Source: a virus
Taxonomy: Duplodnaviria; Caudoviricetes
IMG/VR virus record: IMGVR_UViG_3300031152_000001
Span: 1-62,122 of that record
DNA: 62,122 nt
Reading direction: 5' to 3' (one strand)
Both the position numbers and the translations under genes were made by a program. Positions within the stretch are counted from its first letter, which is position 1, and each line of letters begins with the position of its first letter. The notes beneath the pieces were generated by a model, which saw only the letters and a list, made by a program, of their open reading frames with translations, had not been told where the DNA came from and ran no database searches. Positions 1 through 62,122 of this stretch are shown here, one piece after another.

Positions 1-160
1 CTTCCTGCAGATACGCAGATGGCCGGTTGGCTTTCCTCTGAGGTAGGGTGAGAGTCCCATCCTCAAGCCAACCGGCCATCCTGCCCGGTAAACGCACGGG
101 CCAGCGAGGCAATGCCGGTCCGAAGGGACCAACCAACTTCCGGCCTGCCTCGCGCCGATG
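1..160 (-). ncRNA. Candidate structured small RNA spanning the junction (continues to ~61975); contains anti-SAS hairpin
   Basis: Upstream TAGCGG-N17-TACCGT (194-166); stems CGAGGCA/TGCCTCG, GCCGG/CCGGC, GGTCC/GGACC and a 13-bp GGCCGGTTGGCTT/AAGCCAACCGGCC; no credible ORF. Confidence 0.5.
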
Positions 161-165
161 ACACA

Positions 166-194
166 ACGGTACGTTGCGCCGGAAACTGCCGCTA
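166..194 (-). promoter_or_regulatory. TAGCGG-class promoter
   Basis: TAGCGG(194-189)-N17-TACCGT(171-166). Confidence 0.55.
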
Positions 195-557
195 CTAGCT
201 CGAAATGACTGTGCGCTCCACGACCTGCTTGACAGCCGGGGCACCGGCGACGCCCAGCGCGCCGATGAACTGGATGATGAGCAGAGAGATCTCGTCACCC
301 GTCAGCCCATCGACGATCATCGACACCAGCAGGTTCAGCACGAGCGTGAGCGCGGCCACGATCGTCTTGGCCTTGTCGAAACCGGTGATGTTGGCTGACG
401 CCCAGACAGTCGCCACGCCGAACAGCGCGATGATGACCATGACCCACTCGCTCCGCGAGACACCGTCTCCGGCCACCTGTCGGTAGGTGGTCAGACCGGC
501 CATTACGATCAGCGCGATCAGGTTCAGGATGGTTTTACCACTCGTTTTCCAACTCAT
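195..557 (-). CDS. Holin-like membrane protein
   Basis: 120 aa, ~4 hydrophobic segments, at end of lysis cassette. Confidence 0.65.
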   Translation of the reverse strand: MSWKTSGKTILNLIALIVMAGLTTYRQVAGDGVSRSEWVMVIIALFGVATVWASANITGFDKAKTIVAALTLVLNLLVSMIVDGLTGDEISLLIIQFIGALGVAGAPAVKQVVERTVISS

Positions 558-601
558 TCGCCAACTCCTCTATTGGGGGATCCTAACCGGAGGATAGTCC
601 T

Positions 602-943
602 CTACTCGTTGCGGACTGGCTGGCAGTTGCTCAGCTTGTAAAGCCTGAGCCAAGTCTTTTGGATGTTGATACCGGACTCGGTGCTGGGAGGCTCCTCGCG
701 GTACCCATCCAGGATCGCGGCGAACAGCTGACAGGTCACCTTCCTGGCCTCCTCTCGCGCTACGTTCGCTGCCGCCTGTGCCTGTGCGGCTGCCTCGATC
801 TGCTCAGCGGCAGCCCGTTTCTGCTGTCGATCTGCATTGTTTTCTGCGATCTTCACAGAAGCCAGAACAGAGAGGATCGGCGACAGGATCACCAACAGGA
901 TCGCTGGCACCAACCACTTCGCAGGAACGGTAAGTGGGGTCAT
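602..943 (-). CDS. Membrane-anchored lysis-cassette protein
   Basis: Probable start MTPLTV; N-terminal TM, Ala/Gln coiled region, two Cys. Confidence 0.55.
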   Translation of the reverse strand: MTPLTVPAKWLVPAILLVILSPILSVLASVKIAENNADRQQKRAAAEQIEAAAQAQAAANVAREEARKVTCQLFAAILDGYREEPPSTESGINIQKTWLRLYKLSNCQPVRNE

Positions 944-956
944 CGCATCGCCAGGA

Positions 957-1235
957 TTAGGAAGATGGCGAGGAGGCTGAGTCCGCTGGCGCCGACTGCG
1001 ACCCACCGGTACCAGTGCGGCGTCGGAACACGCTTGCCACGGCGGATCCGGCGATTATCAGACCTGGCGTCCCGATCACCGTTCCCGCGAACACCAGAAC
1101 CGAGTCCCTGACCTCCGGCCGCGAGACCTCCATAAAAACCAAGATCCAGCCCGCGCAGAACATGACCACGTCCCGTACCAGTATCCACAGGGCGGGCCAA
1201 CGCGGGTCTGGGCGTTGCTCCTCGCTTCCGCTCAC
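957..1235 (-). CDS. Two-TM membrane protein (lysis cassette)
   Basis: 92 aa, two hydrophobic helices, basic tail. Confidence 0.55.
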   Translation of the reverse strand: MSGSEEQRPDPRWPALWILVRDVVMFCAGWILVFMEVSRPEVRDSVLVFAGTVIGTPGLIIAGSAVASVFRRRTGTGGSQSAPADSASSPSS

Positions 1236-1265
1236 TCATGATCCGCCTTTAGGGGAGTAGGAAAA

Positions 1266-1295
1266 GGGCTGGGGCGAGTCTATCCGCCCCAGCCC
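1266..1295 (-). terminator. Intrinsic terminator
   Basis: GGGCTGGGGCG/CGCCCCAGCCC stem followed by TTTT on minus strand. Confidence 0.65.
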
Positions 1296-1312
1296 CTCTC
1301 GCGCTCGAATCC

Positions 1313-1522
1313 TCAGGTCAGGACACGGATCCAGCCGTCGATCACGGTCTGATCGTCCAGGATGTCGGTGAACAGATGCACCAGGTGCGACTCTTGGCCC
1401 TCTCGGTATGCAATACCCTTGTACGGCAGAGCCCACGGCCCATAGCCGTACGTCTTGATATCGTCGCGTGCCTCCTGCTCCGTTTCGAACTTGGAGGCAT
1501 CGACAGTGACGATCGTCGCCAT
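1313..1522 (-). CDS. Hypothetical protein
   Basis: 69 aa, abuts endolysin stop. Confidence 0.55.
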   Translation of the reverse strand: MATIVTVDASKFETEQEARDDIKTYGYGPWALPYKGIAYREGQESHLVHLFTDILDDQTVIDGWIRVLT

Positions 1523-2289
1523 CAGCGCTCGGTCGGTCCCGCGGTCGCGGTGGCCAGCAGCCGGTCCATCTTGGCCTGGAGATCCCGGATCAGCGGCAGC
1601 AGGGCATCGGTACCGGCGTGCGCAGCCTTGCCCTCGTTGTAGCCGTTCCGGACCATCGAGTTGATGGACCAGGTGGGGTTCTTACCGTCCGGGTCGGTGC
1701 CGGGCGGAGCCGTCAGGATGTCGGCGTTGATCACAGCGTTGGCGATCTCGTCCAGCTGGTCCTTGACGGCCGCGATGGCCTGCTTCTTGACTTCGTTGGT
1801 GATCCAGGTCTTGTCCGCTGTGGTCAGACTCACGGGGATGTCCTCCAGGTGCCAGGAAGCCGTGCTGGCTTCGAGCGAGGTGGTGTAGGACGCGCTGAAG
1901 TGTGCGTGCTCGGTGTGCGGCGACGGCCCGGTGTACGCCTTCTGCACCCAGTCGCTGCTGGCGGACCAGATCCGCCGGTTGTAGATGACATACCGGAGTC
2001 GCTTCTCTTGCCCGGAGCGGCAGCGGCCCAGAATGAACTGGACCACCTTCTCCATCGTCAGATCAGACTCGTTGAGGTTGTTGTCCACGTCGATCGCGTG
2101 GACCTCGTTGGTCTTGTCCGCGTCATGGATCGGGACGCTGCCGACCTCATCCGGGTTGTGGTCCGAGACGGACTGCTGGTGCGCCGTGTCGCCGATCGCA
2201 CCATCACTGGACTTGTCGCGGCTCGACGCAATCTTGTTGAATGCATCGAACAGGGACTGCAGCGCGGGAATGAGTACCCAGCTAGCCAT
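1522..2289 (-). CDS. Endolysin, M15-like Zn peptidase
   Basis: SDHNPD...HAIDVD...YVIYNRRIW...HTEHAHFS motifs; AGGAGG RBS; upstream of holin-like genes. Confidence 0.8.
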   Translation of the reverse strand: MASWVLIPALQSLFDAFNKIASSRDKSSDGAIGDTAHQQSVSDHNPDEVGSVPIHDADKTNEVHAIDVDNNLNESDLTMEKVVQFILGRCRSGQEKRLRYVIYNRRIWSASSDWVQKAYTGPSPHTEHAHFSASYTTSLEASTASWHLEDIPVSLTTADKTWITNEVKKQAIAAVKDQLDEIANAVINADILTAPPGTDPDGKNPTWSINSMVRNGYNEGKAAHAGTDALLPLIRDLQAKMDRLLATATAGPTER

Positions 2290-2322
2290 AAAGCCTCCTT
2301 TCGTCGCTAGCGTAACGCGTTG

Positions 2323-2577
2323 TCAGGAGATTGTTCTAGTCACGCCCATCATCGTTAGGGAGGTGATCTCCCATTCCGAGTTCATGGCCCAGCCGCCTGC
2401 TGGCGCACCACCCCTCGCGATGTCATTCTGGATATAGTCGCTAGCCATGATGGCTTCGGCCAGCTCCGTCACCTGAGGATCGGTGAGGTCCTGGGAAACA
2501 TCTCCCACGGTCACACCAGCGCTCAGGTTTCCGTCGTTCTCGCTCAAGCGCTCGAAGATCATTTGCAGGAAAGCCAT
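2323..2577 (-). CDS. Hypothetical protein
   Basis: 84 aa between tail and lysis genes. Confidence 0.5.
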   Translation of the reverse strand: MAFLQMIFERLSENDGNLSAGVTVGDVSQDLTDPQVTELAEAIMASDYIQNDIARGGAPAGGWAMNSEWEITSLTMMGVTRTIS

Positions 2578-2599
2578 TTGCTGTGATCCATCCTATGAG

Positions 2600-3130
2600 T
2601 TAGGGGACAACTACCAAATCTATGAACATGTACGAGGGACGTGATCCGGACGCCCGGTATTGATAAGTACCGGTTCCAGCCACGCGCGTCACCGTGCAGA
2701 AGAATGTCTTGCTGGCCGTTGCAACAGAGGTGTGTTCTGCTACCATCGAGGTATTGGTACCGTTGAGATCGATGACCGGGATGTTGGTCATAAAATTGAT
2801 ACTTCGCATTTGCGTTCCGCCGATGGTGTCCTGCCGGATCCGCGCAATCAACTCATCATTCAGGACCGTTCCGCTGACCGCGGTGTGGAAGCTGACTTGG
2901 TACGTCCAGCCGCTGATTAGGCCCGTGGTGATCGAGCCCAGGGCAGTCTCGGCTGCTGTGAAGGTCGCGGAGTCGGCTGTGACCGAAACCTTCTGTTTCC
3001 TGGCTACCGCAATAACCTCGACTTTGTTCATCCGAGTGTCGAGGTCATTGATGGCGTTCCGAACCGCGTTGCCGTATAGGGAGGCGGAAAGGTTCTGGCC
3101 CTGGATCGGAGTTGCAATTGTATATGCCAT
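2600..3130 (-). CDS. Minor tail protein
   Basis: Thr/Ser-rich beta-type composition; follows large tail gene. Confidence 0.6.
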   Translation of the reverse strand: MAYTIATPIQGQNLSASLYGNAVRNAINDLDTRMNKVEVIAVARKQKVSVTADSATFTAAETALGSITTGLISGWTYQVSFHTAVSGTVLNDELIARIRQDTIGGTQMRSINFMTNIPVIDLNGTNTSMVAEHTSVATASKTFFCTVTRVAGTGTYQYRASGSRPSYMFIDLVVVP

Positions 3131-3133
3131 TTC

Positions 3134-6100
3134 CTATGCTCCCCAAACCGCGTTGTCCCAGCTGCTAGCGTCCCAGACGCCAACAGCATCAATCTCAATC
3201 AGCTTGAGAGTCTGCAAATACGCCGGACCATCGGTATCGTGGTCGACCGAAAGCACGCGCCAATTACCCGACACCATCGTCCCCTGCGCATCCAACAGGG
3301 TCACGGCCTGCCCGGGCTTCCGCCGCGGGTCGCCCATCACCGTCGTTACCAGCTCCGCTCGCTGCCGGGACAGCTGGTTGGCCATGTGCAAACCGACCTC
3401 TTGCGCAGCGAACCGGTTCTGCACCCAGGTCAGCTCTGTCTCCAGCGCCCGCACTCCGCGGATGGCGACGGAGGAATCATCCCGCACCGTGGAATAGGCG
3501 TCAGAGGTCCGGAAGCCATATCCCAGGATCTGCATGAATGGAACCTGGTCCCCATTGTTGACCAGATACACCGTCGCGCCGGTTAGATTGCTGAACTGGA
3601 TCGTGACCGAGTTCGCATCCCAGGCAACGAACACAGCGCTGACGATGTTGGAGGGCCAGACAGTTCCAGTGCCGTCGGTCGCGCTATTGATCGTCACGTA
3701 ATGGCTTGTGAGTGGGAGCGGTCCGGAAGTGATCTGTGCTGCGGTCAGGTTTGCAATCGCCCAGGTGCTACCGGGCGTGGAGTCCTGATTGAGCTGGCCG
3801 TGGATCTCCACAACGGGCGTGTCTAGCGGAAAGGTGATCTGGGAGAGCCCGGGGGATATCGCGGTTGCCGCGGAATAGAGCAGCACGGGCAGCTGGTTCG
3901 TATCGATCCGCGAGTCCTTGAATTGGACCGTGATCACATTTCGGATCTTTCCCGGATCAATCGCCACATCCATATCGGATGCGTCCTTCTCGGTGCTGTG
4001 GACTGCTATCGGAGTCACCTGCGTCGGCTCGCCCCAGTGGAACATGGTAAGCCATTCGATGACGTCTGCCTCGTTGCACCGATACGACGCGAGCGCAGCG
4101 CGTGAGACCTGTGCCAGCGTGTCCCAGGCGTTGACCGCCGTCGACTCCGCGATGCCGGATATCTCAGTGTGCGCGGCCCAGACCTTCGAGTTAGCGCCCG
4201 GCGACATAGGCGTGGGGTAGTGGTTGTTCCACTGCCCTACCGCATATACCTCGCCGAAGTCCAGCAGGATGTCAGAGATCGGCATATGCGATGAGAGGTA
4301 AAGCCCTCGCTGATCTCCACGCGCTCTGCCGGCGGCATCAGTAGAAGGAAGTCCTGTGGTGACGTTGTTACCATTCGTCGCCCAGGTGGTGGCCGTGATC
4401 GTGACGCCGTTGCAATTGGCGCCGCCACTGCCTGCCGCAAAGTCCCAATGGATCCCGTAGAAGTTCCAAGATCCGTCAGTCGGCAAAGGCGTGTGGACGA
4501 AAGACACCGAGCTGTAGCCTGCGGCGTCAGATCCCATTTTGAGATATGGGTTGCGGCTGTTGCTTGCAATTCCCAGCTCGATATACCCGAGGAATCCACC
4601 ACCAATCGATGCAGCCTGATTCAGCGGAATGATCACCTTGAAAAGGAAATCGTCCGCAGAGTTCGCATAGCCCGGAGCTGAAGTGGCCGCGTCTCCACGC
4701 ATCCAGAATTGGATCTTGCCTCGCGAATTGGCGAGCGAGAACTGATCCATCATCAGCGGACCGGTCCCGCCATTCTCGAACAGGTGCGGGAAATCATCCG
4801 TGGTCTGCTTGTAGAGGTGATGCTTGGGCTGCATCGTAATCTCTTGAATCTCGGTAGCGCTTTGCTGCCCGTACATGGCAGTCAGCCACTTACCGTTCAC
4901 CACCTCCGGGAAGCGCCTGCCCTTTCGAGCCAGCGACGTCGTGGTGTTGATATAGTAGGCGTTGTTGTACCCGTAAGGTGTGTCCCAGTGCGCGTGTGTC
5001 GAGCCGTACATCGGAGCCCAATACTGCGAATACTGGTTCGGTGCCGTTCCGACGAATGCACCGCCCCGCGCCATAAGGTAGGTCGCGATCCAGTCCAGCG
5101 TACAATTCTCGCGCTGTCCACTTACCATCGGGAGCGCGATGGATCGATTCATATCCATCCGCGACTTACTCACCGCGTTGAGTGCAGCCGACCTCCCCTG
5201 GATCGGGATGTCCTGCATCAGCCCCTCGAAGACTGCGGTATCCGTCTGACCGTCAGAGGTCAGCACACGCATCGCAGCAGTCACCTGCGCGGTGTCACGG
5301 TCCCAGCCGTACACCGGAGAGTCGGTGTTGAATGGCGAGAAGTACTGCCTGCCGTCCCAGCGCGGACGCTCAAACGGCTCCAGCGCGAATACGCCAGCGA
5401 CTGCTACGGCGTTTGCAACTGCCTGCGCGGATGCCCAACTATACGTCCCAGAGTCGGATAGCGCGGAGATCGCACCCATCACAGTCAGCCCGTTAGCGGA
5501 CTGCTGCCCCAGCTGGGTCAATCCCGCTCCGGCCGTCCAGGCGTTGCCACTCGCCGCACCGTAGAACGTCAGGAAGTAACCCTTGTTGTCGAGCTGTGCA
5601 CCGCTGATGGTCAGCGTCGGCCCGGCACCGCCCTGATTAGCCATGTTCTTGTGCGACAGCTTGAAGTCCATCGGAATATCGGTTGGATTCCGCGACCAAA
5701 GCGCGATCGAGAACGCCATGTAGTCGACTGGCTTGTCAGTAGTCAGCTCCAGCTGTGGGACTCCGGTCCGCCAGCGTCGCTTGGCGAAGAACCAGAACGC
5801 CAAAGGGGCATCCTGGATGAAGCCGACAATCTCCCATTGGTTCTTGGGATCCATCGTGGTCTGTAGTACCGAGGCTGTGTTGTCATCGATCAGCACCGCA
5901 GCGAAGATGTAGTCGTCGCGAAGCGCACCAGTCGGGATCGGAGCCGTGATCGTCGTCACCGCGGCGCCGGAGTCCCAGCTACCGCCTGCGGCATCGAAGG
6001 TCCGGGTACCGGAAGTTGACAGCACCAGGCCTTCTCGCCCAGTCATTTCGGCTTGCAGGATGCCGGAGGCGTCCGCGTCGCCGGTCGCTGTGACCGGGTC

Positions 6101-6286
6101 CGGCAGCCCATCGGCGAGCGAATGGTTGATGGTCATCCGGCCGGTGAACTGCGGGCTCAGGTCGGTCGGCGTGTCGGAATTGATGGATCCGTCGCTGGCC
6201 CCATCACTCTCTCGCCAGAGCGCCTTGATCTGGTGCGGCCCGAGAACTACCGAGGACTCACCAAGCGCATCATCCAGCGCTGTCAT
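3134..6286 (-). CDS. Large minor tail/baseplate hub protein
   Basis: 1050 aa; C-terminal GDPRRKPGQ...WRVLSVDH tail-protein pattern; WDASSWD end; synteny. Confidence 0.8.
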   Translation of the reverse strand: MTALDDALGESSVVLGPHQIKALWRESDGASDGSINSDTPTDLSPQFTGRMTINHSLADGLPDPVTATGDADASGILQAEMTGREGLVLSTSGTRTFDAAGGSWDSGAAVTTITAPIPTGALRDDYIFAAVLIDDNTASVLQTTMDPKNQWEIVGFIQDAPLAFWFFAKRRWRTGVPQLELTTDKPVDYMAFSIALWSRNPTDIPMDFKLSHKNMANQGGAGPTLTISGAQLDNKGYFLTFYGAASGNAWTAGAGLTQLGQQSANGLTVMGAISALSDSGTYSWASAQAVANAVAVAGVFALEPFERPRWDGRQYFSPFNTDSPVYGWDRDTAQVTAAMRVLTSDGQTDTAVFEGLMQDIPIQGRSAALNAVSKSRMDMNRSIALPMVSGQRENCTLDWIATYLMARGGAFVGTAPNQYSQYWAPMYGSTHAHWDTPYGYNNAYYINTTTSLARKGRRFPEVVNGKWLTAMYGQQSATEIQEITMQPKHHLYKQTTDDFPHLFENGGTGPLMMDQFSLANSRGKIQFWMRGDAATSAPGYANSADDFLFKVIIPLNQAASIGGGFLGYIELGIASNSRNPYLKMGSDAAGYSSVSFVHTPLPTDGSWNFYGIHWDFAAGSGGANCNGVTITATTWATNGNNVTTGLPSTDAAGRARGDQRGLYLSSHMPISDILLDFGEVYAVGQWNNHYPTPMSPGANSKVWAAHTEISGIAESTAVNAWDTLAQVSRAALASYRCNEADVIEWLTMFHWGEPTQVTPIAVHSTEKDASDMDVAIDPGKIRNVITVQFKDSRIDTNQLPVLLYSAATAISPGLSQITFPLDTPVVEIHGQLNQDSTPGSTWAIANLTAAQITSGPLPLTSHYVTINSATDGTGTVWPSNIVSAVFVAWDANSVTIQFSNLTGATVYLVNNGDQVPFMQILGYGFRTSDAYSTVRDDSSVAIRGVRALETELTWVQNRFAAQEVGLHMANQLSRQRAELVTTVMGDPRRKPGQAVTLLDAQGTMVSGNWRVLSVDHDTDGPAYLQTLKLIEIDAVGVWDASSWDNAVWGA

Positions 6287-7215
6287 ATCGCCAACTCCCG
6301 CAGCGTCATGTTGAGATTCCGCCGCATCCGCGCCTCAAACGGCACGGTATCGGTCAGACTCAAGATCTCTACCGCGCGGAGCCCGGTTCCCGGCGCCCAG
6401 TTGTTGGCGATGCTGTCTTGCTCCAGCAACGGTTCATCCACGTACACAGATCCGTTTGTAGTCATGGTGGATCCGGTCATGGACAGGATCGGCCGCATGT
6501 AGGCCGTGTTGGCCGGAGCGGTCCCCGTCGCCGTCAGCCGCTGCCAAGCCGTTACCGCGGTCACACCTCCAACTGTGGTGCTGAGGGTCGCTCCGGCTGA
6601 GTCCAGCCACTCGATGTTGGCTGACAGACTGACGTTGGAGTCCACCACGCCATCCGGCTTGGTCCACAGGCTCCAGGTATACGGCAGACCTACCATTGCC
6701 GGGATCCCGAACCAGTTCCGGTACGGCGGCAGGAACCGCAACACCGGAGTCGTCGCAGCCGTCACCAGGAACTGCCACCGCAGGCTGCGCCGTCCGCCGG
6801 TACGATGGATCTGTGCAGCTGCAGAATTGCTGGACAGAACTCCCATATCTGCAGCGCCCGTTGAAGTGCCGAAGTTGCTCGTGTCGTTCAGCACACCGGT
6901 TGCCGCAGATTGGTTGGGAAGCAACAGGTTCGGCATGCTGGGATCGATGAAGGCCCAGGGTCCAACTCCGTTGGCGCCGATCCAGTACTGCGTGATCGCG
7001 GTGAACGTATCGATGTGGAGGGCATTCCAGCTCACAACCGGAGCCCTTGCCCCCTGCGCCAGCATTGATACCGCATGCTGGCCGGAGCCCGTGACGAAGT
7101 CAAACGCCGGTCGCTCGTACGGCTTGTCGAGGTCCCCGCGGGGCCACGGCATCGTCACCAACGAACCGGGGCGTCCGAAGTAGACACTTGGCACCTGACG
7201 CTCAGAGCGCGCCAT
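6283..7215 (-). CDS. Distal tail protein with carbohydrate-binding-like insert
   Basis: Directly after tape measure; NLLLPNQ...WQRLTATGTAPANTAY...YVD jelly-roll pattern. Confidence 0.7.
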   Translation of the reverse strand: MARSERQVPSVYFGRPGSLVTMPWPRGDLDKPYERPAFDFVTGSGQHAVSMLAQGARAPVVSWNALHIDTFTAITQYWIGANGVGPWAFIDPSMPNLLLPNQSAATGVLNDTSNFGTSTGAADMGVLSSNSAAAQIHRTGGRRSLRWQFLVTAATTPVLRFLPPYRNWFGIPAMVGLPYTWSLWTKPDGVVDSNVSLSANIEWLDSAGATLSTTVGGVTAVTAWQRLTATGTAPANTAYMRPILSMTGSTMTTNGSVYVDEPLLEQDSIANNWAPGTGLRAVEILSLTDTVPFEARMRRNLNMTLRELAI

Positions 7216-10028
7216 CAGTTCCCCTTCCCGGTGAACGCCTGCTTGCGCTCTCCCTCTTTGGCTGCCTTGGAGACTACCTTGGGGTTCCCGGTGACAGTGT
7301 CAACCACAAATGCGGCGACCACCTTACCGTCCAGATCCAAGTTATACGGACCAAACTCCCTAGTCTGTGTCGTGGCATCGGCTGCACGTCGTGCGGGGAA
7401 GGCGTTCATTCCAACGCTCATGGCAGCGGCGCCAGCGGTGGTGGGTAGCTGTACCGTCGGCTGGATGACTGTGCTAGCGAGCACCTTACCCATCCGAGCC
7501 ACATCGGTCAGCTGATCCCGCAGGCCCAGGATCAAGCCCTTGCCGATGTTGACGCCGGACTTGAAGAACTCCCGCGACGGCGAGAAGATCGACAGAGCCG
7601 CGTTGAAGGCGCTCTTCACGCGATTCGCCAGGCCCTGCACCATTCCCAGCACGCGGCTGATCCCGGAGCTGATACCGTTTGCGAGACCGTTGATGATGGA
7701 CTGCCCAGAGCCTCGCAGGAGACTGCCGACGCTTCCCAGCGCCGACCGGATCCGGCCTGGGATCCCGCGGACGAAGGAGATCACGTTGTTGGCGCCACTG
7801 ACCACAGCACTCCGGAACGAACTCCAAGCGCTCCGCGCCAGCGAGGTGATCTGGGATCCCAGTGAGCTCAGCGCCGACCGAATCCGCTTGGGGAGGTTGG
7901 CGAAGAACGATACAATCCCATTCCAAGCCGAAACCGCAGCAGCTCGGATCGAGCGCCATAGGTTGGCGAAGAATGACATCAGTGTACCGGCGATCGACCT
8001 GATGGCGTTGAAGATTGCGTTGGGCAGCTTCGTGAACAGCGCCACAATCAGGCCCAGCGCGAATCCGACTCCGGTAGCAACTGCCTTGAGGTTGTCGACG
8101 AAGAAGCTCAGCAGGAAGCCGGGCAACGCCTTGATAGCGTTGAGGATCAGGCCGGGCAGCTTGGTGAACCAACCGATGATGAAGCTACCGGCCGATACCA
8201 CGCCGTTGTACGCCGCTGTTACCGCGCCAACCAGACCGTTCACTAGACCGCTGATGAAAGCCGGGATGATGCCGATCAGGGCCTGAATCGCAGCGGCAAA
8301 CTGCAAGCACCAGGTCACCAGCCGGAGCCCGAACAGCGCCACCTGTGCGATGATCGGGGCGAGCGTCACGAATGCCTTGACGAGAGTCGGGATCAGCGGT
8401 ATCAACGCCTGTAGTGCAGTAACCAGCTGGCCCGCCACCGCTTTGGCGAACTCCACGAACACTGGCATCAGGTCCCGCGATGCCTTCAGCAGCTCCGGCA
8501 TGACCTGCAGCAGCGACTCCGCGATCACCTGCGCCAGCTGCACGATCACCGGGATCAGCGGCGCAAAGGCCTGCGCCAGTTGGACTCCAGCTTCCGCTGC
8601 GAGCGGCAGGCCCTTGGCCATCTCACGGATGACGGGCTGGAATGCCTCGAATGCTTGCGTCAAGCCCTGCGAAACGATCTCGATCAGCGGACCAAGTTCG
8701 GACACCACTGCATTGATGGCATTCGCCAGTACTCCGGCGAGCAGAGCCACGATCTGCGCCAGCGGCGGCAGGAGGGGAGCGAGAGCCGTCAGGAGGTTAA
8801 CGGCAGCGTCGACGAGTGGACCGAACGCCGGAGCGAGCCGCTTGATCACGTCCAGCAGCACCGGCCCGAACTCCGTGGCAATCTTCGCCATGGCCGGACC
8901 GAGGGCACCGGCGAGTACCTTCACCAGCGTGGTGAAAATCGGCGCCAATTGCTTGGCGAGCGCCATGATCCCGCTGAACAGCGTCCGGATTGCCTCGCTG
9001 CCCTCAGCCGACTTCAGGAACCTGGCAAACTCCCCGGTGATCTCGGCAATCACATTCAGCAGCCCACCGCCGGTTGAGGCTGCGGCCGAAATCACCGAAG
9101 TCAGGATCGAGCCGACGTTGGAGACGATCGTCCCCAACGTCTTCAGCGTCGACAGTGCCAGATCGATCCAGGCCTGCAACCGACCATCATTCGCGACCTG
9201 TGTCAGCCAATCGCCGAACTTCCCAGCCACCGTACTGGCAGCATCCGCCAGACGTACCAACAGAGGCAGACCGACCTGACCTACGTCCCGCAGACCCGTC
9301 AGGATGGAAATGAGTGGGGTTCCCGCACCTGCGAGCGCTCCGCGCAGCACATTCACGGAATCGCTGACAAACCCAATCGACTCCGGACTGAGACCGAACT
9401 CCACCAACCGCTTGGTAAGTCCGCCGAAGTCGCCTGCCAGTCCGCTCAGCATCGGCCGGAGCGATCCCAACGCCTTAACCGCACCGGGCATCGCTGACGC
9501 CAGATCAGCCGCCCTGAAGAACGCATCCTGCAGCCCCTGTTGGAACTCCTTCAGCGCCGGGACAGAAGCCTTGACGGCCTTGGCGAACTTCTGCGCCTCC
9601 GGCGACAGCTCCTTCAGCGCCTTCTCAAACTTCTCGGGGTGCTCGGTGTCGAATGCAGCCTTGACAGCGTCGCCCACTCCAGCGAGCGCTGCCTTCATCG
9701 TCAGCAGCGCCGCGATGCCGCCCGCATAGAGCCCGGGCAGCGCGGCCGACAGTGAGAGGATCGATAGCAGCGATGGGATCATCCCGAGGATCTGGATTCC
9801 CAGCGCTGCAGCAGATATCGCCGCGTTGGAGAGCGCTACAGCGAGTCCGCCCAGCTTGACGCCGGAGCCCAGCAGGCTGAGAGTCTTTCCCAGCTTACCA
9901 AGCTCCTTGTCACCAGTCTTGGACTTCCGCTCCAGCTTGTCGATGTCCTTCTCGGCTGCTCTGGTAGCGTGCTCACCGTCGTAGTCGAGCGTGATCTTGC
10001 CGTGCGCAGTCCCCAAGTCGTACGACAC
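7215..10028 (-). CDS. Tape measure protein
   Basis: 937 aa helical Ala/Leu-rich protein with Trp-spaced repeats; follows tail chaperones. Confidence 0.92.
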   Translation of the reverse strand: MSYDLGTAHGKITLDYDGEHATRAAEKDIDKLERKSKTGDKELGKLGKTLSLLGSGVKLGGLAVALSNAAISAAALGIQILGMIPSLLSILSLSAALPGLYAGGIAALLTMKAALAGVGDAVKAAFDTEHPEKFEKALKELSPEAQKFAKAVKASVPALKEFQQGLQDAFFRAADLASAMPGAVKALGSLRPMLSGLAGDFGGLTKRLVEFGLSPESIGFVSDSVNVLRGALAGAGTPLISILTGLRDVGQVGLPLLVRLADAASTVAGKFGDWLTQVANDGRLQAWIDLALSTLKTLGTIVSNVGSILTSVISAAASTGGGLLNVIAEITGEFARFLKSAEGSEAIRTLFSGIMALAKQLAPIFTTLVKVLAGALGPAMAKIATEFGPVLLDVIKRLAPAFGPLVDAAVNLLTALAPLLPPLAQIVALLAGVLANAINAVVSELGPLIEIVSQGLTQAFEAFQPVIREMAKGLPLAAEAGVQLAQAFAPLIPVIVQLAQVIAESLLQVMPELLKASRDLMPVFVEFAKAVAGQLVTALQALIPLIPTLVKAFVTLAPIIAQVALFGLRLVTWCLQFAAAIQALIGIIPAFISGLVNGLVGAVTAAYNGVVSAGSFIIGWFTKLPGLILNAIKALPGFLLSFFVDNLKAVATGVGFALGLIVALFTKLPNAIFNAIRSIAGTLMSFFANLWRSIRAAAVSAWNGIVSFFANLPKRIRSALSSLGSQITSLARSAWSSFRSAVVSGANNVISFVRGIPGRIRSALGSVGSLLRGSGQSIINGLANGISSGISRVLGMVQGLANRVKSAFNAALSIFSPSREFFKSGVNIGKGLILGLRDQLTDVARMGKVLASTVIQPTVQLPTTAGAAAMSVGMNAFPARRAADATTQTREFGPYNLDLDGKVVAAFVVDTVTGNPKVVSKAAKEGERKQAFTGKGN

Positions 10029-10274
10029 TATCGATACCTCCTGGTGCTAGGCACCCATCTACGAACTACGGCATCTGCTTTTCGCTCTGCCTCGGTCCTG
10101 CTTTTCGCGTCCGCAGCGGCTGCCTCTATGGCCGCCTGAAAAGCCGTTCCCCAGCGGACCACAGCCGTGTCGAGCGCATAGGCTTCAAGCCCTTGCAGCC
10201 CAACAGATTCGGAGTAGGTCTTGCCGGTTGACTTCATCAGCGTCCATGCCCGGAGCAGGTTATCCGGCGTGACG
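10028..10274 (-). CDS. Tail assembly chaperone C-terminal ORF (probably reached by frameshift)
   Basis: Frame open upstream of ATG 10237 and overlapping end of chaperone at CGA TTT CGT. Confidence 0.6.
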
Positions 10275-10859
10275 AAATCGGTCCAGCCCTCGGATCTTCC
10301 GGAGCGAATGCTCCATGACTGCGATCCGGTCCATCAGATCGATGTCGCTCACCCGGATCGCGCCGACCGGAGCTGTGGGGTCGTCATCGGCAAACACAGG
10401 CGGCTGCAGGATGGCAATCGGCATCAGTAGGTTGACCGTCTCCAGCAGAGTCTTCAGGTCTTCCTCGGACGGCATGGTCTGCTTCTCGGGCGGCTGGCCC
10501 TCGGCGCGCGCCACGAGATTGTTGGCCAGGCCCTCCAGCCGGGTGATCTTGTCCAGGATCCCCAGCGGTAGCAAGTCTTCCGGCTTCAGGCGCTTCAGGC
10601 GGCACTTCTGGCCGGACGGCGCCACGAAGTCCTGCTCGTCCTTGGCCCGGTTGCCCCAGACGTTGTCGCTGGGCTCCGGCGCGTCGTCCGACGGCAGCTC
10701 TACAACTGCGTGTCCCATCGAGGGGAACCCTGCCGCGGGCTCTACAATTGGCGGCTTGACAAAGCCTGCCTGCTGCGCGCGGACTAGTTCCATCGCGCTC
10801 ATGGCCGCGAGTTCGGCCGTGGTGTAATCGCCGAACGTCTGCTCTTCATCGCCTGGCAT
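10260..10859 (-). CDS. Tail assembly chaperone
   Basis: Between major tail and tape measure genes. Confidence 0.75.
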   Translation of the reverse strand: MPGDEEQTFGDYTTAELAAMSAMELVRAQQAGFVKPPIVEPAAGFPSMGHAVVELPSDDAPEPSDNVWGNRAKDEQDFVAPSGQKCRLKRLKPEDLLPLGILDKITRLEGLANNLVARAEGQPPEKQTMPSEEDLKTLLETVNLLMPIAILQPPVFADDDPTAPVGAIRVSDIDLMDRIAVMEHSLRKIRGLDRFRHAG

Positions 10860-10892
10860 CTCTGTGCTCCTTGGCTTGGTACGTATGGTTTC

Positions 10893-10925
10893 CCGGGGTG
10901 GGCCAGCTACGGCGACCCACCCCGG
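10893..10925 (-). terminator. Hairpin/terminator after major tail gene
   Basis: CCGGGGTGGG/CCCACCCCGG inverted repeat. Confidence 0.55.
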
Positions 10926-10936
10926 AGCTTACCGGC

Positions 10937-11479
10937 CTAGACGATGACGGCAGCGGTCTCGTTCGCCACCATGGCCCAGACCTTGCCGACGTCCGCCACG
11001 GTGAGCGTCGCGATCGCGTTGCCCTCCGCGTGCGACACCCAAAACTCCTGGTCCTGGTGCGTGCCGGAGATCTGTGTTGCCTTGGCCCGGTAGAACACGA
11101 TGTGGTGGTCTCCGGCCGACTCCGACATGGACTGGCCCTCCATGAAGAAGTCCGGATAGGCATCGGTGCCCATGCGGATCCAGGACTTCTTGACGTTGGG
11201 GGTGGTGCCGGTGGAAGTGATCGCCCCACCGGCGATCACCACGTACGACTCGAAGGTGATACCGCCCGAGTCGAGCGTCCAGTTGACGTTGTCGATCGTG
11301 ACTCGCTGGGCGATGACCGCGTCATCGCCGCGCAGCACCTGACTGGCGGTCTCCTCGGTGAACTCCAGCGTCTGTGCGGCCGGGAGGTCCACCAGCGTGC
11401 CCTTGACACCCGCGTTGTCGAGGGTGGCAACCTTGATATCACGCAGGCCGTACGGCAAGCGGTGAACTGCAAGCGCCAT
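10937..11479 (-). CDS. Major tail protein
   Basis: 180 aa, LPYGLRDIK...LRGDD tail-tube pattern; synteny. Confidence 0.85.
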   Translation of the reverse strand: MALAVHRLPYGLRDIKVATLDNAGVKGTLVDLPAAQTLEFTEETASQVLRGDDAVIAQRVTIDNVNWTLDSGGITFESYVVIAGGAITSTGTTPNVKKSWIRMGTDAYPDFFMEGQSMSESAGDHHIVFYRAKATQISGTHQDQEFWVSHAEGNAIATLTVADVGKVWAMVANETAAVIV

Positions 11480-11660
11480 CTTTGACTCCTTCCTTGATCT
11501 CTCGGTACCGCTTGGTGCCGATGAACTCTCCAGCAGCCGAGAACTTGTGGAGTACCAACACTCCCGGCTCCTTGCCGCAGCGAGCGCTACGACAACTTAC
11601 CTCCAGCACGCCATCCAGGATCTCGCCAAACTTGATCCCGCTTGGGCACCGCAGCTCTAG
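11439..11660 (-). CDS. Small Cys/His (Zn-binding-like) protein; start uncertain
   Basis: LELRCPSG...EVSCRSARCG...VLHKF; no canonical start at expected position. Confidence 0.45.
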   Translation of the reverse strand, partial: LELRCPSGIKFGEILDGVLEVSCRSARCGKEPGVLVLHKFSAAGEFIGTKRYREIKEGVKDGACSSPLAVRPA

Positions 11661-11980
11661 ACGGTGACCCGCTTGAAGCCTGGCGTCTTGTCGAGCACCT
11701 TGGCCACGCCGTCCGGCAGGTCCGCCAGCGGAACCAGCATCCGGCGACCCTTCTGTCCGATGGCCGGGCCGCTCGGGTCCGCTTCCCAGACGATGTCCTT
11801 GGTCACAGTCAGCTTGTTCTGCTTCCACAGACCGTCTCCCTTCGGGAGGGTGTGGGAGGTGAGGAAGGCCACGCCGTGCGGCTCCTCCCCCAGGTACTCC
11901 ATGTAGTCCTGGGTCTCCACCCGATCGGTGTCGTCCAGTTCCACGCTGTCGGGAACGGCGCTCTTGCTCTCGGCCATCAC
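11657..11980 (-). CDS. Hypothetical virion-region protein
   Basis: 107 aa, overlaps upstream stop. Confidence 0.65.
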   Translation of the reverse strand: MMAESKSAVPDSVELDDTDRVETQDYMEYLGEEPHGVAFLTSHTLPKGDGLWKQNKLTVTKDIVWEADPSGPAIGQKGRRMLVPLADLPDGVAKVLDKTPGFKRVTV

Positions 11981-12393
11981 AGTGTCCTTCCGATGATCTG
12001 CCAGCTGCTGTACTTGAAGTTGGCCTTGAAGTCGGCGTTCACGTCATCCCCGGACGTACCAAGGAAGTCCGCTTGCGCAACGTAGCCGTCTGATCCGGTG
12101 ATCCCCATCATCCCGGACATCACCGCATAGATCCCGCTGGGTGCAGGGTACGGCTTGCCGAGTATCTGATCCACCGTCTTGTAGCTGCCCGGCCGCTTGT
12201 CGTAGATCTCGATCCGCAGCTGGTTCGCATACGTCCCCTTGGCGTCACCGGCGACTGGCGTAATCCAACGGAGAATCGCGAATGGTTTGAGTGGTACGTC
12301 TATGACGTTCCCGACCTGCAGCCAACGCTCCGCTGGAATCAGAGCCGTTAGCGCCCCATTCGCCAAGATCAGGTCCCGGACGGTGGCCCTCAC
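11977..12393 (-). CDS. Tail terminator
   Basis: 138 aa, PFAILRW...IEIYD pattern; synteny. Confidence 0.7.
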   Translation of the reverse strand: MRATVRDLILANGALTALIPAERWLQVGNVIDVPLKPFAILRWITPVAGDAKGTYANQLRIEIYDKRPGSYKTVDQILGKPYPAPSGIYAVMSGMMGITGSDGYVAQADFLGTSGDDVNADFKANFKYSSWQIIGRTL

Positions 12394-12752
12394 AGCCGGT
12401 CCAAGATCTTATTCAGCATACGCATCACCTTCGGTGCGTAGATCTTGATGGTGGGGAGGATGATGGGCCGAGCCGTCATGAACCGGGTACCGGTCTCCAG
12501 GTACACGCCATAGGTCACGCCGTGCGCCAGAATGATGGCGTACAGCCCGGCTCCCAACTTGACCGCTGTTGCGAAGAGACCGTTGCGGGCGTTGGTGGTC
12601 CGGTCCGTCCACGGCGCGTGCTGCTTCATATGCGCCTCGCACCGACCGTCCCAGTACCTCGCAACGCCGAAAAGCGCCCGGTTGAGGCGCTTGTCGAGCT
12701 TGTCCGGGTCATACCGGCTGCGATCGAACGAGAAGCTGAAATCAGTTGCCAA
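12390..12752 (-). CDS. HK97 gp10-like tail completion/neck protein
   Basis: APWTDRTTNAR...YGVYLETGT...RPII; TTG start with GGTGAGG. Confidence 0.75.
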   Translation of the reverse strand: MATDFSFSFDRSRYDPDKLDKRLNRALFGVARYWDGRCEAHMKQHAPWTDRTTNARNGLFATAVKLGAGLYAIILAHGVTYGVYLETGTRFMTARPIILPTIKIYAPKVMRMLNKILDRL

Positions 12753-13110
12753 GGTAAGTCGCCTCACCCTTGATCTCGTACTGGCGGTTGTCGATGTAGA
12801 CGATCTCAAACCGCCGTCCGTCGTCCAGTTCGAACTCGTCGAACCGGGCCATGTCGCAGTCCCAGTGCCCCATGAGGATGAACTCCGGCGTCGCCGTTTC
12901 ACCCTCCGAGGTCGTGCGCGCGGTAGCGCCGTCCTCCTGCGGTATGAGCCGGAAACGCTGTGCCGGTAGGGGTACCGGCTCGCCCACGGTCATACCTCCG
13001 GCACCGTCCGGCGTACGCGGACGACGCTGCAGCGGGATCATCAGGTAGTCGGCTGCGATGAAGAATTTCGAGATCTTCCGCTGGACTGCCAGCTCCGCCG
13101 CGGCAATCAT
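12742..13110 (-). CDS. Head-to-tail stopper
   Basis: 122 aa, R..PDGAGG motif; synteny. Confidence 0.7.
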   Translation of the reverse strand: MIAAAELAVQRKISKFFIAADYLMIPLQRRPRTPDGAGGMTVGEPVPLPAQRFRLIPQEDGATARTTSEGETATPEFILMGHWDCDMARFDEFELDDGRRFEIVYIDNRQYEIKGEATYLGN

Positions 13111-13427
13111 GGACGCGTCAGTCTGTGCATCCGGGTACCGCGTACTGCGGGCTCGCCCGGATCGACCTCTGCGGAATCCCCCATGGCTTTCGCCATGGCC
13201 AGTGCGTTCTTGTGGAGGTCGCTGAGTTGCCGGGATGAGCCGGACTCCGCGACACTCACCAGCGACGAGTAGCTGGCTGCCAGCTCCAGCCAGATCGTGG
13301 ACGCCAACGACTGCACCGAGGTGGCTCCGTCGAGCCGCGCGCTTAGCGATGCGTCGTCATACGGTGGTACGTCGTCCGGCTGATTGATAAGCAACCGGAA
13401 AGCAGCAATCTCTTCCGCCGTAGCCAC
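13107..13427 (-). CDS. Head-to-tail adaptor
   Basis: 106 aa, ESGSSR motif; synteny. Confidence 0.7.
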   Translation of the reverse strand: MATAEEIAAFRLLINQPDDVPPYDDASLSARLDGATSVQSLASTIWLELAASYSSLVSVAESGSSRQLSDLHKNALAMAKAMGDSAEVDPGEPAVRGTRMHRLTRP

Positions 13428-13448
13428 GGAATGCCCTCCTTAGTCTGA

Positions 13449-13481
13449 GGGCCGGAGCACCATCCTCGTGTGCTCCGGCCC
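13449..13481 (-). terminator. Hairpin after capsid operon
   Basis: GGGCCGGAGCAC/GTGCTCCGGCCC. Confidence 0.55.
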
Positions 13482-13506
13482 CTGCGTCTTGATCAGCCGT
13501 CGAACG

Positions 13507-13926
13507 TCAGGCGTTCTGCTCCTGGTACGACGCGGCGTCATCGTCGTACAGGCGCTGCGCCTTCTCCTGCACGTTGCCGCCCTTGGCCAGGTCCCGGCGC
13601 TTCAGCTCCGCGTCCAGCTCCTTGTGCGTCCACTCCTCGTACGGAGCGACCGCGTTGGGGTCGGTCTCGGTGTCGTCGTCCGGGTTGCCGTCGGCGGCCT
13701 CCAGCAGCCGAAGCTCCTCCAGGATGGCCTGCCGACGCTCGGCGCGAGCCTCGGACGTGGTGAGGGCCTGGTGCTTCGGGCCGGTGCCGTCGCCGTCGCC
13801 CAGCGGCTGCGCCTCCGAGCCGTGCAGCGCATCGACACGCTGGATGTCGGCATACCGTCCACGCATCGAGAGGTAGGCACGCTCCTCATCGGTGAGCGGA
13901 GTGTTGAGATCTACGACCATGCTCAT
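13507..13926 (-). CDS. Protein with C-terminal SAP/HeH-like motif
   Basis: YEEWTHKELDAELKRRDLAKGGNVQEKAQRL. Confidence 0.6.
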   Translation of the reverse strand: MSMVVDLNTPLTDEERAYLSMRGRYADIQRVDALHGSEAQPLGDGDGTGPKHQALTTSEARAERRQAILEELRLLEAADGNPDDDTETDPNAVAPYEEWTHKELDAELKRRDLAKGGNVQEKAQRLYDDDAASYQEQNA

Positions 13927-13938
13927 GGTATTACCTCC

Positions 13939-15093
13939 TTACCAGACCATCGATGCGGGAACGGTGTACGCACCGCCGGAGTTGTCGAGCTTCATGATCG
14001 CGGCAGCGCCACGCTGGCGGACGCCAGCGCCGATGCCGCGGATGAAGTACGAGTCGATCAGCGGGTACGCGTTGTTGTTGCCGGGCTTGAGGATCATGCC
14101 CTGCAGCGCGGGATCCGAGTCTTCCCGGATACCGATGATGTTGAGCTGGTTCGACTGCCCCGCGGTAGCGGCAGCCACCATGTACCCGGCCGGGATCTGG
14201 TAGTCCTGCAGGATCAGGTACGGACCCCAGGTGCCCACCACATCGATACCGGCGAACGAGTTGGGGGCCAAGCCGCCCACCAGCTGATAGCCCGGGGGCA
14301 GCAGCAGCGAGAAGTTGGACCCGTTGGCCGGGATGAAGTCGTACAGCGAAGTGGCCGGGACGGCACCACCCGAAGCGAACGCCTGGTTGCGGACGTACTT
14401 CACGACCGACGCTGCGGCGTCCGCGGGGTTCATCAGGAACACGATGTTGTATCCCTGCGCACGGGTGAACCCGTGGTGCTCCACCGTGCCCGCCAGGTCC
14501 AGGAAGTCCTGCGGGTCGAATGCGACCTGACCCGCGTTGGCGCCGGAACCCAGGTAGTGCGTGTGCGAACCGGCGAAGTTCTGGCCCTTGTACGGCGGCG
14601 GCACGGTGCCGTCCGCATTGTAGAGCGCGACGACGGTGAACGGCGTGACGATGCCGTCCAGCGTGGCCGACCGGTTGGCGCTGTTGAAGAGCGACTTGGT
14701 GACCTGCTCGAACACCAGTGCGTTCTCGGCCTCCAGCGCCTGCTGGAGCACCGCGTCGAGCTGCGCCGTCGATGCCTTGGTCAGGAAGCGCCAGGTGTAG
14801 CCCTGCCGCAAGTCGTACCAGTCGAACGGGTACGCCCGAGAGGTGACGGTCGGAACGGGCCGGATCGACTGCGGGATACCGAACTCGGTCGCCAGCTCGA
14901 AGCGCTCCGTGCCGGGGATGCCGACCTCATCGACGATTCCCGTGACCTGCGAGGACAGCAGATCGATGAGCGGCTGCCGCGCGGCGTTGAAGCTGTCCAG
15001 CGCCTCGTTGAAGTCGTTCCAGACCTGGTTGAGGTCCTGACCGTCGCGAGTCCTGGTAAGGATATCCGCTTTGGCGGAATAGCCCTTTGCCAT
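13939..15093 (-). CDS. Major capsid protein
   Basis: 384 aa after scaffold and decoration genes; FELATEFG motif; strong RBS. Confidence 0.88.
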   Translation of the reverse strand: MAKGYSAKADILTRTRDGQDLNQVWNDFNEALDSFNAARQPLIDLLSSQVTGIVDEVGIPGTERFELATEFGIPQSIRPVPTVTSRAYPFDWYDLRQGYTWRFLTKASTAQLDAVLQQALEAENALVFEQVTKSLFNSANRSATLDGIVTPFTVVALYNADGTVPPPYKGQNFAGSHTHYLGSGANAGQVAFDPQDFLDLAGTVEHHGFTRAQGYNIVFLMNPADAAASVVKYVRNQAFASGGAVPATSLYDFIPANGSNFSLLLPPGYQLVGGLAPNSFAGIDVVGTWGPYLILQDYQIPAGYMVAAATAGQSNQLNIIGIREDSDPALQGMILKPGNNNAYPLIDSYFIRGIGAGVRQRGAAAIMKLDNSGGAYTVPASMVW

Positions 15094-15110
15094 AGTTGGT
15101 TACCCTCCTC

Positions 15111-15497
15111 TCAGGCGGCTTGCGTGGTCGGGACGCGGACGATGATGCGGGACAGCTCCACCGTGAAGCCGATGGCCTTGCCGGACGCCGATGCGGAGTC
15201 CACCGTCCCATCGATGTGGCAGTACTGCAGACCGGCGGTCAGCGCGACACCGCCCGTGGTCAGGGCCTCCGCGATCTCGCCGTCCGTCATAACGTCGATC
15301 GCTGCACCGATGGCCATCGGCTCGGTCGGCACGATCAGGCCACGGATGTCGACGAGACCGGTGCCACCGATCACGACGCGCCCGGAGGCGTTGACCGACA
15401 CTGCGTAGATCTTGCCGACGTTCGCAGACGTCAGCGCCGCATTCAGCCGCGCCCGGAAGCCGCCATCATACGGGTCGTACTTGTCGAAACGACTCAC
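15111..15497 (-). CDS. Capsid decoration/cement protein
   Basis: 128 aa Gly/Val-rich, between scaffold and MCP. Confidence 0.65.
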   Translation of the reverse strand: MSRFDKYDPYDGGFRARLNAALTSANVGKIYAVSVNASGRVVIGGTGLVDIRGLIVPTEPMAIGAAIDVMTDGEIAEALTTGGVALTAGLQYCHIDGTVDSASASGKAIGFTVELSRIIVRVPTTQAA

Positions 15498-15521
15498 TGG
15501 ACCTCCTTCCGAAGGTTGTAG

Positions 15522-16163
15522 TTACCCGCGCTTGACGCGCGAGTTCAGAGCTGGGATCCGAGACGCCATCGACTTCGCACTGGCAGTTCGTCCGCCAGCG
15601 GTTCCGTTGTTGCCCGGAGCGGTTCCGCCTGGTTCCTGCTTGACGGCTTCCGTTCCCTGCTTCACCAGATAAGGATGCGAGGTCGCCAGTGCCTTCAACG
15701 CGTCCTTCAGACCGTTGACGGTGCCGTCGGCCTGGATCTCCACCTGCGCGAGATCCGCCAACTTCAACGCACTCTCCGGGTCGTGCCAGGTGTGGGTGTT
15801 GTCCTTGAGGAACGCCACCTTCAGCGCCAGGTCCTTGTTGGCCGTCTGGAGCTGCTCCACCTGCTTCTGCGCTTCCTGGAAATCACGCTGGAGCTTTTCC
15901 GCCTCGGGCAGGTCCTTGTCACGAAGCTGCTTGAGCTCTGCTTCGATCTTGGCTGCCCGCTGATCGGCTGCATTGGTCCGGGTCCGCTGCTGCGCTAGCT
16001 CTTGCGCGAGGCGTTCTGCCTCGGTGGGGGCTGCGGCACCGCTCTGTGTGCCCGCGTCGCTCGTGCCGGATTCCGTTGTGCCGGTTGTCCCGGTGGTCTC
16101 TCCAGCACCGCTCTGTGTGCCCTCTGCGCCGCCCTGTGCGCCTTCACCTTCGGGGTGACTCAT
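15522..16163 (-). CDS. Scaffolding protein
   Basis: Low-complexity N-terminus, coiled coil, HPYLVK motif. Confidence 0.8.
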   Translation of the reverse strand: MSHPEGEGAQGGAEGTQSGAGETTGTTGTTESGTSDAGTQSGAAAPTEAERLAQELAQQRTRTNAADQRAAKIEAELKQLRDKDLPEAEKLQRDFQEAQKQVEQLQTANKDLALKVAFLKDNTHTWHDPESALKLADLAQVEIQADGTVNGLKDALKALATSHPYLVKQGTEAVKQEPGGTAPGNNGTAGGRTASAKSMASRIPALNSRVKRG

Positions 16164-16177
16164 GTGAATCTTGCTCC

Positions 16178-16206
16178 TTTATACCCGACGCCGTAGCCGT
16201 TCGCTA
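16178..16206 (-). promoter_or_regulatory. TAGCGA-class promoter for head genes
   Basis: TAGCGA-N17-TATAAA just upstream of the scaffold RBS. Confidence 0.55.
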
Positions 16207-16305
16207 TCCCAACTCTATACTGCTGTTGCGGATTGCGCATTACAACCAGCTTTAGGCCCGAGTTACCTATGCTGCGGGATTGGCGCCTTGGGGTTTTTCG
16301 GCTCG

Positions 16306-18207
16306 CTAAGGATTGGTGCTTGATAGTCCCCGCTCTGTCGAGCCTGCACTTGCTGCAGCGGCGACATTGTCTGCGCCGACTCTATCAACGCGGACTTCGA
16401 GCTGACGGATTCCGGATTGGTCATAGCCATTGTCCTTCTCAACAGACCATTGGAGATCGGGCTGAAGCGTGATCTCAGCCAGTGCCCCGTTTTCCTTGCT
16501 GCCCTTCTCGAAATCGCTCGTTACCAGAGCGCCAACTCCAGGGCCGACGTGCACGACCATCTTGACGTTCGGCGGTGGACCAATTTCGAGGTTCTTCTCG
16601 TCAATAGCAATGAGGTGCATATCCTCGCCACCGAGGAAGATTGCAGCGGCCTTTGCCCTATCAGTCAGGGCTATCCGGTGCGGGTCGGATTCCAGTTGTA
16701 TCTTACCGGATCTATCCAACTCCAGCAATTTACGGTCCAGGTCTTCACGAGAAATGTTGGGCAGCTTGTCACGGAGTCGGGCAAGACTGATTAGTTCATT
16801 CGGTTGGTCAGCCAATTCCTTGAAGGCCCGCTTGATCTGGTTCTCGTACGACTCCTCGACATTGAACTTGTCGGTGATCTTCTCGTTGACTGTGATCGAG
16901 CCAAAGCCCTTATCATGCCACTTGAAGCCGGTGAGATCGTGTCCCAGACGATCTCCAAATAGCATCTGAGAACGATACATCCCGCGCCAGCCTTGGATCG
17001 GGCTCTCGGTGATGCTGCCCTCCATCGCTTCCTTGATGAGCGCAATCGTGGCCTCATCCTTGCGGTCGATCGCGTCCTCAACCGGTCGGCCATCGCGCAT
17101 TCGATTGTTGATGACCACGAACCAACCAGACTCGTAGGTCTTCAGCGCCTCGCGCTGCTTCGGCGTCATAGAGCCGCGCTTGAACAGGCCCTTCGGCACC
17201 GCATCCAGCGCAGCTTGTCCGGTCAGCTCAACAATAGGATCCTGGACCGACGGAATGACCGGAGCGGGTAGCTTGTTGTGCGATCTGCCCGCGCTGGCCA
17301 GCGTCGCCTGCTGCTGTGCCTCCGGGAGATCCCAACCGTTCTTCTGCAACTCTCCATCCAGGTAATCGTCATAGTCGCCCTTGAGGAAGTTCTCCACGAA
17401 CTCATCCTCGTCAACATACTCCGCGGTGATGTAACACATGCACTGCGGATGCGGCCGAGCCGGTACGGATGCCTTCTGGTACGGGCTCTCCTTCGCCACC
17501 GCATTGCAGATGTCAGGCTTGGGGTGGCTCTTGCTGAGGTTCCATTTGACCTCAGTCGTCCACGGTGTTGTTGCGTACTTCTCTGCACTGATGGCGTGGA
17601 AGGAATTGTTGATCTCGGTCCGCGCCAGTCGCATTGCCGCGTACCGGACTCCGCCTGGCGTGTTGGGGTTGAACCAGTCCCGCGCTCGCTTGGCGAACTC
17701 CTTCGCATTTAGCCCCGTCGCCAGCGTCTCGTTGATCAGCTTGCTGAGCCGACCGTTCATCCAGACGGAGCTGCGATAGATCCGCTGCGACAGTGGAAGG
17801 GCACTCAGCCGCATCCGCGCCAGCGCTGCATCGATCGCGCGCTGGCTCACCTGTAGCGCGCTGTCGTAGAGGAACTGCGCCTGCGGACCCTTCCCAACGA
17901 GGTTGAGGAGGGCCGAGTCAGCGGCAGCGCTCAGCCGGGCGGAGCGGCTGGCAGCTGACGCCCTACGGGCTGCAACTGTGTCCCCCAGCCGCTCGAACAG
18001 CTTTGACTGCTCCGCCAGCAACACCGACCGGCTGTGCTCAAGCTGTGCGCGCCGGACGCCATTCTTGCCGGTCGTCTCAAGCTCCTTGAGGAATGCATCA
18101 ACGCGCTTCTTGGTGTCGCGGAGGAGCGCCAGCACCTGTCGGTCGGTGATCTGTAGCTCCTGTGCGTTGGCAATCTGCCAATCCCGCGGGTCCGGCTGCG
18201 GGATCAC
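16306..18207 (-). CDS. MuF-like minor head protein fused to VIP2-like ADP-ribosyltransferase domain
   Basis: RLARTE...HPQCMC MuF motifs; C-terminal Y...INNRMR...WRG...DKGFGSIT...EI; GTG start overlapping upstream stop. Confidence 0.78.
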   Translation of the reverse strand: MIPQPDPRDWQIANAQELQITDRQVLALLRDTKKRVDAFLKELETTGKNGVRRAQLEHSRSVLLAEQSKLFERLGDTVAARRASAASRSARLSAAADSALLNLVGKGPQAQFLYDSALQVSQRAIDAALARMRLSALPLSQRIYRSSVWMNGRLSKLINETLATGLNAKEFAKRARDWFNPNTPGGVRYAAMRLARTEINNSFHAISAEKYATTPWTTEVKWNLSKSHPKPDICNAVAKESPYQKASVPARPHPQCMCYITAEYVDEDEFVENFLKGDYDDYLDGELQKNGWDLPEAQQQATLASAGRSHNKLPAPVIPSVQDPIVELTGQAALDAVPKGLFKRGSMTPKQREALKTYESGWFVVINNRMRDGRPVEDAIDRKDEATIALIKEAMEGSITESPIQGWRGMYRSQMLFGDRLGHDLTGFKWHDKGFGSITVNEKITDKFNVEESYENQIKRAFKELADQPNELISLARLRDKLPNISREDLDRKLLELDRSGKIQLESDPHRIALTDRAKAAAIFLGGEDMHLIAIDEKNLEIGPPPNVKMVVHVGPGVGALVTSDFEKGSKENGALAEITLQPDLQWSVEKDNGYDQSGIRQLEVRVDRVGADNVAAAASAGSTERGLSSTNP

Positions 18208-18734
18208 CTGTTGGCCCACAGACCGATGACGCCGAACACCAGCAGAAGCAAGACGCTGAGACCGGCCAACACCGGTCCCCAATTCAGGCGCGTCTCCCCA
18301 GTCTGCGCCTTAACACCCTGTGCCTCGTATTGTGCCTTACGAAGGTCCTGGATGTCCTTCTGGATCGGCTCAAGCGCGGCTGAGAGCGCAACGGTTGCTG
18401 CAGCAGCGGCTGCAGCAACCTGCGTCCGCAGTGTCTCCGCAGAAGTCGCAACCTGTGCAGCCAGTGTTGTGGCCTGCTGCGCGGATACCTCTGCTGCCCG
18501 GTTCACAGCGCCTACGTCCACGGCCCGGATCGCATCAATCCGTCCAGTCTCTGCGGCTCGGAGCTTTTCCTCAAAGTCAGCACGCAGCTCGATCACCTCG
18601 CGGACGTGCTTTGCTGCTGCCTCCCGCAAGTCGTCCTGCCGCTTGATAGCGGCAGTCACGAGATCCAGCACGTTCTGCGTCGGATCTATCACCGGACCCC
18701 TAAGCGGTTCCTTGCCCTCCAGGCCCTCCATCAC
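18204..18734 (-). CDS. Coiled-coil protein with C-terminal TM helix
   Basis: 176 aa Ala-rich helix plus hydrophobic C-terminus. Confidence 0.6.
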   Translation of the reverse strand: MMEGLEGKEPLRGPVIDPTQNVLDLVTAAIKRQDDLREAAAKHVREVIELRADFEEKLRAAETGRIDAIRAVDVGAVNRAAEVSAQQATTLAAQVATSAETLRTQVAAAAAAATVALSAALEPIQKDIQDLRKAQYEAQGVKAQTGETRLNWGPVLAGLSVLLLLVFGVIGLWANR

Positions 18735-20296
18735 TCACCAACCGGTACCTGTCCAGCGTTCGCTGCGATCTGTGCCGCCTCCGCGTCTAGCGCGTCAGCC
18801 TGCTCCTGCTGCGCGACTGCCAGCATCCCGGCCGGGAACTTGTAACCCAGCCGCTCATCGAGGTAGGCCACGGCCCACTCCCTGCTGGCGATGCCCGCGT
18901 CCACGAGCGCGGTGACCTCGGCGAGGATCGCGGTGCGGTCCGGCGGCAGCGGGTCACCGAAGATCACCGACGGCTGCAGCGGCAGCGCCTGCCAGCCCTC
19001 GTAGACTGGGAACCACATCGTCATGAGGTCGAAGAGGAGTTGCGACCACTTGCTGGACATCTCCTCCTCGCGCTCCGCGTTCGCTGCCAGCACCGGCATG
19101 AACTGGATCCGCATCGCGACGCCGGAGAGCGTCACTGAGGTGTCCACCGCGCCGGAAGCGATTGCGGGCGCGCCATTCGAGCCACGAGCCGAGTTGGTGA
19201 GATACCCCAGGTGGTCCTGGTACGGCTGCACCGAGGTCGCGCCCGGCACCCGGCCGAATGCGCCATCCGGCTCCAGCTCCGCGATCGAGCCCGGACCGAC
19301 CACCCAGGGCACCTCTTCACCCTTGCCGTTCCGGGCCTTGCCGGAGGTGGTCCAGTACACACCGATGCCGTCCATAGCAACGGTTAGGTCTTCATCGGTG
19401 ATGTTCTGGATCACGCCAGCAAAGAGTGATTCCAAGCCCTGGATCTCGGAGGTGCCGAACCTACCCGACCGACCTCCACGCCGCCGGTTGCGGATGTGGT
19501 AGACCGGAATGGTGGTGATGGACGGGTGCAGCGCGAATCCGGTGAACGGATCCGGCGCTCCCTCGGCGACCACGGCCCAGGAAGGGATCTGGACCGGTGC
19601 GATGTCGCTCTCTTCGAGGTTGCGCGCGTCCCAACCGTCCGTCTCGAAGAATCCCAGCCGGTAGAACACCGAACCGACCGGCACACCTAGCTCTGCTGCC
19701 TGCTCCTCGTTGAGTACCTTGTGGTACTCGATGCGCTGGACAATCTCCTCATCCGCATCGTCGAGGACCACAGAAACCAGGTAGCATCCCAGTCGCCGCT
19801 CGCTATCGGCAGGATCCCAGATCGGGAAGTACTGCTCTGGTTCGACTTCGCTGAGACGAACACGGGAGCCTTCCTCTTTGCCGGGGTCCGCGGTCAGGTG
19901 CAGCAGCGAGTCGCCCTTCACCAGGCCCCAGCGCTTGGACGACAGGAACTTGATGCCGACCTCTTCGCGCGCCCAGAAGCTCGCCAGCCGTCCACGCCAC
20001 TCCAGGATCTGCTCATCAGGGACGGTGTTGCCCGGGACCGGCGTCCACACCGTCTCCATGTCCTGCCCGAGGTACCGGTTGACGGCCTCGATGATCTCAC
20101 GAACCACGGGCACGTACCGCCGCGCCAGCGGGTCATCGCTGGCCCGAAGGAGTGCAGCGAATGCCTCGGGGACGTTGTTCCAGATGTCCTCGTACGTGCC
20201 GTACGCCCGGACGCGCGCCTGGTCTTCCAGATCGGTCACGTAGGCAGGCGTGGGACGGTTGAGCGTTGCCGCAGTCGCGTATGGGCTAACAGCCAT
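18731..20296 (-). CDS. Portal protein
   Basis: 521 aa after terminase; IPVYH...FGTSE and SGVAMR motifs. Confidence 0.88.
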   Translation of the reverse strand: MAVSPYATAATLNRPTPAYVTDLEDQARVRAYGTYEDIWNNVPEAFAALLRASDDPLARRYVPVVREIIEAVNRYLGQDMETVWTPVPGNTVPDEQILEWRGRLASFWAREEVGIKFLSSKRWGLVKGDSLLHLTADPGKEEGSRVRLSEVEPEQYFPIWDPADSERRLGCYLVSVVLDDADEEIVQRIEYHKVLNEEQAAELGVPVGSVFYRLGFFETDGWDARNLEESDIAPVQIPSWAVVAEGAPDPFTGFALHPSITTIPVYHIRNRRRGGRSGRFGTSEIQGLESLFAGVIQNITDEDLTVAMDGIGVYWTTSGKARNGKGEEVPWVVGPGSIAELEPDGAFGRVPGATSVQPYQDHLGYLTNSARGSNGAPAIASGAVDTSVTLSGVAMRIQFMPVLAANAEREEEMSSKWSQLLFDLMTMWFPVYEGWQALPLQPSVIFGDPLPPDRTAILAEVTALVDAGIASREWAVAYLDERLGYKFPAGMLAVAQQEQADALDAEAAQIAANAGQVPVGE

Positions 20297-20298
20297 TG

Positions 20299-21810
20299 CT
20301 ATCTCCTGGTCTCTACTTGGGACTGCCTTGCCGCAGAGCTGCGGTAGGGCCGTCCGAATAGCCCAACCATCAACCGCCCCAACGCTTCTGGCGTGTGGTC
20401 ATCCTTCTTCTCAGGCAACTCCGGCGCGTTGCGGCCCTTCTCGGCCGCTACCGCCGCAGTCTCCTTGTACTTGTACTGCGAGTGCTCCCGGATGAAGTTG
20501 GCGCACTTCCTGTTGACTGTCAACCCATATCCGTCCCCATAGGGTAGCGGCTTCAGGAACCTGCGGATCCACTCCAGACGATCGTTGATGGCGCCACCGG
20601 TTCCCCTGCCCGCCTTGAGTTGTAGCTTCTCGCTTAGCTCACGAGTGCGGTCCGGCTCGGCCGGATCCGGGAAGAACTCCCGCATCGTAGACGGCCGCAG
20701 CCCGCGGGCCTGGATCTCAGCCGCTGCCTCGCCGGTAGTCTTCCCAGTCTCGTAGTACTCATCCAGGATATGGACGCGCTCCCGGAACGGATCCACCTGT
20801 ACTACAAGCCAGACGAATGGGTTGGTAAACCCATAGTCCGCGCAGGCGTAGGTCGCCCAGTTCGGGTTGAACTTCTGATCGTTGACGTGCAGCTCTTCAT
20901 CGAAGTCCTTGAACACCCGTCCGGCGAACTCGGTGAACAGTGCCTCGATCTCCTGGTTGAAGAGCTCAGTGCTCTGGTCCAGGAACAGGCTCCAGATCTC
21001 AGGATCGATCCCGGCCGGGCTCTTGGGAAGGTCCCGATCGTTAGTCTGGAACGGGAACCGCGTCATCCAGTCCTTCAGCATCCCGTTCCGCCGCGCTGCC
21101 TTCGCGGAGTTCAGCAGGCGCTGGTTCACTCCACCCGGGTAGACGTACGGATTGACCCAGGCCGGAGCGCGCCAAGACCTCCAGTCGGTCCGGTCCGGAT
21201 CCTGCCCCACCGCCCAAAGGTCATAGAACCAGTTGCGCCCCTCAGGTGTAGAGCCGAAGTAGGTCCAGCCGCCAAAGTCTGCGAGCGTGGGTCGTAGGTA
21301 CTTCAGCCACACACTCGGCTTGAGCTTTGCTGCCTCCGAGAACACAACCCCGCTGAGACCTTCTCCAACCAGCGTCTGCGGGTACTGCGCCGACTTCGCA
21401 TGGACAACAAACCGGCCGTCCAGGGCCTGGATCCGCATCTGGCCTGACTCCGGATTGTTGTAGCTCCCAGGATGGTCAAGTTTCACCCCCAATCGGTCCA
21501 AGGTGTTCCACACCACGCGGAACTCCTTCTCGGAGTCGCTGTAGGTCGGCCCCACGATCCAGAACTCACGCCGGAGCCCCTTGCGCTTCAGCTCCTCAGC
21601 CTCAAAGAGCGCGCGGAAGTACTCAGGCACCAACTTGTTGCCGCCGGTCTGAGACTTCCCGGCGCGCCGACCGAACGACACCACCTGGTTTCGACTGCGA
21701 TCATGCAGGATCTCCAGCTGCGCCGCGTGCGGCGTCCACAGCGTCTCCTGCCAGATGGTCTTGTACAGCTTCTTGGACGGCGCTGGCGTATTGAGGAGGA
21801 GAGTGCTCAC
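20299..21810 (-). CDS. terL: Terminase large subunit
   Basis: GRRAGKS Walker A, VVFSEAA Walker B variant, STPEG, DYGFTNP, DDH. Confidence 0.93.
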   Translation of the reverse strand: MSTLLLNTPAPSKKLYKTIWQETLWTPHAAQLEILHDRSRNQVVSFGRRAGKSQTGGNKLVPEYFRALFEAEELKRKGLRREFWIVGPTYSDSEKEFRVVWNTLDRLGVKLDHPGSYNNPESGQMRIQALDGRFVVHAKSAQYPQTLVGEGLSGVVFSEAAKLKPSVWLKYLRPTLADFGGWTYFGSTPEGRNWFYDLWAVGQDPDRTDWRSWRAPAWVNPYVYPGGVNQRLLNSAKAARRNGMLKDWMTRFPFQTNDRDLPKSPAGIDPEIWSLFLDQSTELFNQEIEALFTEFAGRVFKDFDEELHVNDQKFNPNWATYACADYGFTNPFVWLVVQVDPFRERVHILDEYYETGKTTGEAAAEIQARGLRPSTMREFFPDPAEPDRTRELSEKLQLKAGRGTGGAINDRLEWIRRFLKPLPYGDGYGLTVNRKCANFIREHSQYKYKETAAVAAEKGRNAPELPEKKDDHTPEALGRLMVGLFGRPYRSSAARQSQVETRR

Positions 21811-22088
21811 TGCTCCTCCAGCATCTGCTTGGCGACCTTCATCAGGCCCCAGATCCGATGCTTAGGAATCCCTCCCAGTATCAGCAATGCGTACTGCGTG
21901 TCTCCGGCGCTGGTGGCATCGAGATCGGTGATCTCCACGATTCCAAAGAAGTCTCCCATGACCGCATTCTCACCGATCATGTTGCTGTTCTTGAGGAAGT
22001 CCCCTACTGCCCGGCCGAACTCCTCATCAACCGCTGGCATCACGGCATCATCCGCGCCTGGTGCTGCTGCGTCGATCCCACGACCCAC
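21807..22088 (-). CDS. Hypothetical protein
   Basis: 93 aa overlapping terL start. Confidence 0.55.
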   Translation of the reverse strand: MGRGIDAAAPGADDAVMPAVDEEFGRAVGDFLKNSNMIGENAVMGDFFGIVEITDLDATSAGDTQYALLILGGIPKHRIWGLMKVAKQMLEEQ

Positions 22089-23020
22089 TCAGCCTGCAGC
22101 GAGGAGGACGGAGGTGCCACCAGATCCATCGTCATGTTCCGGCGCGGCTCCACGCCCGAGTCGGCTGGCACCCGGAAGCCGCCCCAGGTGGTGGGCGCGC
22201 TGCCGGAGCCGACCCACAGCCGGAACTCCGCGTAGTTTTGCCCAGCGACCTTGTTGAAACCGGGGCGCGTCAGATCGGCCGCACCGAAATGCGCATCGTC
22301 CGTCTGGAAGATCTGCGTCGGGTAGTGCGATCCGGCGCTGGCCCAACGTGTGGGATCGTCCACCGAGACAGAGTCCAGCGTGTACTGCGTTCCGGTCCAC
22401 TTCATGAAGCCGATCCACGCGTGCTGCGCGCCGACCGCGGCAGCGCCACAGTCAGTGTGCGCCGTGAGAACGGTCTCGGTCTTGATCGCCTTGAAGTGCG
22501 TCAGGTAGAGCTTGCCGGTCAGCATCGGCACCGGCGCGTTGACCTCGCCGCGAGGCAGCACGAGTTCGCCGGTCACCAGGTTCCGCTGCTCCTGTCGCAG
22601 GGCCTCCAGAGCCAGCACCAGATCCGCATCCGAGACGTCCGCCGGATGCGTGTGACCCGTCAGCGCGAAGTCGTTGCCCGCGCTGGGCGTGTAGTCGGTG
22701 ATGATCAGGTCCCCGAGGTTGACGTCATCCGGATCCTCGATCGACGGCCGGATCCCGTAGTAATTCCAGACCGAGCCGTTGCGGATGCGCAACTCCCAGG
22801 TCCAGTCGACCGGTCCCCACCCGGGCGCGTCCACGAAGTAGAGCGGCAACTCCACAACGCCATCCACCACGGCGTAGGTCTTGGTGCTGGGCGCAATCGC
22901 CGTTCCGTCGGTGTGCTTCAGGAGCACCGGCATCTTGAGCCAGATGGTGCCGTCGTACAGCTCACCAGTCTCCGAGTCGTACAGCGTCCCGGTAACCGTG
23001 ACCTCTGGTAGCGTCGCCAT
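22040..23020 (-). CDS. Tail-fibre/minor-tail-like structural protein
   Basis: N-terminal VTVTGT...GTIW...DG..WTW adaptor-like domain and HTH(P) repeat as seen in fibres. Confidence 0.5.
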   Translation of the reverse strand: MATLPEVTVTGTLYDSETGELYDGTIWLKMPVLLKHTDGTAIAPSTKTYAVVDGVVELPLYFVDAPGWGPVDWTWELRIRNGSVWNYYGIRPSIEDPDDVNLGDLIITDYTPSAGNDFALTGHTHPADVSDADLVLALEALRQEQRNLVTGELVLPRGEVNAPVPMLTGKLYLTHFKAIKTETVLTAHTDCGAAAVGAQHAWIGFMKWTGTQYTLDSVSVDDPTRWASAGSHYPTQIFQTDDAHFGAADLTRPGFNKVAGQNYAEFRLWVGSGSAPTTWGGFRVPADSGVEPRRNMTMDLVAPPSSSLQAEWVVGSTQQHQARMMP

Positions 23021-23637
23021 CAGCCTGTCTCCTCTTCATCGGCATCCTGATCTTCGGTGAAGAGCTTAGCCAGGACGTTCTTGTACCCAGGCAGCTTGAC
23101 CTCAACGTCCATGCCGCCCTTGATCCCAACTCGATCCAGGACGGAGTTTGCAGCTGCTAGCCGGGTCTTGTGCTCAATCAAGGCATTCACCTCATCCTTG
23201 GTCCCGGTCAGGCCGATCAGCCGCAGCGCCACAATCTCAGAGGCGTTGTCCAGAGCACGCTGCGCAGCCGCCTTGACTACAGGTACCAATCCGCCGTGTG
23301 CCTGGCAGACGACTGCCCCCTTCATGGGGTTCGCCAGGCATGGCCGCCGGAGCTTGACCCAGTGCCGATCCACGATGTACATGCCGGAGCTATCACGGAC
23401 GTACGCGGTTCCGTTGCACTGCCTGGTGCCCGGTCTCTTGAAGCTCATGAAGAAGTCGGTGTTGAGCTCATCCGCGTCAGCAGCCCACTGGTACTGGACG
23501 TCATAAATGAAGTCCGGCGGTCGCTGGCTCTGGTCCGGTTCGTGCAGCTCTCCATCTTCCAAAACAATCTCAATCCAGGCCTGATCCGGATGCGTATTAC
23601 CGCCTGTGGCGACTTTGCCTTTCTTCAGGGCTGCCAT
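23020..23637 (-). CDS. Terminase small subunit (probable)
   Basis: C...C...VCQAHGG motif then helical RLAAANSVLDRVG; upstream of terL. Confidence 0.7.
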   Translation of the reverse strand: MAALKKGKVATGGNTHPDQAWIEIVLEDGELHEPDQSQRPPDFIYDVQYQWAADADELNTDFFMSFKRPGTRQCNGTAYVRDSSGMYIVDRHWVKLRRPCLANPMKGAVVCQAHGGLVPVVKAAAQRALDNASEIVALRLIGLTGTKDEVNALIEHKTRLAAANSVLDRVGIKGGMDVEVKLPGYKNVLAKLFTEDQDADEEETG

Positions 23638-23651
23638 CGGGTGTTTCCGTT

Positions 23652-23906
23652 CTATGCGCCGGAATGGATTTCCCTGATCCTATCGGCTATCCAAGCTTTC
23701 ATCTCATCCAGAGCCCGAACGTCGTCATATGGCCCGGATTTGTTGATGATCTCTTGGATGTGGAAGGCCATCTTCCCATACGCAGCAGCAGCTCCGGATA
23801 CCTCGGCGTTGTGGTAGTCATCCGACACCTGGACTTCACGGGTGACCCGGGTGATCACCTCGCCTAAGGTGACGATGCCTTCAGTCTCTACGCCTAGCGC
23901 TTCCAT
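23652..23906 (-). CDS. Hypothetical protein, probably leaderless
   Basis: MEALGVETEG...; TACGAT 6 nt upstream of ATG. Confidence 0.5.
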   Translation of the reverse strand: MEALGVETEGIVTLGEVITRVTREVQVSDDYHNAEVSGAAAAYGKMAFHIQEIINKSGPYDDVRALDEMKAWIADRIREIHSGA

Positions 23907-23939
23907 ATGCCGATCGTACCTACTGTCAGGGACACGGAC

Positions 23940-24130
23940 CCCGGAGCACGCAGCGGATAGCGTGAGGGTCGTCTGGGCGGATGTGGGGATCCGACCCAGA
24001 CGACCCACGCGGCGAAGAGAGGAGGCTCTTCAAGAGGTTGCGGTTGCGGACGCGGAACCCCATGGCTGCTCATCGAGCTTACCCGAGACGGACGATGGGG
24101 CAGCTCTGCCGGGAGCTACCCCATCCCATC
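23940..24130. ncRNA. Candidate structured RNA with SD/anti-SD loop
   Basis: Long hairpin 23960-24010; GAAGAG-AGGAGG-CTCTTC at 24014-24031; GATGGGG/CCCCATC hairpin. Confidence 0.35.
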
Positions 24131-24175
24131 CCAATCTCCAGCCGCCCACGAATGGTGGCTCCCCCGGCCGTGATC

Positions 24176-24715
24176 CTACCGGATCGCTGCCAAGACTTCC
24201 TGCTTGTCGACCCTGGCGCCGGTAATCAGCACCTCATCCAGCAGCCGCTTGCGGACCACGCTGAGCGCACGAGCCTCTGCGAGGCGTTGGAACCGCGCGA
24301 CCTCTGCCCGAAGTGCGTTGAGGATCGCAGCGCCGCGTGCTGCCTCTTTCTCCTTCACGCCGCGTCCGGCGTGGGCGCTCGCTGCGAGGGCCTGCACCAG
24401 GATCTCGTCCAGCGTCAGCTCCTCGCCGAACGATTGGACGAATGCGAACGGCTCGGAGTCCGCCGCCAGCGCGATCCGCTGTGCCCGCTTGGGCATCGCG
24501 TTCTTGATGGCGTTCTCGGCCCACCAGTCGAGCGACGTCTCATCGACCCAACCACACTTGTTGCAGCACTCGACATACCGCACCAACCGACCATCGGCAA
24601 GCCTCCGACTGATCATGTAGTGCTCGATGCCCATGCCGGTGCACGCATCCAGGTTCAGGATGACGGCCTTGCTCTCCACCGTCCGTACCGGCTGGGGCTC
24701 CGCGTCCGCCGTCAT
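24176..24715 (-). CDS. Hypothetical protein
   Basis: 179 aa, C..H...CCNKCG possible Zn site. Confidence 0.6.
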   Translation of the reverse strand: MTADAEPQPVRTVESKAVILNLDACTGMGIEHYMISRRLADGRLVRYVECCNKCGWVDETSLDWWAENAIKNAMPKRAQRIALAADSEPFAFVQSFGEELTLDEILVQALAASAHAGRGVKEKEAARGAAILNALRAEVARFQRLAEARALSVVRKRLLDEVLITGARVDKQEVLAAIR

Positions 24716-24888
24716 GAGCCCTGCACCTCCAGGAACCAGTCGTTGCCCTCCTTGTCGGTGTAGGCGATGACGTTCTCTTGGTCGTCCACGAGCTGCGGAC
24801 CGTCCTCGATGCCGAGCCGGTGTCGAAGCGTGTTGTTGGTGCGGAGGTCTTCCAAGAGTTCCTTGGCGACCTCGGGAGCGGTCTGCAT
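24712..24888 (-). CDS. Small acidic hypothetical protein (58 aa, below ORF-track cutoff)
   Basis: MQTAPEVAKELLEDL...WFLEVQGS; ATGA overlap. Confidence 0.6.
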   Translation of the reverse strand: MQTAPEVAKELLEDLRTNNTLRHRLGIEDGPQLVDDQENVIAYTDKEGNDWFLEVQGS

Positions 24889-24891
24889 CTG

Positions 24892-25065
24892 CTACCTCTT
24901 CCTTGAGCCCTTGCGGGCCATCCGAGAGCGCGCTGCGTGCGACTTCCCCGCGTTGGAGATCCGCGCAGCTTTCTCCTTGCTCATCCCCTGCCGCCGCAGC
25001 GCCCTGTAGACGTTCTGCCGCGACTTGATGACGTAGCCGAACTTGCCACCTCGATCGCTGACCAT
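24892..25065 (-). CDS. Small basic protein, YxALRxxGMSKEKAARISNA (DUF7218-like)
   Basis: 57 aa manual translation; TAGAAT 6 nt upstream of ATG (leaderless). Confidence 0.65.
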   Translation of the reverse strand: MVSDRGGKFGYVIKSRQNVYRALRRQGMSKEKAARISNAGKSHAARSRMARKGSRKR

Positions 25066-25354
25066 GCGACGATTCTAGAACAGGTACAGGAGACGCACCG
25101 TTGCAGCAATCTGTCGGCCGATGATCCCAGGTTCTCGGCTCGGCGGATTGTCCGCAGAGTACGCCTCCTGTGCCCGTCGCAGGCCATCCATCCCGTCCTG
25201 GGTCGAACGGATGGCCTCCCGGATGGCGGCCGGGAGAATTGAGGGTTACGTAATGGCTTCGGCGCGGCTAGCCGATTGCCCGTAGTGCAAGATACGGGAT
25301 TACGGTTCTGCTTCGGCCTCCGCAGTACGGATACCAACCCACAAGCTACCGACG

Positions 25355-25555
25355 TCAAATAAAGATCGACAACACGGCCGGACTCAGCATGCCGATCAGC
25401 ATGCCGCAGACGCTCAGCGGCAGGAGGATGTCCTTGAACTCACGCTTCGGCACGACGGCGCTCCGATCGGTAGGGCTCACGTTCGGTCTGGTCTGCGGTG
25501 CACCAGTATCGACCCAGAGTGTCGGACTTGTGGAAGTGCGGAATGTGATCGTCAC
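25355..25555 (-). CDS. Small membrane protein
   Basis: 66 aa with C-terminal TM. Confidence 0.45.
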   Translation of the reverse strand: MTITFRTSTSPTLWVDTGAPQTRPNVSPTDRSAVVPKREFKDILLPLSVCGMLIGMLSPAVLSIFI

Positions 25556-25600
25556 GATTGGCGCACAACCCGCGCGGACGCCAGATCTCCGAACGGATCA

Positions 25601-25792
25601 TCAGAAGGCTGCCGCGTTGGTGCGGAGACCGGACACGATGCCGTCTGCGAGGTCCCGGAACAGCGAGTGCCACCAGCGCACCGGCTGCCGGATCAGGACC
25701 GGACGGTGCTTGGCCCGGTGCGCGTTGCGCGCGGCGTAGCCGACCGGAAGCAGGCGCTTGGGGTTAAACGGGCCGAGTGTCGAGTAAGTCAT
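25601..25792 (-). CDS. Hypothetical protein
   Basis: Preceded by SAS CGAAGGGACC. Confidence 0.55.
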   Translation of the reverse strand: MTYSTLGPFNPKRLLPVGYAARNAHRAKHRPVLIRQPVRWWHSLFRDLADGIVSGLRTNAAAF

Positions 25793-25873
25793 TGTAGGTC
25801 CCTTCGGGTGAGGAGTGGAACCCGCTACCAGCAGGCTCCACTCCCGAACTATCCCTCTGTTGCGAAACTGCCG

Positions 25874-26869
25874 CTAGTTCGCCACGAACTTGTTGCGGCG
25901 ACGCCGGGTTGCCACGACGGCGAACACTCCGCCGATCAGGGCCGCACTGCCCACGGTGACGATGGTCGCCGTCACCGGTCCGGTGACGGGCAGACCGCCG
26001 GACGCGCCGGAGTCTACGCCGGTCCCGACCGGGGGATTGCTGCTGTGCGAGGCGCTGGGGGTCGGCTTGTTCGGGTTGCCCTCGCAGCCGATACCGACCA
26101 CGCCACCGTCGTCCAGACCCCAGGGATCGTTGCCCTTGGTGGCCAGCGTCACGCGGTACTTGATGACGGGGCAATTCGGCCCGTTGGCTTCGTCACCGAA
26201 TCGGTCACACAGCGTCAGCTTGGTGCCGGTGTAGACGTAGGCGTCGCACTTCTGCTTCGGCTTGGTCGTCGGACTGCTGCTGCTCGTACTGGGGCTGGCG
26301 ACCGGCTTGCACGACAGCGCATGCGTGTGACCGTGGAAGCTGATCGACTTCACCAGCGTGCTACCCGACTCGGTCCAGTAGCCGACGCCGAACGTCACGA
26401 CCTTGGTCGCACCGGTGTACGTCTTGCCGGGGAGCGCCACGACGTCCGCATCGGTCAGGTCGATCACGTGCGCGACCGGAGCCGACTGCGAGCCCTTGCC
26501 CGCGGGCACCTTGCTGGACCAGAACTTGCCGTCCGGCGTCTGCACGATCGTGGAGTACGGCGCGGTGGTCTCCATCTTGAAGACCACCTTGTCCGCGGTA
26601 CCGACAGCCACGAAGGAACCGGCCTTGACGTCGGCCAGATCCTGCGGCGTGACGGAGCGGTGGATCAGGTCCTTGCCCTCGAACAGGAAGCCGTCCGCCT
26701 TCTGCGTCGGCACGTCGTCGCCCTCATCCGGGTTGGTGTACCAGCCGGAGGCGTTGGGGCACTTCTCGGAGTTCTTCACGGCGTGCGCGTCTGTCTCGGT
26801 GGCGTACGCCGGGGCACCCATCAGCGCGAGACCCAGCCCGGCCGCAACTGCCAGTAGCAATCTCTTCAT
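25874..26869 (-). CDS. Secreted, sortase-anchored (LPVTG) surface protein
   Basis: Signal peptide MKRLLLAVAAG...AYA; Pro/Ser/Thr linkers; LPVTG + TM + RRRR. Confidence 0.8.
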   Translation of the reverse strand: MKRLLLAVAAGLGLALMGAPAYATETDAHAVKNSEKCPNASGWYTNPDEGDDVPTQKADGFLFEGKDLIHRSVTPQDLADVKAGSFVAVGTADKVVFKMETTAPYSTIVQTPDGKFWSSKVPAGKGSQSAPVAHVIDLTDADVVALPGKTYTGATKVVTFGVGYWTESGSTLVKSISFHGHTHALSCKPVASPSTSSSSPTTKPKQKCDAYVYTGTKLTLCDRFGDEANGPNCPVIKYRVTLATKGNDPWGLDDGGVVGIGCEGNPNKPTPSASHSSNPPVGTGVDSGASGGLPVTGPVTATIVTVGSAALIGGVFAVVATRRRRNKFVAN

Positions 26870-26896
26870 CGTTCTCCTCTTGTTGGATATGACTAA

Positions 26897-26927
26897 GGGG
26901 CAGCGCCCCTCGCCAGACCGCTGCCCC
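26897..26927. terminator. Hairpin upstream of the LPVTG gene
   Basis: GGGGCAGCG/CGCTGCCCC. Confidence 0.45.
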
Positions 26928-27112
26928 CTGTCCATCGTCTCTCCGATGCGTACGACTGGTTTCGACCCTAGCCGTTTGGTCACCAGCAGGGACTGCGCTC
27001 ACGCCCGACCTCTTGGAAAGGCCGGTCCCTCGCAAGCCGTGTGCCGACTGGATTTCTGACCCGCTGTCACCAAGCTATCGCCGGAGGCTGATGCAAGGCT
27101 CCAACAGCGTCG

Positions 27113-27203
27113 TGGGGCGGGCTGGAATCGAACCAACGCCGCGCAGGTCCCGAATGTCCGTACACATCCGATTGCTGCCGCTCTACCTCTGAGCTACCTC
27201 CCC
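27113..27203 (-). ncRNA. tRNA-like RNA with non-canonical extended anticodon arm
   Basis: GGGGAGG-TA-GCTC AGAGGTA GAGC...GTTGG TTCGATT CCAGC-CCGCCCC-A; no 7-nt anticodon loop. Confidence 0.7.
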
Positions 27204-27629
27204 AGCGCCCGGAGCCCTGCCGCGAAACAAGGCACCAGACTTCCCAGATGAGATGATCGGTCTCTCCGCGACGGTGCTACGGGGGTCGATTACACCGCAC
27301 AGGACGCTGGGCGCGCCCAAGCTATTTAGTTGGAAGCCGGGCGGCTGCGGAACCGAATACCGCCCGGCCTTGGCCCGCATCGCGTAACGAACCGTACAGG
27401 TGCGGGGCTCTGCCTCCCGCTCCCAGGCTAGCAATGCGGCCACATCACTTCCTGTCCTGCCACGAAGGTACTTTTCACAGCCCGGGTCACGTGCCCCTGC
27501 CTGCTCAGCGCCCCAACATAGCGCTCTGCCCCGTGACCGGCAGCCGACACCACATCCACCCGTCCGTGGTCCAGACCGGGCCAACTTCCGCAGCGCCCTT
27601 AAGCAACTGCCTCCGTCGAACCGTCGATC

Positions 27630-27658
27630 AGCGTACCGGACGCGCGCCTGCCTCGCTA
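27630..27658 (-). promoter_or_regulatory. TAGCGA-class promoter driving non-coding region
   Basis: TAGCGA-N17-TACGCT; TAG is the upstream stop codon. Confidence 0.55.
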
Positions 27659-28165
27659 CTGCTGGTTCTTGGAAGGCGAGACGCTGTTGTCGTCCTGGTT
27701 GCTGACGGGCTCGAAGCCGTCGAAGGGCGACTGCTCCGGCAGGTCGTCCTTGACCGGCTCCGGATCGGGCTGGCTGGCCTGCTCGTCCTCCTGCTGGCGC
27801 ATACGCTCCGCCAGCCGCACCCACAGCATCGCCTGCGTCTGGCGGATGGTGACCTCGGAGTCCGGGCGCTGCTTAACGATCGAGTTGTGGGCCGACGCCG
27901 TTGCGGCGATCGAGAGGTCCAGCGCGGCTTTGGAGTCGATCGCGTCCAGCATCGGCTGATCGATCAGGATGTTGCGCGCGTCGTCCTCCTCGGTCTCTCC
28001 GGTCTCCGCGCCGTGCAGCGGGCAGCCCTCCGCGCCGCAGTCCGGCACACCGAGGTTGTTGGCCAGCTTCTGGGCCATCTTGCGTGCCTTCTTCTTGCTG
28101 TCCGGCGAACCCAGCTCGCTCTCCAGGAAGTCGAAGAACTCCGTCAGACTCAGAACCTTCATCAC
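27656..28165 (-). CDS. Hypothetical protein
   Basis: 169 aa, CGAEGCPLH motif; SAS variant upstream. Confidence 0.65.
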   Translation of the reverse strand: MMKVLSLTEFFDFLESELGSPDSKKKARKMAQKLANNLGVPDCGAEGCPLHGAETGETEEDDARNILIDQPMLDAIDSKAALDLSIAATASAHNSIVKQRPDSEVTIRQTQAMLWVRLAERMRQQEDEQASQPDPEPVKDDLPEQSPFDGFEPVSNQDDNSVSPSKNQQ

Positions 28166-28232
28166 TGGGTGGTCCCCTTCGTTGTTTTCTATGTTGAGTA
28201 AAGCTTCGTGTAGCCCGTGCTATTGCCGCTAG

Positions 28233-28712
28233 TCAGTTCGCCGACAGAGCCGGAATTGTCACGCCGACCGATGCACATCCACCAGTCAGCCCGGCGTAAG
28301 CGGCCGAGATTCCGCCCACGTACGCCAGAGCCTCGAAGCCAGGATCCTCGCCCAGAGCCTGGACCTGGGAGACGAGATCCACCAACCGGACGCCGTTCCC
28401 GCGGATGTCCTCGTAGCGCGAGTCCGCGAACACGTCACGCACCGTCTTGTACTGCTTAGGGGTCATCCGCTCGGAGGTCTTGGGAGCGCCGGTCAGGGTC
28501 CCCTTCTTTGCGATGGCCTCACAGGCGGCTAGCCCGGAGTCTTTGCCGATGAACGGCACCGCGGCCGAGATCAGGTTGGTCCGCTGGAGCACGAACCCTG
28601 CCAGAAAGATGGCAGCGGCGAGCCAGGCGCTCAGAAGGACAATTGCGATCGGGTGCCTACGGGCGAAGCTCGTGGGGTTGGACGGCTGTGTCAGGAAGTA
28701 GTCGGGCTGCAT
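28233..28712 (-). CDS. Membrane-anchored protein with Cys pair
   Basis: N-terminal TM; ACE...GGC. Confidence 0.65.
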   Translation of the reverse strand: MQPDYFLTQPSNPTSFARRHPIAIVLLSAWLAAAIFLAGFVLQRTNLISAAVPFIGKDSGLAACEAIAKKGTLTGAPKTSERMTPKQYKTVRDVFADSRYEDIRGNGVRLVDLVSQVQALGEDPGFEALAYVGGISAAYAGLTGGCASVGVTIPALSAN

Positions 28713-28773
28713 TGGGTTCTCCCACCCTCATTGGAATCTGGTACCAAGGATGGGCCCTACCGCATTGTTGCCG

Positions 28774-29067
28774 CTATCCCTCGATCGCAAAAGGTTGTGA
28801 GCCGTCCATCAACCTCGGGTTGCCCGGCTCGGTCGCGTCGATGACCGGCTCGCTGTAGTCGTCCCGTAGCACCACCCGGATATCGGTCACCTTCGGCCCC
28901 AGCGCCTCCAGGTCCTCCAGCTCCAGCATCTCTGCGTCGTGGCCGACCGGCTGGGCCGCGCCGAACACTCCGGCTAGCACCCAGTGGTTGCCGTTCTTGT
29001 CGATGATGCCGAGGATCCCGGTTGTGGCGCGCTTCTGCGGTACCGAGATCGGTTCACGGTGCGACAT
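28774..29067 (-). CDS. Hypothetical protein
   Basis: Probable start MSHREP with GGAGGAG RBS. Confidence 0.55.
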   Translation of the reverse strand: MSHREPISVPQKRATTGILGIIDKNGNHWVLAGVFGAAQPVGHDAEMLELEDLEALGPKVTDIRVVLRDDYSEPVIDATEPGNPRLMDGSQPFAIEG

Positions 29068-29377
29068 CGATGGTCTCCTCCGGATTAGCCGCCTCCAGGA
29101 TGAAGAGGTCCACCAGCCGCTCGCCGGTCCAATCCGGATCCGCCAGCGTCTCGGCGGGCTGGCCATCCATCCAGTGGTAGAAGGCGAGCAGCAGTGCACG
29201 CGCGGCCGGAGCCAGCTGCTTCGGCATGGAGACCGCAGGCCTACGCCGGGCAGTGTCCGGCCGGAACACCGAGAGGTCCAGCGCGGGCCGACTCGGCAAC
29301 GGGCGGAGCGCGGGCATGCACCCGCCGCACATGTGCTCTCTACAGTCCGGGAAGTGCATCCCGGGTTGAATCATCAT
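29054..29377 (-). CDS. Hypothetical protein
   Basis: HFPDC..MCGGC N-terminus. Confidence 0.45.
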   Translation of the reverse strand: MMIQPGMHFPDCREHMCGGCMPALRPLPSRPALDLSVFRPDTARRRPAVSMPKQLAPAARALLLAFYHWMDGQPAETLADPDWTGERLVDLFILEAANPEETIDVAP

Positions 29378-29468
29378 CGCAATACCGCCTTGATCACACG
29401 GACAAACAGGCGGACGCTGAGGCTCAGCAAACCGAACCCCAGCGCCCATAGCAACCAACTCAGAGTCC

Positions 29469-29624
29469 TCATGCCTCCGATTGTGCAACGCGCCGCTCTG
29501 GTGCCGCTAGCAGATGCGCCATGTACAGATCGACCTTCGCATCGGCTGCCTGCGGCGAGTGCCCGCGCCAGCGGAGGTAGTCCCGGATGGCCTTGCGCTC
29601 GATCGCGGTGAGCTCACGGCTCAT
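29469..29624 (-). CDS. Small hypothetical protein (51 aa)
   Basis: MSRELTAIERKAIRDYLRW..., GGAGG RBS. Confidence 0.5.
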   Translation of the reverse strand: MSRELTAIERKAIRDYLRWRGHSPQAADAKVDLYMAHLLAAPERRVAQSEA

Positions 29625-29832
29625 TGGGTAGACCTCCGCTGAAGTAGCAGATACCCGGGGTCCGGAGCGCGACCCACCTGCCGTCGCCGCACTCCATGAT
29701 CGGAAGGCCGTGCGGCTCCGGCGAGATGGCCGGAGCCGGTCCTGCCGAGTACACCGCTAGTCCGGCCCCCAGAAAGGCGATCGGCAGGAGGAGGGACACA
29801 ACGAGACCCACTCGCGCCCTACTCCGGCTCAC
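29614..29832 (-). CDS. Small membrane/secreted protein
   Basis: N-terminal TM, two Cys. Confidence 0.5.
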   Translation of the reverse strand: MSRSRARVGLVVSLLLPIAFLGAGLAVYSAGPAPAISPEPHGLPIMECGDGRWVALRTPGICYFSGGLPNEP

Positions 29833-30052
29833 CGGCGCTCTCCTCGATCCCGTACGTGTTGTTGGGGAACCGCACCAGGACCGCTCCGGCGTGCAGCTCC
29901 ACCGGGATGTCGTCCGGGCCGAGCTTCACGAAGAACGGCTCACCCGGGTCCACAAAGGTCTCGCGCTGCCAGTTCTGGATCCGGATCCGCGACTCCGGCG
30001 TGCCGTCGTAGGTCATCTCTCCGCCCACGGACTGCGCTGTCGGCTGTGCCAT
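29819..30052 (-). CDS. Hypothetical protein
   Basis: 77 aa, GGAGG RBS. Confidence 0.5.
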   Translation of the reverse strand: MAQPTAQSVGGEMTYDGTPESRIRIQNWQRETFVDPGEPFFVKLGPDDIPVELHAGAVLVRFPNNTYGIEESAGEPE

Positions 30053-30988
30053 TGAATGCCTCCATCATCTCTTGGATATCGGCGAGCGTAACGATCGGGT
30101 GCGTTATGCCGCGAGAGGCAGTGCGGCACTCCTCAAGCGCCGCATCCACCTCCGCGCCATTCGTGAACGTCAGCTCCGGGCAGGAGCACAGCGGGTGCCG
30201 GTTCCCCCAAGCGCTCTTACACACGCTGCGCTCGCCTGGCGATTGCGCGCCGCTCGGCCCTCGACATCGAGCGCCACTTGTCCTCGGCGATCCCGCCAAC
30301 CGGGAGTGCATCGGCGCGCCCCGAGGTCGGTCGTGTCAGATCGATCTGCTGCACCAGCGCCCCGTCGTGCGTACAGTCCGGGTGCGTACAGTCTTGTCCT
30401 GCGCACTCACTCATGGAACCCTCCAGCCTCTCGCACTCGTATGTGTTGGCGTTGCATCCGGAGACCAGTACGCAATCGGTCTCCACACCGAATGACGATC
30501 CAGCCCAATCGACAACCAGCCACCGCGCCATTCGATGTCCAGCTGTGTTCGCTTGTGCCATCGGAACAGATGCATCTTCATCGCATCACATCCCTGAAGA
30601 ACCAACGTAGCCAGACCATCATGCCTGCGATCCCGAGGAGCACGCCGCCCAGTACCGCGCCGAGCGTCTTCACCGGACGTGTCCCTTGCGGTCGTACTTG
30701 GGGTGCAGACCGAGGTCCAGCCGCCAGCCCGCGACAACCTCGCGGATGAACTTCCGTCCCGCGGTCCGGCGGTTGTAGCCGTCACGGCGCGCCGACCGGT
30801 ACGTGTAGCGCCAATCTGACTTGATGCTCACTTCAGGAACTCCGATAGGTCAACAATCTTGAACTGGATCCTCTGATCCAAATCCAGGTGAATCTTGGCG
30901 TGCTTGGGGGACAGCGTCCGCAGCACGACGCACCCACACCAAGTGCAGATGCCGAAAAGATCTATCAATCGCTTAAGTAACGCGGCAC

Positions 30989-31210
30989 TCATGACCGGTT
31001 CTCCTTTGGTTCATGCCCGGCGCAGCAGACCGGGCTGTTGGGGATCAACGGCGCCGTGTCCGCTGACTCGGGGTAGACGATGCTGCGCGCGGCGGCTATC
31101 TCCTCTTGTGTTGGTAGCTTCTCGATCCTGGTGATGATGACCTGTCGGTGGATTGGGGCAATCTGCTCCTCCTCACGAACCAGCTGGATAATGCGATCGA
31201 TGTCACGCAC
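30989..31210 (-). CDS. Hypothetical protein
   Basis: 73 aa overlapping neighbours. Confidence 0.45.
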   Translation of the reverse strand: MRDIDRIIQLVREEEQIAPIHRQVIITRIEKLPTQEEIAAARSIVYPESADTAPLIPNSPVCCAGHEPKENRS

Positions 31211-31436
31211 GGTCTGCCTCGGTCTCTCCGGGCAGCAGCCGGGGCACTGGAGTGGTCGTCGGATCCCGCTCTACATCGCCACCAGACCCATCGAAAGTCT
31301 TCGGCAACGAGTAGATCTCAGCCAGTTGCTGATGCTCCGGCATTGACCTTGCAGCCCTCGAAATCGGATCGATGAAGCCCTCACCAAGACCAAACTCGGA
31401 TTCGTCCACAGAATCTGCATCATGCTTGTCTGACAT
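31203..31436 (-). CDS. Hypothetical acidic protein
   Basis: 77 aa, GGAGAGG RBS. Confidence 0.45.
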   Translation of the reverse strand: MSDKHDADSVDESEFGLGEGFIDPISRAARSMPEHQQLAEIYSLPKTFDGSGGDVERDPTTTPVPRLLPGETEADRA

Positions 31437-31494
31437 TTGTAATCACCCTCTCCAATCGTCTTAGCAATTCCCCGGAGTAAATGGATACCGGCGC

Positions 31495-31780
31495 TATCCG
31501 TAGCTGGGTAGCTGAGTTTCGGGTTGCACATAGCCCTCTACGTAACGTAACGACGATAACCAGGGTATGTCTCGTAAGGAACCTATCTATCTATCTAAAC
31601 CCAGCTACTCAGCTACTACTACTACTCTAAAAGTGCTTCTACCAGGGATTTCATTGGTAGCTGGGTTCGTCCGGAAACCCAGCTCGAACCCAGCGACCGA
31701 CTCAGCTACGCCGTTCATATTAGATCTTGTAAACCCCGGGATATCTCCGGCGTAGCTGAGTTCGGTAGCTGGGTTCGTGG
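31495..31780. repeat. Iteron-like repeats (AGCTG(G/A)GT), putative replication origin
   Basis: About nine copies in both orientations around AT-richer CTAT/CTA tracts, directly downstream of primase-helicase. Confidence 0.6.
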
Positions 31781-31783
31781 GCC

Positions 31784-34261
31784 TCACCCCGCTACGCCCA
31801 CGATCTTTGCCCAACCGGGACGGAGCCTGATACCGACCCGTAGCCGGACCGGTTTCCCCTCCACTCGGAAGATCTCCTTCGGGTACGCCTCCGTAATCTC
31901 CCGGCCGAATTTCGTCCCACTCAAGATGTCCTTTGCCTGTACCCCGTTCTCGCCGCACCAAAGCTGATACGCCTTATAGAGCGAGTTGGGGGAGATCCGA
32001 TACGCCGGATCATCCTTCTCGCCGAACTCGGCAATCTCCTCCAGGCAGGTCGCCAGGTCTGAGATCTCATTCCAGAACTTCAGGTTAGCGCCAACAGCCG
32101 GAGACGGGATCGACTGGACCGAGTCGGGATCGGCTAGGTAGGCGGCATAGCCCTCAACGAGCCACGTGAGGATCCCCTGCCGACCCTCAGCCGACCGGAG
32201 CCGGTCAGCGAACCCGGCATCCTCCTCCGTCTTCGGAATCTCCACCCCAAAGGGCACCACGAGGATCCGGCGCCGGAGCGCGCGGTCAGCCCCCTCAATC
32301 GTGGGCGGACTGTTCGTCACGAGCCACGGCGTGAACCGCGGGACCATATCGACATAGACCTTGGCCTGTAGGGTCCGAGCCGTGATGGGGGCTCCGCCAG
32401 TAAGCCGCTTGATCTGGTCCGGGTGTAGGTGCCAGGATCGGCTTGCCTCCTCCGCGTAGACAAAGCGCTTAGGCAGCACCCGAATGAGGTCCGGTCGTGG
32501 CTTCTCGTCCTGGTTGTCGCGGAAGATCGTCATGTTGGCGGATCCGCCGTACTCCCCCAGCGCAGCCGAGATCGACTCCGCAAAGGTGGTCTTCCCAGTC
32601 GAGGTCTCACCCATGGCCACGATCATCAAGCGGCGAGGATTGCGACCCAGGAGGGAATACCCAGCCAGCTTCTGCAGCCAAGCGCGGATCTCAGGATCCG
32701 GTTGGAAACGGTCTAGGAACTTGTTCCAGTCCGGCGAGACTGCCCCGGCTACGTAGTCGGTGCCGGTCTGGATGGTGTTGTAGTGCTCCTGCAACGACGG
32801 CATCCGCCGGACGGCACTGCCGCTGAACTCAATCGGCAGGTCGACGGTGCCATTCGAGCAGACCAGGTGCGTAGCAGTCGCATCGAACGTTTCCGCAGCT
32901 ACCGTGATGCCCTTGTTGTCGCGGCCGAGACTGAGCATTGAGTTCAGTTTGGCCTCGTTAGAGGAGGTCCGGATGAACTTCCGGAATGCAGACTGCTCCT
33001 TGGGGTCTTCGATGAATCCAATCTCCCGCTCCATCCCGCGGACTGTCTTGATAGCCATCCGGCGGATCTCGCCGGAGTGGTCCTGCTCCCAAACCCTTCC
33101 GTTCCAAACCAGCCATGTCCCGAGAGCTGGGACCCAGCGCACTGAGTCCCGCCACTCCAGCGCAAACCTGGCGCCGTTCCCGATGTCGTCCCGTGAGAAG
33201 TCCATCCCCTCGGAACCGCGGTTGCGCTTGGTGCCCTGCCGGGAGACCGCCGACAAGGCGCAGGGGTCATCCTCATCCGTCGGCCCCTCCGCCGCAACCT
33301 TCAGGACGCCGCGTGCCTTGATAGACGCCCACTCGGCTGCGGCCTTCTCGGGCCGCCGGTTCCGCAGCGCCTCCGCGTGCGCCAGCATCACCTTCCGGAG
33401 CGCCGTCTGGACGCCTGCGTGCCCGCCCGCGGAGTCCCGGAGTAGCGCCCAAGCGGCATCCCGGGCAGCGTCGTGTGCGCCTCCATCTTCCCCGGCAGCG
33501 CTGATCTTCGACATCCACATATCGAGCGTCCGCTGTAGCTTCTCGCACGGCGGTCCGTCTGGCCGGTCCAGAATCCAGGCAGCGACCTCCTTGGGGTCCA
33601 GGTCTGCCTCTTCGCGCTCTTGCCACGCCTTCCCCGCGGTCAGCCCTTCGACCCAGGTAGTTGGCATAGCCGGAATGTCTTCCAGCGCTGGGAATTCCCA
33701 GGTCCCATCCTGCACCGCGGAGCCGGTGGCGTTGTTACCGCCCGGCGTCCACCAGTGGTACTGCTGTCCGGTCTCGTCGTGGATCGACGGCGCCACGATG
33801 ATGTAGCGGTGGTCCCAGCGACACAGCTCTACCCCACCGCCCTGCGGCAGCTTTCCGGGCCACGACAGGCCCTCCGGGATCCGGTACAGCCGGATGCCCG
33901 AGACGCCATCCGTCCGTGACGTGGTCCGCCAGGTCGGTGGGAGCGCGCCCCAGGCATTCTCCGCTGCAGCAAACGTCGCCGCTCCGGCTTTGTCCCCGTA
34001 GTTGTCTACGTCGATGCCGAGGAGCGTCGGCGGCATCCGGAGACAGATGTTGCCGTCCCCCTTGCGGTTGATCCACGACTCAACCGAACTCGCTTCTGCC
34101 TGCCTGCCTTTCTGCCCGGTGTAGCCGACTGGCGGGGACGACTTCTGCCCGGGCGGAAGCGGGAGCGGTGACCAGCCCGCGCTGAAGTACTGCCGTGCCG
34201 AGAACTCATACGGGCGCACTGCGTCCGGTACGGCGGACAGGTGCCGCCGCTTAGCGGTCAC
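31784..34261 (-). CDS. Bifunctional primase-polymerase / SF3 (D5/P4-like) helicase
   Basis: GWSPLPL...IDVD prim-pol; DIGNGARF D5_N; GETSTGKTT; IKRLTGG; RRILVVPF. Confidence 0.92.
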   Translation of the reverse strand: MTAKRRHLSAVPDAVRPYEFSARQYFSAGWSPLPLPPGQKSSPPVGYTGQKGRQAEASSVESWINRKGDGNICLRMPPTLLGIDVDNYGDKAGAATFAAAENAWGALPPTWRTTSRTDGVSGIRLYRIPEGLSWPGKLPQGGGVELCRWDHRYIIVAPSIHDETGQQYHWWTPGGNNATGSAVQDGTWEFPALEDIPAMPTTWVEGLTAGKAWQEREEADLDPKEVAAWILDRPDGPPCEKLQRTLDMWMSKISAAGEDGGAHDAARDAAWALLRDSAGGHAGVQTALRKVMLAHAEALRNRRPEKAAAEWASIKARGVLKVAAEGPTDEDDPCALSAVSRQGTKRNRGSEGMDFSRDDIGNGARFALEWRDSVRWVPALGTWLVWNGRVWEQDHSGEIRRMAIKTVRGMEREIGFIEDPKEQSAFRKFIRTSSNEAKLNSMLSLGRDNKGITVAAETFDATATHLVCSNGTVDLPIEFSGSAVRRMPSLQEHYNTIQTGTDYVAGAVSPDWNKFLDRFQPDPEIRAWLQKLAGYSLLGRNPRRLMIVAMGETSTGKTTFAESISAALGEYGGSANMTIFRDNQDEKPRPDLIRVLPKRFVYAEEASRSWHLHPDQIKRLTGGAPITARTLQAKVYVDMVPRFTPWLVTNSPPTIEGADRALRRRILVVPFGVEIPKTEEDAGFADRLRSAEGRQGILTWLVEGYAAYLADPDSVQSIPSPAVGANLKFWNEISDLATCLEEIAEFGEKDDPAYRISPNSLYKAYQLWCGENGVQAKDILSGTKFGREITEAYPKEIFRVEGKPVRLRVGIRLRPGWAKIVGVAG

Positions 34262-34464
34262 GCCCGGCTCCGCTTACGCCACGCGGGCCAACCGGTAACA
34301 ATCAGCTCACGCCATATGTCTGCTTCCTTGCAACTCCTCGCAAGCGCTTCCGCCTTCACCGCCTCAGCTATCTCGCCTGGAACATGGGCTTGCATCTTTG
34401 GACCAATTGGCGGCCGTCCAAGCCGCCTTTGCCTTCTAGCCGTACGCATAACAGAAGTTGCCAT
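34258..34464 (-). CDS. Ribbon-helix-helix-like DNA-binding protein
   Basis: GRPPIG...VPGEIAEAVKAEA...ADIWRELI. Confidence 0.6.
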   Translation of the reverse strand: MATSVMRTARRQRRLGRPPIGPKMQAHVPGEIAEAVKAEALARSCKEADIWRELIVTGWPAWRKRSRA

Positions 34465-34501
34465 TTGACTATCCGATCCGATAAAGCGAGGGACTAGAAC
34501 C

Positions 34502-35053
34502 CTACCTCCGGCGCCCGGCCATGACGGCGCGCTCCTTCTGGCGCCTGATGAATGTGATCCCGTGCTTGGCGGCATCCCGCGCGTGCTCTTTGCCCGGGAT
34601 CCAGAATCCCAGAGCCTTCTGCCTGTCATCAGTGACAGTGCTCATGGCTAGATTGCTGTTCTGCTTCACCCAATACCTTGGGCGACAGACGTACCGGATG
34701 ATCGCATTGATCTCTACCGGATCCAGCTCTGCGTTCAGCTGGCGTAGCTTGAAGTCCTCCGTCACCAGCCGGGCCGACGGCCAGGAGTTCACCAGTTCCA
34801 CAATCGCGTCAACCTGGTTGTCCTGCACACCGGTGAACTCTCCGGCGCTCCAGAACATTACATTGCCGTACTCCCCGAACGGGTGCATGTCCGGGTCCCC
34901 GGTCATGGCGTCCGGGTGGATCCCGATCACGCACCAGCCGGTCGTCCCGCCAGGATCGAGCGCCAGCACGGTGTACGACATCTCCGGTTCGTCGCCGCCC
35001 CAGATTCGCTCCACCAACCCGGGCTCTTCCCAGCTTTCATTCATAACAGGCAT
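34502..35053 (-). CDS. RuvC-like Holliday junction resolvase
   Basis: LALDPGGTTGW, VTEDF, HARDA. Confidence 0.75.
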   Translation of the reverse strand: MPVMNESWEEPGLVERIWGGDEPEMSYTVLALDPGGTTGWCVIGIHPDAMTGDPDMHPFGEYGNVMFWSAGEFTGVQDNQVDAIVELVNSWPSARLVTEDFKLRQLNAELDPVEINAIIRYVCRPRYWVKQNSNLAMSTVTDDRQKALGFWIPGKEHARDAAKHGITFIRRQKERAVMAGRRR

Positions 35054-35076
35054 TCCGCAACCCTCCCCCAAATTGA

Positions 35077-35530
35077 CTAGCTGAACAGGTGACCCAGACG
35101 GAGCCACAGATACCAACCGGCGAGCCCCAGCACCGAGAGCAACACCACCAACAGGAACACAAGCCCGAACGGGAACCCAATCTTGCGGTCCCGGTAGGCC
35201 CACTCGTCCGGGTGCTCGATATTCCGGCGGAGCACACCCTCGATCTCGGCCGCACGCTCCCCGGTGGCCACCTGCTCCTGGGGGTTCGTGCGCGGGCCGT
35301 ACTTCCACTCGTCCCAGTCCGGCCCACTCCCCAGATCTGAACAGCCGTGGCCGCGAGACGGCTCCGGCGGCAACTCGCGGAACTTGACCGGCTGCGGCAC
35401 CAACATCGAGGTCCCGTCACCGAAGTCGATCTCAGCCCGGGTCATCTTGATCGGTTCGTCGCTGCCCCAACTCTTCAATTCAAATTCCTCCGGCCGCTCC
35501 TGGCCATCCTGCTCTTCAGAAGAACTCATC
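35077..35530 (-). CDS. Hypothetical protein with C-terminal TM
   Basis: MSSSEEQ start with GGAGGTG RBS. Confidence 0.55.
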
Positions 35531-35651
35531 CCACACCTCCGTAGCCAATCCCAGCAGAACTGCCAGGAGAACCAAAATGAGAGCACTTGCACCGACAACA
35601 ACGCCCAGCCGCCACCCTCGGTTGAAGGAGGGGCTGGGCGCTGCCCGGCGC

Positions 35652-35911
35652 CTAAACCGGGTGGGGGTCACCGGCCGTCGGCACTTGCGATCGGACCGAA
35701 TCCTGGTGCGTCACGAGCATCCGGATCGCCCGGCTGACCGCGTCCTCCTCATCGGCAGCGCTGACGACCAAGCGGAGCCTATCGATCACTCGCCGTTCGG
35801 TCAGGACCATCACCCCGCCCAGCCCCTTGGACGTGTAACCCTTGTCATCGGTGACCGGGTGCGGCTCGATGGTCTGCTTGACCTCCACCACCACCGTGAA
35901 ATGCTGTTCCA
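35652..35911 (-). CDS. Hypothetical protein
   Basis: Probable GTG start (EQHFTVVVEV) after GAGGAGG. Confidence 0.5.
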
Positions 35912-36054
35912 CTAGCGCCTCCTCTTTCGCTGGCCTGGCGGACGCCTGTTCCACCAGCCCTCCATCGTGATCGGGTAGTCGATCCGCCAGACGTACACCC
36001 GACAGTGTGTATCGCGGTGTCCGGCCCCGGGTTGCGCCCGGGGCCAGATCACTC

Positions 36055-36306
36055 TTACTCCCACGGGCTCCTGCCACGCCAGGTGTCGTACGCCAGCCGG
36101 GGCAAGGCATAGAACAGCACAGCGAGGAGCAGGAACGGCATTGCTACGATGGTCTTTTTCTTACCGCATCCACCCGGCGACTTTCCGCCACCGTGGCTGG
36201 TGCCTCCTGTGTATCCGGTTGTGCCCCCTCCGCCAGCGCGGAGAGGTCTGGTGTTGCCGGTGTTGCTCCTCCGTTGCCTGTTTCCGGGACTTCCACCTCT
36301 TGCCAT
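36055..36306 (-). CDS. Gly-rich small membrane protein
   Basis: 83 aa, C-terminal TM. Confidence 0.5.
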   Translation of the reverse strand: MARGGSPGNRQRRSNTGNTRPLRAGGGGTTGYTGGTSHGGGKSPGGCGKKKTIVAMPFLLLAVLFYALPRLAYDTWRGRSPWE

Positions 36307-36476
36307 TCCAACTCCTCGCTAGTTCTTCAGGTTGGGGTCGGATCCGTCTGTGAAGGAATCAATGAACACACGGAACCATTCGATGATGTCCCGCATGAAG
36401 TGCGCCAGCAGTACTGGCCCCAGTACCATGCAGATGCCTATGATTGCGCACCAAAGGAAGAACTTGTTCATGGGGC

Positions 36477-37673
36477 TCATGACCGCGCTGCCCCCGGGTT
36501 CGCCATCCACTCCCAATCGGCGATGGGCGGAACGGTCTCCACACCACCGTGTGCGGAAGCGCCGGTGTAGCCGTTGCCCCACTCAGAGGAGGGCACACCG
36601 GCCGCAGCGAATGCGTCGACGCGCGGGCGGATCGAGCAGGACCGGTCGAACTTGGCCATGAACCCGCACTGCCCCGTCTGGTAGCACACCGGCCGGAGCC
36701 GGTCCGCGATCTCGCGGAACTGCCACAGGTCCGTTGCTTCGTCCCTCCAGGTACCACCGTCCTGGTACTCCGGCCCAAGCCCGTACTCCCGCAGAGCCTG
36801 CGCCATACCGGCGAAGATCAGGCGCCACGGGAACTGCGCCTGCGTGCAGGTCCGCTTACCGGCCTCCGTCAGGAGCGTCCGCAGATCCAGTACCCAGTGG
36901 ATCCGCGTCGGCATGTCATGCGGCAGCACGCCGCGCGCCTCCTCCGCGGGCATCCCGAGATTGATCAGACGCTCATACGCGTTCTGCGAATTGATCATGG
37001 CGTCCTCCCAAGCGTCCAGCATGTCGATGCGAAGGTTCGACATTTCAGCACCGAGGTAGCCCTTACCGATCCCTTCCTGTATCAATTGGTCACGCTCTTG
37101 ACGTGCTCCGGCGATGCTCGGAGGCAGCGGGATCTCCTCGGCCCATTCGCCTTCTGGCACAGCGAACCGCAGCGACTCCTGCGCGAAGAACGAGGCGCGC
37201 GACCGAACCATCTGGTGCGTGATCGAACGGGTCACCCCCTCGATCTGGAAGTGGAACTGCGCCGCTTCCAGCGGGCCGTTGAGGACGGTGGATGCCATGT
37301 CATCGAGGCAGGCGCGCCGCTGCTCGTCGGTGACATCACCCAGCGAGCGGATGACGTTTCCCTTGTACTGCTCGCATAGCGCTGCGATCGACCCCAGGGG
37401 ATCCGGCGTCGCGTTGAGCAGCCGCACACGGATCTGGCCACGCTGCTCGGCCGGGATCGCCGGACGGGCGTACTGTGCCGCGTCAGCCATCCGCACCAGA
37501 GACGTTCCGAACTCACCAACTGGCGGCATCACGCCGTCCGCCTCCTCCAGGGCTGCTGCCTCAGGTGAGGTCGGCTTGCCTCGCAACCCAGAGTTGGAAC
37601 CGCTACGGTGCTCGTCCTGGCCGCCGGTGAAGTCAGCCGACTCCCACATGCCGGGCAGCTCCGTGTCGCTCAT
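36477..37673 (-). CDS. thyX: Flavin-dependent thymidylate synthase, divergent
   Basis: RSITHQMVRSR, AQESLR, EEARGVLP. Confidence 0.85.
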   Translation of the reverse strand: MSDTELPGMWESADFTGGQDEHRSGSNSGLRGKPTSPEAAALEEADGVMPPVGEFGTSLVRMADAAQYARPAIPAEQRGQIRVRLLNATPDPLGSIAALCEQYKGNVIRSLGDVTDEQRRACLDDMASTVLNGPLEAAQFHFQIEGVTRSITHQMVRSRASFFAQESLRFAVPEGEWAEEIPLPPSIAGARQERDQLIQEGIGKGYLGAEMSNLRIDMLDAWEDAMINSQNAYERLINLGMPAEEARGVLPHDMPTRIHWVLDLRTLLTEAGKRTCTQAQFPWRLIFAGMAQALREYGLGPEYQDGGTWRDEATDLWQFREIADRLRPVCYQTGQCGFMAKFDRSCSIRPRVDAFAAAGVPSSEWGNGYTGASAHGGVETVPPIADWEWMANPGAARS

Positions 37674-37803
37674 TCGTACACTCCTGCCTGCTTGCGTTTG
37701 ATGTCGTCCTCACGGTTCTTGTCGACGATCGCGGAATGCGCGAGAAGGGCCAGCAGCATCGCCAGCATCATGAGGACCGAGATCTGCCCTACCAGGATCC
37801 AGC

Positions 37804-37965
37804 TCATTTGATCTTCTTCATCCTTCCCTTGACCTTCACCTTGGAGTCCGATCCCTTCGGCGCGTGCTTGATGGTGCCGTTGCTGACGTTGTAGCTCGCA
37901 CCGGACGGACCCTTCTTGCCCGGCTTGAGCACGACCTTGACCATCTTCACTACCCAGCTACCCAT
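37804..37965 (-). CDS. Small Lys-rich protein
   Basis: MGSWVVKMVK...KGRMKKIK with GGAGAGG RBS. Confidence 0.5.
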   Translation of the reverse strand: MGSWVVKMVKVVLKPGKKGPSGASYNVSNGTIKHAPKGSDSKVKVKGRMKKIK

Positions 37966-38024
37966 TCCGCAACCTCTCCAATAGAAGGGACTGCCCCGGA
38001 GCCCGGAGCAGCCCCAGAACTGCC

Positions 38025-38405
38025 CTAGTTGTCGCGGGAAAGTCCCTCGATATTGTTCTGGAACACGCCGCCCATCGGGCCACCGTTGTGTGCATACAAC
38101 GGCGCATTCGACCCTGAACAGCCCGGACCGGTCCACGCCCGCCACTGCTCGGCGGTGTTGTTGTAGACGTAGCTGGTCTTGTTCCGCATGTTGGAGTCGA
38201 GATAGACGCAGGGTCCACCGGCCGGGATGATGTTCCAGACGAAGTTCCAGAGCTTCCCGGCACAGGTGTCTGTGCCGTCCCAACCAGCGATGTAGCCCGG
38301 AGTCGGCGTGCACGGAGCGGCTTGGGCGGACTCGCTGTTAACAGTTGCGAGACCGAATCCAAGCACCAGGGGAATTGCGAGAGCCGTGAGCTTACGCATT
38401 TGCAC
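38025..38405 (-). CDS. Secreted peptidase inhibitor I36-like (beta/gamma-crystallin-type) protein
   Basis: Signal peptide; C...W...CVYL...NKTSYVYNNT...WTGPGCSG. Confidence 0.7.
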   Translation of the reverse strand: MQMRKLTALAIPLVLGFGLATVNSESAQAAPCTPTPGYIAGWDGTDTCAGKLWNFVWNIIPAGGPCVYLDSNMRNKTSYVYNNTAEQWRAWTGPGCSGSNAPLYAHNGGPMGGVFQNNIEGLSRDN

Positions 38406-38450
38406 TCCTTAATGGAGCCGGACTCGCCAGTAGCGAGTCCGGCCCTCTAC

Positions 38451-39500
38451 CTAACAGGCGTTGACGGTGCCCACTGCCGTGTTGGTGCTGTTGGAGCCCG
38501 GACCGCCGTAGTAGAACGTCCGGTTGGACGCCTTGCTCACGGTGATCCGGCCGAACACCGGACTGGCCGGGATGGTGCGCACGGAGAGATCCAGCGGCGG
38601 GTTGGTCGTCGCGTTGCCGAAGAACCGCACCGAGCCGAAGAACGCTGCCGGGATCGCACCGAGCGAGCCCTGGTTACCGCGCCCCATGTCCGAGCAGTAG
38701 TAACCGGCGTGCGGCGAGGCACTGTCGTACGTGATCTCGCCGAACACCTGGTTGAAGTCGGCCGTACCGTTCCGCAGACCGGAACCGACTGGGAACACCA
38801 TCTTGCAGACGTAGCCGACCCAGCCGCCGTTGTAGGCGAACCACCAGGCACCGGTCGAACCGCTGCAGGACGTCGTGCCGTCCCACTGGATCGCCCAGGA
38901 CTTGTTGGTGTTGATGTCCGCCGCCGGGATGTCGTCGCCGGGCTCGTTCGCCGTGTTGCGCCCGGCGTAGAGCGTAACGTTGGCGTTGTAGCCCGCGAAG
39001 ACCCCGTTCACCCAGGTTCCGACGAAGAACTTGGAGTTGCCTCCGCCGTACGACTTACGGAGACCCCACTCCATCTGCTGCGCCTGCGAGTCGGAGCTGA
39101 TCGTCCACTCCGCGATCGAGTGGCCATCCAACAGCGGGTCTTTGTCGCTGAAGGACACGAACGGGTTGATGCCGGTCATGTTGCCATCGATGCCCGTGTT
39201 ACTCAGGGCCTGCGAACCGACGCCGTACTCACGGGTGATCGTTCCCAGCGTGGAGGGCAGCTTGGGGTTCCGGGGCAACGCGTGGTTGTCGTTGGCCCAG
39301 CGGCCCTGCGTGCCCGGCCGGTCCGCTGCACTCGGGCGCTTGGCGGGCCAGATCAGCTCGCTGTGCGAGTCACGCGGCTGGGCATCACTCACGATGCCCT
39401 TGCTGTCCTCTGTGGCCAGTGCCGGGCTGGACCCGACACCGACCGCACCGGCGAGCAGAGAGATCGACAGAGCGATGCTGCCGACCAATCGCTTCAACAT
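38451..39500 (-). CDS. Secreted neprosin-family glutamic prolyl endopeptidase
   Basis: Signal peptide; HSIAE, QMEWG, WWFAYNGGWVGY, FGEI, SDMGRG. Confidence 0.8.
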   Translation of the reverse strand: MLKRLVGSIALSISLLAGAVGVGSSPALATEDSKGIVSDAQPRDSHSELIWPAKRPSAADRPGTQGRWANDNHALPRNPKLPSTLGTITREYGVGSQALSNTGIDGNMTGINPFVSFSDKDPLLDGHSIAEWTISSDSQAQQMEWGLRKSYGGGNSKFFVGTWVNGVFAGYNANVTLYAGRNTANEPGDDIPAADINTNKSWAIQWDGTTSCSGSTGAWWFAYNGGWVGYVCKMVFPVGSGLRNGTADFNQVFGEITYDSASPHAGYYCSDMGRGNQGSLGAIPAAFFGSVRFFGNATTNPPLDLSVRTIPASPVFGRITVSKASNRTFYYGGPGSNSTNTAVGTVNAC

Positions 39501-39541
39501 GGGTACTTCCTTTCTCAACCCAGCCGGATGGCTGGGAGCTT

Positions 39542-39880
39542 TCAGCTGGGGGCGCTGGGGTATCCGCTGTCCATCGAGGTTCCCTCGGGCCTGCGGTACC
39601 CGCCGTCCGGCGTCATCCCCTTCTCTGCCTCCATACGCCTGTGCGCGGCAACGCTCGCCGGATCGGCAACCAGGACGTAGTTGAGCGCGTTCAACAACTC
39701 CTCCATCGCAGGCGGCAGCGCGAAGTAGGTGAGCTTGGCCTTGGCGAGGGTGAGTGCCAGCTGACGGGCGGTCTCCTCGGTCAGCCCGAGGTCCCAGCAC
39801 CGGGCATCGTAGATCCCGCCCAGGCCCTTGCTGGCGAATTGGACGGTACGCCCATCCCAGAAACGCGGTTGTACTGGCAT
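39542..39880 (-). CDS. Hypothetical protein
   Basis: 112 aa, GGAGGGACC SAS variant. Confidence 0.6.
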   Translation of the reverse strand: MPVQPRFWDGRTVQFASKGLGGIYDARCWDLGLTEETARQLALTLAKAKLTYFALPPAMEELLNALNYVLVADPASVAAHRRMEAEKGMTPDGGYRRPEGTSMDSGYPSAPS

Positions 39881-39935
39881 GATTGGTCCCTCCTGTAGCT
39901 AGGACAACAGCTTATCGGATCGGAAACTTCTGCCG

Positions 39936-40127
39936 CTACTCAGGCTTCCAAACCGCCATAGCCTGCTCCAGGAGCGGTCGGCGCTTCGGATCGGTACTGG
40001 GCAACTTGGCAGTAGCGCGGATCTTGCTGCGGAGGGTCGGCGGCAGGCGGTACCAGTGCTTACGACAGGCCAGTTCCAAGTCTGAAACCCTTGTGGTGCA
40101 AGACTTTCCCGGGCAGCGGTGGCTCAC
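39936..40127 (-). CDS. Small Zn-finger-like protein
   Basis: HRCPGKSC...ACRKHW. Confidence 0.6.
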   Translation of the reverse strand: MSHRCPGKSCTTRVSDLELACRKHWYRLPPTLRSKIRATAKLPSTDPKRRPLLEQAMAVWKPE

Positions 40128-42421
40128 TCGTCCTCCTCATCCTCGTTCTCATCGTCGTCATCTTCAGGATCAATCACGATCAGTCGCTTGACGTAGATGG
40201 AGGCGCCAAAGCCGCCCTGGGACTTCCGAGCCTCCACCCAGACCACATCGATATCCTCCCGCAACTCCTCCAAAGCCTTTCGGTACAAGGGGAAGTCGTA
40301 TCGGGTGATGCGGACATAGACGTCCTCGCCGCCATCGTCGTAGCAGTGCAGCGTGCAGGAGGTCGCCAGATCCGGCCGCTTCAGTCGAGCCCTGATGACG
40401 TCCAGATCATCACCGGTCCGTGACCGCTCATCCTCAATGACGTCCTTATATTCCTTGAGCTTCGCCATACCGACGAAGTAGACCCGGGTGTCTCCGGTCA
40501 GGTCCAGGATCTTGTCAGAGTTGGCGTTCGGAACCGGTAGCGGGATCGAGCGCTCTGCAATCGCGATCCGCACGGAGTCGAGCGCCATCTGCACCCGCAT
40601 GAGCCCGAACGGGTCATCACCGTCGATCTGCGGCCGCATCTTCTCTAGCTTGGCTGGGCCGATCCCGTTGACCGGCAACAGGTCATCAGCCACCTTCAGG
40701 AGGATGTGCGGGTTGGCCTCACGATAGGCGATGATCTTGTCAGCCAGCGAGTCCCCAACCCCGGTCAGCTGCAGGAAGCCCGCAGCCACACCACCGCCGG
40801 AGGTCGGTGTCCAGGTCAGCCCGGACTCCATCAGGTGGACGCCAGAGATCGGGATGCCGTGTGCCTCCGCGTCGCGGATTAGCTTGGGCCACTTCTCTTC
40901 CTTGATCTTGGAGAGCTGTGCGGCGTAGAACGCGGCCGGGTGGTGGACCTTCATCCACATCGCCCAGTAGCCGATCTGTGTGTAGGCAAGGGAGTGCGAG
41001 TAGACGAATGCATACGAAGCAGAGGTTACTACCCGGCTCCAAACCAGGGACGACAGCTCACGAGACGCGCCGTGTAGCTGGCGCGCACCGTCAGCAAACG
41101 CCTCGAAGGAAGAGTTGAACGCAGCCTCGCCTAGCTTCTTGCTGATGATGCGCCGGATATCGTGTACCTTCCGAACCGGCAGCCCACCGAACCGCGAGAG
41201 AGCGTGCAGGATCTGCTCCTGGTAGATGATCTCTCCCTTCGTGGGGGCCGAGATCTCGTCGATCACCGGATGCACCAGACGCGGCTCCGCCTCGCCGCGC
41301 TTCACCTTGATGTAGTCTGCGGTGGTGCCCGAGAACAGAGGTCCCGGTCGGGAGAGCGCGTTGACGTCGATGAGCTCAAGGAAGTTGTCCGGCTTGAGAT
41401 CCCGACCCACGAGCCGCGTGGCCCGGCCCTCAAACTGAAAGACGCCGTGCACGTCGTTGTCGTGGAACGCTGCGATCGTCGCGGGATCGTCCAGCGGTAG
41501 CCGGTACAACTCCTCCAGTCGCATGTCGGCGAACCGGAGCGCTCTCGCCAGCATTCCCATAGTAGTCAACCCAAGCAAGTCCATCTTCATCAGGTTGAGA
41601 TACTCAGCGTCATACTTGTCGACCGCAACCGCGGTGATCTCGCGCTTCTTGACGATCCGGGTGTACTGCGCGGTGATGTCTGAAATCGGCTCGGTACAAA
41701 CCACGACTCCGGCCGAGTGCGTACTCATCGACCGGTAGTCACCCTCCAGATCGATCGCAATCTGGATCTCCTTGGGGTACTTGGCGTAGATCTCCTTGGC
41801 ACCCTCGAACATGTCGATCGTGTCGCCCAGTGCCGCGTCTGCGCGGGAGTCACCGCCAGACCGTTCGACAATCATGCCCTTCAGTCGCTCGATGTCGGAC
41901 CGGAACGAGCCACCGACGGCCCGGTGCACCGTGGCCACGTCCTTGAGGGAGTTCTTGCCCTTGTACTTGGTGAAGGTACCGATGTTGCCGACGTATGCCT
42001 TGCCGTACTTGGTCTCCACATAGGTGCGGACCTCGTGCCGCCTCTCGTCCTCGAAGTCCACGTCAATGTCCGGCAGGTCCTCACGCGTCGGGTCGATGAA
42101 GCGCGAGAAGTCGGTGAGTGGGAAGTCGAGCGGATCCGGCTCGGTGATCCGTAGCAGCCAACAGACAACCGAGGCAGCGCTGCTGCCTCGGCCGGGTCCG
42201 ACTGCGATGCCCTGATCCTTCGCCCAGCGGAGGATGTCGCTCACCATCAGGAAGTACGAGACGAATTCCTTTGGGATGATCTGCGCCATCTCATGCTTGA
42301 TCTGGGCGAGGTACCGATCCGTGCCGTTGCGCGTCGGGTCCCAGCCCTGCCTGACCCGGTAGGCCCAGCCCTCCCGCAGCCACGCCCAGAGCAGGTCTAC
42401 AGGCTCGATCGGAGTGCTCAC
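40124..42421 (-). CDS. dnaE: DNA polymerase III alpha, catalytic part
   Basis: GPGRGS, PDIDVD, HSAGVV, KMDLLGL, GVFQFE, RPGP, YQEQ. Confidence 0.93.
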   Translation of the reverse strand: MSTPIEPVDLLWAWLREGWAYRVRQGWDPTRNGTDRYLAQIKHEMAQIIPKEFVSYFLMVSDILRWAKDQGIAVGPGRGSSAASVVCWLLRITEPDPLDFPLTDFSRFIDPTREDLPDIDVDFEDERRHEVRTYVETKYGKAYVGNIGTFTKYKGKNSLKDVATVHRAVGGSFRSDIERLKGMIVERSGGDSRADAALGDTIDMFEGAKEIYAKYPKEIQIAIDLEGDYRSMSTHSAGVVVCTEPISDITAQYTRIVKKREITAVAVDKYDAEYLNLMKMDLLGLTTMGMLARALRFADMRLEELYRLPLDDPATIAAFHDNDVHGVFQFEGRATRLVGRDLKPDNFLELIDVNALSRPGPLFSGTTADYIKVKRGEAEPRLVHPVIDEISAPTKGEIIYQEQILHALSRFGGLPVRKVHDIRRIISKKLGEAAFNSSFEAFADGARQLHGASRELSSLVWSRVVTSASYAFVYSHSLAYTQIGYWAMWMKVHHPAAFYAAQLSKIKEEKWPKLIRDAEAHGIPISGVHLMESGLTWTPTSGGGVAAGFLQLTGVGDSLADKIIAYREANPHILLKVADDLLPVNGIGPAKLEKMRPQIDGDDPFGLMRVQMALDSVRIAIAERSIPLPVPNANSDKILDLTGDTRVYFVGMAKLKEYKDVIEDERSRTGDDLDVIRARLKRPDLATSCTLHCYDDGGEDVYVRITRYDFPLYRKALEELREDIDVVWVEARKSQGGFGASIYVKRLIVIDPEDDDDENEDEEDE

Positions 42422-42693
42422 CGGGCAGCCCATACCCAGACAGTCCGCGCGCTTTGCGTGTGCTCTGCGCAGACGGTGTGCTTGCCGTCTCGGGAGTGGT
42501 AATTGGATTCCCAACCCGCCTCCGGCGTCCGGCTGAACAGGACCAGACCGGCCTTCTCTGCGACCGCAGCTACCGACTCCTCCACTATATGCCGTTCCTC
42601 AGCCAGGTAGTGCGTGGAGATTCCCCAGTCCGTCTCGTAGGGCATCCGCGGCATAGTGGCGTATCGCTTCCCCATCACTCCTCCCAGATCCAC
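42418..42693 (-). CDS. Hypothetical protein between dnaE halves
   Basis: Overlaps catalytic-part start (GTGA). Confidence 0.5.
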   Translation of the reverse strand: MDLGGVMGKRYATMPRMPYETDWGISTHYLAEERHIVEESVAAVAEKAGLVLFSRTPEAGWESNYHSRDGKHTVCAEHTQSARTVWVWAAR

Positions 42694-42869
42694 ACCGGCG
42701 ACGAACCGGGGAACTGCTCGCTGCTCAGCTCAACAGAGATTGCGCCGGACCGCATCCAACCCGCTCTCGGCTCGGCTTTGGGAAGCTCCATCGTCTTGCT
42801 GACGATCCTCCCGGCTGCCTCAGCGGTCCAATCCGGGGAACGGACAAACCAACAGATGCGCTTCACCAC
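42675..42869 (-). CDS. Hypothetical protein between dnaE halves
   Basis: 64 aa overlapping PHP stop. Confidence 0.4.
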   Translation of the reverse strand: MVKRICWFVRSPDWTAEAAGRIVSKTMELPKAEPRAGWMRSGAISVELSSEQFPGSSPVWIWEE

Positions 42870-43768
42870 TTCATCTCCTCTGCTGTTGCGGGGTACTGGA
42901 ATCGGGGCGCTTTGGGGAGAACAACGTCACACCGTTCTGCGATACGCGCCGTGTTCCGGCAGGCTTCAACTGCTGCAGCCGGAGATAGACCTGCTCTGCA
43001 TAGGCGTTCATATACCTCAGCATCGCTGCGCGGAATGTAATCCGGCACCTCATATTCCCAGCCCTCCATCTGCTGCGCGATCGTGTTGGCTCCGCGCCCG
43101 GCGGCGTGCTTAGTCGCGCGGATCTCGTGCTGTCCCGGCACCAGAGTGTGGACATCGCACGTGGCAACGAGCGGGACACCCAACTCCCGGCCCATCCTCT
43201 CCCAGGAGGCATTGAGTTCCAGCGCACGGGGTAGCTCCGGAAACACCTGGCACTCCAGGTAGTACCGGTCCCCCAACAGATCCTTCATCCGCCCGGCAAG
43301 ATCCAGCGCACGTTCCCAAGAAGCATCCGCTTCCGGGATTGACTTGCCCCCTAATAGACTGCAGCTCAAGAGGGAGTCTGCACACCCAGATGTGGCTATC
43401 AAACCCTCTTGGTACCGAGCCAGGGTCTTCCCCGTCACCGTTGGCCATCGGTAGTAGTCCTCCCAGCTCTTCGTCACAATCCGGTACAAGTTGGATAATC
43501 CAACTTGGTTCATCGCCAGGATGGTCTGGTGGAACTTCCGCGCATCCTGCTCGCCGGTCGCGGTGTAAGCCTCTAGCCCGAACAGCGGCTTGATGCCGTG
43601 CTTGAGGCAGGCCTTCTCGTGCTGGACGTGTCCGGAGACGTTGCCGTGATCCGTGATAGCCAGCGCCGTCATCCCATAGCCCGCAGCGACCTCCGCGTGC
43701 TCCGCAGGGGTGCCTAGCGCGTCCTGGTAGGAGAACGTGTTATGGTGATGGATCGAGACGAACTTCAC
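42863..43768 (-). CDS. dnaE: DNA polymerase III alpha, PHP domain part
   Basis: HHHNTFS, AITDHG, GLEAY, ATCDVH. Confidence 0.9.
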   Translation of the reverse strand: MKFVSIHHHNTFSYQDALGTPAEHAEVAAGYGMTALAITDHGNVSGHVQHEKACLKHGIKPLFGLEAYTATGEQDARKFHQTILAMNQVGLSNLYRIVTKSWEDYYRWPTVTGKTLARYQEGLIATSGCADSLLSCSLLGGKSIPEADASWERALDLAGRMKDLLGDRYYLECQVFPELPRALELNASWERMGRELGVPLVATCDVHTLVPGQHEIRATKHAAGRGANTIAQQMEGWEYEVPDYIPRSDAEVYERLCRAGLSPAAAVEACRNTARIAERCDVVLPKAPRFQYPATAEEMKW

Positions 43769-43940
43769 GTTTGCCCTTTACTCGGTAGCTCCACTTGCAG
43801 TTCGTGCAGCGCTGGTCCACGTAGGCTACCGAATCCCGGAGCCTGCGGATATGCCTTCCAAAGGATGAACCAGGAAAGAGTCCCCCGCACCGCCTACAAG
43901 AGGCAGCGAGAAGGACTCTGTTTCCGAGCGTGATCCTCAT
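43740..43940 (-). CDS. Small CxxC...CxxC protein
   Basis: CRRC, CTNC. Confidence 0.45.
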   Translation of the reverse strand: MRITLGNRVLLAASCRRCGGLFPGSSFGRHIRRLRDSVAYVDQRCTNCKWSYRVKGKREVRLDPSP

Positions 43941-44479
43941 TGTCTGGCAGGTGTCGGACCGGTCTGGTATTGGTAGTGCGAGTTCAGGCCTGCGTCGCCG
44001 TACATCCGCTCCACCCCGCCTTGCAGGAACTGGAAGCTGACCTGGGCGATGCACATCCCGGGCACCAACTGCAACCTGGAGTGCCCGTCATTCTTCAGTT
44101 CCAGCGTGATATCACCGATGAATCCGGGATCGATGAACCCCGCGGAGTGCACCGAAAGGAACTGCCGCGCCCAGCTGGACTTGCCCTCGACTCGCGCCAC
44201 CACGTTGTCGGCACGCATCTCGAAGGTCTCCACGAGCGACGCCAGCACGCACTCACCCGGCGCCAGCGAGTAGCCACGGGTATGCGACATCGTGATCTTC
44301 TCGCCGCAGGGGTGCCGGATCAACAACGCGCCGAGCCGAACGTCCAGCGATGCGGGCTGTACCTGAGACTCCAGGATCTCGCCAAACTCGCGCCGACCGC
44401 CCGGCACGTACACAGTCGGCTTGGCGCCGTTGCTCGGCCAGCAGATCTCGCGGATGCCCTTGTCGGGAATCATCGTCAC
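43937..44479 (-). CDS. dcd: dCTP deaminase
   Basis: QPASLDVRLG, EGKSSWAR, AGFIDPGF, ITLELKN, YQYQ. Confidence 0.9.
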   Translation of the reverse strand: MTMIPDKGIREICWPSNGAKPTVYVPGGRREFGEILESQVQPASLDVRLGALLIRHPCGEKITMSHTRGYSLAPGECVLASLVETFEMRADNVVARVEGKSSWARQFLSVHSAGFIDPGFIGDITLELKNDGHSRLQLVPGMCIAQVSFQFLQGGVERMYGDAGLNSHYQYQTGPTPARQ

Positions 44480-44823
44480 AGCAGTCCCATTTCCTTCATC
44501 TTGAGGAAGCACATCAGATCATCGATATGGCGCTGGGCGTTCTGTGAGTGCCAGCGACCGGTCTCCAGAGCATCCTTCAATGCCAGGTTATCGCCCTTGA
44601 TCTTGGCGCGCTGCACCACGTCGATGATGCCGGAGGAGTCCAGCCACGAGTTGATCGAGGTGTTCAGGCCCTTCCACTCCGAATTGGACTTGTCAGCGGT
44701 GTGCTGTGCAGTCCGGATTGCTTCCCACTTCAGCCGGATCCAACGACGGTCCTCTCCTGTGAACCGCACAGGCGGACTGCCCGGTGCTCCTCGCGCCCAC
44801 GAGTTGGGGTCTACGGGCTGCAT
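44476..44823 (-). CDS. Hypothetical protein
   Basis: Coupled to neighbours; start MQPVDP. Confidence 0.55.
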   Translation of the reverse strand: MQPVDPNSWARGAPGSPPVRFTGEDRRWIRLKWEAIRTAQHTADKSNSEWKGLNTSINSWLDSSGIIDVVQRAKIKGDNLALKDALETGRWHSQNAQRHIDDLMCFLKMKEMGLL

Positions 44824-45389
44824 CAGCTCTCCCCTCGAAACCATTGGCCGAATTTGACCCAGTGCTCTTCCAGCGTCCTCTGCCGGTTGACATCCCCGAT
44901 CGCCCACCGCGGATGGATCATCGGCCAAAGGGTCCGGTCCTGCCCCAGCGGGTAGGGTTTGCCCGCGTGCGCTAGGACTCCGCCCTGAATGTGCGGCGCA
45001 AGCGCCTCTCGGGCCGTTCCGCCCACCGCTACCAGGGTTGCGGGCGACCCTAGCGCGGCGTACTCACGCCGGAGGTACGGCCGGGACGCATCGATCTCGT
45101 ACCACTCCGGCGTGCGGTTGTTGGGCGGTCGGTACTTGACGGTGTTGGTGATGAAGTAGTCCTCGGACTGCAGCCCGGCACAGTCCCGGATCAGCGACCG
45201 GAGCGCCACTCCACTCGGCCCAACGAATGGCCTCCGCTGGGTGTTCTCCAGCGCACCCGGAGCCTCACCCACGATGAAGACTTTCGGCTGGGAGCTGCCC
45301 TCTCCGGGCACCAGAACGATGCCGTCTATCCGGAGCTTGTCGAAGGACTGGTCACACCGATAGTCCTCGTACACATCTGCGAGGCTCAC
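44823..45389 (-). CDS. Uracil-DNA glycosylase family 4-like
   Basis: GEAPG, RPFVGPSG, ITNTVKYRPPNNRTP, IHP. Confidence 0.88.
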   Translation of the reverse strand: MSLADVYEDYRCDQSFDKLRIDGIVLVPGEGSSQPKVFIVGEAPGALENTQRRPFVGPSGVALRSLIRDCAGLQSEDYFITNTVKYRPPNNRTPEWYEIDASRPYLRREYAALGSPATLVAVGGTAREALAPHIQGGVLAHAGKPYPLGQDRTLWPMIHPRWAIGDVNRQRTLEEHWVKFGQWFRGES

Positions 45390-45874
45390 ACGATCAGCTC
45401 CGGGTCCTGCTGCCGAGCCTTGACACATACCGGGCAACCGTCGTAGCCGTGTCCGGTCACCGTCTTGAGGTACATCGGCTTCAAGGGCTCCTGGTACCCG
45501 TAGCTATGCTCCTCGGCGTGCATCGCGAGGAGGGTGCAGGGCATCTCGTCGCCGCTGTCTGAGATGTAGACCTCCGGGCAACGTGCGGCCTTCTGCTGCA
45601 TCAGCAGCAGGTCCCGCGTCAGGAAGAGGTGGCTGATGAGATCGTCGATGATCTCCAGCGGCTGCTCACCCTCCAGCGTCTCGTCGTCCCAGAAGGCTTT
45701 CTTCAGCTTCCAGATCTTCCGCCAGATGTCGGCGAACTGCCCGCGGAGCCCCAGCACGGTGTGCGGCTCGAAGGTCACCACGGAGTTGCTGTTGTAGTCC
45801 CTGGAGTTGCGCTCGAATCCCTTCAACCAGATAGGCACCCAGTTGTCGCGGATCCGCTCGAATGCAGTGGTCAC
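45386..45874 (-). CDS. Nucleotide-modification-associated domain (DUF1599/Nmad1-like)
   Basis: RDY...GLRGQFADIWRKIWKLK...GE..EIIDDLI. Confidence 0.6.
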   Translation of the reverse strand: MTTAFERIRDNWVPIWLKGFERNSRDYNSNSVVTFEPHTVLGLRGQFADIWRKIWKLKKAFWDDETLEGEQPLEIIDDLISHLFLTRDLLLMQQKAARCPEVYISDSGDEMPCTLLAMHAEEHSYGYQEPLKPMYLKTVTGHGYDGCPVCVKARQQDPELIV

Positions 45875-45880
45875 GTCGGA

Positions 45881-46567
45881 CTACCTCCCGCCATTGACAG
45901 CGATGATCTCGCCGGTCTGCGCCGCCGGGCCGAACAGCACCTGCTCGATGACTCCGGCGACTTCTGCTTTGGTTATCTTTCTACCTAACGGAGTGGATTG
46001 CCGCTCGTACTCCTCGGCGAATTCTTTGGTCCATCCGCGAAGCTCCAGGACACGCCGATCCACGTACTCCGTCATTGGCGTGTCCTCCACCTTGCCCGGT
46101 GCGACTGCGTTGATGCGCCAGCCCTTCGGCGCGTACTCCCGTGACGCTACGCGGACCGCCATCTCAGCAGCCGCCTTGGAAGCACAGTAGACCGCGGAGG
46201 TTCGCATCGGTCGCCAGGCGGCATCCGAGGTCACGGCTACCAGGTTGATCGGACCGTCGGTCTCCTCATCCAGCACCCGAATCACGTTGAGGAGTCCGTA
46301 GACGTTGGCCTCCATTACCTCCTGGAAGTCGTAATACTTGAGGTTGCGGATCCAGTCCAGTTTGTTGGCGCCGACGGAGTAGACGACATCAGTCGGGTGG
46401 AAGGTGTCAGCCAGAATCTTGCGGATTGGAGTACGGTACTTGACGTTGAAGTCGCCATATCCAAACGCAGCGTGGTTGTCCCACTTGTCGCCGTACCGGC
46501 CCACCAGGCCTTCATAAGCGGCCTGTCCAATTCCTGAGGTCCCACCAAGCACCCAGAGGTTACGCAT
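45881..46567 (-). CDS. SDR oxidoreductase
   Basis: GGTSGIG, YCASK, INAVAPG, NGG. Confidence 0.9.
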   Translation of the reverse strand: MRNLWVLGGTSGIGQAAYEGLVGRYGDKWDNHAAFGYGDFNVKYRTPIRKILADTFHPTDVVYSVGANKLDWIRNLKYYDFQEVMEANVYGLLNVIRVLDEETDGPINLVAVTSDAAWRPMRTSAVYCASKAAAEMAVRVASREYAPKGWRINAVAPGKVEDTPMTEYVDRRVLELRGWTKEFAEEYERQSTPLGRKITKAEVAGVIEQVLFGPAAQTGEIIAVNGGR

Positions 46568-47204
46568 TCCAGCGCTCCTTCCAATCCCTGATTCCATCCA
46601 AGCAGAGATGCCTCATGTCGTCGATCCCCTTAGCCCGCAAGAGCCAAGGGAAGTGGCGATTGTAAGGCTGATCCCGAAGGATCGGCTGGTTCCAAGCCGA
46701 TCCGAACTGCCCTGCCTCTCTTGCAGCAACAACCATTTCGGGAAGGTCATCAACAATTGCTGCAACGCGTGTTGTGGCCTGATCCCAGAGCTCATCGTAT
46801 TTGTTGCGGGCCTCATCAAGCGGATCGAAGATCACCGCATCGTACTCGATCTCGTTGCGTCGCAGCCATTCCCGGGTGTCAGGATCCACGTTGTCCAGCC
46901 GGAGGTACGGCCTAGTGGTGCAGATCCACACCTCGGCCCCTGCCGATCGGATCTCACGGGTGAGTTCGGATGCGCCCGGATACACCGGCATCCAGCGTTT
47001 CCAGCCGCCCTGGCGGTAGGCCAGCTTGGCGTCCCGGTAGTCGCGCTGCGAGATCTTCATCCACTCCCAAAGCGGCAGTCCCGGGTTGTCGCCGAGCCTC
47101 CAGGCCCAGTCGTCCACGTCAAAGTACCTGCGTGCGAACTCCAGGAAGTTGGAGTGATAGTCGCCCAACGTCCCGTCAATGTCGAGCGCCACAATTGGCT
47201 TCAC
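46560..47204 (-). CDS. HAD-family 5'(3')-deoxyribonucleotidase-like
   Basis: DIDGTL, CTTR, VDD, PYN. Confidence 0.8.
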   Translation of the reverse strand: MKPIVALDIDGTLGDYHSNFLEFARRYFDVDDWAWRLGDNPGLPLWEWMKISQRDYRDAKLAYRQGGWKRWMPVYPGASELTREIRSAGAEVWICTTRPYLRLDNVDPDTREWLRRNEIEYDAVIFDPLDEARNKYDELWDQATTRVAAIVDDLPEMVVAAREAGQFGSAWNQPILRDQPYNRHFPWLLRAKGIDDMRHLCLDGIRDWKERWNA

Positions 47205-47401
47205 CGAACCTCCCTCACATGGATCTTGCGGACGTTAGCCAACGGGATCCTGATGTAGTCCATACGCCGATCGTGGCCGTGCTCGTTGATTTCGATGTCG
47301 ATGCTTCCTGCGGAGTCGGTTTGACCGGCATGATGGAATCGGGTGCTGACTATGTTATCCGTCACCCCATCCATCCATTCGATCTCATACACCCATCTCA
47401 T
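47201..47401 (-). CDS. Hypothetical protein
   Basis: MRWVYEIEW..., ATGA overlap. Confidence 0.5.
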   Translation of the reverse strand: MRWVYEIEWMDGVTDNIVSTRFHHAGQTDSAGSIDIEINEHGHDRRMDYIRIPLANVRKIHVREVR

Positions 47402-48192
47402 AGCTGCACCGCCCGGGTGTAAGCGTGATGGGTGAGGATCGACTTCTGCCATGCGCCGTACCGGCCGATGGGGATGAACCTGGCGCCTAGCTCCCCTTTA
47501 CGGTAGCAGTCACAGTCGGTGGAGATCGGCTTGGTGACCTGTGCGACGCCGGGAATCGGTGGCTTGCTACGGCCCGGCCACTCCATCGTCGCGTGCCCAT
47601 AGACGTTGGAGGCGCGGTACCAGCCGACGTCACGGGTTCCATTGCACTCCACCGTGTTCTCGGCCGGACGGTAGGGCACCGTCTGCCCGCGGTCCGGCGC
47701 GTCACCGATCGCCCAGACCTGGACCGAATGGAACTGGTGCCGCCGGTAGCAGATCCGGTCCAGCGGGATCGAGCTGAGCACAATCCGGAAGTCCCGGAAT
47801 GGGGTATGGCCGATCGGCGCACCCAACTCGACATTCTCCACAATCTCCTCGTACCGGGACCAGGCAGCATCATACGTCACACGTAGGTCCCAACCCAGGT
47901 GCTCAGAGTCGAGTGCTTCCACTGAGGTGTTTACAGGGTTAGCTCCGTACACCTTCTCGCGGTACTCGTCCACCGAGCCGGTCAGGACGTACTTGAGGTT
48001 GACCGGCTCCGCGTCGTCCGGCGTCAGCCTCGGGATTGGCACGTGCAGGTACTGCGCGCCGTACAGGTGGGACTTGCGCCTCTTGCTGAAAACCGTTACG
48101 TCCCAACCGTTCTGAATTAGCGCGTGCGCTGCGAACAGTCCGGCCGGTCCGCAGCCGAGCACCGCTGCCCGCTTGGGTCCGAAGAGTCTCAT
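47398..48192 (-). CDS. FAD-dependent oxidoreductase-like (UDP-galactopyranose mutase-type fold)
   Basis: GCGPAG, GAQYLH, SSIP, GRYGAW. Confidence 0.75.
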   Translation of the reverse strand: MRLFGPKRAAVLGCGPAGLFAAHALIQNGWDVTVFSKRRKSHLYGAQYLHVPIPRLTPDDAEPVNLKYVLTGSVDEYREKVYGANPVNTSVEALDSEHLGWDLRVTYDAAWSRYEEIVENVELGAPIGHTPFRDFRIVLSSIPLDRICYRRHQFHSVQVWAIGDAPDRGQTVPYRPAENTVECNGTRDVGWYRASNVYGHATMEWPGRSKPPIPGVAQVTKPISTDCDCYRKGELGARFIPIGRYGAWQKSILTHHAYTRAVQL

Positions 48193-48629
48193 AGTTCGTA
48201 TCCACTCACTCCGGCAGCATCGAAATTGTGCCGCTCCTCTTCCGCAGCAGTCTGAGCCTCAGCCTCTGCGGCGTTCCAGCGCGCTACGGCCTCGGCGCGG
48301 ATTTCGTCCACGGAGGGGCTGTAGGGGTTAGTCACGATGGCCAGCACCCAGGCAAGCTCAGCGGCGCGGTACCGGTCACCGCCGTCCTCCGCGTCGGACT
48401 GAGTCATTAGTCCTTCCATCAGCCGATCCATCTCAGACCATAGCGCCTCAAGAAGCGTCGGCCCTCCGTAGATCGGCCGGAGGTCCGGCCGGTGCAGCTG
48501 CGTGGTGTGAATGCTTACCGGGGTGCTGTCCGGCGTCTGTAGCTGAAGCGCCTGCTCTGCGGTTGTGGCAGCACCAATGATCCCATAGGTCTGTTGGTTA
48601 GCAACAAAGATGGTTTCAGTGTTTCCCAC
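48189..48629 (-). CDS. Hypothetical protein
   Basis: 146 aa, coupled. Confidence 0.6.
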   Translation of the reverse strand: MGNTETIFVANQQTYGIIGAATTAEQALQLQTPDSTPVSIHTTQLHRPDLRPIYGGPTLLEALWSEMDRLMEGLMTQSDAEDGGDRYRAAELAWVLAIVTNPYSPSVDEIRAEAVARWNAAEAEAQTAAEEERHNFDAAGVSGYEL

Positions 48630-48752
48630 CGTTGTCCTCCCAAACCGCCTGCTCTAGCTCGATCTCCTCCAAGCATTCCGTGACGTCCTCGGGATCCTCG
48701 CCCAACTGCTGGGAGATCTCTTCGATCCAGCGCTCTCGTTCTTCCAAGAAGC

Positions 48753-48977
48753 TCATCCGCGGGCCTCCCCGTGGTCGTGGTCGTACTTGCGGGGGTAGAG
48801 CCGGTGCATTGCCTCGTGGTAGGACCGCCACTCCTTGGGAGCATGCAGACGCCGCTCGCCTGCGTCCGGCTCCACGGTGAACTCCATCCTGAGATCGTCC
48901 TCGTGTCGGTTCTCCAGGTGCTTCATCAGCGTCTCGTCATCCATGACTTGCACAGAGACGACGCGTATGCTTTCCAT
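48753..48977 (-). CDS. His-rich small protein
   Basis: HxxxRH...HEAMH...HDH; SAS upstream. Confidence 0.6.
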   Translation of the reverse strand: MESIRVVSVQVMDDETLMKHLENRHEDDLRMEFTVEPDAGERRLHAPKEWRSYHEAMHRLYPRKYDHDHGEARG

Positions 48978-49034
48978 TCCGGTCCCTTCGGTTCTCCTCA
49001 GGCTACGCCGGACATTACATTGCCGCTACGGGCA

Positions 49035-49066
49035 GAGGGGGCAGCCCCGCTAACGGCTGCCCCCTC
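49035..49066. terminator. Hairpin after SSB
   Basis: GGGGGCAGCC/GGCTGCCCCC. Confidence 0.6.
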
Positions 49067-49090
49067 CCTTACCAACGCCCGGAGAAAGGT

Positions 49091-49630
49091 CTAGAAGGGC
49101 GCGTCCCCATCGACCGGAGGCGCATCATCCGCGTCGTCGTCCACGGCGATGTAGCCGTTGAAGCCGACCTGGATCTGGGGGTCCGGGTACTCCTTCGTGG
49201 TCTTCTTGCGAACCACGTTGATGTACACCATCAGGCCCTTGGGGTCACCGACCGAACCCAGCTTGGTGATGTAGCCCTTCTCGTCCACGATCGCGCCACC
49301 GATCAGATCGGAACCGACCGCACCGATCGAGTCCAGGAAGTTGGCGACACGCTCCCTGGTGCTGTCCATGATCGGCAGGTGATCCCAGATCGGCGCGCCG
49401 TCGTAGGTCTCGTGGTTCGGCATCCACGAGCCGTCCAGCGTGGCGAACACCACCACCTTGTCGTTACCGGCCGAACTCTTGTCCTGCTTCAGGGACTGCA
49501 GGACGAACCGGTAGGTTCCGGCGGTGGGCAGCGGTCCGCTGTACCGGCGCTGCGTCTCCTGCCGTTCCGCGCCGTCGATGTCTTCCGCGGTGAGCGGCTT
49601 GTCGCCCGCACCCCATGTTGCCTTCGGCAT
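49091..49630 (-). CDS. ssDNA-binding protein (DUF669-like)
   Basis: GTY...SSAGN motif, acidic tail ending PF, next to Sak4-like ATPase. Confidence 0.7.
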   Translation of the reverse strand: MPKATWGAGDKPLTAEDIDGAERQETQRRYSGPLPTAGTYRFVLQSLKQDKSSAGNDKVVVFATLDGSWMPNHETYDGAPIWDHLPIMDSTRERVANFLDSIGAVGSDLIGGAIVDEKGYITKLGSVGDPKGLMVYINVVRKKTTKEYPDPQIQVGFNGYIAVDDDADDAPPVDGDAPF

Positions 49631-49680
49631 TCAGTCTCTCCTCTGTCAATCCCAAGTGCCGCAGCACTATCCGGGAAGGA

Positions 49681-50556
49681 CTACCGGCGCGCTGGTGCGC
49701 GTCGGGTACGACCGCCCCTTGCAGGTGCGGCCGCAACCGGCTCCACGATCGGAGCCGGAGCTTGGTCTGGATCTGCGTCGTCAATGATCTTCAGGATCTC
49801 GGGCAACGACAGATCATCGGTGTATCGGTTGAGCGCGTTGAACTGGTCCTTGGCGAAGAAAGTGGTCTCCGTCTTGGGATCCCGCGTCGACTGCCAAAGG
49901 ATCCGCCGGACCGGCACCGGACCGTCATCGGTCACCTTCACCCTCGGCGACATGAAGCCTACCGCGTGCATCAGCCCGCAGATGTACTGCGAGACCTCAA
50001 AGCCCTTGCCCTGGATCGCGGGGTACACCAGCGGCTCGCCGGTTGACTTGTCCTCGGGATACATGGCGTGCGCCGTGTAGAGGACGTTGCAGGGCAGATC
50101 GATCAGCCGGGACACCCAGCTCTTCAAGAAGTTCTGGGCGTTGAAGTAGTCCGGCTTGTCGGGCAGATTCCTGTGCGCTCGTTTGGCGGGGTTGGCATCG
50201 AACGCCTCTGCCGCGTAGTTCAGCAGGAACTTGTTCTGCATCGTCCCCAGACCGTCAGCCACGATCCAGTCGTACTGTCGGGCGTTGCCGTCCTCCAGCC
50301 AGGCCGCAGCCGCAGTAGCCGTTGCGGTGTCCGGGATGATCCGGGCCTTGCCTCGCGCGCCGAGCCTCGCCGCGCTGATGTAACCGGGCTCGCCAGCGAG
50401 GAACAGCAGCCGCCCCGGGGCGGTGCCCGCCAGCACTGTCTTTCCAACGCCGGACCCACCGTACACCAAGATGTTCTTGTACTCAGCGGCACCGTCCAGG
50501 TCGAACATTCCAGCCTCGAAGTCGGCTGTGGTCATGCCGTCCTTCTCAGTCGCCAT
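49681..50556 (-). CDS. AAA_24/Sak4-like ATPase
   Basis: YGGSGVGKT, IVADG, TAH, AKD. Confidence 0.8.
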   Translation of the reverse strand: MATEKDGMTTADFEAGMFDLDGAAEYKNILVYGGSGVGKTVLAGTAPGRLLFLAGEPGYISAARLGARGKARIIPDTATATAAAAWLEDGNARQYDWIVADGLGTMQNKFLLNYAAEAFDANPAKRAHRNLPDKPDYFNAQNFLKSWVSRLIDLPCNVLYTAHAMYPEDKSTGEPLVYPAIQGKGFEVSQYICGLMHAVGFMSPRVKVTDDGPVPVRRILWQSTRDPKTETTFFAKDQFNALNRYTDDLSLPEILKIIDDADPDQAPAPIVEPVAAAPARGGRTRRAPARR

Positions 50557-50847
50557 CAGCGACCCGCTTTGAACTGGAAAGTCTTGGGATCCAGCAGATC
50601 AAGCTTCACCAGCATGTCACGGATGTCAACCCGCATGGTGCCGTACGTCCCGTTGGCGTTCCGTCCCGTGGGAAGACCTGATTGGCGCTGCGCCCAGGAC
50701 AGAGATTCGTGATATCCGAATTCTTCCCATTGTGATATTACGGTGCTGAGTGCGTGGAAGGTGGCTCCAATCATGCGATCTCGCTCGCACTGTGCCTCAC
50801 GCTCCAAGCGCGCTATTTGGCCCTTCAGCTCTTGGATCTCTTCACGC

Positions 50848-51096
50848 CTAGTCGCCATCTTTGTACCCCAGCCCCCTACGCCGCACGACTTCGCTGGCCC
50901 GAACCATGGCAGAAGCATGACCCTCGGCCTGGTACATGGCAGCTCGTACGGCCTGCTCCATCGACAGGCCATTGGTCTCACGATTGCTGGTTCCGCGACT
51001 CTCTCCCGGAACCATGCCGGAGCAGACGAACTTGCCCGACGACTTGACTTCCCAGGTAACCGTAACGGTGACCTGATAGTCCTCCCAGATCGGCAT
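50848..51096 (-). CDS. Hypothetical protein
   Basis: 82 aa, coupled. Confidence 0.45.
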   Translation of the reverse strand: MPIWEDYQVTVTVTWEVKSSGKFVCSGMVPGESRGTSNRETNGLSMEQAVRAAMYQAEGHASAMVRASEVVRRRGLGYKDGD

Positions 51097-51353
51097 CAGC
51101 GCACGCCCCAGCGACGGATCCGCTCCTGGATGAACAGGTGCATCTCGTTGTAGGTCACGCCGTCACGTCGGAGCTTCGGAGACTCGCCCCGGATCGCACG
51201 CAGCGAGGAGAGCACACCGTCCCAGTCGCCGCCATTCGCCTGCAGCTCTTTCTCGATCAGGTCGAAGGCGAGGTACACCGCCGCAAGCGGCGCATTCCCG
51301 AATCTGACGCCCATGTTCCTGGGCGCAACAAACCTACCATTTACTACCGGCAT
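51096..51353 (-). CDS. Hypothetical protein
   Basis: 85 aa, GAGGGAC RBS. Confidence 0.5.
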   Translation of the reverse strand: MPVVNGRFVAPRNMGVRFGNAPLAAVYLAFDLIEKELQANGGDWDGVLSSLRAIRGESPKLRRDGVTYNEMHLFIQERIRRWGVR

Positions 51354-51429
51354 TTCACCAGTCCCTCTTGTTGGGGAGCAGATGCTCTTGGCCTTGATTA
51401 GGTGATACTACTCGTCGCGCCGACTGCCG

Positions 51430-52572
51430 CTACTCGTCGGTGCTCTTGCGGTGATCCGCGTAGGGATCGCGCTGTCTGAATGCGATCCGGCGTAGCTCCT
51501 GCCAGGTGCCCCCACGGTCCTCCAGCTCGCACATCGCGAAGAACTGGCACTCTCGATGGCAGGCGTAGTTGGGGCTCTTGATCAGCGGCAGCAGACCGTC
51601 CCGCACCGCCTGCATGTGCACTGCTTCATCCTGGATCCGCCGGAGCTGGATGGTCCGCTCTGTCGAGGTTCGGTGCACCAACTCCCGCTGGAACAACGGA
51701 GCCGGTTGGACCTTGGAGCGCTCGCCCAGTACCGTGATCCCGCGGGAGGCAGCAAGCTCTTCCAGCTTCGCAATCGTCGGGAGCTTCGCAGTTGATGCTT
51801 CAAGTGGCGAGAGCCCGAGTGCCCGGGCATAATCCGCCTTGACGGGCTTGTTGGTGGCGTAGCCGTCAGGATCGAGCGGCCGTGTGTCCGGCAGGCCCTT
51901 CCGAAGGAAGTTGTAGTTGATGCCGCTGATGTTCTCCTTCAGCCCGATCAGTCCCTGCTTCCGCAGCGTCGCCGTGGCCACCGCCCAGTAGCTCCCGGCC
52001 TGGTTGTCGAGCGTCAGGTGTCCGGTCTGAATCGACTTGGCCGTCTTGGTCTCCAGCAGCTCGATCCGCCCGGTGCGAAGGTCGCGGTACACACCGTCAT
52101 AGGTGCCCTTGTAGACCACGATCGGGCCGGAGTCGCTGTCCACCTCATAGATGCCCTGTCGGTTGTCTTCCGGCTTGGGCCACGGGATGTCGAGCGAGAA
52201 CTGTTGCTCCGCCTGGATAAAGTCCCAAGCCGGATCCAGTCCCCAGTGCTTGACGTACTCCTCCAGCAGGGTCACGCCCAGGGTTGCCGCGTCCTCCCAC
52301 TGCGCCACCGTCGCTTCATCGGTCTCCGTAACCACCTTCACAGTGCGCATCGCTTCTCCAGCGAGTTCGGTGAAGGTCTGCGCCGGATGGATGCCGCGCT
52401 TGACGCCGGGGATGTACCACGCCGCCAGCGCGGCGTGCGTGATGGTTCCGAACCAGAACGGCGTGGACTCAGCACCGATCGGCACCAGGCCCTCCCGGTA
52501 CGCCCACCACCACTTGCGCGGGCAGCGCTCCCAGGTGCTCCGCTCCGAGGTCCGCAGGATCGGCGCAGTCAT
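51430..52572 (-). CDS. PD-(D/E)XK / Cas4-like exonuclease
   Basis: RTSER..CPR, GTITH, GTYD...LETKT, Q...Y, C...C.....C. Confidence 0.85.
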   Translation of the reverse strand: MTAPILRTSERSTWERCPRKWWWAYREGLVPIGAESTPFWFGTITHAALAAWYIPGVKRGIHPAQTFTELAGEAMRTVKVVTETDEATVAQWEDAATLGVTLLEEYVKHWGLDPAWDFIQAEQQFSLDIPWPKPEDNRQGIYEVDSDSGPIVVYKGTYDGVYRDLRTGRIELLETKTAKSIQTGHLTLDNQAGSYWAVATATLRKQGLIGLKENISGINYNFLRKGLPDTRPLDPDGYATNKPVKADYARALGLSPLEASTAKLPTIAKLEELAASRGITVLGERSKVQPAPLFQRELVHRTSTERTIQLRRIQDEAVHMQAVRDGLLPLIKSPNYACHRECQFFAMCELEDRGGTWQELRRIAFRQRDPYADHRKSTDE

Positions 52573-52711
52573 CGTCGCTTCTCATTCCAATAATGGAGCG
52601 TCTTGCTCCAGTACTTGGGGTGCTCCCATTCGGCGCAGTACGGGAAGTCCACTCGACTCCGGTCGTGCTGCAGCTGTTTCAGCACCCGCCTTGCGTCTAG
52701 CAGGAGAGGCT

Positions 52712-52924
52712 TCACGGCAAGACGCCAGCCTTGATGAGACCGAGGACGAACAGGAACGTGCCCATTCCAACGAGGACCAACGATCCCATGATGATGGCGA
52801 CCGGTGCCCACAGCGGCCCTGCAGATTGGCGAGCGTTGGAACGAGCCTGCTTCCTGGCCCACTCCTGCACCTCATCCGACGGCGGCACGGTGTCAGTGTC
52901 ATAGATGCTGTTGAGGAAGTCCAC
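52712..52924 (-). CDS. Small membrane protein
   Basis: C-terminal TM; SAS plus GTTCGTAGGAATTG upstream. Confidence 0.6.
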   Translation of the reverse strand: MDFLNSIYDTDTVPPSDEVQEWARKQARSNARQSAGPLWAPVAIIMGSLVLVGMGTFLFVLGLIKAGVLP

Positions 52925-52982
52925 GATCTTGGTCCCTTCGACAATTCCTACGAACTAGGTTCCGGTAGATTGGAAACCTACG

Positions 52983-53095
52983 TGACGAGGGGCGGAGTTG
53001 AACCACCTGTCTCCAGGGCTCTCAGAGGGTTGGCGAACACCGAAGTGCTTCCCAGATTCCCTTGGCCCGGTGCCTTTCCCTTAGGCCACCTCGCC
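52983..53095 (-). ncRNA. tRNA-like RNA with anticodon arm replaced by long UUCG-capped hairpin
   Basis: GGCGAGG-TG-GCCT AAGGGAA AGGC...GGTGG TTCAACT CCGCC-CCTCGTC-A; insert GCAC TTCG GTG. Confidence 0.7.
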
Positions 53096-53130
53096 TTGCG
53101 CCGCTTAGGGCGGCCAGTCCTGGTGCTGGT

Positions 53131-53670
53131 TTAGAACGGGGCCTCTGCGGCGGCCGGAGCGGCGGCAGCGGCCGGGGCACGACGGGCCGGAGCACGCCGG
53201 GCGGCCGGACGCGCGGCCGGAGCCACCGCGGGAGCAGCCGGAGCCGGAGCGGCCTTGGCGGGCTTGGCCGCTTTGGCGGGCTTGGGGACCGCTGCCGGGG
53301 TGGCCTGCTCCGCGGGAGCCGCTGCGGCGGCTTCCTTCTCGGCCGCCTTGGCCGCCTTGGCCGCCGCACGGGCCTCCGCTGCCGCTTCACGCTCGGCGAT
53401 CGCCGCGAGGCGCGCCTGCTCGCGCTCCTCACGCTCGGCCGCCGTGGCGTCGCGGTTGGTGGTGGACGCCTGGAACGGGATCCGGAGCGCCACGGCGAGC
53501 CGCACACCCTCGCGGAACGCCTCTTCCTTGGTCTTGGCGGTGGCTGGCGCGTAGCCGACCTCATCGCTCACCAGGAAGTCCGCGAAGCGGGACTGCAGCG
53601 ACGTGGGCGCCTGGCCGACGGCGTACGTGTAGTCTGGCTCCACCCACTCTTCGGCGGTTTCGTCACTCAT
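53131..53670 (-). CDS. Protein with Ala/Lys/Pro-rich histone-H1-like tail
   Basis: AAKAAKAA, PAKAAKPAKAA, PAARRAPARRAP. Confidence 0.7.
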   Translation of the reverse strand: MSDETAEEWVEPDYTYAVGQAPTSLQSRFADFLVSDEVGYAPATAKTKEEAFREGVRLAVALRIPFQASTTNRDATAAEREEREQARLAAIAEREAAAEARAAAKAAKAAEKEAAAAAPAEQATPAAVPKPAKAAKPAKAAPAPAAPAVAPAARPAARRAPARRAPAAAAAPAAAEAPF

Positions 53671-53763
53671 TGGAGTCTCCTCTTTTATGCGAATGTGACA
53701 GGCTCACGAGCCTCAACTGGTTGAGCTTACTACGCCAGACGGCGCTGCCGATAATGCTCTGCG

Positions 53764-53934
53764 TTATCGCTTGAAGGTGATCCGGTTAAGCGTTACAGTC
53801 CCGTTACGGAGACCGCGCTGATACTGTTGCTGCTCCACAAAATCGGCTTCCGCCTCCTCAACGCCGGACTCCCAGCGCCGTCCGATCAGGAAGCCGAAGT
53901 AGCCTGCGAAGCAGACGACGATGGTTGCGATCAC
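53764..53934 (-). CDS. Small membrane protein (56 aa)
   Basis: GTG start overlapping helicase stop; IATIVVCFAGYFGFLIG. Confidence 0.5.
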   Translation of the reverse strand: MIATIVVCFAGYFGFLIGRRWESGVEEAEADFVEQQQYQRGLRNGTVTLNRITFKR

Positions 53935-55970
53935 GACTTCACGAACTCCTTTGCCCGCCTTGCGATCTGTTGCGCGTTCAAGATCTTCAGACCGAGCCGC
54001 TTGGCCTCCGCGTTGGCAGCAGCGATGTGCTCCTCCAGCGTCCCCGCGGACCGCAGGTAGTAGTAGCTCCTGGGGGCAATCCGGCGCTCCGGCTGGCGGT
54101 TGTCGATCCGGCCCTCAACCTGCTCCTGCTCATCCGCCACGAAGGTCTCATCCAGGAACACCATCACGTCAGCGGCATCGAGCGTGATCGAGCTGCCGCC
54201 TGCTTTCGTGTTGAGGAACATGATGTCGAGCGGGCTATCGGCATCTTCAAACCGGTCCACGGTCATGGTGCGGTTAGAGGAGGTCTGCTCGCCGGTCAGC
54301 ATCCCGATTCGCTTGGTATCTAGCTTCAGGTCCTTACGAACGCCATCGGCGAACGCGTTGAGCAGCTTGGTGAACTGTGACACCACTATGATCTTAGTGG
54401 ACGGCTTGTCGGGCAGCCCCATCGAGGTAAGGAACTCCACCAGCCACTCGTACTTGTTGCCCTTGGCCAACGGAACCATCTGTCCGCCATGGTAGGTCCA
54501 CTCCGCGCTGGCGAACTGGCGGAGCCGGGTCAGCTCTGCCAAGGTACCGATCGGGTTGACGTCTCCACCGGCGAGCGTCGCGCTCCCAGTCTTCTCCATC
54601 TCACGGTAGGTCTGCTCCTGACTTCTCGTCATCGGCAGGTATATGCCCTCAGTCAGCCCGTCTCGGTCCTGATCGACGTTGGACGGGTAGCTCTTGGCCG
54701 GGAGGTCTCCACGGACCTCATCACGGGTCCGCCGGAGCATGACATCAGTCAGCTCCGAGAGCATCAGCGCTTCGCGCTCCTCCATGAAGCCATCCTGCAC
54801 GATCTCATAGCCGGAGTAGCCACCAGTCTTCCAGTAGTTCTGGATCCAGCGCCACTTACCGCTCCAGCGTACAGGATCGAGCCAGTTGAGAGTGCTCCAG
54901 AGCTGATGCGGCTTGGACCGGAACGGCGTTCCACTCATCGCCAGCCGCAGCCCGCCCGGGGGCACGAGGTCCCGCAACATCTCCATCCCGCGACGCTGTA
55001 GGTTTGGCGTGCCGGTCAGCCGGATCAGGATCTGGTCTGACTCGTCCGCCACCACAGCGCCCCATTCAATCGAGAACAACTGCGGGAAGGTGTGGTCGTC
55101 CTCCACCCGGGTGCGAGCTGGACCTTGCGTGCGCTTCTCATGTCCGCAGTTCAGCTCCGGTACCGGGCCAACCTTGTACTTGGTCTTGGCGCCGCAAACG
55201 GAAACCTCTCCGGCCACGTCAGTCTCAAGCTCCTGGCAGACGAACCACGTCTGAGTACGTACCATGGCCGGGTGGACTACAACCCATGTACGTCCCTGAG
55301 AAGCGCGATGTTCATCCACGAGCCTTGCGGACAGGTGTGCATCCTGCCCGTCATAGACCTTCGGTCCGTATACCAGGTTCCAAAGGATCTCGTCACGCTT
55401 GGCGCGTCCATCCGGAAGAGTGATGACCTCATCCTCGGGCAGCCACTTGCGGATCTCCTTGGCCCAGGTGCTCTCCGCTGCCGTCTTGGGGCAGACGATC
55501 AGGAACGGTCCCGTGATCCCAATCTCCAGGATCGCACCAAGAGCCTGGGCCGACTTGCCGAGTCCGACTGTGTCCGCCAGCAGGGCGCGCTTCCGGCCGT
55601 CACGCCCCTCGGTGTCCGCGATGTACCGGACGCCGGAGCGCTGATACCGGCGCGTGTCCATGGCCTTAAACAGCTGCGGAGCGACCTCGGGGAGTCGGGA
55701 TAGGTCCGCGTCGTACGCACCGGCAGTCGCTTCCGCCTCAGCGCGCTTGGCCTTCTCGGCACGAGCCCAAATGGTCAGGCTCGGCCCGATCACCAATCGG
55801 TTTCCGAACTTCTCGCGGAGTAGCTGGCAGGTGGTGAGATCGAGCGGCACGCTCCAAACGCATTCACGGTCCCGGAAATACGCGCCGGGAATAGAGCCGT
55901 CCAGCATCAGGTGCGACTCGCTGGCCACCAATATCCGGTTCTTGGCACGCTCCACCCGGACGATCATCAT
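53931..55970 (-). CDS. SNF2-family helicase
   Basis: LADTVGLGKS, VADESD, SGTP, QVEGRIDNR. Confidence 0.88.
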   Translation of the reverse strand: MMIVRVERAKNRILVASESHLMLDGSIPGAYFRDRECVWSVPLDLTTCQLLREKFGNRLVIGPSLTIWARAEKAKRAEAEATAGAYDADLSRLPEVAPQLFKAMDTRRYQRSGVRYIADTEGRDGRKRALLADTVGLGKSAQALGAILEIGITGPFLIVCPKTAAESTWAKEIRKWLPEDEVITLPDGRAKRDEILWNLVYGPKVYDGQDAHLSARLVDEHRASQGRTWVVVHPAMVRTQTWFVCQELETDVAGEVSVCGAKTKYKVGPVPELNCGHEKRTQGPARTRVEDDHTFPQLFSIEWGAVVADESDQILIRLTGTPNLQRRGMEMLRDLVPPGGLRLAMSGTPFRSKPHQLWSTLNWLDPVRWSGKWRWIQNYWKTGGYSGYEIVQDGFMEEREALMLSELTDVMLRRTRDEVRGDLPAKSYPSNVDQDRDGLTEGIYLPMTRSQEQTYREMEKTGSATLAGGDVNPIGTLAELTRLRQFASAEWTYHGGQMVPLAKGNKYEWLVEFLTSMGLPDKPSTKIIVVSQFTKLLNAFADGVRKDLKLDTKRIGMLTGEQTSSNRTMTVDRFEDADSPLDIMFLNTKAGGSSITLDAADVMVFLDETFVADEQEQVEGRIDNRQPERRIAPRSYYYLRSAGTLEEHIAAANAEAKRLGLKILNAQQIARRAKEFVKS

Positions 55971-56042
55971 CAGGTCCCTTCGTGGTAAGCCCTCATCTTA
56001 CGCCAATGATGCCCCGGCCGGTAGCCGGGGCACCAAGATCCT

Positions 56043-56504
56043 TCAGTTCGCTACTGCGGCGAGCTTGGCCGGGCTGGTAGCAGCTTTCTTGGCTACCGGG
56101 CGACGCTTCCGGGCGGTGGGCCGCGCCGGTGCGGGCCGGAGCGCCGCACTCGCGATCGCCATCGGGAGGTCGATGATCACCGGGAAGAGGTAGGCGGTGA
56201 CGGCGTCCGCACCGTGCTCGGTCACCAGCTCCACCACGTGCCAGTAGCTCATCCAGGCCGCCACCGCGATCACCGGGACGATCGCCCAGCGGACCCAGCG
56301 GGGGTGCGTGGAGCCGTTCTCCAGCAGGTAGATCGAGCCGAGCAGCATCAGCGCCGGGAACCCACCGACTACCACACCGACCGGGGTGCCATCAGAAGCC
56401 ATCAGGTTCGCTGCGAGGGAAGCGGTAGCGCCAGTCAGGAATACGGTCATTGCGGCGATTCGGCCATTCCGGGCCTTGCGGGCGGTGGCGGAAAGCTTGG
56501 TCAT
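56043..56504 (-). CDS. DUF2637-like membrane protein
   Basis: SLAAN, AAWMSYWH, LFPVIID motifs. Confidence 0.7.
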   Translation of the reverse strand: MTKLSATARKARNGRIAAMTVFLTGATASLAANLMASDGTPVGVVVGGFPALMLLGSIYLLENGSTHPRWVRWAIVPVIAVAAWMSYWHVVELVTEHGADAVTAYLFPVIIDLPMAIASAALRPAPARPTARKRRPVAKKAATSPAKLAAVAN

Positions 56505-56554
56505 TTCAGGTCCCTTCGGTTTGGCGAGGCTCTCACCCCTCGCTTACAAACAGA

Positions 56555-56614
56555 ACTCTACGCCAAAAGATGGCGATTCGTCTACACGAATCGCCACCTT
56601 TTACAAGATTCTTT
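56555..56614 (-). promoter_or_regulatory. Promoter TAGACG-N18-TAGAGT overlapping a terminator-like hairpin
   Basis: AAAAGGTGGCGATTCG/CGAATCGCCATCTTTT inverted repeat with -35 across loop and stem. Confidence 0.6.
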
Positions 56615-56819
56615 ATTCCATTGTGACGGGTCTGTCCCAGATCCAATCACCCATCAGATCCTCGCCCTCCCATTCGGCTTGCTCGGCATCCATTCCCGTC
56701 AGCGCTTTTCGATTCTCATCCCAGATCGCCTGAATTCCGGCCTGCTTGATCTCTTCGGGATCATTGGTGCCGAACTCTTCCTGCTCGAATTGCTGCAGCA
56801 TCCGCTCCAGGCCGGGCAT
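56613..56819 (-). CDS. Small acidic protein
   Basis: 68 aa. Confidence 0.5.
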   Translation of the reverse strand: MPGLERMLQQFEQEEFGTNDPEEIKQAGIQAIWDENRKALTGMDAEQAEWEGEDLMGDWIWDRPVTME

Positions 56820-56950
56820 CAGAAGTCTCTTCCGCGCATGTAGCCGACCACCAAGAATGCCACCAGATATCCAGCGACGAACCAGAAGCCGTCACCCCAA
56901 TCGGAGGTGATGCCGATCACCAGCGCTACCAATAAGATCAGGGGGTTCAT
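56819..56950 (-). CDS. Small membrane peptide (43 aa)
   Basis: MNPLILLVAL...GRDF, TGATG overlaps. Confidence 0.5.
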   Translation of the reverse strand: MNPLILLVALVIGITSDWGDGFWFVAGYLVAFLVVGYMRGRDF

Positions 56951-57765
56951 CAGTCCACCTCGACTGCGGCGGTCTCACCCTTGGCCGACCGGCCACGTCC
57001 CACCTTGAGGATGGCGGTCACCAGGCAGGACCGGTAGCCGGTAGCCGGGCAGCAGAAATTGGCGACGCGCTGGCCGTCCGGCAGCAGGGTGATCCGGATG
57101 CCTTTCCGACCCACGATCGCGCTCTCCTGGCCGCGGGAGAGCCGGTTGTACCACACCAGAGCCCGTCCGGCGAGCGTGCCGCAGACTTCCTCATCGGTGG
57201 ACAGCTCCGGATCGAACGGCAGTGCGCGCCGCGCCTCCTCCAGCTTCACGCTGATGTCCTTCGGCTCCGCCTTGCGGAAGTGCCGGTTGGACGCGACCTT
57301 GGACGCCTCCACAGCCGCGTCCTCCGGCGAGCGCTCCAGGAGCTTGCTGGCGCCGGAAGCGTTGCGGGGCTTGGTGGTCCGGTCCCCATACCCGTAGAAG
57401 CTGGTGACGTAGTCCCAGACGCCGTTGCTCCACGCCTGCACGATGGTCTCCACGCCCCGGATCGCGGTGACCTCAGCGGCTCCGCCCACGATGGCCTTAG
57501 ACACCTCCCATCCCAACGCTACGGCTTTGTCAGCGAAGGCACGCGCCTTCCCCACACTCCGGTCATCCGGACGCTCTCCGTTGGAGCTAGCGGCTTCATC
57601 ACGTGCCTTGATTCCCGCACCATGGTTCACCCAATCGGCGATCAGGCCAGCGGCTGCTTCGACGTCTCCCGGCCGGGGCGGCAGCATCGTCTGCTGCGAG
57701 TGCTTCTTGGTTCGGGCGTTCGCTGCGGCACGGTTTGCGCCCTTCGCGACTGTGGTGGTTGCCAT
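56950..57765 (-). CDS. Hypothetical protein
   Basis: 271 aa; SAS upstream; shares a short domain with 58440-59189. Confidence 0.7.
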   Translation of the reverse strand: MATTTVAKGANRAAANARTKKHSQQTMLPPRPGDVEAAAGLIADWVNHGAGIKARDEAASSNGERPDDRSVGKARAFADKAVALGWEVSKAIVGGAAEVTAIRGVETIVQAWSNGVWDYVTSFYGYGDRTTKPRNASGASKLLERSPEDAAVEASKVASNRHFRKAEPKDISVKLEEARRALPFDPELSTDEEVCGTLAGRALVWYNRLSRGQESAIVGRKGIRITLLPDGQRVANFCCPATGYRSCLVTAILKVGRGRSAKGETAAVEVD

Positions 57766-57861
57766 TGACCTGGTCCCTTCGACAATTCCTACGAACTTAC
57801 TAGGTAGGTTTATGAGCTACCTGGGCGATGCTCGGCTGGAGCCGAGCATCACCCTCCGGGC

Positions 57862-58086
57862 TCAGTGTCCGTCGTCCTCTGGGACGGCCAGCCGCACGAT
57901 CTCGCCGGTGATGTCGATCGCGGCGTCATCGAGCCGCTTCACCAGCACGCCGTAGGTCCGGCCGTCCTGCCCGCCGATCCTGAAAAAGCTCTCGCCAATC
58001 CCCATGTGGACTTCCACGTCAGAGCTGAGGTTCGGGCTGAAGTCGAGACAGCGCCGCAGCTCCTCCGCGACCTCGAAGTGGCTCAT
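57862..58086 (-). CDS. Hypothetical protein
   Basis: 74 aa, ATGA overlap. Confidence 0.5.
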   Translation of the reverse strand: MSHFEVAEELRRCLDFSPNLSSDVEVHMGIGESFFRIGGQDGRTYGVLVKRLDDAAIDITGEIVRLAVPEDDGH

Positions 58087-58346
58087 CGACCTAGCACCGT
58101 TTCCGGCGTCTTGCCGGGGCAGTGCACCATGACGTCTCCGCCACCCAGCCAGTTCTGGACGCGGACCTGGTAGTCATGCGCGCCGTGAATGGCCCACTGC
58201 CCGACGTAGCAGGGGTGGTCCTTCCCGAGGTGTGCCGCCCGAGGTGTGCCCTCGGCGTGCTTCGTGGCCCGGCACTGGTGCGTCGCTCCGGGCTCCGGAA
58301 GCGAGAACCGTTCGCGTACTTCCGCCATCTTGTCTGTGGTGTTCAT
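58083..58346 (-). CDS. His/Cys-rich small protein
   Basis: SAS variant upstream. Confidence 0.55.
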   Translation of the reverse strand: MNTTDKMAEVRERFSLPEPGATHQCRATKHAEGTPRAAHLGKDHPCYVGQWAIHGAHDYQVRVQNWLGGGDVMVHCPGKTPETVLGR

Positions 58347-58439
58347 ATTGGTCCCTTCATCAGCCCGCTCTCTCGGGCACTACCGGCAGTCTACTCCACT
58401 GGAGAGCCGGGAGGGAACCCCCTCCCGGCTCCGGGCCTC

Positions 58440-59189
58440 TCAGAGCAGCCGCAGGGCCTCCTTCAGGTTCCGGACCTTGCGGGCCTTGCCGCCGAACGAG
58501 GCACCGGACTCCGGGTAGTCGTACGCCCGACCGTCCCAGGCCAGCGCGATGTGGGACTCACCCTTGGTGGCGGTGGCGTAGTACCGGGTACCCTCGCCGG
58601 TCGTGCCCTCGGGCAGTTCGTAGGTCTCGCTCTGGACGGTGACGGTCCAGCCCGCTGCCTCGGCCGCCTTGCGGAAGGTCTCGGACTTGTGGATCTCCGT
58701 GCCCTTGGCGATGATGACCATACCGGCGCGGCTCCGGCCGGTGCGGGCCGGACGCTTGGCCTCGTTCAGCTCCGGGTAGCAGATCCAGCAGCCGTGGACC
58801 TCTGCGGCCTGCTCCTCGGTCAGCGCGCCCAGGTCCATTTGGTCGTGGCCTGCGTCACTGTGCGTGTTCTCCCAACCACCCTCTTCATAGCAGGGCAGGC
58901 ACTGGTCCTTGAAGTCCCTGCCCAGGCCCTGAGCCTTCCGGGTAGCCGCGGCCATGCCGTTCCGGGTGCCGCAGACGATGCACTTGGTACCGGCCTTGAC
59001 GACCGTGGTCTTGGTGGGCTCAGCAGTGGCGGCCTGGATCGCGGCGACAGCCTCGCGCTCGCCCTGCTCGGCGTAGGCGCTGCGCTCGTCGCCGCTGATG
59101 AAGGAGTTGAAGTCTTCGCGCTTCCAGCTGCTCGCGCCCTTGACGCCCTGCTCGGTGAAGATCTTGCGGAGGTTGGTCACGGTGATCAT
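58440..59189 (-). CDS. Hypothetical protein with CxxC pairs
   Basis: Start MITVTN after SAS; CIVC, CLPC, CWIC. Confidence 0.7.
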   Translation of the reverse strand: MITVTNLRKIFTEQGVKGASSWKREDFNSFISGDERSAYAEQGEREAVAAIQAATAEPTKTTVVKAGTKCIVCGTRNGMAAATRKAQGLGRDFKDQCLPCYEEGGWENTHSDAGHDQMDLGALTEEQAAEVHGCWICYPELNEAKRPARTGRSRAGMVIIAKGTEIHKSETFRKAAEAAGWTVTVQSETYELPEGTTGEGTRYYATATKGESHIALAWDGRAYDYPESGASFGGKARKVRNLKEALRLL

Positions 59190-59410
59190 GGTAGGTCCCT
59201 TCGGTTCGGCCCCTCTCACCGGGCCACTGGAGACAACTCTACCCGGACCTGGCCAATTTTCACCCATCGGATCCCCAACTTTTTCAAGATTCTTTTCAGG
59301 CACCAATGCATACCTAGAACCAGGTTCGTATGATTTGCTATCTACCTGCTGGAATGGTCCGGGCGCCCACCGTATTGGTGAGCGCCCGTGTTTCGCGCTA
59401 TCCGAACTCC

Positions 59411-59758
59411 TCAGGTCAAGTTGGCGTCCTCCGCGGGCGGATGCGGCATCGTCGCGTAAGTCGGCTGCGCCACGTTCGCCATGGCCTGTGTGCGCCGGTG
59501 TGCCCGGTCGCCCAAGACGGAGAGCAGGCCGTGGTTCATTGCTTCCACGTACGCCAGCGCCTCCGCCAGAGATCGACCGATCTTGGTGTCCGAGACCGGG
59601 TGCGCCAGGGAGGTCTGGAACTCCGTCAGCCGGTGCCAGACTCCGTTGGAGCGGGATCCGGGCATGAACTCGAATCGCCGGTCCATCCCCATCTCCTCTG
59701 CCTTGTCGTTCAGGCTCCTGACAGCACTCTCCACACTCGCCTTGGACGTCTGGGTCAT
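59411..59758 (-). CDS. Hypothetical protein
   Basis: MTQTSK start with GGAGG. Confidence 0.55.
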   Translation of the reverse strand: MTQTSKASVESAVRSLNDKAEEMGMDRRFEFMPGSRSNGVWHRLTEFQTSLAHPVSDTKIGRSLAEALAYVEAMNHGLLSVLGDRAHRRTQAMANVAQPTYATMPHPPAEDANLT

Positions 59759-59950
59759 TCGTTGGCCTCCGTTGGAACTAGGTGGGTTGCCGCCCCAGCC
59801 GGGGCATGGCTCCTTGCTCTTCTCGCCGTGCGAGCCGTGCAGGTGCGATATCGCGCACCAGGATGCTCTCATCGTCCAACTCCCGATTGTGGTGAGGGTG
59901 GGACCAGGGAGACCTCAGCTACGCCTGGACCCACCCTCGCTCAAGGGGTT

Positions 59951-61015
59951 CTACCGACCCAGCGCCGTCCGCTCCGGCGCGGCGTCCGTCCGCTGCGCGC
60001 GAGGCTCGGCCGTACGCTGTACGTTGATCGAACGCGCAGCGGCAGCGCCAGCCGCCCGTCCGGCGCGCGCCTCCGGACCGTTGATCTCACGGTTCCAGCG
60101 CCGACGGTCTGCCTCGGTAGCGACGCGCGGACGGCAGTTCCGGCACTGTCCCGTAGGGCTCTTGGTGCGGGCACAAGCGTCACAGGGCTGGACCTCGGGA
60201 CGCACGTACGGCTTGGGCGGAGCCGGACGCCGGTCCGGCCACTCGGCGTAGTACGCCTCTTCGATGCGCTCCTTGCGGCCGCTGAGGATCAGCGCGCCGG
60301 AGACCGCGTCAGCGGCGTCACGAGCCGACCGCAGCCGCCAGCCGAACTCATCCAAGAACGAACTGGCGTACGCCTTGCGGTACTGATCCACCTGGATGCC
60401 GCGACCGCTCACCCGCGGTTCCTCGCCGCGCTTGGCGCACTCCGCCATGTACAGCTTCTGGACCTTGCCGTGCGCCGCACCGTCCTTGTAGCCGGAGCCC
60501 CACAGCCAGTGCGCGATGTCGTTACGCTTCTGGCCGGAGTTGCGGAGGTAGTAGCAGTTCTCCTGATCGCTCAGCTGCGGGTTGACCCGCGCATCGATCC
60601 GCGTGATGAAGGTCAGGTGCGCTGCGGTCCACAGGAATTCGGCCAGCCGGATGTCGATGTCGTAGCCGTATCCACGCGCCCACAGCTGGGCCTTGCCGTC
60701 GTGCCGATCGTCGTTCGGGTATGCCCACTCGAAGTGCACCTGGATGCCCGCGTGCTTCGCGACCTCCCGGAACAGCTCCATGTACTCGTACCGCATCGGC
60801 GCGTAGATGCTTCCGGTCATGATCAGCAGGTCGAAGCGGCGCGGCTTGGTGGCTGCCTCGGAGTCCTGTGCGATGGCCTCCTCCTCGCTGACGCGGTACT
60901 CCCGCATCAGCGTCTCCGCCTTGTCGCGGTAGCTCTGCCGCGCCTCCTGCGTGTTCGCCTCATCCTCAGCCATGGCGATCAGTGCGCCGATGGTCTTCGC
61001 GTAGTCCCTGGCCAT
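59951..61015 (-). CDS. DUF2786-domain protein
   Basis: IGALIAMAE...EARQSYRDKAETLMREY; SAS upstream. Confidence 0.7.
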   Translation of the reverse strand: MARDYAKTIGALIAMAEDEANTQEARQSYRDKAETLMREYRVSEEEAIAQDSEAATKPRRFDLLIMTGSIYAPMRYEYMELFREVAKHAGIQVHFEWAYPNDDRHDGKAQLWARGYGYDIDIRLAEFLWTAAHLTFITRIDARVNPQLSDQENCYYLRNSGQKRNDIAHWLWGSGYKDGAAHGKVQKLYMAECAKRGEEPRVSGRGIQVDQYRKAYASSFLDEFGWRLRSARDAADAVSGALILSGRKERIEEAYYAEWPDRRPAPPKPYVRPEVQPCDACARTKSPTGQCRNCRPRVATEADRRRWNREINGPEARAGRAAGAAAARSINVQRTAEPRAQRTDAAPERTALGR

Positions 61016-61111
61016 GATCGGTCCCTTCGGTCTGGAGCGCTCTCTCGCCCACTTCAATGACGCTACTCCATGTGGTGCCCGCCCGGAAGTGCTCCAGGCG
61101 GGCAGATCGGC

Positions 61112-61876
61112 TTACTTCTTGCGGCACTCCGGGCCGATGCCGTACGCCCGGGAGGTCTCGTCCGTGAGCGTCCGACCGCAGCGGGAGCACTTCCCCAGCT
61201 CCATGCCGTACCGGCGAGCCGCGCTCAACTGGTCCACGGCGATCAGGTCCAGGATGGTGCGGATCCGGGTCACGTTCCGGATGGCGTGCCAGTCGTCGCT
61301 CGCCTGGATGTCCAGGAACACGTAGCCAGGCTTGCGGCCGTTCTTGACCTTGAAGAACCTGAGCGTTCCGTCGTCCTCCACCGCGTACCGGCCGTCAGCC
61401 ACCTGCGGCTGCGCGGTGGTGGCCCGGAGGTATTCCTCGGTGCTCGCGCCCGGAGCCACAGCCTCAACCATGGTAGCAGCCGCAGCGGCAGTCGGCATGT
61501 CCTTGTAGCGGCTGATGAACTGCGATGCCGCGATTCTCGCCATGCCCTGCTCCAGGCGCACCCGGAGGGAGAACCGCATCTCATCGGTGACGCTCGGCCG
61601 GTGCGCGATCGAGATCATGTACTTGGCCTGCTTCTCGGTCACCAGCGCCGGACCGGTCTTGACGTTCCAGCCAGAGACCTTGATCATCGGAGAGACCGTA
61701 GCAGCCGGACGGCCGGTGACGAAAGCAACTGCCTCGATCTCGTCCACCTCGGGCTGAGGGGCGGGCTGCTCGTGCATCTGGACCTCCGCGTTGGCGAGCC
61801 GGTCAGCCGCCCGGGTGGCGGTGTGGAAGGTCTGTAGGAAGGATGCGGTATGGGGAATGCGCTCCCGAGTGGTCAT
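61112..61876 (-). CDS. DUF6011-domain protein
   Basis: CSRCGRTLTDETSRAYGIGPEC; SAS upstream. Confidence 0.75.
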   Translation of the reverse strand: MTTRERIPHTASFLQTFHTATRAADRLANAEVQMHEQPAPQPEVDEIEAVAFVTGRPAATVSPMIKVSGWNVKTGPALVTEKQAKYMISIAHRPSVTDEMRFSLRVRLEQGMARIAASQFISRYKDMPTAAAAATMVEAVAPGASTEEYLRATTAQPQVADGRYAVEDDGTLRFFKVKNGRKPGYVFLDIQASDDWHAIRNVTRIRTILDLIAVDQLSAARRYGMELGKCSRCGRTLTDETSRAYGIGPECRKK

Positions 61877-61920
61877 CTTGGTCCCTTCGTCGGTGGGCCT
61901 CTCACCAGCCCAACGCCTAC

Positions 61921-61950
61921 ATATTACCTCGGCGCGTGACGTCCCGTCTA
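61921..61950 (-). promoter_or_regulatory. Early promoter TAGACG-N18-TAATAT
   Basis: Upstream of first early gene; same -35 as the 56.6 kb promoter. Confidence 0.6.
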
Positions 61951-61995
61951 CAAAAATCTTGGAATACCCGGAAGAAGGTTCGTAGGAATTGGTTT

Positions 61996-62122
61996 CTTCC
62001 TGCAGATACGCAGATGGCCGGTTGGCTTTCCTCTGAGGTAGGGTGAGAGTCCCATCCTCAAGCCAACCGGCCATCCTGCCCGGTAAACGCACGGGCCAGC
62101 GAGGCAATGCCGGTCCGAAGGG
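61996..62122. repeat. 127-nt terminal direct repeat identical to 1..127 (probable assembly k-mer overlap)
   Basis: cttcctgcag...ccgaaggg occurs at both 1-127 and 61996-62122; 127 is a common assembler k. Confidence 0.9.

Follow-up and report, generated by a model that had tools for sequence, protein, structure and literature searches.

A candidate phage non-coding RNA with a conserved seed complementary to a start-associated motif in uncultivated actinobacterial phages

Start-associated sequences (SAS and ESAS) have been described in cluster K mycobacteriophages (Pope et al. 2011, PMC3203893), and in the passages that deal with it, in that paper and in others of 2024 and 2025, the function of the SAS is called unknown. 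Among the texts reached by full-text literature searches, none was found to propose an RNA partner for such sequences. The phage analysed here carries a motif, CGAAGGGACC, that resembles the cluster K SAS as it is described there. Both are short asymmetric motifs with a Shine-Dalgarno core, located just a few bases upstream of the start codons of ~10-19 mostly non-structural genes, nearly always in one orientation, and in both cases some copies have an extra upstream element. However, the published cluster K motif is GGGATAGGAGCCC, which CGAAGGGACC fails to match with up to two mismatches, so that CGAAGGGACC is an analogue of the cluster K SAS and not a member by sequence. The upstream elements differ as well, since the cluster K ESAS is described as two imperfect 17-bp inverted repeats, whereas here there is a single 14-16-nt block, GTTCGTAGGAATTG, together with a small hairpin. 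Cluster K phages are only distantly related to this phage.

The window, i.e. the whole stretch of 62,122 nt that was analysed, has ends that overlap by 127 nt (positions 1-127 are identical to 61996-62122) and is therefore a circular phage assembly of 61,995 unique bases, with all its genes on the minus strand. The "junction" on which an earlier note on this DNA had focused is a real region, but since the assembly is circular it is just an intergenic stretch of 312 nt in the interior of the genome, between the stop codon of a holin-like gene and the first early gene. The phages of this group are uncultivated soil actinobacterial phages, in which the candidate RNA gene is located between the lysis and early genes.

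The motif CGAAGGGACC, which includes the Shine-Dalgarno-like AAGGG, occurs in the window in 10 exact copies, a number reached by 0 of 100 shuffles, when 0.15 are expected. Nine copies are on the minus strand, all of them 2-6 nt upstream of an ATG or GTG, and a one-mismatch start-associated copy (TGAAGGGACC, 58350-58359) is the tenth of this kind. The earlier note was thus right that the motif is start-associated, but it leads 10 genes (nine exact copies plus TGAAGGGACC) rather than about 12. Two 12-nt leader matches that it had reported, CGAAGGGACCAA, were found again at 52929-52940 and 61878-61889. Eight of the ten motif-led genes are in the initial 9 kb of the early region. Of the ten start-associated copies, nine map to 48.9-61.9 kb and one to 25.8 kb, a placement and a one-sided orientation that match those of the cluster K system, whose copies are confined to the non-structural half of the genome. 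There are three copies of the ESAS block GTTCGTAGGAATTG: one on the plus strand, at 61978-61991, and two on the minus strand, adjoining the motif, at 52942-52955 and 57783-57796. The leader elements are as follows.

61921-61926, minus: -10 hexamer TAATAT of the first early promoter
61894-61911, minus: hairpin in the 5' leader of the first early gene, loop GGUGAGAG
61880-61889, minus: SAS before the first early gene (ATG 61876-61874)
61020-61029, minus: SAS before gene 59951-61015
59194-59203, minus: SAS before gene 58440-59189
58350-58359, minus: SAS with one mismatch before gene 58083-58346
57772-57796, minus: ESAS and SAS before gene 56950-57765
56509-56518, minus: SAS before gene 56043-56504
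55973-55982, minus: SAS before the helicase gene 53931-55970
52931-52955, minus: ESAS and SAS before gene 52712-52924
48981-48990, minus: SAS before gene 48753-48977, with a TAGCGGCA promoter-like site upstream at 49021-49028
25797-25806, minus: SAS before a small gene that precedes the structural genes, with TAGCGGCA upstream at 25869-25876

The leader-hairpin loop GGUGAGAG recurs on differing stems at 61040, 59213, 58368 and 56530. The motif-led genes had been taken for an early regulon only. This does not hold, as two of the ten copies follow TAGCGGCA sites and one is ahead of structural genes, which makes a scheme where a late RNA shuts off early genes too neat.

The tenth exact copy, on the plus strand at 121-130, is the sole inverted copy in the window, as had been noted. 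We propose that the region around it, at 7-194 on the minus strand, is the gene for a candidate non-coding RNA of ~150 nt that would pair with the start-associated motif of promoter-proximal genes, a joint claim to which, on sequence grounds, we give an even chance. The sequence elements listed below, their conservation, the covarying fold and the recurrence of the promoter motif are observed; the transcription, ends, pairing and direction of action of this small RNA (sRNA) are inferred.

195-557, minus: holin-like gene, 120 aa, last of the late/lysis block (open reading frame; phrog_17055 match)
197-195, minus: stop codon TAG of the holin-like gene
187-194, minus: TAGCGGCA, -35-like element of the candidate sRNA promoter
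166-171, minus: TACCGT, -10-like hexamer (TAnnnT), 15 nt after TAGCGGCA
160-180, minus: hairpin P0, GGCGCAACG-TAC-CGTTGTGTC, from per-sequence folds
104-153, minus: P1 arm, GCGAGGCA (153-146) pairing with TGCCTCGC (111-104) and enclosing the anti-SAS
121-134, minus: anti-SAS GGUUGGUCCCUUCG, exact complement of CGAAGGGACC(AACC)
83-101, minus: hairpin P2, GCCCG (101-97) with CGGGC (87-83)
21-77, minus: long hairpin P3, GGCCGGUUGGCUU (77-65) with AAGCCAACCGGCC (33-21)
7-20, minus: weakly U-rich stretch following P3, AUCUGCGUAUCUGC, where the sRNA may end
61970-62000, minus: hairpin P4, GGAAGAA/UUCUUCC, with anti-ESAS CCAAUUCCUACGAACC (61992-61977) in its loop

Six related metagenomic phages have the same gap, with flanking proteins 44-61% identical (57-61% for the holin homologues, 44-59% for the first early protein among syntenic relatives). 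The syntenic junctions compared (n = 7) are therefore those of the window, L001, L032, L035, L036, L038 and L040. Protein-profile scans revealed no syntenic junction beyond the seven, except the partial junction L034, and a nucleotide search with the junction in 50,697 phage records gave no match. An exact 15-mer scan of viral contigs returned 29 stretches, among which just two contigs are true relatives. A gapped pattern scan of viral contigs gave six stretches, five of them already in the set, and L060, from the same scan, was discarded as a chance match. The gapped pattern also hit nine stretches in genome contigs, none with other features of the element and with ~8 chance matches estimated; these were rejected too.

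As for the promoter, the TAGCGG-N17-TACCGT previously pointed out is on the minus strand at 194-189 and 171-166 and belongs to a recurring bipartite motif, TAGCGGCA-N15/16-TAnnnT, which is found on the coding strand of all seven junctions. TAGCGGCA is present in the window in 10 copies (1.38 expected), eight on the minus strand; it is invariant in the seven aligned junctions and is also found in the partial L034, and TAnnnT lies at +23/24 from it in 7/7 junctions. Among the 36 TAGCGGCA sites on the coding strands of five genomes, 23 have TAnnnT at N14-16, compared with 0 of 6 sites on the other strand and a background of 0.8%. The -35-like TAGCGG is unlike TTGACA, while the TAnnnT -10 and the 17-nt spacer fit the sigma-A/sigma-70 type, and a scan for promoters of E. 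coli-type consensus found none in the region, neither for the window nor for L036. Transcription would start near 159 and, judging only by where the other TAGCGGCA sites are located, the promoter would be of a middle/late class. The first early promoter downstream also has TAnnnT at its -10 place in 7/7 junctions.

The claim that the region folds into several stems is strengthened by comparison, which reveals a conserved, covarying structure across the seven sequences. Each of them folds separately into P0-P1-P2-P3-P4, with z-scores of -4.3 to -6.0. In this covariation set of seven sequences, which includes two pairs of close relatives and was aligned by fitting to the model, 89.9% of cells pair compared with 34-48% when partners are slid, and 9 of 26 pairs are changed on both sides compared with 1-5 when slid. 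The observed values were reached by 0/500 shuffles for four of five measures, and by 16/500 for "further pair types." P1 consists of eight pairs, four of them changed on both sides, with 87% of cells paired; in P2, 94% of cells are paired; P3 has 13 pairs, four changed on both sides. A hairpin occurs at the place of P0 in each relative, with G.U pairs solely on the minus strand. In the predicted folds, 34 of 363 pairs are G.U on the coding strand and 11 of 328 on its complement, a strand asymmetry that is weak on the model alignment (G.U plus U.G in 6 cells, A.C plus C.A in 3 cells). RNAalifold, run on a plain MAFFT alignment, gave a pairing of TAGCGG with CCGC in place of P1; this alternative was rejected for P1, since that helix is longer and covaries. 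No Rfam family matched the window junction at gathering threshold, the best match in relatives being ctRNA_pGA1 with 23.9 bits for a threshold of 45 (L001/L037, one contig).

Downstream of P2, the apical loop of P3, CUCUCAC (54-48), is predicted to be unpaired with a probability of ~1.0. Its CTCTCA is invariant in the aligned junctions, and CUCUCA complements the GAGAG loops in the hairpins of the early leaders. The tail that follows P3 in relatives reads GUUUGCGUUUUC, UUCCGUGUUUUUGC and similar, and only part of it is rich in U. This U tract is poor, and no intrinsic terminator (GC-rich hairpin followed by at least five U within 8 nt) was found in window 1-700 or in L036. The element formed by P4 and the anti-ESAS is kept in the seven complete junctions, with two substitutions in L032. 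The anti-ESAS had been assigned to the 3' part of the RNA; the complement is indeed present at 61978-61991, but it lies downstream of the terminator-like P3 and is consequently not obviously part of the same RNA.

Could the whole structure be a cis-acting module at the 3' end of the late operon? P0-P3 would then be terminator, insulator and stabiliser hairpins between the late and early units, and the anti-SAS, acting in cis alone, would mask the site where ribosomes bind the first early gene when RNA reads through, stopping early re-expression. The layout fits this explanation, since the element begins at the holin stop codon, the strong hairpin P3 is exactly between both transcription units, and P0, because it overlaps the promoter spacer and -10, would form only in RNA reading through from the holin gene. 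In modeled read-through RNA, the anti-SAS pairs with the motif of the first early gene with a probability of 0.999 in the window and 0.85 in L040, but of 0.00-0.21 in the other five of the seven junctions. Moreover, a promoter-like motif of a recurring class heads the element in 7/7 junctions, and the P3 loop and the anti-ESAS are complementary to leader elements; the leader of the first gene has no ESAS copy and, in G003 and G004, no GAGAG loop either. We therefore consider a purely cis-acting module unlikely.

The antisense proposal centers on the anti-SAS, which shows the highest conservation of all blocks and is located at the apex of P1, in agreement with the loop location suggested earlier for the seed. 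All 14 of its positions are invariant in the seven sequences, except that the last base is changed from G to A in L001; GGTTGGTCCCTTC is invariant in an alignment that averages 61-63% column identity. The GGUCC-CUUC-GGACC hairpin in which the seed had been placed is present in the window but is kept in only four of the seven, the others having one G.U version, one 4-bp version and one junction without it. What is invariant instead is the 14-mer GGTTGGTCCCTTCG, the last base in L001 apart. The 9-nt core GGUCCCUUC has a mean unpaired probability of 0.44-0.69, compared with 0.29-0.37 for the whole RNA, and every prediction has between two and four bases of the seed in pairs. The inverted motif might also be a functionless relic of an inverted leader duplication, kept because it is inside a structural hairpin, and by eye the P3 apex resembles the inverted leader hairpin of the first early gene, with one mismatch. 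This is very improbable, because the 14-mer has remained invariant while the surrounding stems changed on both sides, follows the consensus of the dispersed copies, and is absent where the motif is absent.

The dispersed copies and the junction copy change together. Exact GAAGGGACC occurs in forward/reverse orientation 13/2 times in G001, 13/1 in G002, 7/1 in G003 and 7/1 in G004, one reverse copy in each being located in the junction. L001/G002 alone has A for G at the last anti-SAS base, and in G002 the matching base, just ahead of GAAGGGACC, is T at 7 of 13 sites and never C (0 of 13). Where the RNA has G, this base is C at 8/13 (G001), 9/10 (G000), 6/7 (G003) and 7/7 (G004) sites. In G005, a complete, more distant relative, neither the motif (0 copies) nor a match to the RNA model (0) is present. 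RNA and motif hence occur together or not at all, which supports the earlier note, for which relatives keeping the SAS without its inverted copy would have counted against the idea.

The C/T co-evolution is equally expected if the junction copy is another site for a motif-binding factor. The copy could be read by a protein or a ribosome-associated factor, as a double-stranded DNA site in opposite orientation or as a titrating site, with no RNA-RNA pairing involved. Such a factor would explain why the junction copy and the dispersed copies share a consensus, down to the switch in G002, and why ESAS, GAGAG hairpin and motif are all mirrored in the same order; for the cluster K start-associated sequence, the passage concerned in PMC3203893 leaves the partner as "RNA or protein." However, the loops of the leader hairpins are conserved while their stems differ, which is the opposite of a duplex operator and points to RNA. 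In addition, the coding-strand RNA of the junction has the complements of the leader elements, so one RNA-binding protein could not read both, and the junction copy sits in a covarying stem that a DNA site would not need. A further factor-binding site is, in our view, distinctly unlikely.

Transcription from the opposite strand is highly improbable as the source of function. A plus-strand RNA might mimic a leader, serving as a decoy for a leader-binding factor or as antisense to the holin end; it would show ESAS, GAGAG-loop hairpin and motif in leader order, and its fold z-scores (-4.2 to -7.2) are equally negative. Nevertheless, the plus-strand decoy that had been offered as an alternative finds no conserved -10 on that strand, where TAnnnT is not positionally conserved and 2/7 junctions are without any. 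There are also fewer predicted G.U pairs and no U-rich tail after P3 in the plus orientation. From the motif copy, the nearest ATG is 27 nt away, and no reading frame is conserved across the seven junctions compared. One small plus-strand open reading frame (158-208, 16 codons), 27 nt from the motif and unconserved, was rejected.

For an antisense RNA made from the minus strand, the predicted targets are the motif leaders. The seed is perfectly complementary over 10-12 nt to nine leaders, and to one more with a G.U pair. In cofolds, the minimum-energy dimer uses the anti-SAS (12-14 bp) for 8 of 10 motif leaders, 2 of 10 forming dimers without it, and for 0 of 12 control leaders. The predicted net binding energies overlap, ranging from -3.8 to -14.2 kcal/mol for motif leaders and from -3.8 to -12.5 kcal/mol for the 12 controls. 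In a genome-wide duplex scan with the seed, motif leaders hold the top three places; since energies of -24 to -27 kcal/mol are found for numerous GC-rich windows unrelated to the motif, energy alone fails to define targets. Finally, among one-mismatch start-associated variants, 14 are wobble-compatible and 11 pairing-breaking, a census that is non-discriminating because every transition at an informative position permits wobble pairing and the Shine-Dalgarno core is under constraint in any case.

Together, these comparisons suggest that a conserved RNA with an anti-motif apex may allow one RNA to control the translation of a gene set. The sequence features described in the earlier note are all present at the positions given there, and its interpretation is, overall, partly supported. 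In the mechanism that we propose, the candidate sRNA would be made from the phage-specific bipartite promoter TAGCGGCA-N15-TACCGT, and its anti-SAS would pair with the motif leaders and cover the ribosome-binding site. Translation, and probably stability too, of the motif gene set would fall as the sRNA accumulates. The P3 loop may make a second contact with the GAGAG loops of the 5' leader hairpins, and the same anti-SAS/motif pairing could also occur in cis, in read-through RNA of the late operon. We know of no Hfq-type chaperone in actinobacterial hosts.

Several small RNAs act in comparable ways. The mycobacterial B11/6C sRNA, as presented in PMC10470900, uses pyrimidine-rich loops to repress many genes at purine-rich ribosome-binding sites, and works without a known chaperone according to a title cited there. 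It differs in being host-encoded, with two C-rich loops and generic G-tract targets (PMC10470900), whereas the junction RNA would have a specific 10-14-mer seed matched to a phage-specific motif. Since no Rfam family matched the searched junctions, there is no 6C match either. The c4 antisense RNA of P1/P7 is a structured phage RNA in which loop complementarity around a ribosome-binding site blocks translation, as described in PMC12197685. However, in that description c4 has one target, the ant/icd leader, and a role in immunity, while here one seed would match about ten dispersed leaders, and c4 has no sequence or Rfam relation to the junction RNA. P22 sar and lambda OOP are likewise small phage RNAs that regulate genes of their own phage by base pairing; in the account of PMC12197685 they are transcribed opposite a single target, in contrast to the junction RNA, which is complementary to distant sites.

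The comparison extends to cluster K itself. In Anaya (cluster K1), the inverted SAS is the 10-nt apical loop of a long hairpin; it lies in a non-coding gap of 385 nt that is conserved, with an invariant TAGACT upstream. The only inverted copy of the start-associated sequence in cluster K1 mycobacteriophages may be explained in the same way. We put forward, tentatively and as an idea that we rate below an even chance, that a phage-encoded antisense RNA docks at the start-associated motifs of actinobacteriophages. One small RNA, from a phage-specific promoter class, would then use an anti-RBS seed and a kissing loop to time the translation of the promoter-proximal gene set. The junction RNA family would be a concrete candidate for the RNA partner, being conserved and covarying, with a promoter-like motif and with the anti-motif as its most conserved block. 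If true, this would provide a simple handle to switch off gene sets in actinobacterial hosts, and an example of a phage RNA regulating a whole set of its own genes via their ribosome-binding sites, beyond the one-target RNAs of P1, P22 and lambda.

The window can be taken as a circular assembly because its first 127 bases recur at its end (1-127 are identical to 61996-62122), leaving 61,995 unique bases with a G+C content of 63%. Assemblers typically leave such an identity when they close a circular contig through a k-mer overlap, and it is not the typical sign of a biological terminal repeat; the relative genome G004 has the same 127-nt end overlap. The minus strand carries every credible gene, in the order given here.

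From 61876 downward, minus strand: small early genes, then helicase, exonuclease, DNA polymerase and primase
21810, minus strand: terminase, after the primase, then portal, capsid and tape measure
557-195, minus strand: holin-like gene, the last in the window's order

The junction, which runs from the holin stop codon (197-195) to the first early start codon (61876-61874), is an ordinary 312-nt intergenic region. For the capsid protein, identity to its counterparts in Arthrobacter, Micrococcus, Gordonia, Microbacterium and Mycobacterium phages (162 records) does not exceed 41%, and by sequence the virus is an undescribed actinobacteriophage. At 27112-27203 (minus strand) there is a 92-nt tRNA-like gene with an Rfam tRNA score of 43.6 bits. 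ARAGORN leaves its anticodon unnamed ("tRNA-???", with cg at position 34), and the gene may contain an intron or be a degenerate tRNA. The DNA polymerase occupies two minus-strand reading frames ~350 nt apart (40124-42514 and 42863-43768), with a 301-aa product matching phrog_405 positions 42-330 and a 796-aa product matching positions 335-891; this may be a split gene or one with an intervening element inside.

The start-associated motif CGAAGGGACC is present in 10 copies in the window, against 0.15 expected. Nine of them are minus-strand copies, 2-6 nt before ATG or GTG, and the remaining one, at 121-130, is a plus-strand copy; TGAAGGGACC is a tenth copy associated with a start codon. Motif counts and positions thus confirm the repeated motif and the inverted junction copy described in an earlier note. 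Its account of GTTCGTAGGAATTG, which adjoins the motif in two leaders and has one further, inverted occurrence at 61978-61991, is also correct, and the promoter hexamers it named are present at 194-189 and 171-166. Five early leaders share one order of elements, a -10-like TAnAnT, a 5' hairpin that begins ~2-3 nt away from where transcription is inferred to start, and the motif. The hairpins or their loops are listed here.

61894-61911, minus strand: G(U/A)GAGAG loop
61040-61046, minus strand: G(U/A)GAGAG loop
59213-59219, minus strand: G(U/A)GAGAG loop
58368-58374, minus strand: G(U/A)GAGAG loop
56530-56536, minus strand: G(U/A)GAGAG loop

Since the G(U/A)GAGAG loop is constant while the stems differ from gene to gene, these hairpins probably act as RNA, and may serve as a 5' stabiliser or recognition loop. 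A third mirrored element, CUCUCAC, lies in the loop of the junction's largest hairpin, and the junction, as RNA, carries complements of the leader hairpins. Separately, tRNA T-arm-like sequences (GGTTCGATTCC-like) are found directly 5' of leaders with the extra motif-adjoining block (ESAS) in G003 (~33920-33965), G004 (~55760-55806) and the window (~52960-53030), where ARAGORN called no tRNA at the site.

Protein-guided and pattern-guided scans recovered six further syntenic junctions, from virus contigs (L001/G002, L032/G001, L035/G003, L036/G004) and metagenome contigs (L038, L040), and one additional partial junction (L034). The relatives' first early protein and holin are 44-59% and 57-61% identical to those of the window. 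Even so, the junctions have in common TAGCGGCA, located at the stop codon of the holin gene, as well as GGTTGGTCCCTTC, CTCTCA and CCAATTCCTACGAAC (with slight changes in L032), and an early promoter with hairpin and motif. When folded individually, the coding strands of all seven junctions adopt one architecture.

P0, coding strand: hairpin just 3' of the holin stop codon
P1, coding strand: long stem with the inverted complement of the motif (anti-SAS) at its apex
P2, coding strand: hairpin
P3, coding strand: long hairpin with CUCUCA in its loop
P4, coding strand: hairpin with the inverted complement of the ESAS (anti-ESAS) in its loop

The P1 stem varies in sequence among genomes, but its pairing is kept.

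Window: GCGAGGCA paired with TGCCTCGC
L035 and L036: GCGGAGGA paired with TCCTCCGC
L040: GCGGAGCCGA paired with TCGGCTCCGC
L038: CGGCGGTG paired with CACCGCCG

We built a covariance model for P1-P3 and re-aligned the seven sequences, which include two pairs of close relatives, to it; in this model-fitted alignment 89.9% of cells are paired, compared with 34-48% when partners are slid, and both-side changes occur in 9 of 26 pairs, compared with 1-5. Shuffles reached the observed values in 0/500 cases on four of five measures, and in 16/500 on "further pair types." As for P0, in the window (160-180, minus strand) it directly follows the stop codon of the holin gene and has the -10 hexamer of the candidate promoter inside it; a hairpin also occupies this place in the relatives, with G.U pairs in some (L035, L036 and the window), and termination or attenuation of late-operon transcripts is a possible role.

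The junction copy of TAGCGGCA belongs to an over-represented motif (10 copies in the window, eight on the minus strand, against 1.38 expected). Across five genomes, TAnnnT follows 14-16 nt downstream of 23 of 36 coding-strand sites (background 0.8%) and of 0/6 opposite-strand sites. The remaining sites are found in front of genes located some 10 kb into the early region and beyond, the stretch ahead of the structural genes included; they are presumed to be middle/late by position only. Seven in the window are intergenic.

25869-25876, minus strand: TAGCGGCA
28224-28231, minus strand: TAGCGGCA
28769-28776, minus strand: TAGCGGCA
29502-29509, minus strand: TAGCGGCA
39931-39938, minus strand: TAGCGGCA
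49021-49028, minus strand: TAGCGGCA
51425-51432, minus strand: TAGCGGCA

These often overlap the preceding gene's stop codon, and three of the seven have TAnnnT 14-16 nt later. TAGCGGCA appears to mark a promoter class specific to the phage, with TAGCGG as its -35-like part; TAGACG, which is similar, stands 18 nt ahead of the -10 in some early promoters. Genes downstream of TAGCGGCA sites are repeatedly preceded by a second variant of the ribosome site, AGGAGGGACCA (window ~39885-39895, coding-strand coordinate 22103; G001 40244 and 51366; G002 26195; G003 46544; G004 8164 and 59496). Relative to the motif, this variant has G for A, at a position still G.U-pairable with anti-SAS.

In all seven junctions TAnnnT is conserved at two places, 23-24 nt from the TAGCGGCA start and in the early promoter, whereas on their opposite strand it is nowhere conserved, and wholly absent in two. 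A coding-strand RNA is favored by the conserved promoter-like motif and -10 positions, the U-richer P3 side and the more numerous predicted G.U pairs (34/363 versus 11/328 on the complement); the strand asymmetry of the model alignment is small (six cells versus three). The tails after P3 are partly U-rich. Because neither the TAGCGGCA-type promoter nor P3 passes E. coli-type consensus scans, we infer the ends of the candidate RNA (~159 to ~8).

The anti-SAS core is predicted to be 0.44-0.69 unpaired, compared with 0.29-0.37 for the whole RNA, and the P3 loop fully unpaired. In cofolds, anti-SAS was used with 8 of 10 motif leaders (12-14 bp) and with none of 12 control leaders, the net energies overlapping (-3.8 to -14.2 and -3.8 to -12.5 kcal/mol, respectively). 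A genome-wide duplex scan was unselective in this GC-rich DNA. For read-through RNA, modeling gives a high probability of cis pairing between anti-SAS and the motif of the first gene in two of seven junctions.

The last anti-SAS base is A in place of G in L001/G002 alone. At the matching position, the base before GAAGGGACC, G002 has T at 7/13 sites and C at 0/13; C is found at 8/13 in its close relative G001, 9/10 in G000, 6/7 in G003 and 7/7 in G004. This switch links the copy in the junction with the dispersed motif copies, but does not separate RNA pairing from a shared binding factor, both of which would fit. A second reverse GAAGGGACC copy in G001 (59355-59363, reverse strand), outside the junction, is taken to be a chance 9-mer (by our estimate ~0.5 expected per genome). 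The complete but more distant G005, whose first early protein is 40% identical, has no motif copies and no RNA-model matches.

Together, these findings support well a conserved, structured and probably transcribed junction element carrying an anti-motif. The part of the earlier note's trans-acting sRNA that stands is this element; its antisense action stays predicted. We propose that the candidate RNA would act in trans as an antisense regulator of motif-bearing leaders, which, on sequence and modeling, is the best single explanation, with about an even chance of being right.

An Rfam search of the junctions matched the candidate RNA to no family. The motif system works similarly to the start-associated sequences of cluster K mycobacteriophages, although by sequence the motif is not a member. 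PMC3203893, PMC11373665 and PMC12699233 describe the role of those sequences as unknown, with the partner left as "RNA or protein"; Pope et al. (PMC3203893) give one opposite-orientation copy in each of the four K1 phages described there. In the K1 Mycobacterium phage Anaya (L074), we located the inverted copy at record positions 59870-59882, within a non-coding gap of 385 nt that separates gp96 from gp97.

L074 39683-40070 (record 59682-60069): Anaya gap region with the single inverted start-associated sequence

A terminator and an invariant TAGACT lie upstream of this copy, which makes up the apical loop (10 nt, CCUCCUAUCC) of a long hairpin (fold z-score -4.6); conservation of the gap extends to 182 cluster K records. 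In Unicorn (K6) the motif itself persists, with 16 start-associated copies at up to two mismatches, but the hairpin loop has two central mismatches to it, so complementarity is not kept. On these sequences, the inverted-copy parallel is real for K1, not general. By analogy, the proposed mode of action would resemble that of P1/P7 c4 (PMC12197685) and of the mycobacterial B11/6C sRNA (PMC10470900).
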